Assembly: GCF_000026545.1 (NCBI RefSeq) | Contig: NC_011601.1 | Reading direction: 5' to 3' (one strand) | Length of the DNA stretch: 64,000 bases | DNA from: Escherichia coli O127:H6 str. E2348/69 | GTDB lineage: Bacteria > Pseudomonadota > Gammaproteobacteria > Enterobacterales > Enterobacteriaceae | Shown here: piece after piece, positions 1 through 64,000 of the stretch | How the letters are laid out: each line of letters starts with the position of its first letter | Numbering within the stretch: position 1 is the first letter of the stretch | Translations under genes and position numbers: made by a program | The notes under the pieces: model-generated | What the model saw: only the letters and a program-made list of their open reading frames with translations | What the model was told of the DNA's origin: nothing | The model's database searches: none

Positions 1-23683: not shown

Positions 23684-24241
23684 ATGTCTTATTCAGAAAT
23701 CGCCGCGTGTCTGGCATACGCGGTTTCCGTCTGGCTGGCTGCCAGAAACAATGTGCATACATGGTGGATCGGCATAATTGGCAGCATATTGTACGGCTGG
23801 GTTTTTTGGTCCGTGCAACTCTATGCCGACGTTACGCTCCAGTTATTCTTCATCGCGACCAGCATCACTGGCTGGATCCACTGGCTGAAAGGTCAGGGTG
23901 GCGACATCTTGCCGGTGCGCCGAACGCAAGCCTGTCACTTTTTCCTTTTGTTGCTCTGTGCTGTCGTCGTGGCAGGCGGTTACGGCTTTTTACTCCACAC
24001 CTTTACCAATGCCTGGGCACCCTGGCTGGATTCGTTGATTTTGACCTTTAGCGTTCTGGCACAATTCATGTTGATGGGAAGACGTATCGAAAACTGGTTC
24101 GTCTGGTTAGCGGTGAATACCTTGGCAGTGCCACTGTATATGACGCGCGGTTTAAACCTGACCGCTGGCTTATATTTCCTGTTCTGGATTAACGCCTGGC
24201 ATGGTTTGTATCAATGGCGCAAAGAGTTGCAAACATCATGA
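23684..24241 (+). CDS. PnuC-family nicotinamide riboside transporter-like membrane protein (185 aa)
   Basis: Small polytopic membrane protein with PnuC-like hydrophobic pattern; good RBS (GGGAGGG); stop overlaps the next gene start (ATGA); not pnuC proper. Confidence 0.7.
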   Translation: MSYSEIAACLAYAVSVWLAARNNVHTWWIGIIGSILYGWVFWSVQLYADVTLQLFFIATSITGWIHWLKGQGGDILPVRRTQACHFFLLLLCAVVVAGGYGFLLHTFTNAWAPWLDSLILTFSVLAQFMLMGRRIENWFVWLAVNTLAVPLYMTRGLNLTAGLYFLFWINAWHGLYQWRKELQTS

Positions 24242-25242
24242 AGCCTTTTGCAACGGGCCTGGTGGTTGGTAAATTCGCGCCTTTGCATTGTGGTCATGAA
24301 AAGTTGATCAATACCGCACTGGCGCAATGTGAAGAACTGTTCATCATCAGTTATTCCGTGCCGGAAATGCCTGACTGTGAACCTGAAAAGCGCCTGACGT
24401 GGCTGCAAGTGCGCTTCCCGCAAGCGACGATTTTGGTACTGACGCCAGAGCTTGTTGCGCGTTATAACTTACCTGCCATACCGCATAACGATGCCGATGC
24501 CGACATCCACCGTCATTATGTGGCGACGCTGTGCCTGCAGATATTACGCTGTCGTCCACATGCTGTATTTACTGCAGAAGACTATGGCGATGGCTTTGCT
24601 AACGTGCTGGCGCGGCGTTTTGCCCAACCCGTTGAACACGTTCGAATGGCGCGCCCAGTTGGCGATGAAGCGCCTTCGGGAACGCTTATTCGTTCCGATG
24701 TTCACCGCTATCGCTACATGTTGGCGAATGATGTTTATTACAGTTTCGTTCGCCGTATCTGTCTGCTTGGTGGCGAATCTACCGGTAAAAGCACGCTTTC
24801 AAAAGCGCTGGCGGATGGGCTTGATACGGTGTATGTCGCTGAATTTGGCCGCGACTATTGGGAAGAAAAAAACGGAATCTTAACCGCGGATGATTTGTTG
24901 CATATCGCCTGCGAACAGGTACGCCGGGAACAACAAGCAGAAGCTAATCACTATCTTATATGTGACACGTCGCCACTCACGACCTTGTTCTATGCCCTTG
25001 ATCAATATGGTCATGCTCCGCAAGAACTTCATCAACTGGCGGAGCGGGAATACTCTCTGGTGGTGCTTTGCGGCGCAGAATTTCCCTTCGTGCAGGATGG
25101 CACCCGGCAAGGAGAGGTATTTCGCGCACGGCAACAGGTGTGGTATGAACAGGAATTGTCGCGCAGGAACATTCCTTATCTTTCGGTTTCGGGGCCACTG
25201 CAAGAGCGAGTGGAGCAAATTCTTCGCCAACTTCCCGACTGA
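24214..25242 (+). CDS. NadR-like bifunctional NMN adenylyltransferase / ribosylnicotinamide kinase lacking the N-terminal HTH domain (start at 24214 or 24238)
   Basis: Nucleotidyltransferase motif GKFAPLHCGH (compare NadR GKFYPLHTGH) and P-loop GGESTGKST (NadR kinase domain Walker A); 333-342 aa versus about 410 for full NadR. Confidence 0.8.
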   Translation: MAQRVANIMKPFATGLVVGKFAPLHCGHEKLINTALAQCEELFIISYSVPEMPDCEPEKRLTWLQVRFPQATILVLTPELVARYNLPAIPHNDADADIHRHYVATLCLQILRCRPHAVFTAEDYGDGFANVLARRFAQPVEHVRMARPVGDEAPSGTLIRSDVHRYRYMLANDVYYSFVRRICLLGGESTGKSTLSKALADGLDTVYVAEFGRDYWEEKNGILTADDLLHIACEQVRREQQAEANHYLICDTSPLTTLFYALDQYGHAPQELHQLAEREYSLVVLCGAEFPFVQDGTRQGEVFRARQQVWYEQELSRRNIPYLSVSGPLQERVEQILRQLPD

Positions 25243-25323
25243 CTTTGAACATCCTCTCGATCTTCGCCTACTTCCGGTTTATTGTGTTTTAACCACCTGC
25301 CCGTAAACCTGGAGAACCATCGC

Positions 25324-26517
25324 GTGTTTCAAAAAGTTGACGCCTACGCTGGCGACCCGATTCTTACGCTTATGGAGCGTTTTAAAGAAGATCCCCGCAG
25401 CGACAAAGTGAATTTAAGTATCGGTCTGTACTACAACGAAGACGGAATTATTCCACAACTGAAAGCCGTGGCGGATGCGGAAGCGCGCCTGAATGCGCAG
25501 CCTCATGGTGCTTCGCTTTATTTACCGATGGAAGGGCTTAACAGCTATCGCCATGCCATTGCGCCGCTGCTGTTTGGTGCGGACCATCCGGTACTGCAAC
25601 AACAGCGCGTAGCAACCATTCAAACCCTTGGCGGCTCAGGGGCATTGAAAGTGGGCGCAGATTTCCTGAAACGCTACTTCCCGGAATCAGGCGTCTGGGT
25701 CAGCGATCCTACCTGGGAAAACCACGTAGCAATATTCGCCGGGGCTGGATTCGAAGTGAGCACTTACCCCTGGTATGACGAAGCGACTAACGGCGTGCGC
25801 TTTAATGACCTGTTGGCGACGCTGAAAACATTACCTGCCCGCAGTATTGTGTTGCTGCATCCATGTTGCCACAACCCAACGGGTGCCGATCTCACTAATG
25901 ACCAGTGGGATTCCGTGATTGAAATTCTCAAAGCCCGTGAGCTTATCCCATTTCTTGATATTGCCTATCAAGGATTTGGTGCCGGTATGGAAGAGGATGC
26001 CTACGCCATTCGCGCCATTGCCAGCGCTGGATTACCCGCTCTGGTGAGCAATTCGTTCTCGAAAATTTTCTCCCTTTACGGCGAGCGCGTCGGCGGACTT
26101 TCTGTTCTGTGTGAAGATGCCGAAGCCGCAGGCCGCGTACTGGGGCAATTGAAAGCAACCGTTCGCCGCAACTACTCCAGCCCGCCGAATTTTGGTGCGC
26201 AGGTGGTGGCTGCGGTGCTGAATGACGAGGCATTGAAAGCCAGCTGGCTGGCGGAAGTAGAAGAGATGCGAACTCGCATTCTGGCAATGCGTCAGGAACT
26301 GGTGAAGGTATTGAGCACAGAGATGCCAGAGCGCAATTTCGATTATCTGCTTAATCAGCGCGGCATGTTCAGTTATACCGGTTTAAGAACCGCCCAGGTT
26401 GACCGACTACGTGAAGAATTTGGTGTCTATCTCATCGCCAGCGGTCGCATGTGTGTCGCCGGGCTTAACGCGCAAAATGTGCATCGCGTGGCAAAGGCGT
26501 TTGCTGCGGTGATGTGA
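25324..26517 (+). CDS. tyrB: aromatic-amino-acid aminotransferase TyrB (397 aa, GTG start)
   Basis: Translation from (V)[13 protein letters not shown] matches TyrB. Confidence 0.9.
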
Positions 26518-26527
26518 TTTTAATCAA

Positions 26528-26547
26528 CAGGCGGATCTCTCCGCCTG
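26528..26547 (+). terminator. hairpin after tyrB (CAGGCGGATCTCTCCGCCTG)
   Basis: Perfect 8-bp stem read directly; weak T tract. Confidence 0.45.
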
Positions 26548-26647
26548 TTCCTGACTCCAGCCATCCCCTACTATTCTGTCCCTTTTTTCGCCCACTTTTA
26601 CATCATCTATTTTCTATAAGTTTTTGAAAATTAGTGTTTTTAACTGT

Positions 26648-26663
26648 TGGTACGGATTGTGCA
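26648..26663 (+). promoter_or_regulatory. sigma-54 (-24/-12) promoter-like element upstream of the island E1 gene
   Basis: TGGTACGGATTGTGCA: TGG..AC at -24 and TGCA at -12 with canonical spacing, about 35 bp upstream of the E1 ATG. Confidence 0.5.
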
Positions 26664-26698
26664 GTAATGCGGCTGTCTATGACCATCAGGAGAAAAAC

Positions 26699-29443
26699 AT
26701 GGAGAACATGACCTCGCCCGGCACGCTGCTTAGTGGAGATAACGCGACCTGGCTTGAAGAGTACTACCAGACCTGGTTGCGTACGCCGGAAAAACTCCCG
26801 GAAGACTGGCGGCGTTTTTTTCTTTCACCTGAACTGACTGTCCAAAGCGTATCCGGTGATAACAACGTCAGCGGTGCGACGTTAAAAAAACAGGCTGCGG
26901 TAATACAACTGATCAATGCCTGGCGCACGCAGGGGCATCTGCGCGCAAAGCTTGATCCACTTGGTTTGAATCCCCCGGCTGACGTTCCCTCCCTCCAGCC
27001 TGGTTTTTGGGGATTAAGCGAAGAAGACTTGTTGCAGGAATTTAGCGTCACCTTTGGCGCACACACCACGCAAATGCCACTTAAGCAACTGCTTAACCTG
27101 CTAGAGCAAGCCTGGGCCGGTAGCCAGGCTTATGAACTTGCTCATCTGGAAAATCGTGAAGAAATCAACTGGTTGTTATCACGGATTGAGAGCAGCAATG
27201 CGCCACAAGCAGATGTACAAACCTGTATTGCTCGTTTTGAAAAACTGATGGCGGCAGAGACGTTAGAGCGTTATCTGCATACCCGTTATGTTGGGCAGAA
27301 ACGGTTTTCTCTGGAAGGGGGCGAAAGTGCAATCCCGGCGCTCGATACGCTGACAAAACGCCTGCGTGCGCAAGGTGTGGAGGAAATGGTCATTGGCATG
27401 GCGCACCGGGGAAGACTTAATGTTCTGGTTAATCTGTTGAATAAAGACCCGGCACAGCTTTTTGCTGAGTTTGAAGGCAAGCAGACGATCGGCAGTGGTT
27501 CAGGCGATGTGAAATACCACATGGGGTATTCCAGCAATCTGGAAACACCTGCCGGTTCGCTGCATGTGGCGCTGGCGTATAACCCCTCACATCTGGAGAT
27601 CGTGAATCCGGTGGTGCTGGGCCAGGTGCGAGCCAGGCAGGAACGCCGTGGTGAGGATGGTCAGGCAAAAGTGGTGGGCGTACTTATTCATGGGGATTCC
27701 GCGTTGGGCGGCCTCGGCGTCAACCAAACCACGTTTAACTTATCGCAGACTCAGGGCTACGGCACTGGCGGTACGCTACATCTGGTGATTAACAATCAGA
27801 TTGGCTTCACCACTTCCCGCTTGCAGGATATGCGTTCTTCACGGTACTGCACCGATATTGCCAAAATGGTAGCGGCCCCAATTATCCACGTTAATGGCGA
27901 TGACGTTGACGCTGTTTGCCAGGTAATGGAACTGGCGTGCGAATGGCGAGACACCTTCCGGCGCGACATCATCATCGATATTTGCTGCTTCCGTAAGCAC
28001 GGACACAACGAAAGCGATGAGCCACGTCTTACCCAGCCACAAATGTATCAGGCAGTGGATGCTCACCCTGGTACGCTCGCCCGTTATGGTGAATCTCTTG
28101 CCCGCCGCGGCCTGTTAACTCAGGCGCAACAAGATGAGATGACGGCACGCTATCGCGACTGGCTGGATAGCTGCCAGAAACGTGAACCGCAGCCTCTCAA
28201 ACCTGCAATTCACTCTTTTAGCGCTAACTGGTATGGGTTGACCAACCCTCACTGGAGCGCCCCGGTATCTACGGCATTGCCTCGGCAAAAGCTGGCAGCG
28301 TATGGTGAAATCATTTCTACACTGCCACCCGATGTGGTCGCACATCCTACCATTAAACGGCAACTGGCGTTACGCCAGGATATGGCCGCAGGTACTCAGC
28401 CAATAGACTGGGGAATGGCTGAAATGCTGGCCTATGCATCGCTTGTGGATGCGGGTGTTGGTGTGCGTCTTTCTGGTGAAGACTCAGGGCGTGGCACGTT
28501 CAGTCATCGCCATGCAGTGGTACATCATCAAACTGAAGCCCGTCGTTATCTGCCGTTACAGCATATCCGCGCTGGTCAGGCATCTTTCGATGTTTATGAT
28601 TCGGTGCTTAATGAAGAAGCGCTCTTAGCCTTTGAATATGGCTATTCAACGTCTGCGCCTCAGCAACTGGTTATTTGGGAAGCGCAGTTTGGTGACTTTG
28701 CCAACGGCGCTCAGGTTGCTATTGACCAGTTTATCTCGTCTGGCGAAACCAAGTGGGATCGCTATAGCGGTTTAACCATTCTTCTGCCGCATGGCTATGA
28801 CGGACAAGGGCCGGAGCACTCTTCTGCGCGTCCTGAGCGCTGGCTGCAACTGTGCGCAGAAAACAACATGCAGGTGGTGATGCCCAGTGAGTCAGCACAA
28901 ATGTTCCATTTGCTGCGCGGTCAGGCATTACGCCCAATGCGCAAACCGTTAGTGATAATGATGAGTAAGCGTTTACTTCGGTTTAAAGGCGCGATGAGCG
29001 AGCTTTCTGAATTTACTGATGGCGCTTATAAACCGGTAATCACCGATCCGCAATTGCATCAGCCCCAGAAAGTTAAGCGCGTTATTTTGTGTAGCGGCCA
29101 GGTCTATTACGACGTACTGGAAGCCCGTAAGCAGCGTGAGTGTGAAGATGAGGTAGCGATTGTTCGCCTGGAGCAACTCTACCCGTTCCCGGTCGCAGAA
29201 CTGAATGATGTTCTGGCGAGTTGGCCGAACTGCTGCGAATGGATTTGGTTGCAGGAAGAGCCAGAAAACCAGGGCGCGTGGCGGCAGATTCGTCATGAGC
29301 TGGCGGCACTGAAAATTAACACTCCTTACTGGCAGTATGCAGGCCGCCCGGCAGCGGCAGCTCCGGCGACGGGGTATGGGCGTGTACATAAACAACAAAT
29401 CGACGAATTTCTTGCTGCTGCGTTTGCAGATATTCAGCCATGA
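26699..29443 (+). CDS. 2-oxoglutarate dehydrogenase E1 component paralogue (SucA-like, 914 aa)
   Basis: Collinear similarity to SucA along the whole length (e.g. MAHRGRLNVLVN, GDVKYHMG, EAQFGDFANGAQV, LPHGYDGQGPEHSSAR); start moved to ATG 26699 downstream of the promoter motif and preceded by AGGAG. Confidence 0.9.
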   Translation: MENMTSPGTLLSGDNATWLEEYYQTWLRTPEKLPEDWRRFFLSPELTVQSVSGDNNVSGATLKKQAAVIQLINAWRTQGHLRAKLDPLGLNPPADVPSLQPGFWGLSEEDLLQEFSVTFGAHTTQMPLKQLLNLLEQAWAGSQAYELAHLENREEINWLLSRIESSNAPQADVQTCIARFEKLMAAETLERYLHTRYVGQKRFSLEGGESAIPALDTLTKRLRAQGVEEMVIGMAHRGRLNVLVNLLNKDPAQLFAEFEGKQTIGSGSGDVKYHMGYSSNLETPAGSLHVALAYNPSHLEIVNPVVLGQVRARQERRGEDGQAKVVGVLIHGDSALGGLGVNQTTFNLSQTQGYGTGGTLHLVINNQIGFTTSRLQDMRSSRYCTDIAKMVAAPIIHVNGDDVDAVCQVMELACEWRDTFRRDIIIDICCFRKHGHNESDEPRLTQPQMYQAVDAHPGTLARYGESLARRGLLTQAQQDEMTARYRDWLDSCQKREPQPLKPAIHSFSANWYGLTNPHWSAPVSTALPRQKLAAYGEIISTLPPDVVAHPTIKRQLALRQDMAAGTQPIDWGMAEMLAYASLVDAGVGVRLSGEDSGRGTFSHRHAVVHHQTEARRYLPLQHIRAGQASFDVYDSVLNEEALLAFEYGYSTSAPQQLVIWEAQFGDFANGAQVAIDQFISSGETKWDRYSGLTILLPHGYDGQGPEHSSARPERWLQLCAENNMQVVMPSESAQMFHLLRGQALRPMRKPLVIMMSKRLLRFKGAMSELSEFTDGAYKPVITDPQLHQPQKVKRVILCSGQVYYDVLEARKQRECEDEVAIVRLEQLYPFPVAELNDVLASWPNCCEWIWLQEEPENQGAWRQIRHELAALKINTPYWQYAGRPAAAAPATGYGRVHKQQIDEFLAAAFADIQP

Positions 29444-29475
29444 AAGGCGCACAAAAATAATAAGGAGAACATTTT

Positions 29476-30630
29476 ATGATCGAAATTACTGTCCCTGTAT
29501 TACCGGAATCTGTCACGGAAGGCACGCTGACAACCTGGTGTAAACAAGAAGGCGAGCACGTAAAACGCGATGATGTGATTGCCGAGCTGGAAACCGATAA
29601 AGTCATTCTGGAAATACCGGCCCCGCACGATGGCGTGTTAAGCAATATTATCGTCAGCGAAGGTAGCACGGTCACGTCCGCGCAACTGTTGGCGCATCTT
29701 AAGCCGCAAGCTGTCATAGAAGAAACCGTCACACCAGTCACCGAAACCCTGACGATGCCTTCCGCACGGCTGGAGGCACAGCGTAGTGGTGTCGAACTTG
29801 CTGACGTTGCGGGGAGCGGGAGAAATGGACGTATCCTGAAAGAGGATGTGCAGCGCGTTACTCCTGCACCAGCCATTCAGCCTGAACGGGTGGCGGAGAT
29901 CGCGCCAGCTAAACCCTTGACACCGGGTGCTCGTCAGGAACGTCGTGAGCCGATGTCGCGCTTACGTCAGCGAATTGCTGAGCGTCTGCTGGCTTCCCAA
30001 CAAAATAACGCCATTCTTACCACATTCAACGAAGTAAACATGCAGAGCGTGATGGATTTACGCGCCCGCTGGAAAGATCGTTTTGCCGAGAAGCACGGCG
30101 TGAAGCTGGGCTTTATGTCCTTCTTTGTTAAGGCCGTTACCCGGGCGCTGGAGCGCTTCCCTGTAGTGAATGCCAGCGTTGATGGTAACGAGATTATCTG
30201 GCGTGATTATTGCGATATCGGCATTGCAGTGAGCAGCAACCGCGGCCTGGTAGTGCCTGTGTTACGCAATGCGCAATCACTCTCTTTGGTGGAAATTGAA
30301 CGGCAAATTGCCGAATACGCCACACAGGCTCGCAATGGCAAATTGCCGCTGGAGGCGTTACAGGGCGGCACGTTCTCTATCACCAACGGCGGTACTTTTG
30401 GTTCGATGATGTCAACGCCAATCATTAACCCGCCGCAGTCGGCCATTCTTGGGATGCATGCCATCACGCCGCGCCCGGTCGCAGAAAACGGCCAGGTTGT
30501 TATTCGTCCCATGATGTACCTTGCTCTCAGCTATGACCATCGCATTATTGATGGGCAGGAAGCCGTTCAGACGCTGGTGGCAATACGCGAGCTACTGGAG
30601 TCACCGGAACAACTGTTGCTGGATCTTTAA
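29476..30630 (+). CDS. dihydrolipoamide succinyltransferase E2 paralogue (SucB-like, 384 aa)
   Basis: Lipoyl domain with ELETDKV lipoyl-lysine motif; catalytic domain with [12 protein letters not shown]. Confidence 0.9.
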
Positions 30631-30641
30631 GGAGAGCGCCA

Positions 30642-32060
30642 ATGAGTACAATTTTCGATGTGGCAGTTATGGGTGGTGGGCCAGGTGGTTACGTAGCGGC
30701 ACTGCGGGCTGCGCAGAATGGGCTTTCCGTAGTATGTATTGATGATGGTGTAAATGCTCAGGGCGAACCTTCGCCGGGCGGTACGTGCCTCAATGTCGGC
30801 TGTATTCCGTCAAAATCGTTGCTGCAATCTTCCGAACTGTACGCGCAAGTGCAGCATGAGGCGAGCATTCATGGCGTTAATGTTGACGGCGTATCTTTCA
30901 ATGCAGCTGCGATGATTCAACGTAAAGACGCCATAGTAAGCCGCCTGACAATGGGCATCGGTTTGCTGTTTAAGAAAAATAAAGTGAAGCACCTGTGCGG
31001 CCTCGCAACGTTAGAACATGCTCAGGATGAGATTTGGCAATTACGTGTAAACGATCAACAAATCCGCGCCCGTAATGTGGTGATTGCAACAGGTTCTCAG
31101 CCGCGTCAACTGCCTGGCGTTACCATTGATAATCAGCAAATTCTCGATAATCGCGGCGCCCTGGCGTTAACCGCTGTGCCGCCGCGTCTCGGTGTGATCG
31201 GCGCTGGCGTGATTGGCCTTGAACTGGGGTCTGTGTGGAATCGGGTCGGTTCAGACGTCACGTTGCTGGAGATGGCGCCAACGTTCTTGCCTGCACTGGA
31301 AGCTCGCCTGTCGAACGAAGTCCGTAAAGCAATGATTGCCAGTGGGATGAAAATGCAACTGGCAGTAGAGATTGAGGCTATTGAACAACGGGATGACGGT
31401 GTGCATGTGCGCTGGCGGCAGGGTGAGAAGCGAGAAGAAAGCCGCTTCGATAAATTAATTCTTGCCATTGGACGTGTACCGCGACTTTCTGGTGTCGATC
31501 TCGTGCAACTCGGTCTTGAAGCCGATAACCGTGGCGGTATTGCCGTCGATAACTTATGCCGTACCGGGAAAGCCGGGCTGTGGGCAATTGGTGATGTCGT
31601 GCGAGGGCCGATGCTGGCGCATAAAGCGATGGCTGAAGGTGTGGTGGTTGCTGATCAAATTGCCGGACTGGCGGTAGAGCCGATTAATTTTGCGCTGATC
31701 CCTTCGGTGATTTACACCCAACCGGAAGTTGCGTGGGTAGGGGAAAACGAGGCCTCACTGAAAGCCGCTGGCAGAGTCTTTAACAAAGGAAATTCTCTGT
31801 TTGCCGGTAACGGTCGCGCCTTAGCATTAGGCCAGGAAGGTGGGCGTTGCACGTTATACAGCGATAAACACACTGACCGCGTACTTGGCGGAGCGATTGT
31901 TGGCCCGCAGGCATCGGAGCTGATCAATGAAATTGCGCTGGCGATGACTTTTAGCGCCTCTGGCGAGGATATTGTCTGTGCGATCCATGCGCATCCGACA
32001 TTAAGCGAAGTCATCCACGAAGCAGCAATGGCCTTGAATAATAAAGCATTACACGGATAA
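30642..32060 (+). CDS. dihydrolipoamide dehydrogenase E3 paralogue (Lpd-like, 472 aa)
   Basis: FAD-binding GGGPGG, redox-active disulfide motif GTCLNVGCIPSK, C-terminal HAHPTLSE. Confidence 0.9.
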   Translation: MSTIFDVAVMGGGPGGYVAALRAAQNGLSVVCIDDGVNAQGEPSPGGTCLNVGCIPSKSLLQSSELYAQVQHEASIHGVNVDGVSFNAAAMIQRKDAIVSRLTMGIGLLFKKNKVKHLCGLATLEHAQDEIWQLRVNDQQIRARNVVIATGSQPRQLPGVTIDNQQILDNRGALALTAVPPRLGVIGAGVIGLELGSVWNRVGSDVTLLEMAPTFLPALEARLSNEVRKAMIASGMKMQLAVEIEAIEQRDDGVHVRWRQGEKREESRFDKLILAIGRVPRLSGVDLVQLGLEADNRGGIAVDNLCRTGKAGLWAIGDVVRGPMLAHKAMAEGVVVADQIAGLAVEPINFALIPSVIYTQPEVAWVGENEASLKAAGRVFNKGNSLFAGNGRALALGQEGGRCTLYSDKHTDRVLGGAIVGPQASELINEIALAMTFSASGEDIVCAIHAHPTLSEVIHEAAMALNNKALHG

Positions 32061-32081
32061 CACATACCACTGAGGGAATAT

Positions 32082-33251
32082 ATGAATTTACATGAGTATC
32101 AGGCCAAATCGTTACTGGCTGGCATGGGGATGCCGTGTCCAAAAGAGATAGCCATCCAACAGATTTCGCAACTGGCAGATGCCTGGCAACATATTGCTTG
32201 CCCGAGTAAAGGCGCGGTACTTAAAGCGCAGGTACATGCTGGTGGGCGCGGTAAAGCTGGCGGCGTAAAAGTGCTTAAGCAGCTGCCGGAAGCACAGGCT
32301 TTTGTACAGCAAATGTTGGGATCGCAACTGGTGACTTATCAGACCGGGCCAGAAGGACAGTATGTCAGCAGTATTTTACTGTGCGAAAACATTTATCCGG
32401 TACGCCAGGAACTCTATTTTGGCATGGTGGTGGATCGTGAAAGCCAGCGGGTCACGTTTATTGTCAGCCCGGAAGGTGGTGTGGAAATTGAAAAAGTCGC
32501 CCATGAGACACCGGAGAAAATCAGCAGTGTCAGCATTGATCCACTGACAGGCGTGCAGCCTTGCCATATCCGAGAAATGTTTGCTGTTCTGCAACTGGAA
32601 CACGGACTATTTGCTGCCTTTAGTCGCCTGGTTAATCAGGCGTGGAAAGCCTTTAACGAACTGGATTTTGCCCTGCTGGAAATTAACCCTCTGGTGTTGC
32701 GGGAAACGGGCGAATTTATGTGTGCAGACGCGAAAGTATCGCTGGATGATAACGCGCTGTATCGTCACCCGGAACTCCAGGTGCTACGTGATGAAACCCA
32801 GGAAGATCCACGCGAAAGCCAGGCAGCGAAGCTTGATCTTAATTATGTCTCGCTGGACGGAAATATCGGCTGCATGGTCAATGGTGCAGGGCTGGCTATG
32901 GCAACCATGGACATCATCAAGCTATACGGTGAACAACCCGCAAACTTCCTGGATGTTGGCGGTGGCGCAACCCAGGAGCGCGTCAGTGAAGCCTTTCGGC
33001 TGATTGTTTCCGACGGCAAAGTGAAAGCCATTCTGGTTAATATTTTTGGTGGGATTGTCCGTTGCGACATGATCGCCAGAGCCATTATTCATGCTCTGAA
33101 TGAGGCCCGTATCACCCTGCCTGTCGTGGTGCGTCTCTCCGGTAATAACGCTGCCGAAGGGCAGCGGTTACTGGCAGAAAGTGGCCTGACGGTGGAAGCC
33201 GTCAATTCTCTGGATGATGCCGCTAAACGCATCATTGCGTTACTGAATTAA
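32082..33251 (+). CDS. succinyl-CoA synthetase beta subunit paralogue (SucC-like, 389 aa)
   Basis: ATP-grasp N-terminus MNLHEYQAKSLL, collinear with SucC. Confidence 0.9.
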   Translation: MNLHEYQAKSLLAGMGMPCPKEIAIQQISQLADAWQHIACPSKGAVLKAQVHAGGRGKAGGVKVLKQLPEAQAFVQQMLGSQLVTYQTGPEGQYVSSILLCENIYPVRQELYFGMVVDRESQRVTFIVSPEGGVEIEKVAHETPEKISSVSIDPLTGVQPCHIREMFAVLQLEHGLFAAFSRLVNQAWKAFNELDFALLEINPLVLRETGEFMCADAKVSLDDNALYRHPELQVLRDETQEDPRESQAAKLDLNYVSLDGNIGCMVNGAGLAMATMDIIKLYGEQPANFLDVGGGATQERVSEAFRLIVSDGKVKAILVNIFGGIVRCDMIARAIIHALNEARITLPVVVRLSGNNAAEGQRLLAESGLTVEAVNSLDDAAKRIIALLN

Positions 33252-33263
33252 CAGGAGGTTAAG

Positions 33264-34136
33264 ATGAGCGTTTTGATCAACAAACACACGCGGGTACTGG
33301 TGCAGGGCATTACCGGCAAAAACGGCACATTTCATACAGAGCAGGCTATTGCGTATGGCACGCAGATTGTGGGTGGAGTGACGCCAGGTAAGGGCGGGCA
33401 ACGGCATCTGGATCGCCCGGTTTTTGATTCAATGAAAGAAGCGATGCGACAAACTGAGGCTGATGCCAGCGTGATTTATGTGCCTGCACCGTTTGTGCTG
33501 GATTCTGTTGTTGAGGCTATTGAAGCTGGCGTCAAATTGGTTGTGGTGATCACTGAAGGTGTACCGACACTGGATATGGTGAAAGTTCGTCGGCTGCTTG
33601 ACTGCCACCCGGATGTGCGGCTGATTGGGCCAAACTGCCCAGGAGTTATCACGCCGGGTGAGTGCAAAATCGGGATTATGCCTGGTGAAATCCACCGCCC
33701 AGGGCGTATTGGGATTGTTTCCCGCTCCGGTACATTAACCTACGAAGCTGTAGCGCAAACCACGGCGCTGGGACTTGGGCAATCCACCTGTATTGGTATT
33801 GGCGGCGATCCGGTTCCGGGGACTAACTTTATTGATGCGCTGCGTTTATTCGAAAATGATCCGCAAACAGACGCGGTAATTATGATCGGTGAAATTGGTG
33901 GTAATGCGGAAGAACGGGCCGCGGAATTTATTCGTCATGAAATGAATAAACCGGTCGTAGGTTATATTGCCGGTGTTACTGCACCAAAAGGAAAACGCAT
34001 GGGACACGCCGGAGCCATTATTTCTGGCGGTAGCGGCAGTGCGGAGGATAAATTCCGGGCGTTCGATAAAGCAGGCATGGCATGGACACGAAATCCAGCA
34101 TTACTTGGCGAAACGTTATGGAATGTTATTAAGTAA
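33264..34136 (+). CDS. succinyl-CoA synthetase alpha subunit paralogue (SucD-like, 290 aa)
   Basis: CoA-binding N-terminus, catalytic His region (GHAGAII) conserved. Confidence 0.9.
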
Positions 34137-34154
34137 TCCATAAATGAATATCAA

Positions 34155-34178
34155 GGGAGCATATCGCTCCCTTTTTTT
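34155..34178 (+). terminator. rho-independent terminator after the SucD-like gene
   Basis: GGGAGC-ATATC-GCTCCC stem-loop followed by T7. Confidence 0.7.
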
Positions 34179-34291
34179 ATCTGTGTGGTAAGGGAATCAT
34201 CTTTTAATAACTGTGCGGAAAACCGCGCATAAAATAAAAAGGATAAATAGCTAACTCATTAAATAACAAAGCGTTATTAAAAAATTAAAGA

Positions 34292-34307
34292 TGGCATAGC
34301 TCCTGCA
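34292..34307 (+). promoter_or_regulatory. second sigma-54 (-24/-12) promoter-like element, upstream of the transporter gene
   Basis: TGGCATAGCTCCTGCA: TGGCA at -24 and TGCA at -12 with canonical spacing, about 40 bp upstream of ATG 34348. Confidence 0.5.
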
Positions 34308-34347
34308 ATAGCCAGGCAGGTTTTTTATTTTTCACAATGAGGTGAAT

Positions 34348-35847
34348 ATGTCATCAATATCCCATGGCGCACCACAAAAGCGTCGAATTATCCCTAATCC
34401 CGGCCTGTGGTTGGCGATCATTGCCGGAATTATTATTACCCTTCTGCCACTGGGCGATACCTTGCCCGTCGCCGGACAAAATATGATCGCCATTCTGGTG
34501 TTTGCCATTATTGTCTGGATCAGCGAAGCGATGGATTACACCGCCAGTGCAATTGTTATTTCCGCACTGATTATCTTTATGGTTGGTTTTGCCCCGGATA
34601 TGAATCACCCGGACACGATCCTTGGCACCGCGAAAGCGCTGAAAATGACTCTGTCGGGTTTTTCTAATTCTGCTCTGGCGCTGGTGGCAGCAGCAATGTT
34701 TATCGCGGCGGCAATGACCATTACCGGGCTGGATAAACGCATTGCGCTGTTTACTATGTCGAAAATAGGTGCCAGCAGCCGCAGCATTATTATCGGTGCC
34801 ATTGTGGTGACCATCGTCCTGAGCCTGGTCGTACCCAGTGCCACTGCCCGTACGGCTTGCGTGGTGCCGATTATGATGGGGGTCATTGCGGCATTTAAGG
34901 TGGATAAACATTCACGTTTAGCGGCGTCAATGATGATTGTTATCGCCCAGGCGACCAGTATCTGGAAAGTTGGTATTCAAACTTCGGCGGCGCAAAACCT
35001 GCTTTCTATCGGTTTTATCAATAAAACTTTCGGCGCCGGGCATTCTGTCAGCTGGCTTGACTGGCTGTTAGCGGGCGCGCCCTGGAGCCTCACCATGTCG
35101 GTGATCCTCTATTTCCTCGCACGTAAATTGTTGCCGCCAGAAACGGAAGCTGTTGAAGGGGGGAGCGAGGCCATTAAAAAAGCACTCGCAGAGTTAGGGC
35201 CAACCACCGGTAAAGAAAAACGCTTGATCGGTATTTCGCTGTTGTTACTGCTCTTTTGGTCTACTGGCGGAAAATTGCACAGTATTGATACCACCTCTGT
35301 CACCCTTGCCGGACTGGCGATTATGTTGCTGCCAGGCATCGGTGTAATGAGCTGGAAAGAGGTCGAAAAACGTGTGCAGTGGGGCACGTTGCTTATGTTT
35401 GGTATTGGTATCAGCCTGGGGTCCACGTTGCTTGATACACAGGCAGCTTCATGGATGGCGAACTATGTGGTGAAAGGTTTTGGTCTCGATGGCTTGCCAT
35501 CATTAGCCATCTTCGCGATTCTCGCCGCTTTCTTGATAATCATTCACCTGGGGTTTGCCAGTGCCACTGCGCTAACTGCCGCATTGCTGCCCATCCTGAT
35601 TAGCCTGTTAAGCAGTCTGCCGCCAGAACTCGGCGTTAACCCGGTCGGCATGACCATTCTGCTCGCCTTCAGTGTCAGTTTTGGCTTCATCCTGCCGATT
35701 AACGCGCCACAAAATATGGTGTGTATGGGTACGGATACCTTCACGCCACGCCAGTTTACCCGTGTGGGACTGTACCTGACGGTGATCGGCTACCTGTTGT
35801 TGCTACTGTTTGCCGCCACCTGGTGGAAAATTTTAGGTCTAATGTGA
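34348..35847 (+). CDS. DASS/CitT-family dicarboxylate (anion) transporter (about 499 aa)
   Basis: Polytopic membrane protein with two-repeat architecture typical of the divalent anion:Na+ symporter / CitT family; start at ATG 34348 after RBS GAGGTG. Confidence 0.8.
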   Translation: MSSISHGAPQKRRIIPNPGLWLAIIAGIIITLLPLGDTLPVAGQNMIAILVFAIIVWISEAMDYTASAIVISALIIFMVGFAPDMNHPDTILGTAKALKMTLSGFSNSALALVAAAMFIAAAMTITGLDKRIALFTMSKIGASSRSIIIGAIVVTIVLSLVVPSATARTACVVPIMMGVIAAFKVDKHSRLAASMMIVIAQATSIWKVGIQTSAAQNLLSIGFINKTFGAGHSVSWLDWLLAGAPWSLTMSVILYFLARKLLPPETEAVEGGSEAIKKALAELGPTTGKEKRLIGISLLLLLFWSTGGKLHSIDTTSVTLAGLAIMLLPGIGVMSWKEVEKRVQWGTLLMFGIGISLGSTLLDTQAASWMANYVVKGFGLDGLPSLAIFAILAAFLIIIHLGFASATALTAALLPILISLLSSLPPELGVNPVGMTILLAFSVSFGFILPINAPQNMVCMGTDTFTPRQFTRVGLYLTVIGYLLLLLFAATWWKILGLM

Positions 35848-35858
35848 GGAAACCAACG

Positions 35859-36932
35859 ATGTCATTACAAATTGCTGTTGAAAAAGTGCGTTGGTTAGCT
35901 GCCGGGCTGCTGGAACTTAATGGCTGTGATGCCGATATCGCTCAGGATGTGGCGGAACATATGATTGAAGCGGAACGTTATGGTTTTGCCAGCCACGGCG
36001 TCACGCTGCTACCGAAATATCTGGAAAATATCGCTCGTGGCGATGTAACCGCGAATGCCCGCCCGGAATGCTTAACAAGTGAAGGTAATTTACAACGTTT
36101 TCATGCCCACAATGGCTTTGGTCAACACGCCGGAAAAGTGGCGGTAAATGCTGCCATCGAACAAACAAAACACCGCGGTTTTTGCCTGTTAACGTTGTGC
36201 CATGCGCATCATTTAGGGCGTATGGGGCATTACGGGCAAATGGTTGCTGATCAAGGCCTGGCGATGCTGGCCATGAGTAACGTCACCGGGCGTCCGGCAC
36301 TGGTCGCCCCGTGGGGCGGTGCGGAACCGCGTATGACCACTAACCCTTTCTGCTTTGCCTGGCCGTTCAGTGATGGGCGTCCGCCGATTCTGGTTGATTT
36401 TGCCACCAGTAGCATGGCGCTAAATAAAGCACGGGTAATGTCGTCCACCGGGAAGCAGGCCGCGCCGGGACAATTGATCGATGCACAGGGGAATCCAAGC
36501 AATGATCCTGGGGTGTTATTCAGCAATCCTCCAGGGGCGTTACTGCCATTTGGTGAGCATAAAGGATTTGGCCTGGCACTGATGATTGAAATGATGGCGG
36601 GGATCTTATCTGGTGGTGACACGATCGCCGAAGATCATCAGACGGATGGATCTGCGCATAATCATCTTTTTGCGTTGATTATCGATCCTGATCAATTCAC
36701 CGATCTGGCAGGGGAGAAAGGGCAGTTCTTTGCGGATTATCTGTTAGCTACGCAGCCTCAACCTGGCGGCAATCCGGTGATTTACCCCGGTATGCCAGAA
36801 GCTGCCAACCGGGAACGCAATGCGAAGATGATTACGATCCCGGTATCATTCTGGTCCTGGGTAGTTGAACATTACGCCCGCAAAGGTATCGATTTGGGGT
36901 TACATCCTCAGGAATCAGCATTAGCTGGATGA
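35859..36932 (+). CDS. Ldh_2-family (malate / L-lactate / sulfolactate type) NAD(P)-dependent 2-hydroxyacid dehydrogenase (357 aa)
   Basis: Family-typical segments (GxxSHG region GFASHG, EHKGFGLAL); start placed at ATG 35859 after RBS GAGGAAA, rejecting the upstream extension that overlaps the transporter. Confidence 0.8.
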   Translation: MSLQIAVEKVRWLAAGLLELNGCDADIAQDVAEHMIEAERYGFASHGVTLLPKYLENIARGDVTANARPECLTSEGNLQRFHAHNGFGQHAGKVAVNAAIEQTKHRGFCLLTLCHAHHLGRMGHYGQMVADQGLAMLAMSNVTGRPALVAPWGGAEPRMTTNPFCFAWPFSDGRPPILVDFATSSMALNKARVMSSTGKQAAPGQLIDAQGNPSNDPGVLFSNPPGALLPFGEHKGFGLALMIEMMAGILSGGDTIAEDHQTDGSAHNHLFALIIDPDQFTDLAGEKGQFFADYLLATQPQPGGNPVIYPGMPEAANRERNAKMITIPVSFWSWVVEHYARKGIDLGLHPQESALAG

Positions 36933-38279
36933 TTCTGGTCGATAAACTTGCGGTTGAATCTGATGTTTGTTGAGTTTGTCATATAAAGTCTTGCGCGGCA
37001 GCTGTAATAGCCGCGCTGTCAAACTGACCTGGCCTTCCGTTTGTCGCAGCATATCTTCGATTAACTTTTTCTCGAAAGCATCAATGCAGGCGGTAAGGCC
37101 ACTCTCTTCTTGCTGAGTCATTGGTACTGGCTGGTGGTGGGTCAGTAAACCGAGAACAAAACGCTCTGCATTGTGTTTAAGTTCACGTACATTGCCAGGC
37201 CAACTTTGTGACTGCAACCAGGCCAGTAACATGGGAGAAATATCAGGCAGAGGACGATTATATTTTTGTGCCGCCTGACTGGCGAACCAGTAAAACAGTT
37301 CAGGGATATCTTCTCGTCGTTGGCGTAGAGGTGGAATATTCAGGCTAACCACATTCAGACGATAATAGAGATCGAGACGAAACAGATGTTCTTCGCTGCG
37401 ACGCAGTAAATCTTCCTTGGTCGCTGCAATAACACGGCAATTCACCGGAATTAATTGATTGGCACCTAATCGTTCAATGGTTCTTTCCTGCAATACACGT
37501 AGCAGTTTTACCTGCATTCCTGATGGCATTCCCTCTATTTCATCGAGAAATAACGTACCACCATTTGCATGTTCAATTTTTCCAATACGCTTTTTAACCG
37601 CACCGGTAAATGCGCCCGCCTCATGACCAAATATTTCGCTTTCAAACAACGTTTCTGGTAAGCCTGCACAGTTTAAGGCAACAAACTGCCCCTGACGGCG
37701 GGTACTCCAGTGATGCAGCATTCTGGCGACGACTTCTTTACCACAACCTGTTTCACCATAAATAAGGACATCGGCACCGGTATCTGCGACATTAAGGATC
37801 ATTTTACGCAGTTGTTGCATCTGCGGACTACGACCAATCAGCACCGGGCCATTTTCCTGTTGCAGATTCGCCAGTAATTGCTGATTTTCTAAAACCAATC
37901 GCCGTTTTTCTACCGCTCTGGCAATAATACTCAATAATTTATCTGAGCTACTTGGTTTCTCAATGAAATCGAATGCACCATTACGCATGGCATCCACCGC
38001 CATTTCCACGTCACCGTGTCCGGTAATTAAAATAACCGGAATTTTGCTATCCATTTCGTTGATGTAACTGAGGAGCTCTAGTCCTGATATTCCAGGTAAC
38101 CTGACATCGGTCAGTATAATAATGTTGGCCTGACTTTGAATAAGGGGAATACTGTGTTCTGCATCGCAACAGGAAATAACACGATAACCAGCCAGCGTGA
38201 GCGTTTGTTCACAGGCAAAACGTACATCGTCACTATCCTCAATATAAACTATAGTAATTTCACTGGATTTATTATTCAT
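36921..38279 (-). CDS. kguR: sigma-54-dependent two-component response regulator (NtrC/DctD family, 452 aa)
   Basis: Receiver domain with phospho-acceptor Asp (IILTDVRLPG), AAA+ domain with Walker A GETGCGKE and the sigma-54 contact motif GAFTGA, C-terminal Fis-type HTH; gene name from memory of the UPEC KguS/KguR system. Confidence 0.85.
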   Translation of the reverse strand: MNNKSSEITIVYIEDSDDVRFACEQTLTLAGYRVISCCDAEHSIPLIQSQANIIILTDVRLPGISGLELLSYINEMDSKIPVILITGHGDVEMAVDAMRNGAFDFIEKPSSSDKLLSIIARAVEKRRLVLENQQLLANLQQENGPVLIGRSPQMQQLRKMILNVADTGADVLIYGETGCGKEVVARMLHHWSTRRQGQFVALNCAGLPETLFESEIFGHEAGAFTGAVKKRIGKIEHANGGTLFLDEIEGMPSGMQVKLLRVLQERTIERLGANQLIPVNCRVIAATKEDLLRRSEEHLFRLDLYYRLNVVSLNIPPLRQRREDIPELFYWFASQAAQKYNRPLPDISPMLLAWLQSQSWPGNVRELKHNAERFVLGLLTHHQPVPMTQQEESGLTACIDAFEKKLIEDMLRQTEGQVSLTARLLQLPRKTLYDKLNKHQIQPQVYRPESSS

Positions 38280-40092
38280 GTTCTTCTCCCCATTCAGGCC
38301 AGGTTAATGTCATTACTGCGCCGCCTTCAGGATGATTACTGGCGTGGAGTGCGCCGTTCGAATTTCGGACAATTTCGCTGACTATTGCCAGTCCCAACCC
38401 CATTCCTCTACGTTTAGTGGTAAAAAATGGTTCAAATATGCGATCGACAACTTCAGGTGCAAAACCGCCACCGCTGTCTTTAATGGTAATAATAACTTTG
38501 TTATTTGCCTGGCGAATGGCGATATCCAGTCGTTTGTAAGAGCTACCTTCCATAGAATCTAAGGCGTTGCTAATTAAATTACTGAATATCTGTTCAAGAC
38601 CGAGCTCATCGCAATTGACAAATAACGGCATGGATGGGGCTTTTATTCGTCGCTCAATATTATTTTTCTCCATGCTGTGATTAAGTAACGCCACGGCGCT
38701 ATACATCACTTTGATGACATCGGCAGAACCTTTAGGTACGCGATGGCGCGAGGCAAATGCTTTAAGTTCGGAAATGAGCTGCGTCATCCGCTCAATCACT
38801 GAAATAATGTGTTTCAGATTCTGTTCAACCTGCGGATACATCTCTTTTTTTAGCATAGTACGCGCGTTATCAGTAAGTGCGTGAATGGCGGCTAACGGTT
38901 GATTTTGTTCATGGGCAATTTCGGTTGCCATCTGTCCAAGCGCCGCCAGTTTGCTGGACTCTGCCAGTTCACTACGCGTAATTTGTAATACTTGTTCAGC
39001 CTGACTGCGCTCTTTTATCTCCTGTATTAATTTTTGATTGATCAATTCCAGGGCAGATGTACGCTCTTTAACCTGTTTCTCTAATGTTTCATTCGCCAGT
39101 GTTAATAATTGTTGTGCATGAGATCGCATTCTCCAGTATTTAATAAATAACAAAAACAGCAGGTAAATAATTAGCGTAATGACTAACGAAATAGCCCATG
39201 ACCAGTACAGGTTATCTAAGGGGACCATAATTGTCATTTTCCAGTTAAATTCTGGAATGGCTATTTGTTGCGTATAATATTGCGGGAATAAACAGAGTTG
39301 TTCTTTTTTATCTTTCAGGAAAGTAAAATTGCTCACGGTATAACAGGGATAATAATCCGCCGGTAAAAGATTGTCGAGACTATATTGGCGGGTAGATTGT
39401 AGTTTTTGTTTTGCCTGAACAGGTAACGGTTGCAGTGTTCGCATTCGCCATGGCGATTTTGAACTTAAAAATATAATCCCATGTTCATCATTCACGATAA
39501 TATTTTCAGGACCTTCGGCCCATGCTTTTTCAATTTCATTAAGACTTATTTTTACTACTACAACACCGACAATTTTTCCTTTATCTTTTATACTTGTAGA
39601 GAGGAAGAATCCCGGTGTATTCGTAGTGCTACCAATACCGTAAAAGCGTCCATTTAAGCCAGACATGGCGTGTTTATAATAGGGGCGATAGCTATAATTT
39701 TGCCCTACATAGCTGCCGGGGTCCTGCCAGTTGCTAGAAGCGATGGCCTTACCTTGGGTATCCAGAATAAATATTGCTGCGGTTTTGAGTTGAGTATTGA
39801 AATGTGCAATTCGTTGATTGAGTTCGCTGGACATCATATCGTCAGGCGTAATTACCGCCTGACGGATGATATGGTCTGTTGAGAGCATATAGGGTAAAAC
39901 ATAAAATTGCTCGATGGTGGAATATAATGTGGACTTATACATTTCAAGCCGCATTTTATCGGTACCGGACAAGGTATTAAAACGCAAGTGCAAAAAAGCG
40001 ATTGAAACCGCGAGCATGATAAGAAAAAGTGAAATGCTTGTAATGTGAAATCGCCATTTGTTCTTAAATATATAATTCCACGATATTTTCAT
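38272..40092 (-). CDS. kguS: periplasmic-sensing histidine kinase (DctB-like, 606 aa)
   Basis: Two transmembrane segments flanking a large periplasmic domain, H-box ATEIAHEQNQPL, ATP-binding G-boxes; 8-bp overlap with the regulator gene; gene name from memory. Confidence 0.85.
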   Translation of the reverse strand: MKISWNYIFKNKWRFHITSISLFLIMLAVSIAFLHLRFNTLSGTDKMRLEMYKSTLYSTIEQFYVLPYMLSTDHIIRQAVITPDDMMSSELNQRIAHFNTQLKTAAIFILDTQGKAIASSNWQDPGSYVGQNYSYRPYYKHAMSGLNGRFYGIGSTTNTPGFFLSTSIKDKGKIVGVVVVKISLNEIEKAWAEGPENIIVNDEHGIIFLSSKSPWRMRTLQPLPVQAKQKLQSTRQYSLDNLLPADYYPCYTVSNFTFLKDKKEQLCLFPQYYTQQIAIPEFNWKMTIMVPLDNLYWSWAISLVITLIIYLLFLLFIKYWRMRSHAQQLLTLANETLEKQVKERTSALELINQKLIQEIKERSQAEQVLQITRSELAESSKLAALGQMATEIAHEQNQPLAAIHALTDNARTMLKKEMYPQVEQNLKHIISVIERMTQLISELKAFASRHRVPKGSADVIKVMYSAVALLNHSMEKNNIERRIKAPSMPLFVNCDELGLEQIFSNLISNALDSMEGSSYKRLDIAIRQANNKVIITIKDSGGGFAPEVVDRIFEPFFTTKRRGMGLGLAIVSEIVRNSNGALHASNHPEGGAVMTLTWPEWGEEHE

Positions 40093-40272
40093 TCATCATC
40101 CATTGAATGCATTTATATTTATCATCAGTATATTCCCTGAACAATGTTTGCGAGAACCAAAAGAGTGCCATTGTGTGAATGTGTAAGCAGAATAACCGTG
40201 GCAATGTGTGGTTTATCGCACAGGTATTCCAAATGTGATCATGCTCTTTTTATGTGACAAATCCGCAGATAA

Positions 40273-41082
<810 letters not shown>

Positions 41083-41192
41083 CAGAGCGGGAGAGCGTAA
41101 TACTCTCCCGAATGCTGTTTTTTTAATCACACCTTTATCCTTTCGCTGTCTTGCTGCAAACTGATTAAGAGAGTTTTATCAAGGAGCAGCAC

Positions 41193-41609
41193 ATGTGGTA
41201 TCAAAAGACGCTCACGCTTAGCGCCAAATCTCGTGGGTTTCATCTGGTAACGGATGAAATTCTGAATCAGCTGGCTGATATGCCGCGCGTTAACATCGGC
41301 TTACTGCATCTGTTGCTGCAACATACCTCCGCCTCTCTGACACTTAATGAGAACTGCGATCCCACCGTACGCCACGACATGGAGCGTTTTTTCCTCCGCG
41401 CCGTTCCCGATAACGGAAATTATGAGCATGACTATGAGGGAGCAGACGATATGCCTTCTCATATCAAATCCTCAATGCTGGGAACATCGCTTGTATTGCC
41501 GGTGCATAAAGGGCGTATTCAGACCGGCACCTGGCAAGGCATCTGGCTGGGGGAACATCGCATCCACGGCGGATCGCGTCGCATCATCGCGACACTACAA
41601 GGGGAGTGA
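41193..41609 (+). CDS. yjbQ: UPF0047-family protein YjbQ (138 aa)
   Basis: Translation matches YjbQ. Confidence 0.85.
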
Positions 41610-41612
41610 AAA

Positions 41613-41969
41613 ATGACCATTTCGGAGTTGCTACAATATTGCATGGCAAAACCAGGCGCAGGACAGAGCGTGCATAACGACTGGAAAGCGACGCAGATCA
41701 AAGTGGAAGATGTGCTGTTTGCGATGGTGAAAGAAGTAGAAAATCGCCCAGCTGTTTCGCTGAAAACCAGCCCGGAGCTGGCGGAGCTGCTACGTCAGCA
41801 GCACAGCGATGTGCGTCCAAGCCGCCATCTGAATAAAGCGCACTGGAGCACCGTGTATCTCGACGGTTCGCTGCCGGATTCGCAAATCTATTATCTGGTG
41901 GATGCGTCTTATCAGCAGGCGGTGAATTTGCTGCCGGAAGAAAAACGTAAATTGCTGGTGCAACTCTGA
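41613..41969 (+). CDS. yjbR: conserved protein YjbR (118 aa)
   Basis: Translation matches YjbR. Confidence 0.85.
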   Translation: MTISELLQYCMAKPGAGQSVHNDWKATQIKVEDVLFAMVKEVENRPAVSLKTSPELAELLRQQHSDVRPSRHLNKAHWSTVYLDGSLPDSQIYYLVDASYQQAVNLLPEEKRKLLVQL

Positions 41970-41975
41970 AAGAAG

Positions 41976-41998
41976 AAGGCCGCTCTGAAAGCGGCCTT
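41976..41998. terminator. bidirectional terminator hairpin between convergent yjbR and uvrA
   Basis: AAGGCCGC-TCTGAAA-GCGGCCTT perfect stem. Confidence 0.6.
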
Positions 41999-42003
41999 AA
42001 CGA

Positions 42004-44826
42004 TTACAGCATCGGCTTGAGGAAGCGCGCCGTATGCGAAGCTTCGCACTCTGCGACGGTTTCTGGCGTACCGGAGACGAGGATTTCGCCGCCCCCACTG
42101 CCGCCTTCCGGTCCCAGGTCGACAATCCAGTCAGCGGTTTTGATCACGTCGAGATTGTGCTCAATTACCACAATGGTATTGCCCTGATCGCGCAGTTTAT
42201 GCAGTACGTCGAGCAGTTGCTGAATATCGGCGAAGTGCAGACCGGTGGTCGGCTCGTCGAGAATATACAGCGTCTGCCCGGTGCCGCGTTTTGACAGCTC
42301 ACGCGCCAGCTTCACGCGCTGGGCTTCACCACCAGAAAGTGTGGTTGCGGACTGCCCGAGGCGAATGTACGTCAGGCCAACATCCATCAGCGTTTGCAGC
42401 TTACGCGCCAGAGCTGGCACCGCATCAAAGAACTCACGCGCCTCTTCGATGGTCATATCCAGCACTTCGTGGATGGTTTTGCCTTTGTACTTAATCTCCA
42501 GCGTTTCACGGTTATAGCGTTTGCCTTTGCACTGGTCGCACGGTACGTAAATGTCCGGCAGGAAGTGCATCTCCACTTTGATCACGCCGTCGCCCTGACA
42601 GGCCTCGCAGCGTCCGCCACGGACGTTAAAGCTGAAACGTCCTGGCGTATAGCCGCGCGCACGGGATTCCGGTACGCCCGCAAACAGTTCGCGCACAGGT
42701 GTAAACACGCCGGTATAGGTCGCCGGGTTAGAACGAGGAGTACGACCAATTGGGCTTTGGTCGATATCGATCACTTTATCGAAATGCTCCAGTCCCTGAA
42801 TATCGCGATACGGTGCCGGTTCGGCGATGGTCGCACCATTCAACTGGCGTTGGGCAATCGGGAACAGTGTGTCGTTAATCAGCGTGGATTTACCGGAACC
42901 CGAAACCCCAGTAATACAGGTAAACAGACCAACTGGCAGCGTTAGCGTCACATCTTTCAGGTTGTTGCCGCGTGCGCCCGTCAGTTTCAGCACTTTTTCC
43001 GGATTTGCCGGAACGCGTTTCTTCGGCACTTCAATCTTGCGTTTACCGCTCATGTACTGCCCGGTCAACGACTCAGGCACCGCCATAATTGCTTCCAGTG
43101 GACCTTCCGCGACCACTTCACCGCCGTGAACACCCGCACCCGGACCGATATCGATCACATGATCAGCGGCGCGAATCGCGTCTTCGTCGTGCTCCACCAC
43201 AATCACGGTATTACCGAGATCGCGCAGATGGATAAGCGTACCCAACAGGCGCTCGTTATCGCGCTGGTGCAGGCCGATAGACGGCTCATCCAGCACGTAC
43301 ATCACGCCAACCAGGCCTGCACCAATCTGGCTCGCCAGACGAATACGCTGGGCTTCACCGCCGGAAAGTGTCTCTGCCGAGCGGGAAAGTGTCAGGTAAT
43401 TCAGGCCGACGTTAACGAGGAATTTCAGACGATCGCCGATCTCTTTAAGGATTTTTTCTGCAATCTTCGCCCGCTGACCTGCGAGTTTGAGATTGTTGAA
43501 GAATTCCATCGCATGACCGATGCTCATGTCGGAGATGGCGGGCAGCGGCGTATTCTCGACATACACGTGGCGTGCTTCCCGACGCAGACGGGTTCCTTCG
43601 CAGCTGGCGCACGGACGATTGCTGATAAACTTGGCTAATTCTTCACGTACCGCACTGGATTCCGTCTCTTTATAACGGCGCTCCATATTGTGCAGCACGC
43701 CTTCGAACGGATGACGACGAATGGAGGTATCGCCACGATCGTTCATGTATTTGAATTCAATATTTTCTTTGCCAGAACCGTACAACACCACTTTATGCAC
43801 GTTCGCGCTCAGGCTGCCCCACGGCGCTTCGACGTCGAACTTATAGTGATCTGCCAGCGATTTCAGCATCTGGAAATAATAGAAGTTGCGGCGATCCCAG
43901 CCACGGATCGCACCGCCAGCCAGCGACAATTCCGGATTCTGGATCACGCGGTCAGGATCGAAATATTGCTGTACGCCAAGACCGTCACAGGTCGGGCAGG
44001 CTCCCGCCGGGTTGTTAAATGAAAACAGGCGAGGTTCCAGCTCGCGCATACTGTAACCGCAAATCGGGCAGGCAAAGTTGGCGGAGAACAGCAGCTCTTC
44101 CGCTTTCGGGTCGTCCATATCCGCCACTACCGCGGTACCACCGGAAAGCTCCAGCGCGGTTTCAAACGACTCGGCAAGACGTTGGGTAAGATCGTCACGC
44201 ACTTTGAAGCGATCAACCACCACTTCAATGGTATGTTTCTTTTGCAGTTCCAGTTTCGGCGGATCGGAAAGATCGCAGACTTCGCCATCAATACGAGCAC
44301 GGATGTAACCCTGGCTTGCCAGGTTCTCCAGCGTTTTGGTGTGTTCGCCTTTGCGCTCTTTAATGATTGGCGCGAGCAGCATCAGACGCTTGCCTTCCGG
44401 CTGGGACAACACGTTATCCACCATCTGACTGACGGTTTGCGCCGCCAGCGGTACATCGTGGTCCGGGCAGCGTGGCTCACCAACGCGAGCGTACAGCAGA
44501 CGCAAATAGTCGTGGATTTCGGTGATTGTCCCCACCGTAGAGCGCGGGTTATGAGACGTCGATTTCTGCTCAATTGAGATGGCAGGAGAAAGCCCTTCAA
44601 TATGGTCGACGTCCGGCTTCTCCATCAGTGACAGAAACTGCCGCGCGTAGGCGGAAAGGGATTCAACGTAACGGCGCTGCCCTTCGGCATATAAGGTGTC
44701 GAAAGCGAGCGAGGATTTGCCAGAACCCGAAAGCCCGGTCACGACAATAAGCTTGTCGCGGGGGATAACGAGGTTGATGTTTTTGAGATTATGGGTGCGG
44801 GCGCCCCGAACTTCGATCTTATCCAT
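42004..44826 (-). CDS. uvrA: excinuclease ABC subunit UvrA (940 aa)
   Basis: Two ABC ATPase modules ([10 protein letters not shown] and [11 protein letters not shown]alker A motifs), zinc-finger CxxC pairs; full-length match to UvrA. Confidence 0.95.
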
Positions 44827-44911
44827 TCACCTTTCCCGGATTAAACGCTTTTTTGCCCGGTGGCATGGTGCTACCGGCGATCACAAACGGTTAATTATGA
44901 CACAAATTGAC

Positions 44912-44927
44912 CTGAATGAATATACAG
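44912..44927. promoter_or_regulatory. LexA box in the divergent uvrA / ssb promoter region
   Basis: CTGAATGAATATACAG (CTG-N10-CAG SOS box) between uvrA and ssb. Confidence 0.75.
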
Positions 44928-45080
44928 TATTGGAATGCATTACCCGGAGTGTTGTGTAACAATGTCTGGCCAGGTTTGTTTCCCGGAACCGAGGTCACAA
45001 CATAGTAAAAGCGCTATTGGTAATGGTACAATCGCGCGTTTACACTTATTCAGAACGATTTTTTTTCAGGAGACACGAAC

Positions 45081-45617
45081 ATGGCCAGCAGAGGCGTAAA
45101 CAAGGTTATTCTCGTTGGTAATCTGGGTCAGGACCCGGAAGTACGCTACATGCCAAATGGTGGCGCAGTTGCCAACATTACGCTGGCTACTTCCGAATCC
45201 TGGCGTGATAAAGCGACCGGCGAGATGAAAGAGCAGACTGAATGGCACCGCGTTGTGCTGTTCGGCAAACTGGCAGAAGTGGCCAGCGAATATCTGCGTA
45301 AAGGTTCTCAGGTTTATATCGAAGGCCAGCTGCGTACCCGCAAATGGACCGATCAATCCGGTCAGGATCGCTACACCACAGAAGTCGTGGTGAACGTTGG
45401 CGGCACCATGCAGATGTTGGGTGGTCGTCAGGGTGGTGGCGCTCCTGCAGGTGGCAATATCGGTGGTGGTCAGCCGCAGGGCGGTTGGGGTCAGCCTCAG
45501 CAGCCGCAGGGTGGCAATCAGTTCAGCGGCGGCGCGCAGTCTCGCCCGCAGCAGTCCGCTCCGGCAGCGCCGTCTAACGAGCCGCCGATGGACTTTGATG
45601 ACGATATTCCGTTCTGA
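45081..45617 (+). CDS. ssb: single-stranded DNA-binding protein Ssb (178 aa)
   Basis: OB-fold N-terminus [28 protein letters not shown], Gly/Gln-rich linker, acidic tail DFDDDIPF. Confidence 0.95.
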
Positions 45618-45715
45618 TTTGTCATTAAAACAATAGGTTATATTGTTTTAAGGTGGATGATTAAAGCATCTGCCAGCCATAAAAAAGAAGCCTCCGTTAT
45701 GGAGGCTTCTACATA

Positions 45716-45997
45716 TCAAGTCAAAATCATTGGCCATTGTGGCGGTGTCTGATTCATCTCTTCTACCATCACCGACTCGATGTTGTGCCAGATGGCGGTG
45801 ATATCCGCCATTGTGATGCCAAGCAACCCCATTGCGAACCAGCAGGCGGAAACTACGCCTAGACCGCTGCTGATCACTGCAAGCCCGACATAATCAGCCC
45901 GACGAAAACGGATGTTGAGCGTGCTAGCCAGAAACATCATTACGGCACTAAGAAGTTGCCAGCGAAGAAGAACCACGCCAGTGGTGAGGGTAGCCAT
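45716..45997 (-). CDS. yjcB: small inner-membrane protein YjcB (93 aa)
   Basis: Translation from MATLTTGVVLLRWQLL matches YjcB as remembered; six-frame ORF extends upstream. Confidence 0.6.
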   Translation of the reverse strand: MATLTTGVVLLRWQLLSAVMMFLASTLNIRFRRADYVGLAVISSGLGVVSACWFAMGLLGITMADITAIWHNIESVMVEEMNQTPPQWPMILT

Positions 45998-46416
45998 CAA
46001 ACAATTCCTCGGAAAAGAGCTGATGCCCTGGACAGCGCGGCGTTGTTCACGGGAGGCGTGATACACTCTGGCTATCGCGGGGCTTGCAGAACACAAAAAT
46101 GAAACACTCTGTTTGTTTCATGAATTTTGTGAACTATATCACAATTGGTTGTTTGTTAGCCAGATTAGGCCGTGACTTTTATTGCCGTACAGATTATGTG
46201 TTTTTTCAGCGGCATTAAGGGTATATCTTTCCGCCGCCTCTGCATTCCTGAAGGTGATTAATTTTTAAGATCAATGAATTATCGTCATCCTGGTGACGAT
46301 TAAAAAGGTCTCAATTTTATATCAGGCAAAAGTGCTATTTATACCGTAAGATTTATCTAAAGACGTCGGTAGCCAGGGTTTCACCTTGCAATAACCGGGT
46401 ATAAACAGGCAGGGAA

Positions 46417-47979
46417 TTGATAGCAATGAGTCATCGTGCACGACACCAATTACTGGCGTTTCCGGGCATTATCTTTTTAGTTCTCTTTCCCATCATTCTG
46501 TCGCTATGGATTGCCTTCTTTTGGGCAAAATCAGAAGTGAATAATCAGCTCCGAATCTTTGCTCAGCTGGCGTTGGATAAATCTGAGCTGGTCATTCGTC
46601 AGGCAGATTTAGTGAGCGATGCAGCTGAACGCTATCAGGGGCAAGTTTGCACTCCAGCCCATCAAAAGCGAATGTTGAATATTATTCGTGGCTATCTTTA
46701 TATTAATGAATTGATTTATGCTCGTGATAACCATTTTTTATGCTCATCGCTGATAGCGTCTGTAAATGGCTATACGATTGCACCGGCCGATTATAAGCGC
46801 GAACCTAACGTTTCTATCTATTATTACCGTGATACGCCTTTTTTCTCTGGCTATAAAATGACCTACATGCAGCGGGGAAATTATGTGGCGGTTATCAACC
46901 CTCTCTTCTGGAGTGAAGTGATGTCTGATGATCCGACATTGCAATGGGGTGTGTATGATACGGTGACGAAAACCTTTTTCTCGTTAAGCAACGAGGCCTC
47001 GGCAGCAACGTTTTCTCCGCTGATTCATTTGAATGATTTAACCGTACAACGAAATGGCTATTTATATGCGACAGTTTATTCGACAAAACGCCCAATTGCA
47101 GCCATTGTTGCGACTTCATATCAACGTCTTATAACTCATTTTTATAATCATCTTATTTTTGCGTTGCCCGCCGGTATTTTGGGGAGTCTTGTTCTGCTAT
47201 TACTCTGGCTACGTATTCGACAAAACTATTTGTCTCCCAAACGCAAATTGCAACGCGCCCTCGAAAAACATCAACTTTGCCTTTATTACCAGCCAATAAT
47301 CGATATCAAAACAGAAAAATGTATCGGCGCTGAAGCGTTGTTACGTTGGCCTGGTGAGCAGGGGCAAGTAATGAATCCGGCAGAGTTTATTCCGCTGGCA
47401 GAAAAGGAGGGGATGATCGAACAGGTAACTGATTATGTTATTGATAATGTCTTCCGTGATTTGGGCGCGTATCTGGCAACACATACCGATCGCTATGTTT
47501 CTATTAACCTGTCAGCCTCCGATTTTCATACCTCACGGTTGATAGCGCGAACCAATCAGAAAACAGAGCAACATGCGGTGCGCCCGCAGCAAATTAAATT
47601 TGAAGTGACTGAACATGCATTTCTTGATGTCGACAAAATGACGCCGATTATTCTGGCTTTCCGCAAGGCCGGTTACGAAGTGGCAATTGATGATTTTGGT
47701 ATTGGCTACTCTAACTTGCATAACCTTAAATCATTGAATGTCGATATTTTGAAAATCGATAAATCGTTTGTTGAGACGCTGACCACCCACAAAACCAGTC
47801 ATTTGATTGCGGAACACATCATCGAGCTGGCGCACAGCCTGGGATTAAAAACGATCGCTGAAGGTGTCGAAACTGAGGCGCAGGTTAACTGGCTGCGCAA
47901 ACACGGCGTGCGCTATTGCCAGGGATGGTTTTTTGCGAAGGCGATGCCGCCGCAGGTGTTTATGCAATGGATGGGGTAA
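46417..47979 (+). CDS. pdeC: membrane-anchored EAL-domain c-di-GMP phosphodiesterase (PdeC/YjcC); start within the first few codons uncertain
   Basis: N-terminal TM-flanked periplasmic domain and C-terminal EAL domain (EALLRW, QPIIDI). Confidence 0.85.
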
Positions 47980-48014
47980 TTACCCGCGCGGGAGTTAACG
48001 CGCGGGCAATAAAA

Positions 48015-48338
48015 CTACAGGCGGTGGCGATAATCGCTGGGAGTGCGATCAAACTGCCGACGGAAAACGCGGGAGAAGGTCTGCTGAGAGACATAACCCA
48101 GGTCCATTGCGATATCAAAAATCGGACGCTCGGTGGTGCGCAACTCAACGGCGGCCAGTAACAGACGGCGCTGGCGAATGTAATCGCCAAGCGTCTGATG
48201 CGTCACCGTGCGGAACATCCGTTGCAAGTACCACTTTGAATAGCCAGATTTTTTTGCGACGACATCAATGTTAAGCGGCTGGTCAATATGCTCGTCAATC
48301 CATGCGATAAGATCCTGAATAATTTTCTGATGGGACAT
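48015..48338 (-). CDS. soxS: AraC-family superoxide-response activator SoxS (107 aa)
   Basis: Translation matches SoxS. Confidence 0.95.
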   Translation of the reverse strand: MSHQKIIQDLIAWIDEHIDQPLNIDVVAKKSGYSKWYLQRMFRTVTHQTLGDYIRQRRLLLAAVELRTTERPIFDIAMDLGYVSQQTFSRVFRRQFDRTPSDYRHRL

Positions 48339-48394
48339 AAATCTGCCTCTTTTCAGTGTTCAGTTCGTTAATTCATCTGTTGGGGAGTATAATT

Positions 48395-48412
48395 CCTCAA
48401 GTTAACTTGAGG
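48395..48412. promoter_or_regulatory. SoxR operator (palindrome in the soxS promoter spacer)
   Basis: Perfect palindrome CCTCAAGTTAACTTGAGG between divergent soxS and soxR. Confidence 0.8.
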
Positions 48413-48423
48413 TAAAGCGATTT

Positions 48424-48888
48424 ATGGAAAAGAAATTACCCCGCATTAAAGCGCTGCTAACCCCCGGCGAAGTGGCGAAACGCAGCGGTGTGGCGGTATC
48501 GGCGCTGCATTTCTATGAAAGCAAAGGGTTGATTACCAGTATCCGTAATAGCGGCAATCAGCGGCGATATAAACGTGATGTGTTGCGATATGTCGCAATT
48601 ATCAAAATTGCTCAGCGTATTGGCATTCCGCTCGCAACCATTCGTGAAGCGTTTGGCGTGTTGCCAGAAGGGCATACGTTAAGTGCGAAAGAGTGGAAAC
48701 AGCTTTCGTCCCAATGGCGAGAAGAGTTGGATCGGCGCATTCATACCTTAGTGGCGCTGCGTGACGAACTGGATGGATGTATTGGTTGTGGCTGCCTTTC
48801 GCGCAGTGATTGCCCGTTGCGTAACCCGGGCGACCGATTAGGAGAAGAAGGTACCGGCGCACGCTTACTGGAAGATGAACAAAACTAA
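48424..48888 (+). CDS. soxR: MerR-family redox sensor SoxR (154 aa)
   Basis: Translation matches SoxR including the C-terminal [2Fe-2S] cysteine cluster [12 protein letters not shown]. Confidence 0.95.
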
Positions 48889-49434
48889 AGCGCCACAAGG
48901 GCGCTTTAGTTTGTTTTCCGGTCTTTGTCTTTCTCTCTATCCCGCTGGTACACAGGAGGGTTTCCCCCGACGTCAACACACCTCATTCGAGCACGTGGTG
49001 GAGGTTCCGGTTGGTGTTGATGCTTTAATTGTATGTTACCGGCGTTTCTTCGCCAGTGTAAAAGTACACTTTTTAGCCGCAATATTTTTGTCATCTCAGA
49101 CGATTTTTTATCGCAATCCTGAACGGTATACGGCTCGATAACGCTGCAATCTTGCGCATCGACGATAACGTTTGCGCATCAATTGCCTGGTTTTTCATCG
49201 TCAAGACAATAAAAGAGAAAAAAGCAGCAAACTTCGGTTGAAAAAGCCGCTATGATCGCCGGATAATCGTTTGCTTTTTTTACCACCCGTTTTGTATGCG
49301 CGGAGCTAAACGTTTGCTTTTTTTGCGACGCAGCAAATTGTCGCAAACCTGGAGCAGGAAGATAACGTTTCGCTGGCAGGGGATTGTCCGCCACGCATCT
49401 TGACGAAAATTAAACTCTCAGGGGATGTTTTCTT

Positions 49435-50784
49435 ATGTCTACGCCATCAGCGCGTACCGGCGGTTCACTCGACGCCTGGTTTAAAATTTCACAACGTGGA
49501 AGCACTGTCCGTCAGGAAGTGGTTGCCGGGTTAACAACGTTTCTGGCGATGGTCTACTCGGTTATCGTCGTTCCAGGCATGCTGGGTAAAGCGGGCTTCC
49601 CGCCTGCGGCAGTTTTCGTTGCAACCTGTCTGGTTGCCGGACTCGGTTCTATCGTGATGGGTCTGTGGGCTAATCTGCCGTTGGCGATTGGTTGCGCCAT
49701 CTCTCTGACGGCGTTTACCGCATTCAGTCTGGTGCTGGGGCAACATATTAGCGTACCTGTCGCGCTGGGTGCCGTGTTCCTGATGGGTGTGCTGTTTACG
49801 GTAATTTCTGCCACGGGTATCCGTAGCTGGATTTTGCGCAACTTGCCGCACGGTGTGGCGCACGGCACGGGGATTGGTATCGGTCTGTTCCTGCTGCTGA
49901 TTGCTGCTAATGGTGTCGGTCTGGTGATTAAAAACCCACTTGATGGTCTGCCCGTCGCGCTGGGGGATTTCACGACCTTTCCGGTGATGATGTCGTTGGT
50001 GGGGCTGGCAGTGATTATCGGCCTGGAAAAACTGAAAGTCCCTGGTGGCATTCTGCTGACCATTATCGGTATCTCAATTGTCGGTTTGATCTTCGATCCT
50101 AACGTCCATTTCTCCGGCGTTTTTGCCATGCCTTCATTGAGCGATGAAAACGGCAATTCACTGATTGGCAGCCTGGATATTATGGGCGCGCTGAATCCTG
50201 TAGTCCTGCCAAGCGTTCTGGCGCTGGTGATGACGGCAGTATTTGATGCCACCGGCACTATCCGCGCCGTCGCCGGTCAGGCGAACCTGCTGGATAAAGA
50301 CGGGCAGATCATCGACGGCGGGAAAGCACTGACCACTGACTCCATGAGCAGCGTTTTCTCTGGCCTGGTGGGTGCAGCTCCGGCAGCGGTATACATCGAG
50401 TCTGCGGCGGGTACGGCGGCGGGCGGTAAAACCGGGTTGACGGCTATCACCGTTGGCGTGCTGTTCCTGCTGATTCTGTTCCTCTCTCCGCTCTCTTACC
50501 TCGTTCCGGGGTACGCAACGGCTCCGGCGCTGATGTACGTTGGCCTGCTGATGCTGAGCAACGTGGCGAAAATCGACTTTGCTGATTTTGTTGATGCGAT
50601 GGTGGGTCTGGTTACGGCGGTATTCATCGTGCTGACCTGTAACATCGTAACAGGCATCATGATCGGCTTCGCGACTCTGGTGATTGGTCGTCTGGTTTCC
50701 GGCGAATGGCGCAAGTTGAACATCGGTACGGTCGTTATTGCCGTGGCGCTGGTGACCTTCTATGCGGGTGGCTGGGCTATCTAA
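49435..50784 (+). CDS. ghxP: NCS2-family guanine/hypoxanthine permease (GhxP/YjcD, 449 aa)
   Basis: Translation matches YjcD as remembered. Confidence 0.85.
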
Positions 50785-50934
50785 TCTTACATAGGATTCT
50801 GAAAACGGGTGGCAATGGCTGCCCGTTTTTATTTTCTCCGCACATTGTGTGAGCTTTTGCGATATTCTGAAAAAATGAGAATTCAGGCATAACGCCTTTC
50901 TCAGATCATAAAAAACATCGCAAACAGGGAACGC

Positions 50935-52584
50935 ATGGAAATCTTCTTCACCATACTGATAATGACCCTCGTGGTCTCGCTGTCCGGGGTGGTCACTCGT
51001 GTCATGCCCTTTCAGATCCCGCTTCCGCTTATGCAAATCGCCATCGGTGCGCTACTGGCGTGGCCGACGTTTGGTTTGCATGTGGAGTTTGATCCTGAAC
51101 TCTTTTTAGTCTTGTTTATCCCGCCGTTGCTGTTCGCTGATGGCTGGAAAACGCCGACCCGTGAATTTCTCGAACATGGGCGAGAGATTTTCGGCCTCGC
51201 GCTGGCGCTGGTGGTGGTCACCGTGGTCGGCATTGGCTTCCTTATTTACTGGGTGGTGCCGGGCATTCCGCTGATCCCCGCCTTTGCGCTGGCTGCGGTG
51301 CTTTCTCCGACCGATGCTGTAGCGCTCTCCGGGATTGTTGGCGAGGGGCGCATCCCGAAAAAAATCATGGGCATTTTGCAGGGCGAAGCGTTGATGAATG
51401 ACGCCTCCGGCCTGGTGTCGTTGAAGTTTGCCGTGGCAGTGGCGATGGGGACAATGATCTTCACCGTCGGCGGTGCGACGGTCGAATTTATGAAAGTGGC
51501 AATAGGCGGTATTCTCGCCGGTTTTGTGGTGAGCTGGCTGTATGGTCGCTCGCTGCGATTCCTCAGCCGCTGGGGCGGTGATGAACCCGCGACGCAGATC
51601 GTTCTGCTGTTCTTGCTGCCATTCGCTTCTTATCTGATTGCGGAACATATTGGCGTTTCCGGCATCCTCGCTGCGGTTGCCGCCGGGATGACCATCACCC
51701 GCTCCGGTGTGATGCGCCGTGCGCCGCTGGCAATGCGCCTGCGCGCAAACAGCACCTGGGCGATGCTGGAATTTGTCTTTAACGGCATGGTGTTCCTGCT
51801 GTTAGGTCTGCAGTTGCCGGGGATTCTGGAGACGTCGCTGATGGCGGCAGAAATCGACCCTAACGTCGAAATCTGGATGCTGTTTACCGATATTATTCTG
51901 ATATATGCGGCGCTGATGCTGGTCCGTTTCGGCTGGCTGTGGACGATGAAAAAGTTCAGCAACCGCTTCCTGAAGAAGAAGCCGATGGAGTTTGGTTCGT
52001 GGACTACACGAGAAATCCTGATCGCGTCTTTCGCCGGGGTGCGTGGGGCGATCACTCTGGCCGGTGTGCTCTCTATCCCGCTTCTCTTGCCGGATGGTAA
52101 CGTCTTCCCTGCGCGCTATGAGTTGGTGTTCCTGGCGGCTGGCGTCATTCTCTTCTCGTTGTTTGTCGGCGTGGTGATGTTGCCTATTCTGCTACAACAC
52201 ATAGAAGTCGCGGACCATTCGCAACAATTGAAAGAGGAACGTATTGCACGAGCGGCAACGGCAGAAGTGGCAATTGTGGCGATCCAGAAAATGGAGGAGC
52301 GTTTGGCGGCGGATACCGAAGAGAATATCGATAACCAGCTGCTCACAGAGGTTAGTTCTCGCGTCATTGGTAACCTGCGTCGTCGCGCCGATGGACGTAA
52401 TGATGTAGAAAGTTCAATCCTGGAAGAGAACCTGGAGCGTCGCTTCCGTCTGGCGGCATTGCGTTCTGAACGTGCTGAACTGTACCATCTGCGCGCCACG
52501 CGGGAGATCAGTAACGAAACGCTGCAAAAATTACTGCACGATCTCGATTTGCTTGAAGCGTTGCTGATTGAAGAGAACCAATAA
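50935..52584 (+). CDS. yjcE: CPA1-family Na+/H+ exchanger YjcE (549 aa)
   Basis: Polytopic membrane domain followed by a soluble C-terminal domain; matches YjcE. Confidence 0.9.
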   Translation: MEIFFTILIMTLVVSLSGVVTRVMPFQIPLPLMQIAIGALLAWPTFGLHVEFDPELFLVLFIPPLLFADGWKTPTREFLEHGREIFGLALALVVVTVVGIGFLIYWVVPGIPLIPAFALAAVLSPTDAVALSGIVGEGRIPKKIMGILQGEALMNDASGLVSLKFAVAVAMGTMIFTVGGATVEFMKVAIGGILAGFVVSWLYGRSLRFLSRWGGDEPATQIVLLFLLPFASYLIAEHIGVSGILAAVAAGMTITRSGVMRRAPLAMRLRANSTWAMLEFVFNGMVFLLLGLQLPGILETSLMAAEIDPNVEIWMLFTDIILIYAALMLVRFGWLWTMKKFSNRFLKKKPMEFGSWTTREILIASFAGVRGAITLAGVLSIPLLLPDGNVFPARYELVFLAAGVILFSLFVGVVMLPILLQHIEVADHSQQLKEERIARAATAEVAIVAIQKMEERLAADTEENIDNQLLTEVSSRVIGNLRRRADGRNDVESSILEENLERRFRLAALRSERAELYHLRATREISNETLQKLLHDLDLLEALLIEENQ

Positions 52585-52666
52585 CGCTTTGGCGGTGTAA
52601 TCGGTAAAAAGGTGCAGTACATCGCACCTTTTTACCGTTGGTCAGGTGAGCAGAGGCTAGCGGAGA

Positions 52667-54627
<1,961 letters not shown>

Positions 54628-54708
54628 CACAGATTCTCCAGAGGTAATGTAGGGATTGTTTTAATTCCCGCTCCCTTATGGGAGAAGGTTAACGCTTGGG
54701 TAACCCTT

Positions 54709-54911
54709 GCCGAATGTAGGCCGGATAAGGCGTTATACGCCGCATCCGGCAATCAATGCCGGATGCGACGCTGTCGCGTCTTATCAGGCCTACAGCCGTT
54801 GCCGAATGTAGGCCGGATAAGGCGTTCACGCCGCATCCGGCAACCAGCGCCTGATGCGCCGCTGTCGCGTCTTATCAGGCCTACAAACCGTTACCGACTC
54901 GCATCCGGCAA
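54709..54911. repeat. REP cluster between acs and yjcH (at least four REP units)
   Basis: Alternating GTAGGCCGGATAAGGCG..GCCGCATCCGGCA and GCCTGATGCG..CGTCTTATCAGGCCTACA units. Confidence 0.7.
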
Positions 54912-54918
54912 TTGTGGG

Positions 54919-56877
54919 TTACGATGGCATCGCGATGGCCTGCTTCTCTTCAAGCAGCTTCTCGACTACGCCAGGATCGGCAAGCGTCGAGGTATCGCCC
55001 AGGTTGCTGGTATCGCCCGCCGCAATTTTGCGCAGAATACGGCGCATAATTTTGCCGGAGCGGGTTTTAGGCAGGGAGTCGGTCCAGTGCAGCACGTCTG
55101 GCGTCGCCAGCGGGCCAATCTCTTTACGCACCCAGTTGCGGACTTCTGCGTACAGTTCTGGTGACGGTTCCTCCCCGTGATTAAGCGTGACGTAGGCGTA
55201 GATCGCCTGACCTTTAATATTGTGCGGAATACCGACCACAGCGGCTTCGGCAATTTTCGGATGCGCCACCAGCGCCGACTCAATCTCTGCCGTCCCCAGG
55301 CGGTGACCGGAGACGTTCAGCACGTCGTCAACGCGCCCGGTGATCCAGTAATAGCCATCTTCATCGCGACGCGCGCCGTCGCCGCTGAAATACATATTTT
55401 TGAAGGTGGAGAAGTAGGTCTGCTCAAAACGTTCGTGATCGCCAAACAGCGTACGCGCCTGACCCGGCCAGGAGTCGGTGATCACCAGACTGCCTTCGGT
55501 GGCCCCCTCCAGCGGGTTACCTTCGTTATCGACCAGCGCTGGTTGCACGCCGAAGAACGGACGTGTTGCCGAACCGGCTTTCAGCTCGGTAGCGCCAGGC
55601 AGTGGCGTGATCATGAAACCGCCAGTTTCGGTCTGCCACCAGGTGTCGACCACCGGGCATTTCTCGTTGCCGATCTTCTTCCAGTACCACTCCCACGCTT
55701 CCGGGTTAATTGGCTCGCCCACGGAACCGAGAATGCGCAGCGACGAACGGTCGGTGCCTTCGATCGCTTTATCGCCTTCCGCCATCAGCGCGCGAATCGC
55801 CGTGGGCGCGGTATAGAGAATATTGACCTGATGCTTGTCCACCACTTGCGCCATACGGGCAGGCGTCGGCCAGTTCGGTACGCCTTCAAACATCAGCGTG
55901 GTCGCGCCGCAGGCCAGCGGGCCATACAGCAAATAACTGTGTCCGGTAACCCAGCCCACATCGGCGGTGCACCAGTAGATGTCGCCCGGATGATAATCAA
56001 AGACATATTTAAAGGTCAGCGCCGCGTACACCAGATAACCGCCGGTAGTGTGCAGCACGCCTTTTGGCTTACCGGTAGAACCGGAGGTATAGAGAATAAA
56101 CAGCGGGTCTTCGGCGTTCATCTCTTCCGCCTGGTGCTGATCGCTCGCTTGCTCAACCAGGTCGTGCCACCACAGGTCGCGCCCTTCCTGCCAGTCAATT
56201 TTCCCGCCAGTACGCTTCAGTACCACCACATGCTCTACGCTGGTGACGTTCGGGTTTTTTAGTGCGTCATCGACGTTTTTCTTCAGTGGAATGCTGCGCC
56301 CGGCACGCACACCTTCGTCGGAAGTGATCACCAACCGTGAGTTGGAATCGATAATGCGTCCGGCAACGGCTTCCGGCGAGAAGCCGCCGAAAATTACCGA
56401 ATGCACCGCGCCAATGCGGGCGCAGGCCAGCATCGCGACCGCGGCTTCCGGCACCATCGGCATATAAATCGCCACCACATCACCTTTTTTAATGCCCAGC
56501 TCGAGCAGGGTATTGGCGAAGCGGCAGACGTCGCGGTGCAGCTCTTTATAGCTGATATGTTTGCTCTGGCTGGCGTCGTCGCCTTCCCAGATGATGGCGG
56601 TACGATCGCCGTTTTCTTGCAGATGGCGGTCAAGGCAGTTTGCCGCCAGATTCAGCGTGCCGTCCTCGTACCATTTAATGGACACATTACCGGGGGCAAA
56701 GGAGGTGTTTTTCACCTTCTGGTACGGTGTGATCCAGTCGAGAATTTTTCCCTGTTCGCCCCAGAAGGTATCTGGTGCGTTAATAGATTGTTGATACATC
56801 GCCTCGTACTGCTGAGGGTTTATCAGGCAACGGTCTGCGATGTTGGCAGGAATGGTGTGTTTGTGAATTTGACTCAT
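54919..56877 (-). CDS. acs: acetyl-CoA synthetase Acs (652 aa)
   Basis: Translation matches Acs; AMP-binding motif [11 protein letters not shown]. Confidence 0.95.
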
Positions 56878-57128
56878 GCTTTTGTTCTCCTTGTAGGATG
56901 TTAATAATATGTGGCATAAGCGTTAAATGTAGGGGTATTGGCAGTTTTGTTTAGTATTTGGGCGACAGATCACGCAAAAGTAGAATTGTGCAAATAAACG
57001 GCAGGGTAATTTTTGAAGGTCAGCAACAAAAGTTGATTAATTCTTTGAAGAACATGCAGTTATGCATGCTGTTGAAAAAGAGGAAGATACTGACTAACTC
57101 TAAAGTGGTATTTTACATGCACTTACAA

Positions 57129-57142
57129 TTGATTAAAGACAA
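57129..57142. promoter_or_regulatory. candidate FNR site in the nrfA promoter
   Basis: TTGATTAAAGACAA (TTGAT-N4-half site) upstream of nrfA; nrf operon is known to be FNR-dependent; match to the right half-site is imperfect. Confidence 0.4.
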
Positions 57143-57262
57143 CATTCACAGTGTGGTTATTTGTTACACATAGGGGCGAGCAATGTCATGACAGTGTAGG
57201 TGCGGTTACTGTCGTGAAAAACAATAAAAACCGCCATTGCAACAATGGCGCAATTCGGATGA

Positions 57263-58705
<1,443 letters not shown>

Positions 58706-58749
58706 CCCCGTTCCGCCTCGCAAGGGGCGGAAAACACAATGGAGTGAAT

Positions 58750-59316
58750 ATGAGCGTATTACGTTCGTTATTAACTGCCGGGGTGCTGGCGTCGGGCCTG
58801 TTGTGGAGCCTGAACGGAATTACCGCTACCCCTGCGGCGCAGGCATCTGATGATCGCTACGAAGTTACCCAGCAGCGTAACCCGGATGCCGCCTGTCTGG
58901 ACTGTCATAAGCCAGATACCGAAGGTATGCATGGCAAACATGCTTCTGTTATCAACCCGAATAACAAACTGCCGGTCACCTGCACCAACTGCCACGGTCA
59001 GCCATCACCGCAACACCGCGAAGGGGTGAAAGATGTGATGCGCTTTAACGAGCCGATGTACAAGGTTGGAGAGCAGAACAGCGTCTGTATGTCCTGCCAT
59101 CTGCCGGAACAGTTGCAAAAAGCGTTCTGGCCGCACGATGTCCACGTAACCAAAGTGGCGTGCGCCAGCTGCCATTCCCTGCATCCACAGCAAGATACGA
59201 TGCAGACGTTAAGTGACAAAGGACGGATTAAGATTTGCGTCGATTGCCACAGCGATCAGCGCACCAATCCGAACTTTAACCCGGCGTCTGTTCCGTTGCT
59301 TAAGGAGCAGCCATGA
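58750..59316 (+). CDS. nrfB: pentahaem cytochrome c NrfB (188 aa)
   Basis: Five CxxCH motifs; start at ATG 58750. Confidence 0.9.
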
Positions 59317-59984
59317 CCTGGTCTCGTCGCCAGTTTCTCACCGGCGTCGGCGTGCTGGCAGCCGTCAGCGGCACCGCAGGACGCGTGGTGGCGAAAACGT
59401 TGAATATCAATGGGGTGCGTTACGGCATGGTGCATGACGAGTCGTTATGCATCGGCTGTACCGCCTGTATGGATGCTTGTCGGGAAGTGAACAAGGTGCC
59501 GGAAGGCGTCTCGCGCCTGACGATTATTCGTAGCGAGCCGCAGGGCGAATTTCCTGATGTGAAATATCGCTTCTTCCGTAAGTCTTGCCAGCACTGCGAT
59601 CATGCGCCCTGCGTTGACGTCTGCCCGACCGGTGCGTCTTTTCGCGACGCTGCCAGTGGGATTGTCGATGTTAATCCGGATCTCTGCGTCGGTTGTCAGT
59701 ACTGCATCGCCGCCTGTCCGTACCGCGTGCGCTTTATCCATCCGGTCACGAAGACGGCGGACAAATGCGATTTCTGCCGTAAGACCCATTTGCAGGCCGG
59801 TAAGCTGCCCGCGTGCGTCGAGGCTTGCCCGACGAAGGCGCTGACGTTTGGCAATCTGGACGATCCCAGCAGTGAGATTTCGCAACTGCTGCGCCAGAAG
59901 CCCACTTACCGCTACAAGCTGGCGCTGGGAACCAAACCGAAGCTGTACCGCGTACCGTTTAAATACGGGGAGGTGAGCCAATGA
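59313..59984 (+). CDS. nrfC: 4Fe-4S ferredoxin-type subunit NrfC (223 aa, Tat signal)
   Basis: Twin-arginine motif SRRQFLTG and four CxxCxxCxxxCP clusters. Confidence 0.95.
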
Positions 59985-60937
59985 CGCAGACTTCCGCATT
60001 TCATTTTGAATCGCTGGTGTGGGACTGGCCGATTGCCATCTACCTGTTTTTGATTGGTATTTCTGCCGGTCTGGTGACGCTGGCCGTGCTGTTACGTCGT
60101 GTCTACCCGCAGGCGGGCGGTGCAGACAGTACGTTGTTGCGCACCACGCTGATTGTCGGGCCTGGCGCGGTGATCCTCGGTCTGTTGATCCTCGTCTTCC
60201 ACCTGACAAGACCGTGGACCTTCTGGAAGCTGATGTTCCACTACAGTTTTACCTCGGTGATGTCGATGGGGGTGATGCTGTTTCAGCTTTACATGGTGGT
60301 GCTGGTGCTGTGGCTGGCGAAAATCTTTGAACATGATTTGCTTGCCCTGCAACAACGCTGGTTGCCGAAGCTGGGGATCGTGCAAAAGGTCTTGAGCCTG
60401 CTGACGCCCGTTCATCGCGGACTGGAAACATTGATGCTGGTGCTGGCGGTGTTGCTGGGGGCTTATACCGGCTTTCTGCTGTCGGCGCTGAAATCGTATC
60501 CGTTCCTCAATAACCCGATCCTGCCGGTGCTGTTCCTCTTCTCCGGCATCTCGTCTGGTGCGGCGGTGGCGCTGATCGCCATGGCGATACGCCAACGCAG
60601 TAACCCGCATTCCACGGAAGCGCACTTTGTACACCGTATGGAAATCCCCGTGGTATGGGGTGAAATCTTCTTGCTGGTGGCGTTTTTTGTCGGTCTGGCG
60701 CTGGGCGATGACGGTAAAGTGCGTGCGCTGGTGGCGGCATTGGGCGGCGGTTTCTGGACGTGGTGGTTCTGGCTTGGTGTCGCCGGGCTGGGGCTGATTG
60801 TGCCAATGTTGCTCAAACCGTGGGTCAATCGCAGTTCCGGCATTCCTGCCGTGCTGGCTGCGTGTGGGGCCAGCCTGGTCGGCGTGTTGATGCTGCGCTT
60901 TTTCATTCTCTACGCCGGGCAGTTAACGGTGGCGTAA
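59981..60937 (+). CDS. nrfD: quinol-oxidising membrane subunit NrfD (318 aa)
   Basis: Polytopic membrane protein, translation matches NrfD. Confidence 0.95.
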   Translation: MTQTSAFHFESLVWDWPIAIYLFLIGISAGLVTLAVLLRRVYPQAGGADSTLLRTTLIVGPGAVILGLLILVFHLTRPWTFWKLMFHYSFTSVMSMGVMLFQLYMVVLVLWLAKIFEHDLLALQQRWLPKLGIVQKVLSLLTPVHRGLETLMLVLAVLLGAYTGFLLSALKSYPFLNNPILPVLFLFSGISSGAAVALIAMAIRQRSNPHSTEAHFVHRMEIPVVWGEIFLLVAFFVGLALGDDGKVRALVAALGGGFWTWWFWLGVAGLGLIVPMLLKPWVNRSSGIPAVLAACGASLVGVLMLRFFILYAGQLTVA

Positions 60938-61016
60938 GCCAGAACAGAGGTGGTTTCTGGACGTATTCCTTCCTGAAGTCGGTTTTCTGGCGTTGTTGTT
61001 AAGTCTCGGGGTCAAC

Positions 61017-64000: not shown

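Follow-up and report, generated by a model that had tools for sequence, protein, structure and literature searches.

Two probable KguR-activated σ54 promoters in the α-ketoglutarate utilisation island of Escherichia coli E2348/69

Each of the two co-oriented operons in the KguS/KguR α-ketoglutarate island of E. coli E2348/69 is preceded by a -24/-12 element, here called P1 and P2, and we consider it very probable (about 0.9) that these are the KguR-activated, σ54-dependent promoters of the island. The window analysed is a stretch of 64,000 nucleotides, which matches strain E2348/69 at 100%, and all positions are counted from its first letter. For P2, the assignment is backed by published experiments in strain CFT073; for P1, comparative evidence together with the published KguR dependence of the operon points to dependence on σ54.

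With this island, some E. coli strains are able to burn host α-ketoglutarate anaerobically, and it adds to fitness in the urinary tract. The locus has been described in CFT073 (Cai et al. 2013, PMC3694859; Cai et al. 2017, PMC5318444; a 2021 paper, PMC8716947), and the two-operon structure, the control of both operons by KguR, and the σ54 dependence, transcription start and palindrome of c5038 are already known. Our additions are modest, and leave the accepted picture of island regulation unchanged: the first promoter is pinned down as probably σ54-type and better candidate KguR sites are proposed for it, the promoter architecture is found to be kept from E. coli to Vibrio, and kguSR falls outside the σ54 model. 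A sequence-only reading of this DNA had described two σ54 promoter-like motifs that divide the island into separately initiated units; the observation is confirmed, and its interpretation is supported, nearly every element being backed by published CFT073 experiments.

The island and the junction between its operons

The genes between tyrB and aphA are annotated as the equivalent of CFT073 c5032-c5041, and this region is the published KguS/KguR α-ketoglutarate utilisation island. Genes, gene order and the tyrB-aphA insertion site are alike in the two strains, while the hosts differ, being the EPEC prototype E2348/69 here and a UPEC strain in the CFT073 work. Between the two strains, the P1 region has a single mismatch over 292 nt. 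No difference is found in the P2 core, taken from -92 up to the ATG, so that the published P2 data carry over to the window.

The first operon consists of E1-E2-Lpd-SucC-SucD (c5032-c5037 in CFT073), and the second encodes a DASS transporter and an Ldh-family oxidoreductase (c5038-c5039). By RT-PCR in CFT073, c5032-5037 and c5038-5039 are distinct operons, and no c5037-c5038 co-transcript was found (PMC3694859). The published RT-PCR thus upholds the earlier division into a metabolic and a transport/dehydrogenase unit, but the island has three units and not two, the third being kguSR on the opposite strand.

The two operons are separated by a terminator:

34153-34180, plus strand: intrinsic terminator ending the first operon, an 8-9 bp GC-rich stem followed by T7

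The stem-loop (34153-34173) starts 17 nt past the sucD stop codon and is followed directly by the T-tract (34174-34180). Its fold of -18.4 kcal/mol has a z-score of -4.15, and none of 200 shuffled sequences was as stable. A strong rho-independent terminator, which had been proposed at 34155-34178, is therefore borne out by the hairpin, the T7 tract and the z-score, and its function is supported by the published RT-PCR (PMC3694859). An equivalent hairpin with T6 is present at the operon junction in Citrobacter; in K. indica and Pectobacterium, a simple scan detected no terminator between the operons.

The -24/-12 elements

26648-26663, plus strand: P1, probable σ54 -24/-12 promoter of the E1 operon, TGGTACGGATTGTGCA (sequence, matrix, conservation)
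34292-34307, plus strand: P2, σ54 -24/-12 promoter of the transporter operon, TGGCATAGCTCCTGCA (sequence, published RACE, rpoN and EMSA data, matrix, conservation)

P1 carries GG at 26649-50 and GC at 26661-62, and P2 carries GG at 34293-94 and GC at 34305-06, in both cases with the canonical 10-nt gap between and in a context resembling TGGCAC-N5-TTGCW. The P1 motif ends 35 nt ahead of the E1 ATG at 26699, and the P2 motif 40 nt ahead of the ATG of the DASS transporter at 34348. For both motifs, the position given by the sequence-only reading was exact.

The start of c5038 in CFT073 was determined by 5'-RACE as an A located 30 nt before the ATG (PMC5318444). It maps to window position 34318, which is 12 nt past C34306, and places the GC at -13/-12 and the GG at -25/-24. 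Induction of c5038-lacZ is abolished in a ΔrpoN strain and restored by plasmid-borne rpoN, and purified RpoN shifts the c5038 promoter in EMSA (PMC5318444). As these CFT073 experiments were carried out on the same sequence, P2 is an experimentally proven σ54 promoter.

P1 departs from the consensus at two places (TGGTAC instead of TGGCAC, and GTGCA instead of TTGCA). Its transcription start is predicted at about 26674, which would give a leader of 25 nt. In the literature, we found neither a description of the c5032/E1 promoter as σ54-type nor its rpoN dependence or start site.

For scoring the elements, an independent σ54 matrix was derived from 42 intergenic sites of K-12 ChIP-seq (PMC4591121). 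P1 scores 12.8 (29th percentile of real sites, rank 8 of 127,968 positions) and P2 scores 15.5 (57th percentile, rank 4). The motif count by itself is not significant: TGGYAYN6TGCW matches three times in the window where 1.32 matches are expected, three being reached in 13 of 100 shuffles, and the bare GG-N10-GC occurs at chance frequency. Significance comes from position and conservation. Promoter-compatible positions (intergenic, sense, 15-150 nt from a start codon) make up 3.3% of the total, and only three of the top eight matrix matches belong to this class, namely P1, P2 and the known pspG σ54 promoter, which is the top match in the window. This enrichment has a binomial P of 1.8e-3, or of 0.02 when pspG is left out because it was a training site. 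The five intragenic sites that score equal to or above P1 are probably non-functional.

Six lineages were compared (E. coli, Citrobacter, K. indica, Entomohabitans, Pectobacterium and Vibrio), and in all of them each operon has exactly one strong σ54 match, 49-68 nt ahead of the start codon. Upstream of E1, P1 is the sole strong match, with scores of 12.8-18.1 across the six and a runner-up of at most 5.5. TGG and TGC are invariant in the six-genus alignments, whereas the flanks are just 40-45% identical; in pairwise comparison, the specified positions of P1 are 0.84 identical, as against 0.40 for its flanks, and the values for P2 are 0.95 and 0.45. Among 1,044 E. coli genomes carrying the regions, the alleles that diverge most in the sample also retain both motifs intact. 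In Vibrio, the operons are split, one on each side of kguRS, and each retains its own σ54 promoter and upstream sites. The P1/P2 motifs track the presence of kguRS: where kguRS is missing from the neighbourhood, DASS homologues of ~60% identity lack a σ54 motif as well (best score 5.8).

Upstream sites and alternative explanations

34212-34229, no strand assigned: proximal KguR site of P2, a palindrome, TGTGCGGAAAACCGCGCA, centred at -97.5
34182-34199, no strand assigned: weaker distal KguR-like site of P2, TGTGTGGTAAGGGAATCA, centred at -127.5, 30 bp upstream of the proximal site; putative binding site
26577-26594, no strand assigned: candidate proximal KguR site of P1, TGTCCCTTTTTTCGCCCA, centred at -88.5
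26546-26563, no strand assigned: weak candidate distal KguR-like site of P1, TGTTCCTGACTCCAGCCA, centred at -119.5, 31 bp upstream of the proximal one
26617-26629, minus strand: putative IHF-like site of P1, TTTCAAAAACTTA, with one mismatch to WATCAANNNNTTR, centred at -51
34264-34276, plus strand: putative IHF-like site of P2, TAACAAAGCGTTA, with one mismatch, centred at -48

The layouts upstream of P1 and P2 are alike, with tandem KguR-like sites followed by an IHF-like site and then the -24/-12 element, which is a further point in favour of P1 being a σ54 promoter. The pattern TGTGYG-N6-CRCRCA has only two exact matches in the window, the P2 proximal site and a site upstream of kguS, and binding of KguR in EMSA is gone once the palindrome is removed (PMC8716947). 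Across the six lineages, the centre of the P2 proximal site varies only between -96.5 and -99.5. The distal site is the second-best matrix match, at -127.5 to -129.5, in five of the six, while in Pectobacterium it comes third and its score is negative; its TGTG.GG block is conserved in alignment A4. Both P2 sites fall within the roughly 80-150 bp upstream where activator sites of σ54 promoters are expected.

Upstream of P1, the proximal candidate is the top match to the KguR matrix, whose training sites were those of P2 and kguS only, with a score of 6.7 versus a shuffled 95th percentile of 4.3. It is found at -88.5 in E. coli, Citrobacter, K. indica and Pectobacterium, as a conserved block of alignment A3. 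The distal candidate, also an A3 block, is kept in position in four lineages, with low scores (-5.4 in E. coli, 3.9 in K. indica). Both P1 candidates are degenerate, the proximal one being only just past the shuffled 95th percentile.

Each of the six lineages has the IHF-like site of P1, centred between -47 and -51 and with no more than one mismatch, in a region of 74% A+T. At P2, the site at -48 has 0-1 mismatch in three lineages and, as read by eye, two mismatches in the other three, and its A.AACAA....TTA columns are conserved in A4. Matches of this kind are expected to be frequent in DNA of 70-85% A+T, and IHF may play a role at P1 and P2.

We favour a process in which σ54-RNA polymerase would wait as a closed complex at each -24/-12 element, while KguS would sense α-ketoglutarate and phosphorylate KguR. 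KguR would then assemble on tandem sites ~30 bp apart, which at P2 lie near -97/-127 and at P1 are probably those near -88/-119. Through the A/T-rich spacer, with its IHF-like site near -50, the activator would be able to loop to the polymerase, and the GAFTGA loops of KguR, with ATP hydrolysis, would open the promoter. The P1 transcript, from about 26674, would encode a second 2-oxoglutarate dehydrogenase (E1, E2, Lpd) and succinyl-CoA synthetase and stop at the intrinsic terminator at 34153-34180, and the transcript starting at 34318 would encode the DASS α-ketoglutarate transporter and the Ldh-family oxidoreductase.

It is very unlikely that P1 is a chance match and that the E1 operon is transcribed from a KguR-activated σ70-type promoter or by read-through from tyrB. 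The 2013 prediction of the c5032 promoter did come from BProm, a σ70 tool (PMC3694859), P1 is imperfect, seven more positions in the window equal or exceed its score, and kguSR seems to be activated by KguR though it has no recognisable σ54 promoter; read-through might be allowed to some extent by the hairpin after tyrB (26526-26549), which is without a T-tract. However, the -24/-12 element of P1 is kept in six genera at a fixed start-codon distance where other intergenic DNA has diverged, and it is conserved also in lineages without tyrB upstream. No σ70-like promoter was called on the plus strand of either intergenic region (26518-26698 for P1), KguR is a GAFTGA activator, and c5032-lacZ is at background in a ΔkguR strain, contrary to constitutive read-through (PMC3694859). 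Even less probable, to the point of being hardly credible, is one long unit transcribed from P1, with P2 reduced to a minor internal booster and the hairpin (34153-34173) to a weak attenuator. The genes from E1 to Ldh lie on one shared strand with small gaps, and no clear junction terminator was found in K. indica and Pectobacterium, both of which would suit such a unit. It is contradicted by the lack of a c5037-c5038 co-transcript in RT-PCR (PMC3694859), by the hairpin with T7, which is a strong intrinsic terminator, and by the mapped start and the total loss of c5038-lacZ in ΔrpoN and ΔkguR strains, which show P2 to be the working promoter; in Vibrio, moreover, kguRS lies between the units, which have a promoter each.

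As to the KguR sites of the E1 operon, our comparative data point elsewhere than the published CFT073 site, which lies in the 3' end of tyrB at about -208. In its favour, σ54 activators are able to act from more than 200 bp. Only island-bearing strains have its right half, CGCGCA, in place of which K-12 reads TACGGCA. The site (TGTGTG-N13-CGCGCA, 26450-26474) was proposed by the authors, and KguR shifts a probe containing it (PMC3694859). That probe, extending from -272 to +32, also spans the -88 and -119 blocks of P1, though, and the N13 spacing contrasts with N6 in both EMSA-validated sites. The tyrB site is not conserved in Citrobacter and K. indica, it is impossible where the island is not beside tyrB, and the 2021 paper gives it only as a match in the transaminase CDS (PMC8716947). 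While we regard the tyrB site as an unlikely activator site, with a modest chance of being correct, the true KguR sites of the E1 operon may be the conserved -88/-119 blocks.

KguR, KguS and the kguSR unit

36921-38279, minus strand: kguR, NtrC-family σ54 activator (bEBP; motifs, NCBIfam, accession)
38272-40092, minus strand: kguS, sensor histidine kinase (annotation and histidine-kinase family matches)
40205-40222, no strand assigned: KguR palindrome upstream of kguS, belonging to the third unit, TGTGCGATAAACCACACA (exact pattern match, published EMSA)

KguR (WP_001060859.1, identical in CFT073) has GAFTGA at residues 222-227 and the Walker A motif GETGCGK at 175. It matches the NCBIfam NtrC, AtoC, GlrR and ZraR models, yet stays under the curated cut-off of every named NCBIfam equivalog, including that of the NtrC model in spite of an E-value of 3e-113, and is a distinct subfamily. 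KguS is the α-ketoglutarate sensor (PMC3694859). Deletion of kguR (c5040) abolishes expression of both c5032-lacZ and c5038-lacZ, the former down to background, and KguR shifts both promoter fragments, c5032 and c5038, in EMSA (PMC3694859). The published fusions and EMSA, together with the GAFTGA motif, support the earlier suggestion that both units are controlled by the adjacent NtrC-family regulator.

In the enteric NtrB/NtrC-glnAp2 system, a phosphorylated receiver-AAA+-HTH activator on tandem enhancers opens the σ54 closed complex; the Kgu system shares this textbook mechanism but responds to another signal, and KguR is under the NtrC model cut-off. Rhizobium DctB/DctD-dctA is a C4-dicarboxylate two-component system with a σ54 promoter activated from tandem upstream sites. 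DctBD and KguSR both combine a periplasmic-sensing kinase with an NtrC-family activator, with adjacent regulator genes, and in both systems a dicarboxylate transporter gene is driven from a -24/-12 promoter that has a pair of adjacent activator sites some 100 bp upstream. The Kgu system differs in its ligand (α-ketoglutarate, C5), in its transporter, which is DASS-family and not DctA, and in a regulon that adds a complete second 2-oxoglutarate dehydrogenase plus succinyl-CoA synthetase operon. P. aeruginosa MifS/MifR-PA5530, cited in PMC5318444, likewise places α-ketoglutarate uptake under a two-component σ54 activator and RpoN; it has a transporter of another family and no linked catabolic operon.

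The palindrome upstream of kguS is kept in E. albertii, Citrobacter and K. indica, and through it KguR exerts a strong, direct, positive autoregulation of kguSR (PMC8716947). A σ54 candidate upstream of kguS (40155-40170, minus strand) was rejected, as its -12 element is GT and not GC (score 6.6), its GG is GA in E. albertii, and Citrobacter and K. indica have no motif; a -24/-12 element upstream of kguS is conserved in no lineage examined. The one real loose end is kguSR, which is without a conserved σ54 motif though KguR reportedly activates it. What is conserved upstream of kguS is a tandem pair of KguR-like sites and a -10-like element, AATATACT. Tentatively, and with considerable doubt, KguR might activate kguSR from a non-σ54 promoter, so that one bEBP would serve two sigma factors within a single island. 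If kguSR transcription started near 40120, the KguR-like sites would be centred at about -60 and -93, as is typical of class I σ70 activators.

The KguS/KguR island and its published regulation

The island, which the window carries at 100% identity to the E. coli O127:H6 E2348/69 genome, is the KguS/KguR α-ketoglutarate utilisation island, known as c5032–c5041 in the uropathogenic strain CFT073, where the gene set matches and the KguR protein is identical. In K-12, both the island genes and the promoter DNA are absent, homology ending at the tyrB stop codon and restarting about 100 bp before aphA. The sequence-only reading had proposed that two σ54 promoter-like motifs, P1 before the E1 gene (c5032) and P2 before the transporter gene (c5038), divide the island into two separately initiated transcription units controlled by the adjacent NtrC-family regulator, with a rho-independent terminator between them. 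This observation is confirmed and its interpretation is supported. The features concerned are:

26648–26663: P1, TGGTACGGATTGTGCA, with 35 nt from the end of the motif to the ATG at 26699, which is preceded by AGGAG
26699–40092: island genes for 2-oxoglutarate dehydrogenase E1, E2 and Lpd, SucC, SucD, a DASS-family transporter and an Ldh-family oxidoreductase and, on the strand opposite to these metabolic genes, a σ54-dependent response regulator (KguR) and a histidine kinase (KguS)
34153–34180: inter-operon terminator, a hairpin (34153–34173) with a GC-rich stem of 8–9 bp, followed by seven T's
34292–34307: P2, TGGCATAGCTCCTGCA, with 40 nt from the end of the motif to the ATG at 34348
40093–40265, minus strand: kguSR promoter region, with a KguR palindrome (40205–40222) and a weaker site (40172–40189)

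Both motifs are present exactly as described, each with 10 nt between GG and GC. The terminator hairpin begins 17 nt beyond the fifth gene's stop codon, and its folding energy of −18.4 kcal/mol (z = −4.15) was not equalled by any of 200 shuffled sequences, so that a terminator between the two promoters is well founded. No plus-strand σ70-like promoter was called in the intergenic region of either P1 or P2.

The KguS/KguR system is already known, and much of this arrangement has been studied experimentally. By RT-PCR, c5032–5037 and c5038–5039 form two operons, both of which are induced by α-ketoglutarate under anaerobiosis; deletion of c5040 (kguR) abolishes expression of both the c5032-lacZ and the c5038-lacZ fusion, and both promoter fragments are shifted by KguR in EMSA (Cai et al. 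2013, PMC3694859). For c5038, a transcription start was assigned by 5'-RACE to an A located 30 nt before the start codon, a σ54 −24/−12 motif was pointed out, the promoter was shifted by purified RpoN, and induction was lost in a ΔrpoN strain and regained with plasmid-encoded rpoN, the mutant having been assayed on c5038-lacZ only (Cai et al. 2017, PMC5318444). An inverted repeat is required for KguR binding at the c5038 and kguS promoters, and kguSR is positively autoregulated by KguR, an activation reported as strong and direct (2021, PMC8716947).

Because the c5038 region of CFT073 shows no difference from the window between −92 and the ATG, the published start corresponds to position 34318, which places C34306 at −12 and GG at −25/−24, the textbook geometry. 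The start about 12 bp downstream of the motif and the requirement for rpoN, both anticipated for P2, are thus borne out, as is control by the adjacent regulator, which the kguR deletion and the EMSA data document for both promoters. Given these published data and the mapped start, we regard three elements as established: P2 itself, the division into two operons, and regulation by the neighbouring NtrC-family protein. The division into two separately initiated units agrees with the RT-PCR result but is incomplete, as the island has three transcription units, the third being kguSR.

A σ54 motif for c5032 is not described in PMC3694859, PMC5318444 or PMC8716947, and in the first of these the c5032 promoter was predicted with the σ70 program BProm. 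Neither the P1 nor the P2 16-mer turned up as a literal string in a literature search. As the remainder has been published, P1 is the sole part of the finding that needs new evidence, and what this analysis adds is confined to solid comparative data in favour of a σ54 promoter at P1, together with a tentative new placement of the sites where its activator binds.

P1 as a probable σ54 promoter

Simple pattern counts across the window proved uninformative as a significance test: GG-N10-GC is about as frequent as expected by chance, and a stricter pattern, TGGYAYN6TGCW, has three matches against 1.3 expected, a number reached by 13 of 100 shuffles. We therefore rely on a matrix built from 42 K-12 ChIP-seq sites that are intergenic and in sense orientation (Bonocora et al. 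2015, PMC4591121), which is independent of the island since K-12 lacks it. Scanning both strands (127,968 positions) gave the following scores at promoters:

19584–19600, plus strand: pspG promoter, score 18.5, rank 1 (training site)
34292–34307: P2, score 15.5, rank 4, 57th percentile of real sites
26648–26663: P1, score 12.8, rank 8, 29th percentile of real sites

The known pspG promoter (TTGGCATGATTCTTGTA, 35 nt upstream of the ATG of pspG) serves as a positive control, though it is among the sites on which the matrix was trained. Besides these three, the top eight matches comprise five that are all intragenic. Three of eight are thus intergenic, in sense orientation and 15–150 nt from a start codon, compared to 3.3% of all positions (binomial P = 1.8e-3, or 0.02 without pspG).

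Other candidates were rejected. The third match to the strict pattern, TGGTATTTTACATGCA (57106–57121, plus strand) in the acs–nrfA intergenic region, scores 9.3 and lies 147 nt before nrfA, with no gene for an activator in its vicinity; it is probably a chance match. A high-scoring site inside the island's E2 gene (CTGGCGTGATTATTGCG, 30198–30214, plus strand) reaches 16.7, and 14.8–17.5 in four other genera. The site follows from a conserved peptide, W-R/H-D-Y-C, the codons of which spell TGG...TGC; in Pectobacterium the Cys codon is TGT, so that the GC of the motif is broken, and on these grounds the E2 motif is probably a by-product of coding.

Further evidence comes from related islands. 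With the transporter protein as query against 100,044 species genomes, the gene cluster was recovered in several genera. Island gene order is kept, as far as the contigs reach, in E. albertii (where the contig stops before the transporter gene), three Citrobacter, K. indica, Entomohabitans and Pectobacterium. Upstream of E1, each lineage has one strong σ54 match (12.8–18.1, next-best at most 5.5), and the same holds upstream of the transporter gene (15.5–17.4, next-best at most 6.2); for both operons in all lineages, these matches lie 49–68 nt from the start codon. TGG, A and TGC do not vary in the MAFFT alignments made of the sequences upstream of each operon. At the specified positions of the motif, pairwise identity reaches 0.84 for P1 and 0.95 for P2, versus 0.40 and 0.45, respectively, in the other upstream columns.

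The rearranged order in Vibrio (transporter-Ldh, then kguRS, then E1-E2-Lpd) amounts to a natural experiment, in which each of the physically separated operons has retained its own −24/−12 element. In Azotobacter and Burkholderiales, transporter homologues with about 60% identity lack an adjoining kguRS, and no σ54 motif was found at them (best score 5.8). Within E. coli, both 16-mers are intact in the most divergent alleles sampled. The most divergent P1-region allele, that of strain GPEC1186, has seven substitutions within 11 nt (equivalent to 26664–26674), all of which lie downstream of the −12 element but before the predicted start and leave the −24/−12 motif unaltered. We consider this comparative support for P1 as a σ54 promoter to be solid.

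Activator sites and the kguSR promoter

The palindrome TGTGYG-N6-CRCRCA occurs exactly twice in the window, upstream of P2 (34212–34229) and upstream of kguS (40205–40222), and these are the two EMSA-validated KguR sites (PMC8716947). A matrix whose training set was confined to sites of P2 and kguS finds, upstream of P2, a strong site in each of the six lineages, centred between −96.5 and −99.5, and a weaker one 30 bp farther out (−127.5 to −129.5). Upstream of P1 there is no N6-type palindrome with up to two mismatches, only degenerate sites found with the matrix, the best being:

26577–26594: candidate proximal KguR site of P1, TGTCCCTTTTTTCGCCCA, centred at −88.5, the best matrix match in E. 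coli, Citrobacter and K. indica

In E. coli it scores 6.7, versus 4.3 for the 95th percentile of shuffled sequences. A second conserved block is centred at −119.5, 31 bp upstream, and conservation of both blocks is visible in the alignment. The two best matches in Pectobacterium are at these same two positions; Entomohabitans and Vibrio have higher-scoring KguR-like sites at −126 to −128.

A different KguR site has been published for c5032, TGTGTG-N13-CGCGCA (PMC3694859). It maps to 26450–26474, about −208, within the 3' end of the tyrB coding sequence, and its N13 spacing is unlike the N6 of the validated sites. Its right half falls within a short patch (~26465–26490) in which the sequence of island-bearing strains departs from that of K-12. 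Citrobacter and K. indica, which also carry the island, show no conservation of the site, and it is impossible where the island does not adjoin tyrB. The published EMSA does not discriminate, as the probe (−272 to +32) spans this site as well as the −88 and −119 blocks. Of the two, we favour these blocks as the more likely KguR sites of P1.

The DNA between the activator sites and either promoter is 68–85% A+T. An IHF consensus, WATCAANNNNTTR, is matched with 0–1 mismatch at −47 to −51 of P1 in all six lineages and at −48 of P2 in three; in the other three, a site with 2 mismatches was read by eye at the same place. These IHF-like sites are suggestive only.

KguR has a receiver domain, a Walker A motif (GETGCGK at 175) and the σ54-contacting GAFTGA loop (222–227); it matches the NtrC, AtoC, GlrR and ZraR models, under the curated cut-off of each. 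The circuit is of the standard two-component σ54 enhancer type. In the scheme we propose, KguR, phosphorylated by KguS when this kinase senses α-ketoglutarate, would assemble on tandem sites spaced by some three turns of the helix; a DNA bend would allow it to contact the σ54 closed complex at −24/−12, and ATP hydrolysis would open the promoter. The catabolic transcript would then run from P1 to the terminator at 34153–34180, and P2 gives the transcript of the transporter and oxidoreductase genes.

If the system hides anything out of the ordinary, it would be at the kguSR promoter. No conserved σ54 −24/−12 motif is present in 40093–40265; conserved upstream of kguS are the palindrome, an ATTCTGC...TTCACA block and a −10-like element, AATATACT (40135–40127). 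One σ54 candidate, TGGCACTCTTTTGGTT (40170–40155, minus strand), was rejected: its −12 element is GT, its matrix score is 6.6, E. albertii has GA in place of its GG, no motif exists there in Citrobacter or K. indica, and the abutting KguR-like site (40172–40189) leaves no room for looping. Thus KguR, although a GAFTGA σ54 activator, may activate kguSR independently of σ54.

Distribution and neighbourhood of the island

The system was stated to be absent from commensal and diarrhoeagenic E. coli (PMC3694859). Contrary to this, it is intact in the enteropathogenic prototype E2348/69 (26518–40265), and the searched promoter regions were found in Nissle 1917, ATCC 25922 and the type strain DSM 30083. 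Among complete E. coli genomes, 1,044 of 5,426 carry both promoter regions. In E. albertii, Citrobacter and K. indica, the island adjoins aphA, or is flanked by tyrB and aphA where the contig extends. Its distribution looks lineage-associated, not specific to uropathogenic strains.

An inter-operon terminator was also detected in Citrobacter by a simple scan for a hairpin plus T-run, which found none in K. indica and Pectobacterium. The sole match in Entomohabitans (9834–9860 of its locus, L008) is the distal KguR-like palindrome before the transporter promoter, TGTGCGCCAGACGGCGCA, which is followed by T8 and resembles an intrinsic terminator; from its sequence, it may be a KguR-like site and a terminator at once.

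An Rfam scan across the island gave no match. A further small insertion adjoins the island: between alr and tyrB (23684–25242), where K-12 has just a short intergenic gap, lie pnuC and a gene for an AAA-family ATPase. A σ54-like sequence, CTGGCACAATTCATGTT (24056–24072, score 15.6), lies within pnuC, 166 nt before the ATPase start. Elsewhere in the window, the lamB–malM interval holds an inserted ISEc13 (IS4-like) transposase (8135–9508), and qorA (20043–21031) is annotated as a frameshifted pseudogene.

Follow-up and report, generated by a model that had tools for sequence, protein, structure and literature searches.

A probable E3 gene of an accessory 2-oxoglutarate dehydrogenase in the tyrB-aphA KguS/KguR island of Escherichia coli E2348/69

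The housekeeping operon of E. coli has the order sucA-odhB-sucC-sucD and contains no lpd gene, and sucAB relies on lpdA, which is encoded elsewhere. This had been stated in a preliminary description of the present locus and was borne out. In E. coli O127:H6 str. E2348/69, a second gene of the Lpd type is found at positions 30642..32060, inside an operon for a paralogous complex. Why does this complex carry a dihydrolipoamide dehydrogenase (E3) gene of its own? The preliminary description had read a purpose from the position of the gene, namely that the paralogous complex functions when the housekeeping E3 is limiting, or that its E2 needs a dedicated E3 partner. We analysed the gene within a stretch of 64,000 nucleotides, here called the window. 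The gene very probably encodes the E3 of an accessory 2-oxoglutarate dehydrogenase in a KguS/KguR island between tyrB and aphA, as the third gene of five that was inherited with its block and is under purifying selection.

Identity of the gene and anatomy of its operon

The features of the island on which the analysis is based are the following.
26449..26473, + strand: KguR-binding motif TGTGTG-N13-CGCGCA, within the 3′ end of tyrB (sequence; motif as in PMC3694859)
26648..26663, + strand: sigma-54-type promoter motif TGGTACGGATTGTGCA, with the start codon of E1 36 nt downstream (sequence reading)
26699..29443, + strand: E1, 2-oxoglutarate dehydrogenase component, 914 aa (NCBIfam NF006914, 1214.7 bits, cut-off 764; RefSeq)
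29476..30630, + strand: E2, dihydrolipoyllysine succinyltransferase, 384 aa (NCBIfam sucB equivalog, 552 bits, cut-off 449)
29752..29853, + strand: E3-binding (peripheral subunit-binding) domain of E2, residues 93-126 (Pfam PF02817, 43.8 bits)
30642..32060, + strand: E3, dihydrolipoyl dehydrogenase, ORF of 472 aa with an ATG start, orthologue of C5035
30786..30803, + strand: codons of the redox-active disulfide, C49-L-N-V-G-C54 (translation; aligns with C45/C50 of E. coli LpdA)
31992..32009, + strand: codons of the catalytic dyad His451...Glu456 (HAHPTLSE) in the dimerisation domain (aligns with LpdA H445/E450)
32082..33251, + strand: SucC-like succinate-CoA ligase beta subunit (NF001913, 530 bits, cut-off 370)
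33264..34136, + strand: SucD-like succinate-CoA ligase alpha subunit (NF004230, 470 bits, cut-off 336)
34155..34178, + strand: intrinsic-terminator-like hairpin GGGAGC-atatc-GCTCCC followed by T7, after sucD (sequence reading)
34292..34307: sigma-54 motif upstream of the second operon at 34348..36932 (sequence and pattern search)
34348..35847, + strand: DASS-family transporter of the second island operon (Pfam/NCBIfam; C5038/C5039 pair in PMC3694859)
35859..36932, + strand: Ldh_2-family oxidoreductase of the second island operon (Pfam/NCBIfam; C5038/C5039 pair in PMC3694859)
36921..38279, - strand: KguR, sigma-54-dependent response regulator (Pfam)
38272..40092, - strand: KguS, dCache sensor kinase (Pfam)

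The E3 gene lies 11 nt from the end of the E2 gene and 21 nt from the start of the sucC-like gene. Its location between the E2 and SucC-like genes was thus given correctly in the preliminary description, and the complex is genetically self-sufficient, as claimed there, in that a complete E1-E2-E3 set is encoded on the island. The E2 consists of the Pfam domains Biotin_lipoyl (residues 3-75), E3_binding (93-126) and 2-oxoacid_dh (154-382).

The product of 30642..32060 is a 100% match to the RefSeq protein WP_000103915.1 (lpdA) of E. coli E2348/69. Against the NCBIfam model TIGR01350 (lipoamide_DH) it scored 478 bits and passed the cut-off of 408.8. The best-matching solved structures were E3s (E = 1e-139), and the top 37 structure matches bear the name dihydrolipoyl or dihydrolipoamide dehydrogenase, except for two Neisseria P64K/surface-protein chains. 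The RefSeq match, the TIGR01350 score and the E3 structures together argue that this is not a chance ORF. The CLNVGC motif (GGTCLNVGCIPSK), which had drawn attention to the gene as Lpd-like, occupies residues 49-54 of the translation with Cys49 and Cys54 at its ends, and the disulfide is invariant across all relatives aligned with the island E3. The alignment also showed conservation of the FAD and NAD GxGxxG motifs (GGGPGG at residues 11-16, and GAGVIG followed by the acidic E210, which indicates NAD preference) and of H451/E456. Pfam Pyr_redox_dim covers residues 353-462, and Pyr_redox_2 and Pyr_redox match as well.

The preliminary description had named a different flavoprotein disulfide reductase as the outcome that would speak against it, and the Pyr_redox_2 and Pyr_redox_dim fold is common to E3 and to soluble transhydrogenase, mercuric reductase and glutathione reductase, all of which gave significant HMM matches; at the level of sequence this reading is already refuted and its chances are close to nil, since the models for MerA (287.6 bits, cut-off 454), SthA (269.8 bits, cut-off 465), glutathione reductase (245.6 bits, cut-off 480) and RclA all stayed below their own cut-offs, only lipoamide_DH exceeded its cut-off, and E1 and E2 genes flank the gene. 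Judged by the same kind of evidence, the island gene is a genuine dihydrolipoamide dehydrogenase gene with a predicted NAD+-dependent activity. In the literature searched, no enzymology or biochemical report on C5035 or the island E3 was found.

A pattern search for sigma-54 promoters in the 64,000-nt window gave three matches, compared with 0.89 expected, and two of the three are located directly upstream of the two island operons (at 26648 and 34292). The hairpin at 34155..34178 would mark the end of the five-gene operon. The motif TGTGTG-N13-CGCGCA is the published KguR-binding motif of the c5032 promoter (PMC3694859).

That the operon carries its own E3 is a correct observation, but it was already described in 2013 (Cai et al., PMC3694859), and as it stood the finding adds nothing to the E3 assignment made in that work. 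In uropathogenic strain CFT073, C5032, C5034 and C5035 were named as E1, E2 and E3 homologues of a putative alpha-ketoglutarate dehydrogenase, c5032-5037 was found by RT-PCR to be one operon, and C5035 was the most induced protein, at about 25-fold (PMC3694859). KguS/KguR switch the operon on in response to alpha-ketoglutarate at low oxygen, and deletion of the operon resulted in an anaerobic growth defect on alpha-ketoglutarate (PMC3694859). The operon is alpha-ketoglutarate-induced under anaerobiosis and required only then (PMC3694859, PMC8716947). In the published mutants, c5032-5037 or c5032-5039 were removed as blocks (PMC3694859). The urinary tract is the site at which the published model places the role in the host. 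The 2013 study gives no clade placement, interface analysis or NADH data for C5035.

In the mechanism that we propose, the E3 would be expressed as the third gene of an E1-E2-E3-SucC-SucD operon that extends from the sigma-54-type promoter to the terminator-like hairpin and is, according to the literature, induced via KguS/KguR by alpha-ketoglutarate at low oxygen. E1 would decarboxylate alpha-ketoglutarate, and E2 would move the succinyl group to CoA. The FAD-containing E3 would dock on residues 93-126 of E2, which form the E3-binding domain, and re-oxidise the E2 dihydrolipoyl-lysine via Cys49/Cys54, FAD and His451/Glu456, with the electrons passing to NAD+. The SucCD step would then give succinate and ATP. 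The operon-internal E3 would have been acquired with the whole block and afterwards retained by purifying selection. We infer that it is the island E3, and not the housekeeping LpdA, that serves the island E2.

The E2/E3 docking surface and the response to NADH

Alignment with LpdA over the E2-interacting surface had been proposed as a check. An electrostatic interface between E3 and the E2 binding domain is a common feature of E3s but does not define them. In the E3 of G. stearothermophilus, Glu431 and Asp344 reportedly take part in docking of the E2 binding domain, in the structure 1EBD ascribed to Mande et al. 1996; the numbering of both residues (344 Asp, 431 Glu) was checked against the 1EBD sequence. 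As LpdA reference we used a sequence identical to PDB 4JDR. In the alignment, Glu430 of LpdA corresponds to Thr436 of the island E3:
31947..31949, + strand: codon of Thr436, the counterpart of Glu431 in the G. stearothermophilus E3 and of Glu430 in E. coli LpdA (alignment)

The island E3 carries N349 and T436 at the positions of D344 and E431, and both acidic residues are absent. The Glu431-equivalent column contains T, A or N in all nine kgu-module loci and is never Glu in the 27 proteins that are at least 58% identical to the island E3. Glu was found there in the G. stearothermophilus E3 and in 77 of 77 housekeeping-type loci, with E. coli LpdA counted. Among housekeeping E3s, LpdA and the E3 of G. 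stearothermophilus, 112 columns are conserved, and only five of these change clade-wide in the kgu type. Three of the five lose a charge (K228, K398 and E430).

The partner protein differs as well. Residue 103 in helix 1 of the E2 binding domain is Arg in nine of nine kgu-type E2s, whereas it is Glu in 60 of 60 of the housekeeping type; residue 100 is Glu in the former (9/9) and I, L or A in the latter (60/60). E. coli SucB agrees with the housekeeping type at both residues. The binding domain of the island E2 retains the equivalents of R135 and R156, two Arg residues that are usual in domains of this kind.

On sequence grounds, these changes, which are specific to the clade and affect both partners at the interface, offer a new lead that favours the dedicated-partner idea. 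According to this explanation, the docking surfaces of the island E3 and E2 would be co-adapted, and the complex would use its own E3 and neither borrow nor titrate LpdA. The loss of the glutamate in all kgu-type E3s, the three charge losses and the matching charge changes at residues 103 (Arg) and 100 (Glu) of E2 are consistent with such an insulated pair. However, all of the changes lie on one evolutionary branch, where their co-occurrence is indistinguishable from shared ancestry, and with the R135 and R156 equivalents kept, cross-binding to LpdA may persist. We therefore consider the explanation possible but rather unlikely.

A second explanation combines supply and redox tolerance. E. coli lpdA is repressed by ArcA. 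LpdA would therefore be scarce under anaerobic conditions and also inhibited by NADH, and the island E3 would be less sensitive to NADH. The idea of a limiting housekeeping E3, as put forward in the preliminary description, agrees with the published anaerobic, alpha-ketoglutarate-induced expression (PMC3694859) and with the requirement for the operon only under anaerobiosis (PMC8716947). NADH inhibition of the E. coli pyruvate dehydrogenase acts via Lpd, and the E354K exchange lowers the NADH sensitivity (review, PMC7240943). At this position the island E3 carries a glutamine:
31719..31721, + strand: codon of Gln360, at the position of Glu354 of E. coli LpdA (alignments)

On the other hand, the LpdA-354 column, which is Q, H or D in kgu-type E3s, is S, D, T or H in the housekeeping E3s of the clade. 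Most of these are non-Glu as well, which argues against Gln360 as an anaerobic signature. The conservation of H322 in the island E3 also speaks against an altered response to NADH. Gln360 had been considered as a signature of NADH tolerance and was downgraded because the column also varies in aerobic housekeeping relatives. Altogether, the explanation by supply and redox tolerance seems doubtful to us.

The furthest-reaching proposal that the alignments suggest would be that E2 and E3 of the kgu type are co-adapted to each other and partly insulated, without E3 exchange with the housekeeping PDH and OGDH, and that the E3 may tolerate a high anaerobic NADH/NAD+ ratio. We offer this tentatively, with the balance tilting against it. 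If the changes resulted in specificity for the partner or in tolerance of NADH, this would contribute to an explanation of how an oxidative step of the TCA cycle works anaerobically in the host, and the changes would be a natural template for the engineering of NADH-tolerant or orthogonal 2-oxoacid dehydrogenase complexes. An insulated pair would be a natural case in which two 2-oxoacid dehydrogenase complexes are wired orthogonally within the same cytoplasm.

Inheritance, selection and redundancy

Of 77 related loci for which the upstream sequence was long enough, 76 show the order E1-E2-E3(-SucC-SucD). The loci of the genome scan were selected with peptide patterns, and most of this sample comes from Rhodocyclales. 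In Neisseriales, the housekeeping TCA clusters have the order sdh-gltA-sucA-sucB-lpd-sucC-sucD. Since the same gene order is present in relatives including these housekeeping clusters, the E3 came with the block by inheritance. An operon-internal E3 is the normal arrangement and not a special one. Of the preliminary description, the E3 identity, the location and the complete set hold, whereas the purpose that had been read from the operon position is less well supported, since the position itself is ordinary.

The island E3 shows 53% identity to the Laribacter E3, compared with 38% to E. coli LpdA, and for E1, E2 and SucC the similarity to Neisseriales (Laribacter) is only slightly higher than that to the E. 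coli housekeeping proteins. A Neisseriales origin of the whole block was considered and not retained, as clear support was obtained for E3 only, with E1, E2 and SucC nearly equidistant from E. coli and Laribacter. The nine-gene kgu module was found in Citrobacter, E. albertii, Pectobacterium, Entomohabitans and Vibrio. Among complete E. coli genomes, the island E3 is present in 1045 of 5426 (about 19%), the island sucD likewise in 1045, and at least 80% of the 13.9-kb island in 1043. About one fifth of these genomes (19%) thus have two OGDH-type complexes and two E3s that are 38% identical. A search of plasmids gave no evidence for plasmid carriage of the module, as the two full matches, E. 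coli "plasmid" records of 27 kb and 834 kb, look like chromosomal pieces.

Housekeeping LpdA occurs in all E. coli and might in principle work with the island E2, whose binding domain retains the two Arg residues named above. The island E3 might be a redundant passenger, a legacy of the acquired block that adds nothing beyond LpdA and persists through its position in the middle of the operon. In favour of this, the operon-internal position is ancestral, and databases contain decayed island variants in which deletions fuse E3 to neighbouring genes (P0020, P0021, P0024, P0025, P0031). These variants, however, represent decay of the whole island and not a selective loss of E3. The gene is intact in nine of nine kgu-type modules from several genera, with all catalytic residues kept. 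Its dN/dS was 0.147 in the comparison with the ST131 allele and 0.087 in that with C. koseri, a range of about 0.09-0.15 that is similar to that of E1, with dS saturated at the divergences compared. The island E3 is kept under purifying selection, and a redundant passenger is quite improbable. The preferred reading is that of a block-inherited E3 that functions in the accessory complex.

Comparison with known E3 systems

The island corresponds to c5032-c5041 of CFT073. The E3 is identical to C5035 at 469 of 472 residues, the island is inserted at the same place between tyrB and aphA, the nine genes follow in the same order, and E2348/69 has the published KguR-site motif upstream of E1. Both strains have E1-E2-E3-SucC-SucD, transporter-Ldh_2 and, on the opposite strand, KguR-KguS. 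The KguR accession (WP_001060859.1) is the same in both strains, as is that of SucD. The differences are the host strain, a uropathogen in the case of CFT073 and an enteropathogenic strain in the case of E2348/69, and three amino acids in the E3.

The nearest housekeeping clade is formed by the OGDH-operon E3s of Neisseriales and other Betaproteobacteria (for example Laribacter hongkongensis 'LpdA2'), with 53-56% identity; 6AON, 5U8U, 1LPF and 3LAD are solved relatives. The housekeeping genes have the local order sucA-sucB-lpd-sucC-sucD, and their E3 has all catalytic residues in common with the island E3. Unlike the island genes, they sit in an sdh-gltA-suc cluster that has a 61-aa ORF between sucB and lpd and is without KguSR, transporter and Ldh_2 genes. 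The housekeeping E3 also still has the Glu for contact with the E2 binding domain, whereas the island E3 has lost it.

E. coli LpdA (PDB 4JDR) belongs to the same enzyme family, with the same fold and catalytic residues, and serves SucAB in the same cell. It is only 38% identical to the island E3 and matches it with 290 bits, compared with 469 bits for the best E3 structure. It is encoded outside the suc operon, and its Glu430 and Glu354 are replaced by Thr436 and Gln360 in the island E3.

A further operon-internal E3 that serves one complex beside a general E3 is LpdV of the bkd operon of Pseudomonas putida. It differs from the island E3 in that its complex acts on branched-chain 2-oxoacids and in that it belongs to a different E3 subclade. 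The structure of P. putida LpdV, 1LVL, is a weak match to the island E3 (253 bits).

The island E3 gene and its operon

The reading frame at 30642-32060 (+) starts with ATG and has 472 codons in the ORF list of the window. Its translation contains GGTCLNVGCIPSK with Cys49 and Cys54. The E2 gene (29476-30630), which has a GGAG ribosome-binding site ahead of it, ends 11 nt 5′ of the E3 gene, and a SucC-like gene (32082-33251) starts 21 nt past the E3 stop. Frame and sequence thus agree with the preliminary description in coordinates, redox motif and position between the E2 and SucC-like genes. The only curated cut-off passed by the protein was that of lipoamide_DH (TIGR01350; 478 bits, cut-off 408.8). 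It scored 287.6 with the MerA model (cut-off 454), 269.8 with the SthA (soluble transhydrogenase) model (cut-off 465), and well under each cut-off with the glutathione reductase, RclA and mycothione reductase models. The E3 assignment therefore survives the refuting test set beforehand, a different flavoprotein disulfide reductase; the MerA, SthA and glutathione reductase types are ruled out by these scores. Pfam domains were Pyr_redox_2, Pyr_redox and Pyr_redox_dim. The nearest solved structures are all E3s, led by 6AON (469 bits) and followed by enzymes from Pseudomonas and Azotobacter; the housekeeping E3 of E. coli, LpdA (4JDR), reached just 290 bits. Alignment revealed two GxGxxG motifs, an NAD-type Glu210, Cys49/Cys54 and a His451/Glu456 dyad. 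The identity of the gene as an E3 is secure.

Features of the island (genes as in RefSeq)
Between tyrB and aphA, + strand: E1, odhB, lpdA, sucC, sucD
Second set, + strand: DASS-family transporter, Ldh-family oxidoreductase
Opposite strand: sigma-54-dependent regulator, sensor kinase
26449-26473: KguR motif TGTGTG-N13-CGCGCA, as published, within the 3′ end of tyrB
26648-26663: sigma-54-type motif TGGTACGGATTGTGCA, 36 nt 5′ of the E1 ATG 26699
34155-34178: hairpin and T-run, past sucD
34292-34307: second sigma-54-type motif TGGCATAGCTCCTGCA, ahead of the transporter gene

A degenerate sigma-54 pattern matched three times in 64 kb (0.89 expected), and two of the three matches are the motifs at 26648 and 34292. 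The promoter motif, the terminator-like hairpin and the spacing place the E3 gene in the middle of a tightly packed five-gene unit. The mechanical ORF list starts E1 at TTG 26624 (939 aa), and this extension (26624-26698) contains the sigma-54 motif 26648-26663. ATG 26699 with its good ribosome-binding site supports the annotated 914-aa start. G+C is 41% in the kguS sensor-kinase region (38001-40000) versus about 51-53% in the E1-SucD operon, which suggests differing histories of the regulatory and enzymatic parts. The Ldh_2-family gene (35859-36932, +), orthologue of C5039, overlaps the convergent kguR by 12 nt. The top NCBIfam model of its product, YbiC-type malate/lactate/ureidoglycolate dehydrogenase, gave 276.8 bits, under the cut-off of 336, and C5039 is of unknown function according to the 2013 paper (PMC3694859). 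That it acts as a 2-oxoacid reductase removing NADH from the island complex is speculation.

Gene order in related loci

The E. coli housekeeping cluster is sucA-odhB-sucC-sucD without lpd, confirming that the housekeeping suc operon, unlike the island, has no lpd of its own. Beyond Escherichia, the closest relatives of the island E3 are found in Klebsiella indica, Citrobacter koseri and Brenneria (77-79%), followed by Pectobacterium, Entomohabitans, Gibbsiella and a Vibrio (59-64%). Housekeeping E3s of Neisseriales (53-56%) rank after these. C. koseri carries the identical nine-gene module (E1-E2-E3-SucC-SucD, transporter, Ldh_2, KguR, KguS) at the same tyrB/aphA site, Pectobacterium carries it at a different site, and in one Vibrio it is rearranged. 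Laribacter and an uncultured relative show sdhCDAB-gltA-sucA-sucB-(61-aa ORF)-lpd-sucC-sucD. The order E1-E2-E3 was observed at 76 of the 77 loci with sufficient upstream sequence, among these four contexts and 80 loci obtained by scanning a single genome of each species; the sample was picked by peptide patterns and is biased, with Rhodocyclales predominant. In all nine kgu-type modules E3 lies between E2 and SucC. An operon-internal E3 is therefore odd only as seen from E. coli. The island operon has its E3 because this operon type always carries one; a standard operon type was inherited, which accounts for the arrangement. The E3 does lie inside the operon as described, but its position is a weaker clue to purpose. 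The island E3 is 53% identical to the Laribacter E3 versus 38% to E. coli LpdA; this signal is clear in E3 alone, as E1, E2 and SucC are just slightly nearer to Laribacter than to the E. coli housekeeping proteins.

The 61-aa ORF between sucB and lpd is conserved in Neisseriales-type housekeeping clusters (9795-9980 in locus L006, 8816-9001 in L091) and had no Pfam match. The island lacks it, with an E2-E3 gap of 11 nt. One kgu module lies on a contig binned as 'Flavobacteriia' (JABXHW010000047.1, locus L013); the module shares an identical E2 binding domain with Vibrio sp. Y2-5, and the contig is probably mis-binned.

Proposed reasons for a separate E3

Of the two purposes proposed earlier, a dedicated E2 partner would possibly mean a re-wired E2-E3 interface and an insulated pair. 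In the G. stearothermophilus E3/E2-binding-domain complex (1EBD), the E3 residues Asp344 and Glu431 reportedly contact three arginines of the E2 domain as pairing partners, Arg135, Arg139 and Arg156 (Mande et al. 1996). The 1EBD protein sequence has Asp at 344 and Glu at 431, and in an alignment including it Glu431 corresponds to LpdA Glu430 and island Thr436. This column holds T, A or N in 9/9 kgu-module loci and Glu in none of 27 database proteins at least 58% identical, whereas Glu occupies it in 77/77 housekeeping-type loci (E. coli LpdA counted) and 83/85 more distant proteins. Five of the 112 columns common to housekeeping E3s, LpdA and the G. stearothermophilus enzyme are altered throughout the kgu clade; of these five, only Glu430 is fully invariant in housekeeping loci (76/76). 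Three of the five changes, at K228, K398 and E430, each take away a charge. On the partner side, residue 103 of the E2 binding domain is Arg in 9/9 kgu-type proteins versus Glu in 60/60 housekeeping-type proteins, and residue 100 is Glu in 9/9 versus Ile, Leu or Ala in 60/60. The kgu-type domain still has the residues equivalent to Arg135 and Arg156, and E. coli SucB follows the housekeeping type. Loss of Glu in this putative docking column, in step with changes in the E2 domain, is the look expected of a re-wired interface. However, these changes represent a single evolutionary branch and are indistinguishable from shared ancestry. The suggested alignment with LpdA did yield a candidate difference on the putative E2-facing surface (Glu430 to Thr436).

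ArcA represses lpdA. The other proposal, that the housekeeping E3 is limiting under the working conditions of the island, fits the published anaerobic, alpha-ketoglutarate-specific role (PMC3694859). Lpd is the NADH-sensitive component that holds E. coli PDH inactive anaerobically, and E354K relieves this inhibition (review PMC7240943). In the alignment, Gln360 of the island E3 occupies the Glu354 position; since most housekeeping relatives likewise lack Glu there, Gln360 would be a weak lead only to NADH tolerance.

Distribution and relation to the published island

The E3 gene is maintained, with dN/dS values of 0.147 (ST131 allele) and 0.087 (C. koseri) that resemble those of E1 (0.165 and 0.074). 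In a set of 5426 complete E. coli genomes, the E3 gene is present in 1045, the island sucD likewise in 1045, and at least 80% of the entire 13.9-kb island in 1043; presence is essentially all-or-none. Five database proteins (P0020, P0021, P0024, P0025 and P0031) are chimeras joining the island E3 to other island genes, with SucD (E. fergusonii), E2 (E. albertii), Ldh_2 and the DASS transporter as partners. These chimeras point to internal deletions and hence to island decay in some lineages; shortened or fused E3s look like whole-island decay. Two E. coli records labelled plasmids (NZ_CP048308.1, 27 kb, and CP054241.1, 834 kb) hold the island at 98-99% identity; they probably represent pieces of chromosome or wrongly assigned replicons and no mobile carriers.

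Differences between genomes were also observed nearby. Genes for a pnuC-like nicotinamide riboside transporter and an 'AAA family ATPase' (23684-25242, +) lie between alr and tyrB. The pair is also present in CFT073, alr and tyrB are adjacent in C. koseri, and the pair has the look of a further small accessory insertion beside the island. An ISEc13 (IS4-like) transposase (~8135-9508) separates lamB and malM in E2348/69; these are adjacent in CFT073, without ISEc13. The E2348/69 annotation gives qorA (~20043-21031, -) as a pseudogene with a frameshift; the gene is intact in CFT073, where it is followed by a five-gene insertion absent from the window (FAD oxidoreductase, MFS transporter, enoyl-CoA hydratase, CoA transferase, LacI regulator).

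The window matches E. coli E2348/69 at 100%. Gene order in uropathogenic CFT073 is the same, the E3s are identical at 469 of 472 residues, and the locus is the KguS/KguR island of CFT073. Cai et al. 2013 described C5032, C5034 and C5035 as homologous to alpha-ketoglutarate dehydrogenase E1, E2 and E3, with 55% similarity for E3 (PMC3694859); our BLASTP against LpdA gave 38% identity and 55% positives. The strongest induction of any protein (~25-fold) was that of C5035, which led to the discovery of the island, and c5032-5037 form one operon (PMC3694859). KguS/KguR mediate anaerobic induction of the island genes by alpha-ketoglutarate, and deletion of island genes impaired anaerobic growth on alpha-ketoglutarate and mouse urinary tract colonisation (PMC3694859). 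A 2021 follow-up keeps the E1/E2/E3 assignment (PMC8716947). A full-text literature search on the locus tags found no study devoted to the E3 itself. Since the island was published with C5035 as E3 homologue, the finding as first worded has been known since 2013. Compared with this record, the new element here is the clade-specific pattern at the putative docking surface.

Follow-up and report, generated by a model that had tools for sequence, protein, structure and literature searches.

The 64,000 nucleotides of Escherichia coli O127:H6 str. E2348/69 analysed here (the window; contig NC_011601.1) contain an island between tyrB and aphA that comprises a sucA/sucB/lpdA/sucC/sucD-like operon, genes of the DASS and Ldh_2 families and, on the opposite strand, genes for a regulator and a kinase. 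This is the c5032-c5041 α-ketoglutarate utilisation (kgu) island of uropathogenic E. coli, which encodes the two-component system KguS/KguR. The c5038 orthologue (34348-35847, plus strand) encodes a DASS-family anion symporter, the α-ketoglutarate transporter (Pfam Na_sulph_symp, 2.8e-117; RefSeq annotation; PMC5318444), and is the target gene of the promoter considered below; it is followed in the same orientation by the c5039 orthologue, an Ldh_2-family oxidoreductase gene (35859-36932, plus strand; Pfam Ldh_2, 3.8e-93; annotation). On the minus strand lie kguR (C5040; 36921-38279), coding for a sigma-54-dependent response regulator with Pfam domains REC, Sigma54_activat (1.1e-67) and HTH_8 (4.7e-10) (PMC3694859; PMC8716947), and kguS (38272-40092), coding for its cognate sensor, a dCache-type histidine kinase (Pfam dCache_1, HisKA and HATPase_c; PMC3694859). 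KguR, KguS and the promoter are all intact in the window. Searches of PDB and NCBIfam with KguR indicated membership of the NtrC family only, and no NCBIfam equivalog cut-off was reached.

Among 5426 complete E. coli genomes, 1045 contain the 801-bp stretch that runs from the end of the sucD-like gene across the intergenic region into the start of the transporter gene. In one E. coli record that is labelled a plasmid (NZ_CP048308.1, 26,999 bp), a 100% identical kguR is present along with the neighbouring genes; either a copy of the island has been mobilised or the contig has been mis-assigned. In Pectobacterium zantedeschiae (our locus L021, 1-2213), the whole kgu island lies 3' of genes for a histidine kinase, an NtrC-type regulator and yshB (a glnLG-yshB-like arrangement) rather than between tyrB and aphA, a placement that is consistent with independent horizontal acquisition.

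According to annotation, open reading frames and Pfam, the sequence studied here is located in the 211-bp intergenic region between the sucD-like gene (c5036) and the transporter gene. The c5032-c5036 (sucAB-lpd-sucCD-like) operon is closed by an intrinsic terminator at 34153-34180 on the plus strand (terminator scan; hairpin of -13.4 kcal/mol, z = -5.5, followed by a T run), which divides the two transcription units. Downstream of it is the sigma-54 promoter TGGCATAGCTCCTGCA (34292-34307, plus strand), in which GG at -25/-24 (34293-34294) and GC at -13/-12 (34305-34306) are separated by 12 bp, and in which TGGCA..CTGCA is invariant in eight aligned species. The c5038 transcription start, transferred by homology from 5'-RACE in CFT073, where it is an A located 30 nt before the start codon (PMC5318444), falls at 34318 on the plus strand; this position is an A, 12 nt 3' of the C in the GC element, and the transporter ATG is at 34348.

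The palindrome and the published KguR site

Between the terminator and the promoter, at 34212-34229, lies TGTGCGGAAAACCGCGCA, the inverted repeat TGTGCGG-AAAA-CCGCGCA, which the original prediction had picked out, from the sequence alone, as a candidate binding site (UAS) for an NtrC-family activator of the second sigma-54 promoter of the island. The repeat is present as it was described, a 7-4-7 dyad whose arms are complementary at 6 of 7 positions, the right arm having the reverse complement TGCGCGG and the left arm reading TGTGCGG. Its centre, at 34220.5, precedes the first G in the -24 element (34293) by 72.5 bp, in agreement with the predicted distance of about 75 bp, and is at -97.5 relative to the published start site, which fits a dyad UAS located roughly 80-150 bp upstream of a promoter of the -24 GG/-12 GC type. 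The surroundings are AT-rich, as had also been proposed, with 23% G+C in the flanks compared to 61% in the 18-mer. When the 211-bp intergenic region was subjected to dinucleotide shuffling, 42% of the shuffled sequences held some 7-4-7 inverted repeat with no more than one mismatch, and a G+C-rich inverted repeat with a loop of 3-8 nt was found in 6%. Taken alone, the palindrome is statistically unremarkable for its region, and the case for it therefore rests on recurrence and conservation. Owing to the mismatch in the middle of the arm, the palindrome was missed by a repeat search with an exact 6-nt seed; its presence was established by eye and with a pattern search.

Binding of KguR upstream of c5038 has been studied in strain CFT073. 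Cai et al. (2013) proposed TGTGCG-N8-CGCACA as the motif, and reported that MBP-KguR shifts a c5038 fragment spanning -163 to +32 and that deletion of c5040 (kguR) abolishes induction of c5038-lacZ by α-ketoglutarate (PMC3694859). Cai et al. (2017) labelled KguR inverted repeats, the -24/-12 motif and the transcription start at c5038, found c5038 expression to be RpoN-dependent, and obtained a gel shift of the promoter with RpoN (PMC5318444). In a third study (PMC8716947, 2021), Table 3 gives TGTGCGGAAAACCGCGCACA as the c5038 KguR site and TGTGTGGTTTATCGCACA as the kguS site of CFT073, and MBP-KguR shifted the native probes, in contrast to synthetic ΔBS probes lacking the motif; these gel shifts were done with an MBP fusion at micromolar protein, and the whole motif was deleted in the control probe. 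The same study searched the genome for KguR sites with a loose consensus that allows N5-15 spacing, and proposed 22 sites, including sitA and appA.

The palindrome in the window is identical to nucleotides 1-18 of the CFT073 c5038 site. The two strains share the island, the intergenic region, these 18 nt, the sigma-54 promoter, the position of the start site and the regulator genes; they differ in that E2348/69 is an EPEC strain, whereas the published site comes from uropathogenic CFT073. They also differ in the base that follows the 18-mer (34230), which is T in alleles of the E2348/69 type and C in CFT073 and most other alleles. With T at this position, the published N8 register (TGTGCG-N8-CGCACA) is broken, whereas TGTGCG-N6-CGCGCA and the 7-4-7 18-mer are intact. 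By sequence identity, then, the palindrome is the already published KguR binding site, gel-shift-tested in CFT073. The proposal of an NtrC-family activator site is supported by the neighbouring KguR with its REC, Sigma54_activat and HTH_8 domains, by the CFT073 papers and by the conservation described below, and was a correct call made blind. Since the site had already been published and tested, the finding itself adds nothing new.

Recurrence and conservation of the 18-mer

The best match in the window to a position weight matrix (PWM) of the motif was TGTGTGGTTTATCGCACA, at 40205-40222 (25.2 bits), located 113-130 bp before the start codon (ATG) of kguS; this sequence has been published as the site of KguR autoregulation, and PMC8716947 both lists it and tested it by EMSA. 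The palindrome ranked second (24.6 bits), so that the top two matches in 64 kb are both sites in promoter regions of the island. The third-best match, TGTGCGGAATACCGACCA at 55221-55238 (17.8 bits), is within the coding sequence of acs (acetyl-CoA synthetase), a gene that is unmentioned in PMC8716947, and is probably a chance occurrence. A match at 18272 agrees at 12 of 14 positions by half-site count and scores only 8.8 bits by PWM. Boxes in the same 18-bp frame were found upstream of kguS in E. albertii, three Citrobacter, Klebsiella indica and Pectobacterium, and their gene-adjacent position was confirmed by eye in the first five. A conserved -24/-12 element upstream of kguS was sought and none was found, the TGGCAC-N5-TTGGT of E. 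coli not being kept in Citrobacter or K. indica. Near the kguS box, a conserved TATACT resembling a -10 element is present at 40127-40132 on the minus strand.

To assess conservation at the transporter gene, species-representative genomes were scanned with the transporter protein, yielding 16 loci. With the window added, nine loci have KguS/KguR adjacent, the other eight being those of E. albertii, three Citrobacter, K. indica, Entomohabitans, P. zantedeschiae and Vibrio sp. Y2-5. A contig from a 'Flavobacteriia' MAG was left out of the count; its sequence upstream of the transporter is almost identical to that of the Vibrio locus, with the same gene content and identities. An 18-mer of the form TGTG[CT]GG-N4-right half was present in all nine KguSR loci, covering six genera, with its centre 71.5-74.5 bp upstream of the GG in a TGGCA-N7-TGCA promoter and with diverged spacers, and the palindrome is thus kept in the orthologous islands of E. 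albertii, Citrobacter, K. indica, Entomohabitans, Pectobacterium and Vibrio, where its loss would have counted against the prediction. Neither the 18-mer nor the promoter was found in six distant transporter homologues that lack KguSR (Burkholderiales, Azotobacter and others). Apart from Entomohabitans, every KguSR locus contains two high-scoring 18-mers and no more, the first preceding the transporter gene and the second in most cases preceding kguS; the second 18-mer of Vibrio is ∼700 bp from kguS. Among divergent E. coli alleles, 11 positions vary in the intergenic region, none of them within the 18-mer. The left arm varies at one position only (C/T), and the right half drifts between genera, with 5 to 6 of 7 positions retained. 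The 18-bp spacing is fixed in every enterobacterial and Vibrio site that matches the 18-bp frame, and since all of the matched orthologous sites fit this frame, the N5-15 consensus is probably too permissive.

These observations also bear on other explanations for the palindrome. It might be the operator of another regulator, CRP, FNR or ArcA, all of which influence c5038, with KguR acting elsewhere or indirectly. Anaerobic induction of c5038 does proceed through FNR and ArcA, although ArcA gave no shift of the c5038 promoter and FNR was reported to work via expression of kguSR (PMC5318444). The TGTG...CACA ends resemble CRP half-sites, but they span 18 bp here rather than the 16 bp of the CRP core (TGTGA-N6-TCACA), and the best CRP frame, TGCGG-AAAACC-GCGCA, agrees by direct reading at only 6 of 10 positions. 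Since, in addition, KguR no longer binds once the motif has been deleted (PMC8716947), and the motif tracks KguSR across genomes and equals the box of DctD, the closest characterised relative of KguR, we consider ownership by another regulator very improbable.

Even less probable is the idea that the palindrome works at the RNA level and not as a DNA site, with a hairpin that serves as a secondary terminator or stabilises transcripts reading through from the sucD-like gene. The plus strand does fold into a 7-bp stem of -10.9 kcal/mol (z = -3.7), positioned 32 bp 3' of the operon terminator. However, there is no U run on either strand, and the terminator scan reported the real terminator at 34153-34180 and omitted the palindrome. 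Among eight sequences there were no compensatory changes, four of the seven pairs varied on one side only, and shuffle controls were not exceeded. No Rfam family matched the palindrome, and ahead of kguS the motif is found on either strand in a promoter context that is not transcribed. A left arm that varies at a single position and a right arm that drifts without compensation, together with the lack of a U run and of an Rfam family, are the signature of a protein-binding dyad and not of an RNA stem.

The remaining explanation, that the palindrome is a functionless G+C-rich repeat that arose by chance in an AT-rich spacer, draws on the shuffle frequencies given above and is the least credible of all, given that the 18-mer recurs at the same promoter distance in nine loci of six genera despite diverged flanks, has a second copy upstream of kguS in the window and same-frame boxes at kguS in several orthologous loci, is missing wherever KguSR is missing, and agrees with the published motif-deletion EMSA.

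Spacer elements and the c5032 promoter

The transporter upstream region holds two further elements that may contribute to the enhancer. A candidate weak distal site, TGTGTGGTAAGGGAATCA, is located at 34182-34199, beginning 30 bp upstream of the strong, promoter-proximal box (∼ -126.5); it has a perfect left half-site, TGTGTGG (34182-34188), and a degenerate right half, and as a whole site it scores only 2.5 bits by PWM. In eight of the nine loci, a TGTG[CT]G[GC] half-site is found 30-31 bp upstream of the strong box, forming a conserved block in the alignment; Vibrio instead has an extra half-site downstream of the strong box. The 2013 EMSA probe starts at 34185 and consequently cuts the distal candidate. 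Between the box and the promoter, at 34264-34276 (∼ -48) and in conserved alignment columns, is TAACAAAGCGTTA, an IHF-like sequence that matches WATCAR-N4-TTR with one mismatch. The pattern is in the same position in seven of the nine loci, those of E. coli, E. albertii, the three Citrobacter, Entomohabitans (AATCAATAAATTA) and Pectobacterium, and no match with one mismatch allowed was present in the K. indica and Vibrio loci. We predict from the sequence that the strong box and the distal half-site make up a probable tandem arrangement, with an IHF-like element in the spacer. IHF is unmentioned in PMC5318444, and the KguR papers do not mention the distal half-site, IHF or a relation to DctD, the 2013 and 2021 papers never naming DctD.

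The first sigma-54 promoter of the island, TGGTACGGATTGTGCA (26648-26663, plus strand), is upstream of the c5032 orthologue and is conserved as TTGG[TC]A..N..TGC in four genera. The original prediction had been unable to find a matching palindrome upstream of it, and our examination bears this out, in that only a degenerate 18-mer, TGTCCCTTTTTTCGCCCA at 26577-26594, could be detected. This candidate KguR site (6.7 bits) is the only PWM match of at least 2 bits in 26400-26700; across the 64 kb, 21 positions score 6 bits or more. The distance from its centre to the downstream GG (26649) is 63.5 bp, and the candidate coincides with a block, TGT..CT.TTT.C...CA, that is invariant in E. coli, Citrobacter, K. 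indica and Pectobacterium; it also has TTTTCGCCCA in common with the distal dctA site of Sinorhizobium meliloti. For this comparison, the c5032 upstream regions of other genera were obtained via exact look-ups of the SucB-like protein; a protein search with E1 (c5032) returned only near-identical E. coli entries and no orthologues. A tentative second site, TGTTCCTGACTCCAGCCA at 26546-26563, begins 31 bp upstream of 26577 and has only a conserved block and its spacing of 30-31 bp in its favour; with a PWM score of -5.4, it is a weak candidate. A perfect hairpin with a 10-bp stem, AACAGGCGGA-TCTC-TCCGCCTGTT, is located at 26526-26549, at the left island edge and starting 9 bp past the stop codon of tyrB. 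The hairpin lacks a T run and overlaps the tentative distal site.

A different c5032 KguR site, TGTGTG-N13-CGCGCA at 26450-26474, has been published (PMC3694859; PMC8716947 Table 3). This motif falls within the coding sequence of tyrB, and its entry in Table 3 of PMC8716947 is marked 'CDS, aromatic amino acid transaminase'. The right arm of this motif is not conserved in Citrobacter or K. indica, the motif is off the 18-bp frame (PWM scores of -11.8 and -2.0), and it cannot exist in Pectobacterium, where the island does not adjoin tyrB. The 2013 c5032 probe, at 26427-26730, spans both the published motif and the new candidate sites. On sequence grounds, 26577-26594 appears to be a better candidate for the c5032 enhancer than the published motif, a degenerate pair of sites being the likeliest arrangement.

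Relationship to DctD and the proposed mechanism

The 18-mer closely resembles the box used by DctD in rhizobia. The footprint-derived Rhizobium meliloti DctD site has been reported as TGTGCGgaaatCCGCACA (PMC11077940), and in the dctA upstream region of S. meliloti pSymB (our locus L027, 2585-2635) the DctD site is 84.5 bp upstream of the GG in TGGCACGCATGTTGCT, with a weaker second site, TGTGCATGTTTTCGCCCA, located 33 bp further upstream. The KguR box and the Rhizobium DctD box TGTGCGGAAATCCGCACA (TGTGCGG-N4-CCGCACA) are both 18-bp 7-4-7 dyads and are identical at 16 of 18 positions, and a PWM built only from KguR boxes gave the dctA DctD site 26.6 bits, the top match of that locus. The high-affinity dctA site was assigned by reading the sequence together with the title of the 1992 paper. 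The arrangement of sites is also alike: at both dctA and c5038, a strong proximal site is accompanied by a weaker one about three helical turns upstream (33 bp at dctA, 30 bp for the candidate here), and the boxes are ∼70-85 bp upstream of the -24/-12 promoter of a dicarboxylate transporter gene, the box-promoter distance being 12 bp shorter at c5038 than at dctA. At the protein level, the best match of KguR on pSymB is S. meliloti DctD (50% identity over 445 aa), the recognition helices are near-identical (PRKTLYDKL in KguR, PRKTFYDKL in DctD), and KguS has a dCache sensor like DctB (Pfam; PMC3694859).

The two systems nevertheless differ in signal, which is α-ketoglutarate (C5) for KguR and C4-dicarboxylates for DctD, in transporter family (DASS in kgu, DctA/DAACS in dct) and in gene order, and the kgu island, unlike the DctD system, was horizontally acquired in Enterobacteriaceae. 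From its sequence relationships, we place KguR in the DctD subfamily, and not as a DctD orthologue because inducer and target differ. In Ralstonia wenshanensis (our locus L026, 2436-2484), a homologue with 55% identity adjoins an MFS transporter gene, and tandem boxes 31 bp apart are present. The 18-bp box, in tandem at 31-33 bp, thus precedes transporter genes controlled by members of the DctD subfamily in alpha- and beta-proteobacteria, indicating that the box is a property of the subfamily and is not specific to KguR.

Two other regulators provide useful comparisons. NtrC (NRI) binds dyad sites ∼100-140 bp upstream of the sigma-54 promoter glnAp2, where two sites on one face of the helix promote oligomerisation and looping. 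KguR, like NtrC a REC-AAA+-Fis-type HTH activator, would share this enhancer logic, but NtrC recognises a different sequence, of the TGCACC-N5-GGTGCA type, and the identity between the two proteins is only about 35-37% (our own comparison; PMC3694859). MifS/MifR of Pseudomonas aeruginosa (PMC4482717) is a DctB/DctD-type system that, like KguS/KguR, is specific for α-ketoglutarate and activates a sigma-54-dependent α-ketoglutarate transporter gene. Its transporter is the MFS KgtP-like PA5530, unlike the DASS protein of kgu, and the Ralstonia locus with tandem boxes has MifS/MifR-like architecture.

We conclude, with a probability of roughly 0.93, that the palindrome is a high-affinity UAS (enhancer) for KguR, a DctD-type sigma-54 activator encoded 2.7 kb downstream. 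Studies of CFT073 have established that c5038 expression needs KguR, RpoN and α-ketoglutarate, that KguR binding depends on the motif, and where transcription starts (PMC3694859; PMC5318444; PMC8716947); the present analysis contributes the identity with the published site, the conservation of sequence, register and distance, the co-occurrence with KguSR and the near-identity with the DctD box. In the sequence of events that we propose, α-ketoglutarate would be sensed by KguS, leading to phosphorylation of KguR, and a KguR dimer would occupy the strong dyad, TGTGCGG-N4-CCGCGCA (18 bp, centre at -97.5). This dimer would probably nucleate a higher KguR oligomer, and thereby an active AAA+ ring, jointly with the weak half-site, which is located 30 bp farther upstream and on the same helical face, and bending of the AT-rich spacer, probably at the IHF-like site near -48, would loop the ATPase onto the closed sigma-54 holoenzyme at TGGCA-N7-TGCA. 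ATP hydrolysis would then open the complex and allow transcription of the transporter/oxidoreductase operon. The roles given here to the distal half-site, IHF, oligomer assembly and looping are modelled on the established behaviour of NtrC/DctD-type activators.

A more specific proposal, which we offer tentatively and at slightly less than even odds, is that KguR recognises the classical DctD box, with the 7-4-7 register fixed, within dctA-like tandem enhancers that consist of a strong and a weak site ∼30 bp apart. Were this so, the published TGTGTG-N13-CGCGCA in tyrB would be mis-assigned and the real c5032 enhancer would be the degenerate pair at ∼26546-26594, and KguR would not truly target most of the 22 sites, sitA and appA among them, that the genome-wide search with N5-15 spacing put forward.

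The refinements beyond the published site are incremental. Their added value is modest and consists of the fixed 18-bp register, the relation to the DctD box, the probable tandem layout with an IHF-like site and a better candidate at the first promoter. Knowledge of the exact enhancer is useful for predicting the KguR regulon, and the sharper description of the site would tighten regulon searches and casts doubt on some of the proposed secondary targets. If the tentative proposal holds, DctD and KguR-like regulators could also cross-bind enhancers where both occur, for example in Vibrio. The regulon in question belongs to a system, KguS/KguR, that serves the anaerobic use of host α-ketoglutarate by extra-intestinal and some diarrhoeagenic E. 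coli and adds to fitness in the urinary tract.

What the first reader, a model, noticed from the sequence alone, without database searches (positions are those of the whole stretch)
34348..36932. Transporter plus Ldh_2-family dehydrogenase unit of unassigned substrate
A DASS/CitT-type anion transporter is directly followed (12-bp spacer) by an Ldh_2-family enzyme, a family that includes malate, L-lactate, ureidoglycolate and sulfolactate dehydrogenases. Placed beside a 2-oxoglutarate dehydrogenase complex, this pair could import a C5 dicarboxylate and interconvert a 2-hydroxy and 2-oxo acid (for example 2-hydroxyglutarate to 2-oxoglutarate). The actual substrate cannot be read from sequence.
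Basis: inference. Interest (0 to 1): 0.5.

Follow-up and report, generated by a model that had tools for sequence, protein, structure and literature searches.

The report
Known E. coli alpha-ketoglutarate utilisation operon
These two genes are the already published c5038-c5039 operon of the KguS/KguR alpha-ketoglutarate island of extraintestinal pathogenic E. coli. Genetics has assigned the transporter's substrate, but nobody has yet tested what the partner dehydrogenase does.

Summary
A DASS transporter gene (34348-35847) is followed after 11 bp by an Ldh_2 gene (35859-36932).

It is not new. The window is E. coli E2348/69, and the pair is c5038-c5039 of the KguS/KguR alpha-ketoglutarate (KG) island between tyrB and aphA. 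The proteins are 498/499 and 355/357 identical to CFT073. Published work shows:
- one operon, induced by KG and not by 2-hydroxyglutarate;
- activation by KguR and sigma-54;
- c5038 is needed for anaerobic growth on KG and for mouse urinary-tract fitness.

The published KguR site and the sigma-54 promoter are present in the window. The adjacent 2-oxoglutarate dehydrogenase is the island's own second copy.

c5039 has never been tested on its own.
- The DASS-Ldh_2 pair is a conserved cassette: 8/8 gamma-proteobacterial kgu modules and 27 Burkholderiales loci, including the locus of the Cupriavidus necator fermentative L-lactate dehydrogenase. It was absent next to 51 more distant Ldh_2 genes.
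- The transporter has SAT in place of the sodium-site SNT motifs, and the PSxxAR signature of plastid 2-oxoglutarate/malate antiporters.

My inference is that C5038 exchanges KG for a product, and that C5039 reduces a 2-oxo acid, probably KG itself, to reoxidise NADH.

Verdict: already known, low interest.

The parts
26450..26474 (+). KguR binding site upstream of the island's E1 gene (TGTGTG-N13-CGCGCA), inside the 3' end of tyrB
   Evidence: Exact match to the published consensus. The same sequence is listed for CFT073 in PMC8716947 and PMC3694859.
26699..29443 (+). Island 2-oxoglutarate dehydrogenase E1 (c5032-c5034 equivalent)
   Evidence: RefSeq annotation of the identical E2348/69 locus; CFT073 synteny.
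29476..30630 (+). E2 dihydrolipoyllysine succinyltransferase (island copy)
30642..32060 (+). E3 dihydrolipoyl dehydrogenase (island copy)
32082..33251 (+). Succinyl-CoA synthetase beta subunit (c5036 equivalent)
33264..34136 (+). Succinyl-CoA synthetase alpha subunit (c5037 equivalent)
34153..34180 (+). Intrinsic terminator-like hairpin plus T run after sucD, separating the two operons
   Evidence: It fits the published finding that c5032-37 and c5038-39 are separate operons.
34212..34231 (+). KguR inverted repeat of the c5038 promoter. It reads TGTGCGGAAAACCGCGCATA here and ...CGCACA in CFT073. It still fits the consensus in the 18-nt register 34212-34229.
   Evidence: EMSA evidence for KguR binding in CFT073 is in PMC3694859 and PMC8716947.
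34292..34307 (+). Sigma-54 promoter (-24 TGGCAT / -12 CTGCA), identical to CFT073
   Evidence: The only perfect match to TGGCAY-N5-YTGCW in the 64-kb window. It is identical in CFT073. The published transcription start 30 nt before the ATG (about 34318) and the rpoN dependence fit this site.
34348..35847 (+). c5038 orthologue: 499-aa DASS-family anion transporter and the genetically assigned anaerobic alpha-ketoglutarate importer. The SNT motifs are replaced by SAT (S164-A-T, S405-A-T), and it carries a PSATAR motif.
   Evidence: (498/499 identical to CFT073).
35859..36932 (+). c5039 orthologue: 357-aa Ldh_2-family NAD(P)H oxidoreductase, substrate untested
   Evidence: (355/357 identical to CFT073).
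36921..38279 (-). kguR (c5040): sigma-54-dependent response regulator. It is convergent with c5039 and overlaps its 3' end by 12 bp.
   Evidence: same protein accession WP_001060859.1 in E2348/69 and CFT073.
38272..40092 (-). kguS (c5041): sensor histidine kinase (orthologues carry a dCache_1 sensor domain)
40205..40222 (+). KguR autoregulatory site in the kguS promoter (TGTGTGGTTTATCGCACA)
   Evidence: The identical sequence is listed for CFT073 in PMC8716947.

Best explanation
Shown. The two genes are the c5038-c5039 operon of the horizontally acquired KguS/KguR alpha-ketoglutarate (KG) utilisation island, inserted between tyrB and aphA. The copy here is in the EPEC strain E2348/69. KguS senses KG under low oxygen. 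Phosphorylated KguR binds the inverted repeat at about 34212 and activates the sigma-54 promoter at 34292-34307. The operon is transcribed together with the neighbouring operon for a second 2-oxoglutarate dehydrogenase and succinyl-CoA synthetase, which turn KG into succinate with one ATP, one CO2 and one NADH. C5038 supplies KG to this pathway anaerobically.

Inferred, step 1. C5038 works as a sodium-independent exchanger, taking KG in and releasing succinate and/or 2-hydroxyglutarate. This is the way CitT, TtdT and the plastid 2-oxoglutarate/malate translocators work, rather than as the 'sodium-coupled symporter' of its database name.

Inferred, step 2. C5039 runs in the reductive direction as a 2-oxo-acid reductase that reoxidises the NADH made by the island dehydrogenase. 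The most likely substrate is KG itself, giving L-2-hydroxyglutarate. The island could then dismutate KG (2 KG -> succinate + CO2 + 2-hydroxyglutarate + ATP) without an external electron acceptor.
For: Identity:
- 100% DNA identity to E2348/69.
- Position between tyrB and aphA, as published for CFT073.
- 498/499 and 355/357 residues identical to the CFT073 proteins, with an identical sigma-54 promoter.
- The KguR consensus hits exactly the three published sites in 64 kb.

Published function:
- One operon by RT-PCR; induced by KG but not by 2-hydroxyglutarate, glutamate, glutarate, fumarate or succinate; KguR EMSA.
- rpoN dependence and RpoN EMSA; the c5038 mutant has an anaerobic KG growth defect that complementation improves, and it loses fitness in mice.
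- c5039 is down about 8 log2 units, together with the island genes, in a kguR mutant.

Exchanger inference:
- Both Asn residues of the VcINDY SNT motifs are Ala (SAT/SAT).
- The PSATAR motif matches PSTTAR/PSVSAR of the chloroplast DiT2.1/DiT1 antiporters, which become the best PDB hit for the core region.
- 49% similarity to the citrate/succinate antiporter CitT is reported.

Reductase inference:
- DASS-Ldh_2 adjacency is strict in the clade: 8/8 kgu modules and 27 Burkholderiales loci, against 0/51 for more distant Ldh_2 genes.
- The clade includes the C. necator H16_A0666 NAD(P)H L-LDH locus.
- An FNR/ANR box lies upstream of the pair in 11/11 Achromobacter/Bordetella loci, against a 2% background.
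- The best family match is the YbiC/HcxB model.
- Under inducing conditions KG is the one abundant 2-oxo acid, and the island itself generates NADH (inference).
Against: - No enzyme assay, no single c5039 mutant and no transport assay exist in the papers I could read.
- The published anaerobic growth tests of 2017 contained TMAO as electron acceptor. An internal electron sink was therefore not required in them and its existence is untested.
- The 2021 metabolomics paper does not mention 2-hydroxyglutarate in its main text.
- The nearest characterised relative (C. necator LDH, 45% identity) is named for pyruvate, not KG.
- The kgu-linked clade has a remodelled set of polar residues: K53, Q127 and H267 gained, and Arg262 of the beta clade lost. 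I cannot map these onto a structure. They show that something changed, not what the substrate is.
- SAT in place of SNT argues against VcINDY-type sodium sites, but it does not prove exchange.
- The activities of YbiC/HcxB and of the C. necator enzyme are quoted from my own knowledge; the primary papers were not readable here.
Confidence: 0.6

Rival explanations
1. C5039 is a general fermentative 2-oxo-acid reductase that acts mainly on pyruvate (L-lactate dehydrogenase) or oxaloacetate (malate dehydrogenase), as its family name suggests. It would still serve as an NADH sink for the island, but it would not use alpha-ketoglutarate.
For: The clade includes the C. necator enzyme annotated and studied as L-lactate dehydrogenase. 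All catalytic and cofactor invariants are shared. The best NCBIfam hit is 'malate/lactate/ureidoglycolate dehydrogenase'.
Against: With KG as the only carbon source and no oxygen, pyruvate and oxaloacetate are not direct products of the island pathway (inference). E. coli already has LdhA and Mdh. Growth on malate, fumarate and succinate was unaffected by the island deletions. The kgu-linked clade differs from the LDH clade at positions fixed in each: Q127 versus E in 78/78 other sequences, plus K53, H267 and loss of R262. That pattern suggests a changed substrate.
Confidence: 0.25
2. One reading: the pair imports 2-hydroxyglutarate (or another 2-hydroxy dicarboxylate), and C5039 oxidises it to 2-oxoglutarate to feed the neighbouring dehydrogenase.
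For: The gene order and families allow it. Ldh_2 enzymes such as AllD do work oxidatively with NAD+.
Against: 2-hydroxyglutarate does not induce either island operon, whereas KG does from 200 uM. The c5038 mutant phenotype is on KG itself. NAD-linked oxidation of a 2-hydroxy acid is thermodynamically unfavourable, and under anaerobiosis it would add to the NADH burden (established biochemistry; inference). E. coli's known L-2-hydroxyglutarate oxidation uses a flavoenzyme (own knowledge).
Confidence: 0.07
3. C5038 is an ion-coupled symporter (sodium or proton) that simply accumulates KG, as its database name says, and no product exchange is involved.
For: It passes the DASS family model. VcINDY-type symporters are its best full-length PDB hits. 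The authors describe it as an 'importer'.
Against: Both sodium-coordinating Asn residues of the SNT motifs are Ala. The PSxxAR motif is shared with the DiT1/DiT2.1 antiporters. CitT, the relative named in the papers, is an antiporter. E. coli's anaerobic carboxylate carriers typically exchange substrate for succinate (own knowledge).
Confidence: 0.3
4. C5039 is a passenger. The DASS-Ldh_2 cassette was captured whole from a Burkholderiales-like donor for the sake of the transporter, and the enzyme has no role in KG use.
For: The pair exists without any KG genes in 27 Burkholderiales loci. The transporter is more conserved between the two clades (60-64% identity) than the enzyme (43-51%). No phenotype has been tied to c5039 alone.
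Against: The enzyme gene is intact and adjacent in 8/8 kgu modules across Escherichia, Citrobacter, Klebsiella, Pectobacterium and Vibrio, at 61-97% identity, even where the module is rearranged or inserted elsewhere. It has clade-specific fixed residues. It is strongly KguR-dependent.
Confidence: 0.08

Closest known systems
c5038-c5039 operon of the KguS/KguR genomic island of UPEC CFT073 (Cai et al. 2013, 2017, 2021; PMC3694859, PMC5318444, PMC8716947)
   Same: It is the same locus: between tyrB and aphA, with 498/499 and 355/357 identical residues, an identical sigma-54 promoter, the KguR site, and the flanking c5032-37 and kguRS genes.
   Different: The host strain is the prototype EPEC E2348/69 rather than a UPEC strain. 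There is one C-to-T change in the right arm of the KguR repeat.
Cupriavidus necator H16 ldh (H16_A0666, founding member of the Ldh_2 family) with its upstream DASS gene
   Same: The same two-gene cassette in the same order and with tight spacing. The transporter is 63% identical over 465 residues and the enzyme 45%. The C. necator enzyme is a fermentative NAD(P)H-linked 2-oxo-acid reductase (for the annotation; its physiology is from my own knowledge).
   Different: There is no adjacent 2-oxoglutarate dehydrogenase, succinyl-CoA synthetase or sigma-54 two-component system. The enzyme differs at clade-fixed positions 53, 127, 262 and 267.
E. coli YbiC / HcxB (PDB 2G8Y; NCBIfam NF007504)
   Same: Best-scoring solved structure (E 4.9e-52) and best NCBIfam model. 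It shares the absence of the AllD-type Arg48 and the HHxGR motif. It is reported to reduce 2-oxoglutarate and aryl-pyruvates with NADPH (own knowledge, Sevin et al. 2017; not readable here).
   Different: The score of 276.8 bits is below the 336-bit equivalog cut-off, and identity is roughly 37-39%. YbiC-like genes have no DASS neighbour (0/51).
CitT / TtdT bacterial antiporters and plastid DiT1 / DiT2.1 2-oxoglutarate/malate and glutamate/malate translocators (DASS family)
   Same: DASS fold, no Asn in either SNT position, and the PSxxAR motif. The authors report 49% similarity to CitT.
   Different: It is only distantly related (E 1e-16 to 1e-22 against the DiT proteins). It matches no equivalog model for CitT or TtdT, and exchange activity has not been shown.
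Pseudomonas aeruginosa MifS/MifR with the PA5530 alpha-ketoglutarate transporter
   Same: A two-component system with a sigma-54 enhancer-binding regulator that switches on a KG transporter in response to KG (as discussed in PMC5318444).
   Different: As I recall, PA5530 is an MFS carrier and not a DASS protein. That system has no linked Ldh_2 enzyme or second dehydrogenase complex. I did not test this here.

Membership tests
KguS/KguR island operon c5038-c5039 | Chromosomal position between tyrB and aphA, flanked by c5032-37 (E1-E2-E3-sucCD) and the convergent kguR-kguS | tested here: met
   published description.
KguS/KguR island operon c5038-c5039 | Near-identity of both proteins to CFT073 C5038 and C5039 | tested here: met
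   498/499 and 355/357 identical residues.
KguS/KguR island operon c5038-c5039 | KguR inverted repeat plus sigma-54 -24/-12 promoter upstream of the transporter gene | tested here: met
   34212-34229 fits TGTG(T/C)G-N5-15-C(G/A)C(G/A)CA. 34292-34307 is the only perfect sigma-54 match in the window.
KguS/KguR island operon c5038-c5039 | Induction by alpha-ketoglutarate under anaerobiosis, and a requirement for anaerobic growth on it | not testable with these tools
   Shown experimentally for CFT073 only. Not tested in E2348/69.
Pfam Ldh_2 (PF02615) / L-sulfolactate dehydrogenase-like oxidoreductases | Full-length match to the family model | tested here: met
   E 4.5e-93, 312 bits, model positions 2-329 of 333.
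Pfam Ldh_2 (PF02615) / L-sulfolactate dehydrogenase-like oxidoreductases | The two invariant histidines (AllD His44, His116) and the cofactor-site residues Thr156, Pro158, Asp174, Lys224 and Gly306 | tested here: met
   H46, H118, T161, P163, D180, K235 and G311 are present and invariant across 86 clade members.
YbiC/HcxB equivalog (NCBIfam NF007504) | Score at or above the curated cut-off of 336 bits | tested here: not met
   276.8 bits.
Ureidoglycolate dehydrogenase AllD | Arg48, which is essential for substrate binding, and the TIGR03175 cut-off of 496 bits | tested here: not met
   The equivalent position is Leu50. The score is 129.2 bits.
DASS transporter family (TIGR00785) | Score above the curated cut-off | tested here: met
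   240.3 bits against a cut-off of 198.6.
Sodium-coupled DASS symporters (VcINDY / SLC13 type) | Two Ser-Asn-Thr motifs whose Asn residues coordinate sodium | tested here: not met
   Both are Ser-Ala-Thr (S164-A165-T166 and S405-A406-T407) in the alignment to VcINDY. The authors also noted this.
DASS exchangers (CitT / DiT type) | PSxxAR motif in the first hairpin and no Asn in the second motif | tested here: met
   PSATAR against PSTTAR (DiT2.1) and PSVSAR (DiT1). ASATA against ASQTG and ASGAA.
DASS exchangers (CitT / DiT type) | Obligatory substrate/product counter-exchange | not testable with these tools
   This needs proteoliposome counterflow assays.

The most novel reading that the evidence does not exclude
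C5038 and C5039 together form a redox valve. C5038 exchanges external alpha-ketoglutarate for succinate and/or L-2-hydroxyglutarate. C5039 reduces a second molecule of alpha-ketoglutarate with the NADH made by the island dehydrogenase. The island would then carry out a self-contained alpha-ketoglutarate dismutation that yields ATP by substrate-level phosphorylation with no external electron acceptor, and would release 2-hydroxyglutarate, a metabolite active on host cells, in the kidney. The same transporter-reductase cassette would be a general low-oxygen electron-sink module in Burkholderiales, and would explain why the C. necator 'lactate dehydrogenase' gene sits behind a dicarboxylate carrier.
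Probability: 0.3. Interest if true: 0.55.

Novelty: already known. Interest (0 to 1): 0.2.

Why it matters
As a scan finding it adds nothing new. The operon, its regulator, its promoter, its inducer and its role in urinary-tract fitness were published between 2013 and 2021.

Two points keep some value:
- The second gene, c5039, is still a blank. The comparative evidence gathered here gives a concrete and cheap hypothesis to test: a reductive NADH sink that probably makes 2-hydroxyglutarate, coupled to an exchanger.
- The island is intact in the prototype EPEC strain, and it is present in about a fifth of complete E. coli genomes. The published label 'UPEC-associated, absent from diarrhoeagenic E. 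coli' therefore needs qualifying.

Tried and rejected
- Primary paper on YbiC/HcxB activity (Sevin et al. 2017): I tried to read it by DOI, but it is not held. Two searches for hcxB/ybiC text gave only passing mentions. That activity is therefore quoted from my own knowledge.
- Later characterisation of c5039: only the three Cai et al. papers mention the gene, and none assigns a function. The 2021 metabolomics text has no mention of hydroxyglutarate, malate or lactate.
- AllD, YiaK and ComC membership: considered and rejected. All scores are far below the cut-offs, and the AllD Arg48 equivalent is Leu.
- Housekeeping sucAB-sucCD: I first suspected the neighbouring dehydrogenase was this set. 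I rejected that because it lies between tyrB and aphA and has its own lpd gene.
- FNR/ANR boxes as a general feature of the Burkholderiales cassette: only Achromobacter and Bordetella have a clear box (11/11). Paraburkholderia and Pandoraea have none at up to 2 mismatches, and Cupriavidus has only a degenerate TTGATCTnGnnCAw box. The generalisation is not supported.
- Structure prediction: I did not run it. The tools return no coordinates, so the clade-specific residues could not have been placed relative to the active site, and the fold family is already unambiguous.
- A first script failed because the CFT073 locus file was not yet visible to the sandbox. I made the comparison with the alignment tools instead.
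Full report
**1. What is in the sequence**

The window has two same-strand ORFs at the stated place.
- 34348-35847 encodes a 499-aa membrane protein.
- 35859-36932 encodes a 357-aa protein.
- The gap between them is 11 nt, not 12. A GAGGA ribosome-binding site overlaps the first gene's TGA.
- The first protein passes the NCBIfam DASS model (240.3 bits, cut-off 198.6).
- The second is a full-length Pfam Ldh_2 protein (E 4.5e-93).

**2. Where the window comes from**

A 2.8-kb query around the pair is 100% identical to E. coli E2348/69 (O127:H6, the prototype EPEC strain). It is found in 1045 of 5426 complete E. coli genomes, once per genome.

In E2348/69 the RefSeq gene order is: dnaB, alr, pnuC, AAA-ATPase, tyrB; then 2-oxoglutarate dehydrogenase E1, E2, lpdA, sucC, sucD; then the DASS transporter and the Ldh family oxidoreductase; then, convergent, a sigma-54-dependent regulator and a sensor kinase; then aphA.

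This layout is not the housekeeping sdh-suc region. It is an insertion between tyrB and aphA.

**3. It is a published system**

Cai et al. (PLoS Pathog 2013, PMC3694859) described the island in UPEC CFT073.
- Genes c5032-c5039 plus the two-component system c5041/c5040 (KguS/KguR) form a genomic island between tyrB and aphA.
- c5032-37 and c5038-39 are two operons by RT-PCR.
- Both are induced anaerobically by alpha-ketoglutarate (KG) from 200 uM. They are not induced by 2-hydroxyglutarate, glutamate, glutarate, fumarate or succinate.
- KguR binds both promoters.
- Deleting c5038-39 impairs anaerobic growth on KG, and deleting the whole cluster abolishes it.
- The island contributes to fitness in the mouse urinary tract.

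The 2017 follow-up (PMC5318444) added the following.
- c5038 alone is needed for anaerobic growth on KG, complementation improved the mutant's growth, and it matters in vivo.
- The promoter is sigma-54-dependent, with a transcription start 30 nt before the ATG.
- The protein carries SAT instead of the SNT motif.
- Its relatives are mainly in Burkholderiales and pseudomonads.

The 2021 paper (PMC8716947) lists the KguR sites and shows island genes, including c5039, down by about 8 log2 units in a kguR mutant.

**4. Proof that the window pair is that operon**

I fetched the CFT073 region. The transporter is identical at 498 of 499 residues and the Ldh_2 protein at 355 of 357.

The intergenic region is 98% identical, and the sigma-54 element TGGCATAGCTCCTGCA is unchanged. 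The KguR repeat reads TGTGCGGAAAACCGCGCATA in the window and ...CGCACA in CFT073.

The published KguR consensus hits only three places in the 64-kb window. They are exactly the three published sites: before E1 (26450), before the transporter (34212) and before kguS (40205).

The only perfect sigma-54 match in the window is 34292-34307. That places the -12 element about 12 nt before the published start site. A terminator-like hairpin at 34153-34180 separates the two operons.

**5. What remains open**

The authors call C5039 'a protein with unknown function'. Only their three papers mention the gene in the searchable library. None reports an enzyme assay, a single-gene mutant or a transport assay. 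C5038 is described as 'likely an anaerobic KG importer'.

The statement that the unit as a whole is of unassigned substrate does not.

**6. The enzyme**
- The best solved relative is E. coli YbiC (2G8Y, E 4.9e-52).
- The best NCBIfam model is the YbiC family, but at 276.8 bits against a cut-off of 336. It is therefore a paralogue, not an equivalog.
- The AllD, YiaK and sulfolactate dehydrogenase models score far below their cut-offs.
- The residues the AllD structural paper gives as family invariants are all present, as H46, H118, T161, P163, D180, K235 and G311. In AllD numbering these are His44, His116, Thr156, Pro158, Asp174, Lys224 and Gly306.
- The Arg that is essential for substrate binding in AllD, and that is present in DpkA and YiaK, is Leu50 here.

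**7. Comparative genomics: the new part**

Homologues at 61-97% identity occur in E. albertii, Citrobacter, Klebsiella indica, Salmonella, Brenneria, Pectobacterium and Vibrio. A large group at 43-51% identity lies in Burkholderiales and includes the C. necator protein annotated as L-lactate dehydrogenase.

Context look-ups showed three things.
- The whole kgu module is present in Pectobacterium, inserted at a different chromosomal site (between glnG/yshB and hemN).
- It is present in Vibrio in a rearranged order.
- In C. necator, Paraburkholderia and Bordetella only the transporter-enzyme pair is present.

The C. necator upstream gene is 63% identical to the window transporter over 465 residues.

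I then scanned one genome per species and searched all 91 held loci with the nine island proteins.

| Identity of the Ldh_2 gene to the window protein | Loci | Neighbourhood |
|---|---|---|
| 61% or more | 8 | A DASS gene directly upstream and kguR in all 8, with as many of the dehydrogenase, succinyl-CoA synthetase and kguS genes as each contig reaches |
| 43-51% | 27 | A DASS gene (60-64% identical) directly upstream, with none of the other island genes |
| 43-51% | 3 | No DASS gene within reach |
| 43-51% | 1 | Contig cut off upstream, so not informative |
| 42% or less (YbiC-like and others) | the remaining non-DASS loci | No DASS gene within reach |

In the alignment grouping, 51 loci in total have no adjacent DASS gene.

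The pair is therefore an old, strictly linked cassette. In gamma-proteobacteria it was joined to a KG-oxidising operon and a KG-sensing two-component system.

The C. necator member is, very probably, H16_A0666. It is 349 aa and listed as an NAD(P)H L-LDH. From my own knowledge, this is the fermentative enzyme induced by oxygen limitation that founded the Ldh_2 family (Jendrossek et al. 1993; cited).

In 11 of 11 Achromobacter and Bordetella loci, a near-perfect FNR/ANR box (TTGAT-N4-ATCAA) sits at a fixed distance upstream of the transporter gene. Random segments show 2%. The other genera lack a clear box.

**8. Clade-specific residues**

I aligned 86 proteins grouped by context.

| Position | kgu-linked clade (8 sequences) | Other sequences |
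|---|---|---|
| 53 | Lys in 8/8 | Mostly Asn in the Burkholderiales pair clade |
| 127 | Gln in 8/8 | Glu in all 78 other sequences |
| 267 | His in 8/8 | Thr, Ile or Val |
| 262 | No Arg | Arg in 26/27 of the Burkholderiales pair clade |

Position 53 lies three residues after the position of the substrate-binding Arg of other family members.

These changes show that the pocket chemistry was altered when the cassette joined the KG module. I cannot place them in three dimensions with the tools available, so they do not identify the substrate.

**9. The transporter**

Aligned to VcINDY, both sodium-coordinating Ser-Asn-Thr motifs are Ser-Ala-Thr. For the core region the best solved hit becomes chloroplast DiT2.1. 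The first-hairpin motif PSATAR matches PSTTAR (DiT2.1) and PSVSAR (DiT1). These proteins are 2-oxoglutarate/malate-type antiporters and also lack the Asn residues.

The authors report 49% similarity to the citrate/succinate antiporter CitT. The RefSeq name 'sodium-coupled anion symporter' is therefore generic and probably misleading. Exchange is the better guess, but it is unproven.

**10. The most likely mechanism**

Shown:
- KguS/KguR plus sigma-54 switch on the pair and the neighbouring operon in response to KG at low oxygen.
- C5038 is needed to use external KG.
- By homology and by the growth defect of the island deletions, the neighbouring enzymes are taken to convert KG to succinate, with ATP probably made at the succinyl-CoA synthetase step.

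Inferred:
- The dehydrogenase makes one NADH per KG, and that NADH has no obvious outlet anaerobically.
- C5039 belongs to a clade of fermentative 2-oxo-acid reductases and is always carried with the transporter. It most plausibly reoxidises that NADH by reducing a 2-oxo acid.
- KG is the one such acid that is abundant under inducing conditions.
- The products, succinate and 2-hydroxyglutarate, would leave in exchange for incoming KG.

The 2017 growth tests contained TMAO. TMAO would mask such a role, which may be why it has gone unnoticed.

I put about 0.97 on the identity of the operon and its KG-uptake role. I put about 0.5-0.6 on exchange rather than symport, about 0.6 on C5039 acting reductively as an NADH sink, and about 0.3-0.35 on KG being its main substrate.

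**11. Rivals**
- C5039 may reduce pyruvate or oxaloacetate instead (0.25).
2-hydroxyglutarate does not induce the operon, and the reaction is uphill and adds NADH.
- C5038 may be an ion-coupled symporter (0.3, on a separate axis).
- C5039 may be a passenger (0.08). Its retention in all eight modules and its fixed clade-specific residues argue against this.

**12. Verdict**

The operon is already known, so interest as a discovery is low. What is left is a testable hypothesis for one uncharacterised enzyme, plus a note that the island is not restricted to uropathogens.

Noticed in passing
window 26450-40222 (whole island): The complete, intact KguS/KguR island is present in E2348/69, the prototype enteropathogenic E. 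coli. [quoted passage not shown] It is in 1045 of 5426 complete genomes. It may track lineage (my guess is phylogroup B2, untested) rather than pathotype.
   Followed up: partly
L007 6446-9050; L009, L011, L017-L045: The DASS-Ldh_2 pair is a stand-alone two-gene cassette in 27 Burkholderiales loci (Cupriavidus, Paraburkholderia, Pandoraea, Achromobacter, Bordetella). These include the locus of the C. necator fermentative L-lactate dehydrogenase. The transporter is more conserved relative to E. coli (60-64%) than the enzyme (43-51%).
   Followed up: yes
L011, L020-L023, L025, L027, L028, L032, L033, L035: about 200-260 bp before the DASS match: A near-perfect FNR/ANR-type box (TTGAT-N4-ATCAA, at most 1 mismatch) lies at a conserved distance upstream of the DASS gene in 11/11 Achromobacter/Bordetella loci, against 2% of random segments. 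Cupriavidus has only a degenerate TTGATCTnGnnCAw box, and Paraburkholderia and Pandoraea have none.
   Followed up: partly
window 34230: There is a single C-to-T difference from CFT073 in the right arm of the KguR inverted repeat (CGCACA to CGCATA). The site still fits the published consensus in a shorter register (34212-34229). The effect on induction in E2348/69 is unknown.
   Followed up: partly
window 36921-36932: The 3' ends of c5039 (+) and kguR (-) overlap by 12 bp, and no terminator-like hairpin was detected between the convergent genes. Convergent transcription could couple their expression.
   Followed up: no
window 35859-36932, residues 53, 127, 262, 267: The kgu-linked Ldh_2 proteins have fixed Lys53, Gln127 (Glu in 78/78 other sequences) and His267, and lack the Arg262 of the Burkholderiales clade. 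These are candidate specificity determinants. They could not be mapped onto a structure here.
   Followed up: partly
L015 (JABXHW010000047.1, labelled 'Flavobacteriia bacterium' MAG): This contig carries a kgu module whose identity values match those of Vibrio sp. Y2-5 (L003) gene for gene. It is probably a mis-binned Vibrio contig rather than a Bacteroidota occurrence.
   Followed up: no
window about 23684-25242: A pnuC gene and an AAA-family ATPase gene lie between alr and tyrB in both E2348/69 and CFT073. As far as I recall, alr and tyrB are adjacent in K-12, so this may be a second small insertion next to the island.
   Followed up: no
window 38001-40000: G+C falls to 41% over kguS, against about 51% for the surroundings. 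This fits horizontal acquisition of the island.
   Followed up: no
L005/L006 (Pectobacterium) and L003/L004 (Vibrio): The kgu module is inserted at a different chromosomal site in Pectobacterium (between glnG/yshB and hemN-yihI-polA). In Vibrio it is rearranged, with the order DASS-Ldh_2, then RR-HK on the opposite strand, then E1-E2-E3-sucC. This shows the module moves as a unit while the DASS-Ldh_2 pair stays together.
   Followed up: yes

Follow-up and report, generated by a model that had tools for sequence, protein, structure and literature searches.

In Escherichia coli O127:H6 str. E2348/69 the genes yjcE and actP face each other across a short spacer, and the pentapeptide-repeat gene yjcF, which occupies this position in K-12, is missing. 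The question raised by this locus is whether yjcF was recently deleted from the strain or whether the gene-free junction has an older history of its own. The stretch analysed here, referred to as the window, is 64 kb of the chromosome of E2348/69, the prototype strain of EPEC O127:H6; it matches the reverse complement of NZ_CP059840.2 (4488264..4552263) at 64000 of 64000 bases. The reading favoured in this study, at a probability of roughly 85%, is that E2348/69 holds, at a site with three common versions in E. coli, the one that carries no cargo, that this is an old allele most likely gained by replacement, and that the hairpin left between the two genes is likely their shared terminator.

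The yjcE-actP junction in E2348/69 and in K-12

The junction and its neighbours comprise the following features (window coordinates).

50935..52584, plus strand: yjcE, Na+/H+ antiporter family, 549 aa, the left flank (open reading frame list and RefSeq annotation)
52572..52584, plus strand: last 13 bp of yjcE, switch from GAGGAAAATCAGTAA (B2 LysR-LrgAB strain) to GAAGAGAACCAATAA (empty type, strain D10)
52585..52666, no strand: convergent intergenic spacer of 82 bp, the empty allele of the yjcE-actP site
52602..52637, no strand: hairpin CGGTAAAAAGGTGC-AGTACATC-GCACCTTTTTACCG, a 14-bp perfect inverted repeat with an 8-nt loop
52640..52666, minus strand: last 27 nt before the actP stop, putative decayed remnant of the actP terminator (position-anchored identity)
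52667..54316, minus strand: actP, cation/acetate symporter, 549 aa, the right flank (open reading frame list and RefSeq annotation)
54313..54627, minus strand: yjcH (DUF485), upstream gene of the acs-yjcH-actP cluster (RefSeq annotation)
54919..56877, minus strand: acs, acetyl-CoA synthetase, first gene of the acs-yjcH-actP cluster (open reading frame list and RefSeq annotation)

On the plus strand yjcE closes with the stop codon TAA, whose last base is 52584; actP lies on the minus strand, and its stop codon appears in reverse complement as TTA from 52667 onwards. The spacer between the convergent genes is exactly 82 bp, and the acs-yjcH-actP cluster ends at it. A sequence-only reading of the locus had described this layout, with a single hairpin including AGGTGC..GCACCT, and both the coordinates and the folding results given below agree with it. 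It had also placed a pentapeptide-repeat gene at this site in K-12, correctly: the order in MG1655 is yjcE (b4065), yjcF (b4066, minus strand, annotated as 'pentapeptide repeat-containing protein YjcF') and actP (b4067), and the 430-aa YjcF matches PF13599 and PF00805 (Pentapeptide_4 and Pentapeptide domains).

From the stop of yjcE to the stop of actP, MG1655 holds 1623 bp, made up of a 153 bp spacer, the 1293 bp of yjcF and a 177 bp spacer. When the window junction was compared with MG1655 by BLASTN, yjcE was aligned through its stop codon at 94.9% identity, the alignment restarted 4 nt before the actP stop at 93.4% identity, and between the two stops only a short match at the hairpin was found. 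Since the homology ends at the yjcE stop and restarts near the actP stop, the same 82-bp junction, which the earlier reading had named as the result that would overturn it, does not occur in MG1655. The last 1600 bp of yjcE are 96.9% identical between the window and K-12, and actP is 95.8% identical over 1600 bp. With K-12 YjcF as the query, the best tblastn match in the whole 64-kb window had E = 3.3; together with the breaks of the alignment at both stops, this bears out the earlier statement that yjcF is missing between yjcE and actP. Searches of the window by tblastn with LysR, LrgA and LrgB gave no matches at E <= 1e-3 either.

The K-12 locus resembles that of E2348/69 in having the same convergent flanking genes and a homologous palindrome just downstream of yjcE. 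It differs in an additional block of about 1.5 kb (33-34% GC) carrying yjcF and in an intact actP terminator. The GC content of yjcF itself is 32.9%, compared with 55% in the flanks. YjcF orthologs of at least 87% identity for which a source is named are all labelled E. coli, and the next-best matches are cyanobacterial pentapeptide proteins at about 25% identity. From its composition and distribution, yjcF is a derived, foreign-looking gene restricted to E. coli. Around the K-12 gene no flanking direct or inverted repeats of the mobile-element kind were found, only a 27-nt palindrome.

The usual name given to yjcF by PGAP is 'espX5: T3SS effector pentapeptide repeat protein EspX5', which places it in the EspX family (EspX1-7 of EHEC O157 Sakai) of pentapeptide-repeat type III secretion effectors; in E2348/69 the espX5 gene is simply missing at the yjcE-actP site. 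Because of this label, virulome screens score the locus as a virulence-gene difference between phylogroups. The absence of yjcF from E2348/69 was already known. The entries for EspX genes in Table 2 of PMC7772469, which cites Wong et al. 2011, are 7 (1 pseudogene) in EHEC Sakai versus 0 in EPEC E2348/69, and espX5 with other esp genes was reported in most lineages and as absent from B2 ST131, ST12, ST73, ST127 and ST95 (PMC8844930). The lack of yjcF here is an ordinary lineage difference that has been documented before; the missing gene is a lineage-level difference in gene content, already entered in effector and virulome tables, and neither an error nor a new event.

Three versions of the site and its ancestral occupant

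The sample consisted of 5426 complete E. coli genomes, of which 5420 carried the flanks. The yjcF allele was present in 4118 genomes, a cassette of LysR, LrgA and LrgB in 1038, and the empty allele in 264 as judged by contiguous flanks (262 by a junction-only query). As 4118, 1038 and 264 sum to 5420, three mutually exclusive alleles cover essentially every genome. Empty junctions 97-98% identical to that of the window occur in 259 other genomes, IAI39, ECONIH1 and APEC O78:H4 strains among them, and an identity of at least 99% was reached in three complete genomes only. In IAI39, D10 and APEC O78:H4 the empty junction is built like that of E2348/69, with the yjcE stop, the hairpin, a decayed actP terminator and the actP stop. 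As for phylogroups, we take E2348/69, ST131 and ST95 to belong to B2, IAI39 to F and ST117 O78:H4 to G.

Two unusual arrangements were also observed. In strain Res13-Lact-PEB21-38-A (L085:3001-3997) an IS1 element stands in place of yjcF, save about 34 bp, and in strain FP4 (L086:2733-3242) a deletion has fused the beginning of yjcE with the last part of lrgB, giving a yjcE'-'lrgB fusion ORF. Both rearrangements are independent and recent.

The cassette is well represented by strain 2022H048, in which genes of the LysR regulator, CidA/LrgA and LrgB families occupy the site between flanks near-identical to those of the window. It is 2.1 kb long and of native composition (50-53% GC); its LysR protein comes closest to the CidR model, with a score below the cut-off, and the partner proteins match the LrgA and LrgB families. 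The CidR-like LysR gene and the LrgA/LrgB pair are divergently transcribed (L002:1886-3966; also L006 and L009-L084, downstream of yjcE). Compared with the window, the cassette allele (for example in 2022H048, JJ2434, ST95-32, E. whittamii and most Enterobacteriaceae) has the same site and the same gene orientation; it differs in the 2.1-kb insert and in the hairpin on the yjcE side, which is GGTTGGCGGGC..GCCCGCCAACC.

Outgroups were scanned with YjcE, one genome per species, and the best 80 of at least 550 loci were compared, a set without E. fergusonii, E. marmotae, Salmonella or an E. coli representative. In most of these best 80 loci LysR-LrgA-LrgB lies between yjcE and actP, its holders including Citrobacter, Enterobacter, Klebsiella, Raoultella, Kluyvera, Cedecea, Mixta, Erwinia and E. 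whittamii, and yjcF was found at the site in none (0/80 among the best 80 of at least 550). Because most other members of the Enterobacteriaceae and Erwiniaceae in the sample carry the cassette here, it is the ancestral occupant, and K-12 is not the ancestral reference at the yjcE-actP site. In annotation, the LysR-LrgAB cassette rather than the K-12 state should serve as that reference. The cassette adjoins the acetate genes acs-yjcH-actP; it has been lost from K-12 and kept in 1038 of the 5426 E. coli genomes. Neither the three-allele site nor its LrgAB occupant was found described in the literature; both are regarded here as ordinary facts of the pan-genome.

A gene-free spacer of 70 bp between yjcE and actP was also observed in Klebsiella indica (L025:8648-8717). 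Its sequence is unrelated to the empty alleles of Escherichia, so LysR-LrgAB was probably lost there independently.

The hairpin and its putative role in termination

The arms of the hairpin in E2348/69 lie at 52602-52615 and 52624-52637 and contain the core GGTGC/GCACC. This core is flanked by A5 (52606-52610) and T5 (52629-52633), so that each strand reads GCACC-UUUUU-ACCG, and the stem begins 17 nt past the yjcE stop and 29 nt past the actP stop. The fold energy of the 41-nt hairpin region is -22.6 kcal/mol for the plus and -23.5 kcal/mol for the minus strand, with z = -8.2 and -7.7, respectively, and 0/200 shuffles were equally stable. Three features of a bidirectional terminator are present, i.e., a stable GC-containing stem-loop, a U-tract on both strands and convergent stops nearby. 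As a GC core flanked by A5 and T5 supplies a stem plus UUUUU on each strand, just as in a bidirectional intrinsic terminator, this hairpin is most likely a Rho-independent terminator shared by yjcE and actP.

Several points stand against a terminator role. The T-run lies inside the extended stem, and the GC core alone (GGUGC/GCACC, 5 bp with the 8-nt loop) reaches only about -7 kcal/mol, -7.0 and -7.5 kcal/mol on the two strands. A scan of 52300..52950 for consensus promoters and terminators called zero sites; the scanner probably missed the hairpin because its T-run is absorbed into the extended stem. With that scan empty, the terminator reading draws on folding and on what the sequence itself shows. 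No family was returned when 52400..52850 was searched against Rfam at E <= 1.

The hairpin belongs to a palindrome that is shared between the empty and the yjcF alleles. The left 53 nt of the spacer show a significant resemblance to the first 61 nt downstream of K-12 yjcE (local score 33 over 35 nt; shuffle maximum 26-27), and the spacer of E. albertii aligns to K-12 positions 1-69 with a score of 68. The palindrome of K-12 has 27-nt arms of 85% complementarity, that of Escherichia sp. MOD1-EC7003 (L008) is full-length with a long imperfect stem, and the longest and most perfect one, a 28-bp stem without mismatch, occurs in L089, a divergent yjcF allele. Compared with K-12, the type found in the window, in D10 and in L007 (a genome labelled E. 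coli that represents a separate species) lacks 15 bp of the 5' arm through a deletion, so that a stem of 14 bp remains. The core of the stem does not vary among the alleles. One base pair is A-U in K-12, G-C in L008 and E. albertii, and A·C in the window type, and the alternation between A-U and G-C reads as a compensatory change at this pair. The palindrome is missing from every LysR-LrgAB allele.

The palindrome of L089 (GCA_053080185.1; L089:5371-5460, minus strand) lies downstream of yjcE and folds at -53 kcal/mol with z = -11; the YjcF protein of this genome is 90% identical to that of K-12, and its flanks are 95-97% identical to those of the E. coli compared. In the imperfect palindromes of K-12 and L008 the outer-stem changes are apparently compensatory. 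Another small difference concerns the first 10 nt or so past the yjcE stop (window 52585-52596 compared with L001:5631-5642): K-12, L089 and E. albertii have GCCGAAAGCG there, and the window, like D10 and L008, has CGCTTTGGCG. Since CGCTTTGGCG and GCCGAAAGCG are nearly reverse complements, a tiny inversion between the allele types is suggested.

Whether the palindrome is a dispersed repeat was considered as well, and this was ruled out, the K-12 palindrome being single-copy and found in essentially the yjcF-bearing genomes (4119). A metagenome scan with the hairpin pattern, which proved to be generic, gave 120 loci, for the most part unrelated terminators; five were yjcE loci, and 5/5 of these carried yjcF. 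No intermediate allele was found among the 120.

The right half of the spacer holds a possible trace of an older terminator. The ancestral actP terminator region, CCCCGGTC-AGAC-GACCGGGG-AAGGGGAGAGA, is intact in K-12 and in the LysR-LrgAB alleles. In comparisons anchored by position, the window is identical to it at 15-16 of 27 nt (p = 0.003-0.016, shuffle test) and L008 at 20 of 27 (p < 0.001, shuffle test); when the right half was aligned locally, free of any anchor, to the inserts of K-12 and of the LysR-LrgAB alleles, the similarity was not significant. Two substitutions in this part, at 52650 (G) and 52661 (C), are private to E2348/69, and the first of them weakens a small second hairpin (TGGTCA..TGACCA) present in D10, L007 and L008. 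Once yjcF or the cassette was gone, yjcE and actP would have faced one another across a single hairpin, which may have taken over the termination of actP while the original terminator decayed. Such a takeover agrees with the decayed state of the original actP terminator in every empty allele.

History of the empty allele and other differences in the window

The empty allele is not confined to typical E. coli. L007 has an 82-bp spacer of the same type as the window, between flanks 92-94% identical to those of the window, and L008 has a 97-bp version. The spacer of E. albertii (L005) is also empty and 82 bp long, with a different structure, its left segment being like that of K-12 and its right segment shorter. 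All three follow the order seen in E2348/69, with the hairpin and a decayed actP terminator between the two stops. From this distribution, the empty allele in E2348/69 is old and was inherited or recombined; it is not a fresh deletion scar.

How the empty allele arose from the LysR-LrgAB state can be explained in two ways, which fit the data about equally well, and each of which we hold only tentatively. One possibility, perhaps somewhat short of an even chance, is that the empty allele was an intermediate: LysR-LrgAB was lost in an early Escherichia lineage, with the palindrome and the actP terminator left behind, and yjcF entered between these two at a later time in the E. coli lineage, in which case strains like E2348/69 never held yjcF at this site. 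The other, which we would rate no higher and no lower, is that yjcF came first: one old event put yjcF, with the palindrome as its terminator, in the place of LysR-LrgAB, and a later deletion of the AT-rich yjcF block produced the empty allele, which then spread by descent and recombination.

The distribution of yjcF speaks for the empty allele having preceded it. Orthologs with a named source are all labelled E. coli, none was seen in the best 80 of at least 550 outgroup loci (0/80), and empty alleles are also found in E. albertii, L007 and L008. An earlier arrival of yjcF would require the gene to be older than the split of E. coli and E. albertii, or the empty allele to have crossed between species. 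The composition of the site points the same way: the segment that the empty alleles have in common with the yjcF alleles is about 50% GC, with the AT-rich block beginning immediately beyond it, the 82 bp hold no remnant of the AT-rich DNA flanking yjcF, and mobile-element repeats around yjcF were not found.

The state of the actP terminator, on the other hand, favours the arrival of yjcF before the empty allele. The yjcF alleles keep an intact terminator together with upstream bases like the sequence downstream of lrgB, and their right junction joins ancestral sequence directly, whereas the empty alleles have only the decayed form and none with an intact terminator was found. As every extant empty allele is decayed, an empty intermediate needs an additional, shared step of decay, while two events suffice if yjcF came first. 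The palindrome also reaches its greatest length and perfection in a yjcF allele (28 bp, L089) and occurs in no LysR-LrgAB allele. In both K-12 and L089 the yjcF strand (TTTTTCAG) has a better U-tract after the hairpin than the yjcE strand (TTTAAC). Moreover, independent recent deletions at the site do occur, as in the IS1 allele of L085 and the yjcE-lrgB fusion of L086.

A fuller account of the locus, which we consider possible but would not back at even odds, is that the three-allele site is old in the genus Escherichia and has been kept or exchanged across species since about the split of E. coli and E. albertii, with a short-patch swap in E2348/69 and a takeover of termination by the palindrome.

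The evidence for the swap comes from the flanks. Compared over 1600 bp to either side, they match those of 2022H048, a B2 strain with LysR-LrgAB, at 99.6% (yjcE) and 99.4% (actP) identity; with D10, a strain of the empty allele, the identity is only about 97%. Within yjcE, as far as 52564, the window has the base of 2022H048 at every site that distinguishes D10, and at four synonymous sites in 52572..52581 it is of the D10 type. The stretch 52572..52584 is likely the left edge of an allele-replacement patch. Because 2022H048 and D10 are identical for about 430 bp on the actP side, the right recombination boundary cannot be placed. Most likely, the cassette allele of E2348/69 was swapped for the empty allele by homologous recombination over a short patch. 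With the right-hand boundary unplaced, a less probable alternative is that the empty allele in E2348/69 is an ancestral polymorphism retained within B2.

A recent loss of yjcF, specifically in E2348/69 or its laboratory lineage, is very improbable. The exact spacer (at least 99% identity) does occur in three complete genomes only, and two substitutions are private to the strain. However, a junction of 97-98% identity is present in 259 other genomes and one of the same type in L007, the nearest flanks are those of a LysR-LrgAB strain and not of a yjcF strain, and just a part of the spacer aligns to the K-12 allele; the spread of the junction, the flanks and this partial alignment effectively refute such a deletion. 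Still less credible is an artefact of the assembly or of the window, with the region collapsed or mis-joined, and it was rejected, as the 64 kb are identical to a finished RefSeq chromosome and the junction recurs in 262 independent complete genomes.

Elsewhere in the window several other features were noted. Between tyrB and aphA (26699-40092) the annotation gives a second 2-oxoglutarate dehydrogenase set (E1, odhB and lpdA) and sucC/sucD, together with a DASS transporter, an Ldh-family oxidoreductase and a pair of sensor kinase and sigma-54 regulator genes. This cluster resembles what we take to be the KguS/KguR island for alpha-ketoglutarate utilisation of uropathogenic strains, presumably not present in K-12. 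The gene of an IS4-like ISEc13 transposase (8135-9508) lies between malM and lamB in the maltose regulon region, and qorA (NADPH:quinone reductase, 20043-21031) is annotated as a frameshifted pseudogene. Between alr and tyrB (23684-25242), where K-12 presumably has no genes, the window carries pnuC (nicotinamide riboside transporter) and an AAA-family ATPase gene.
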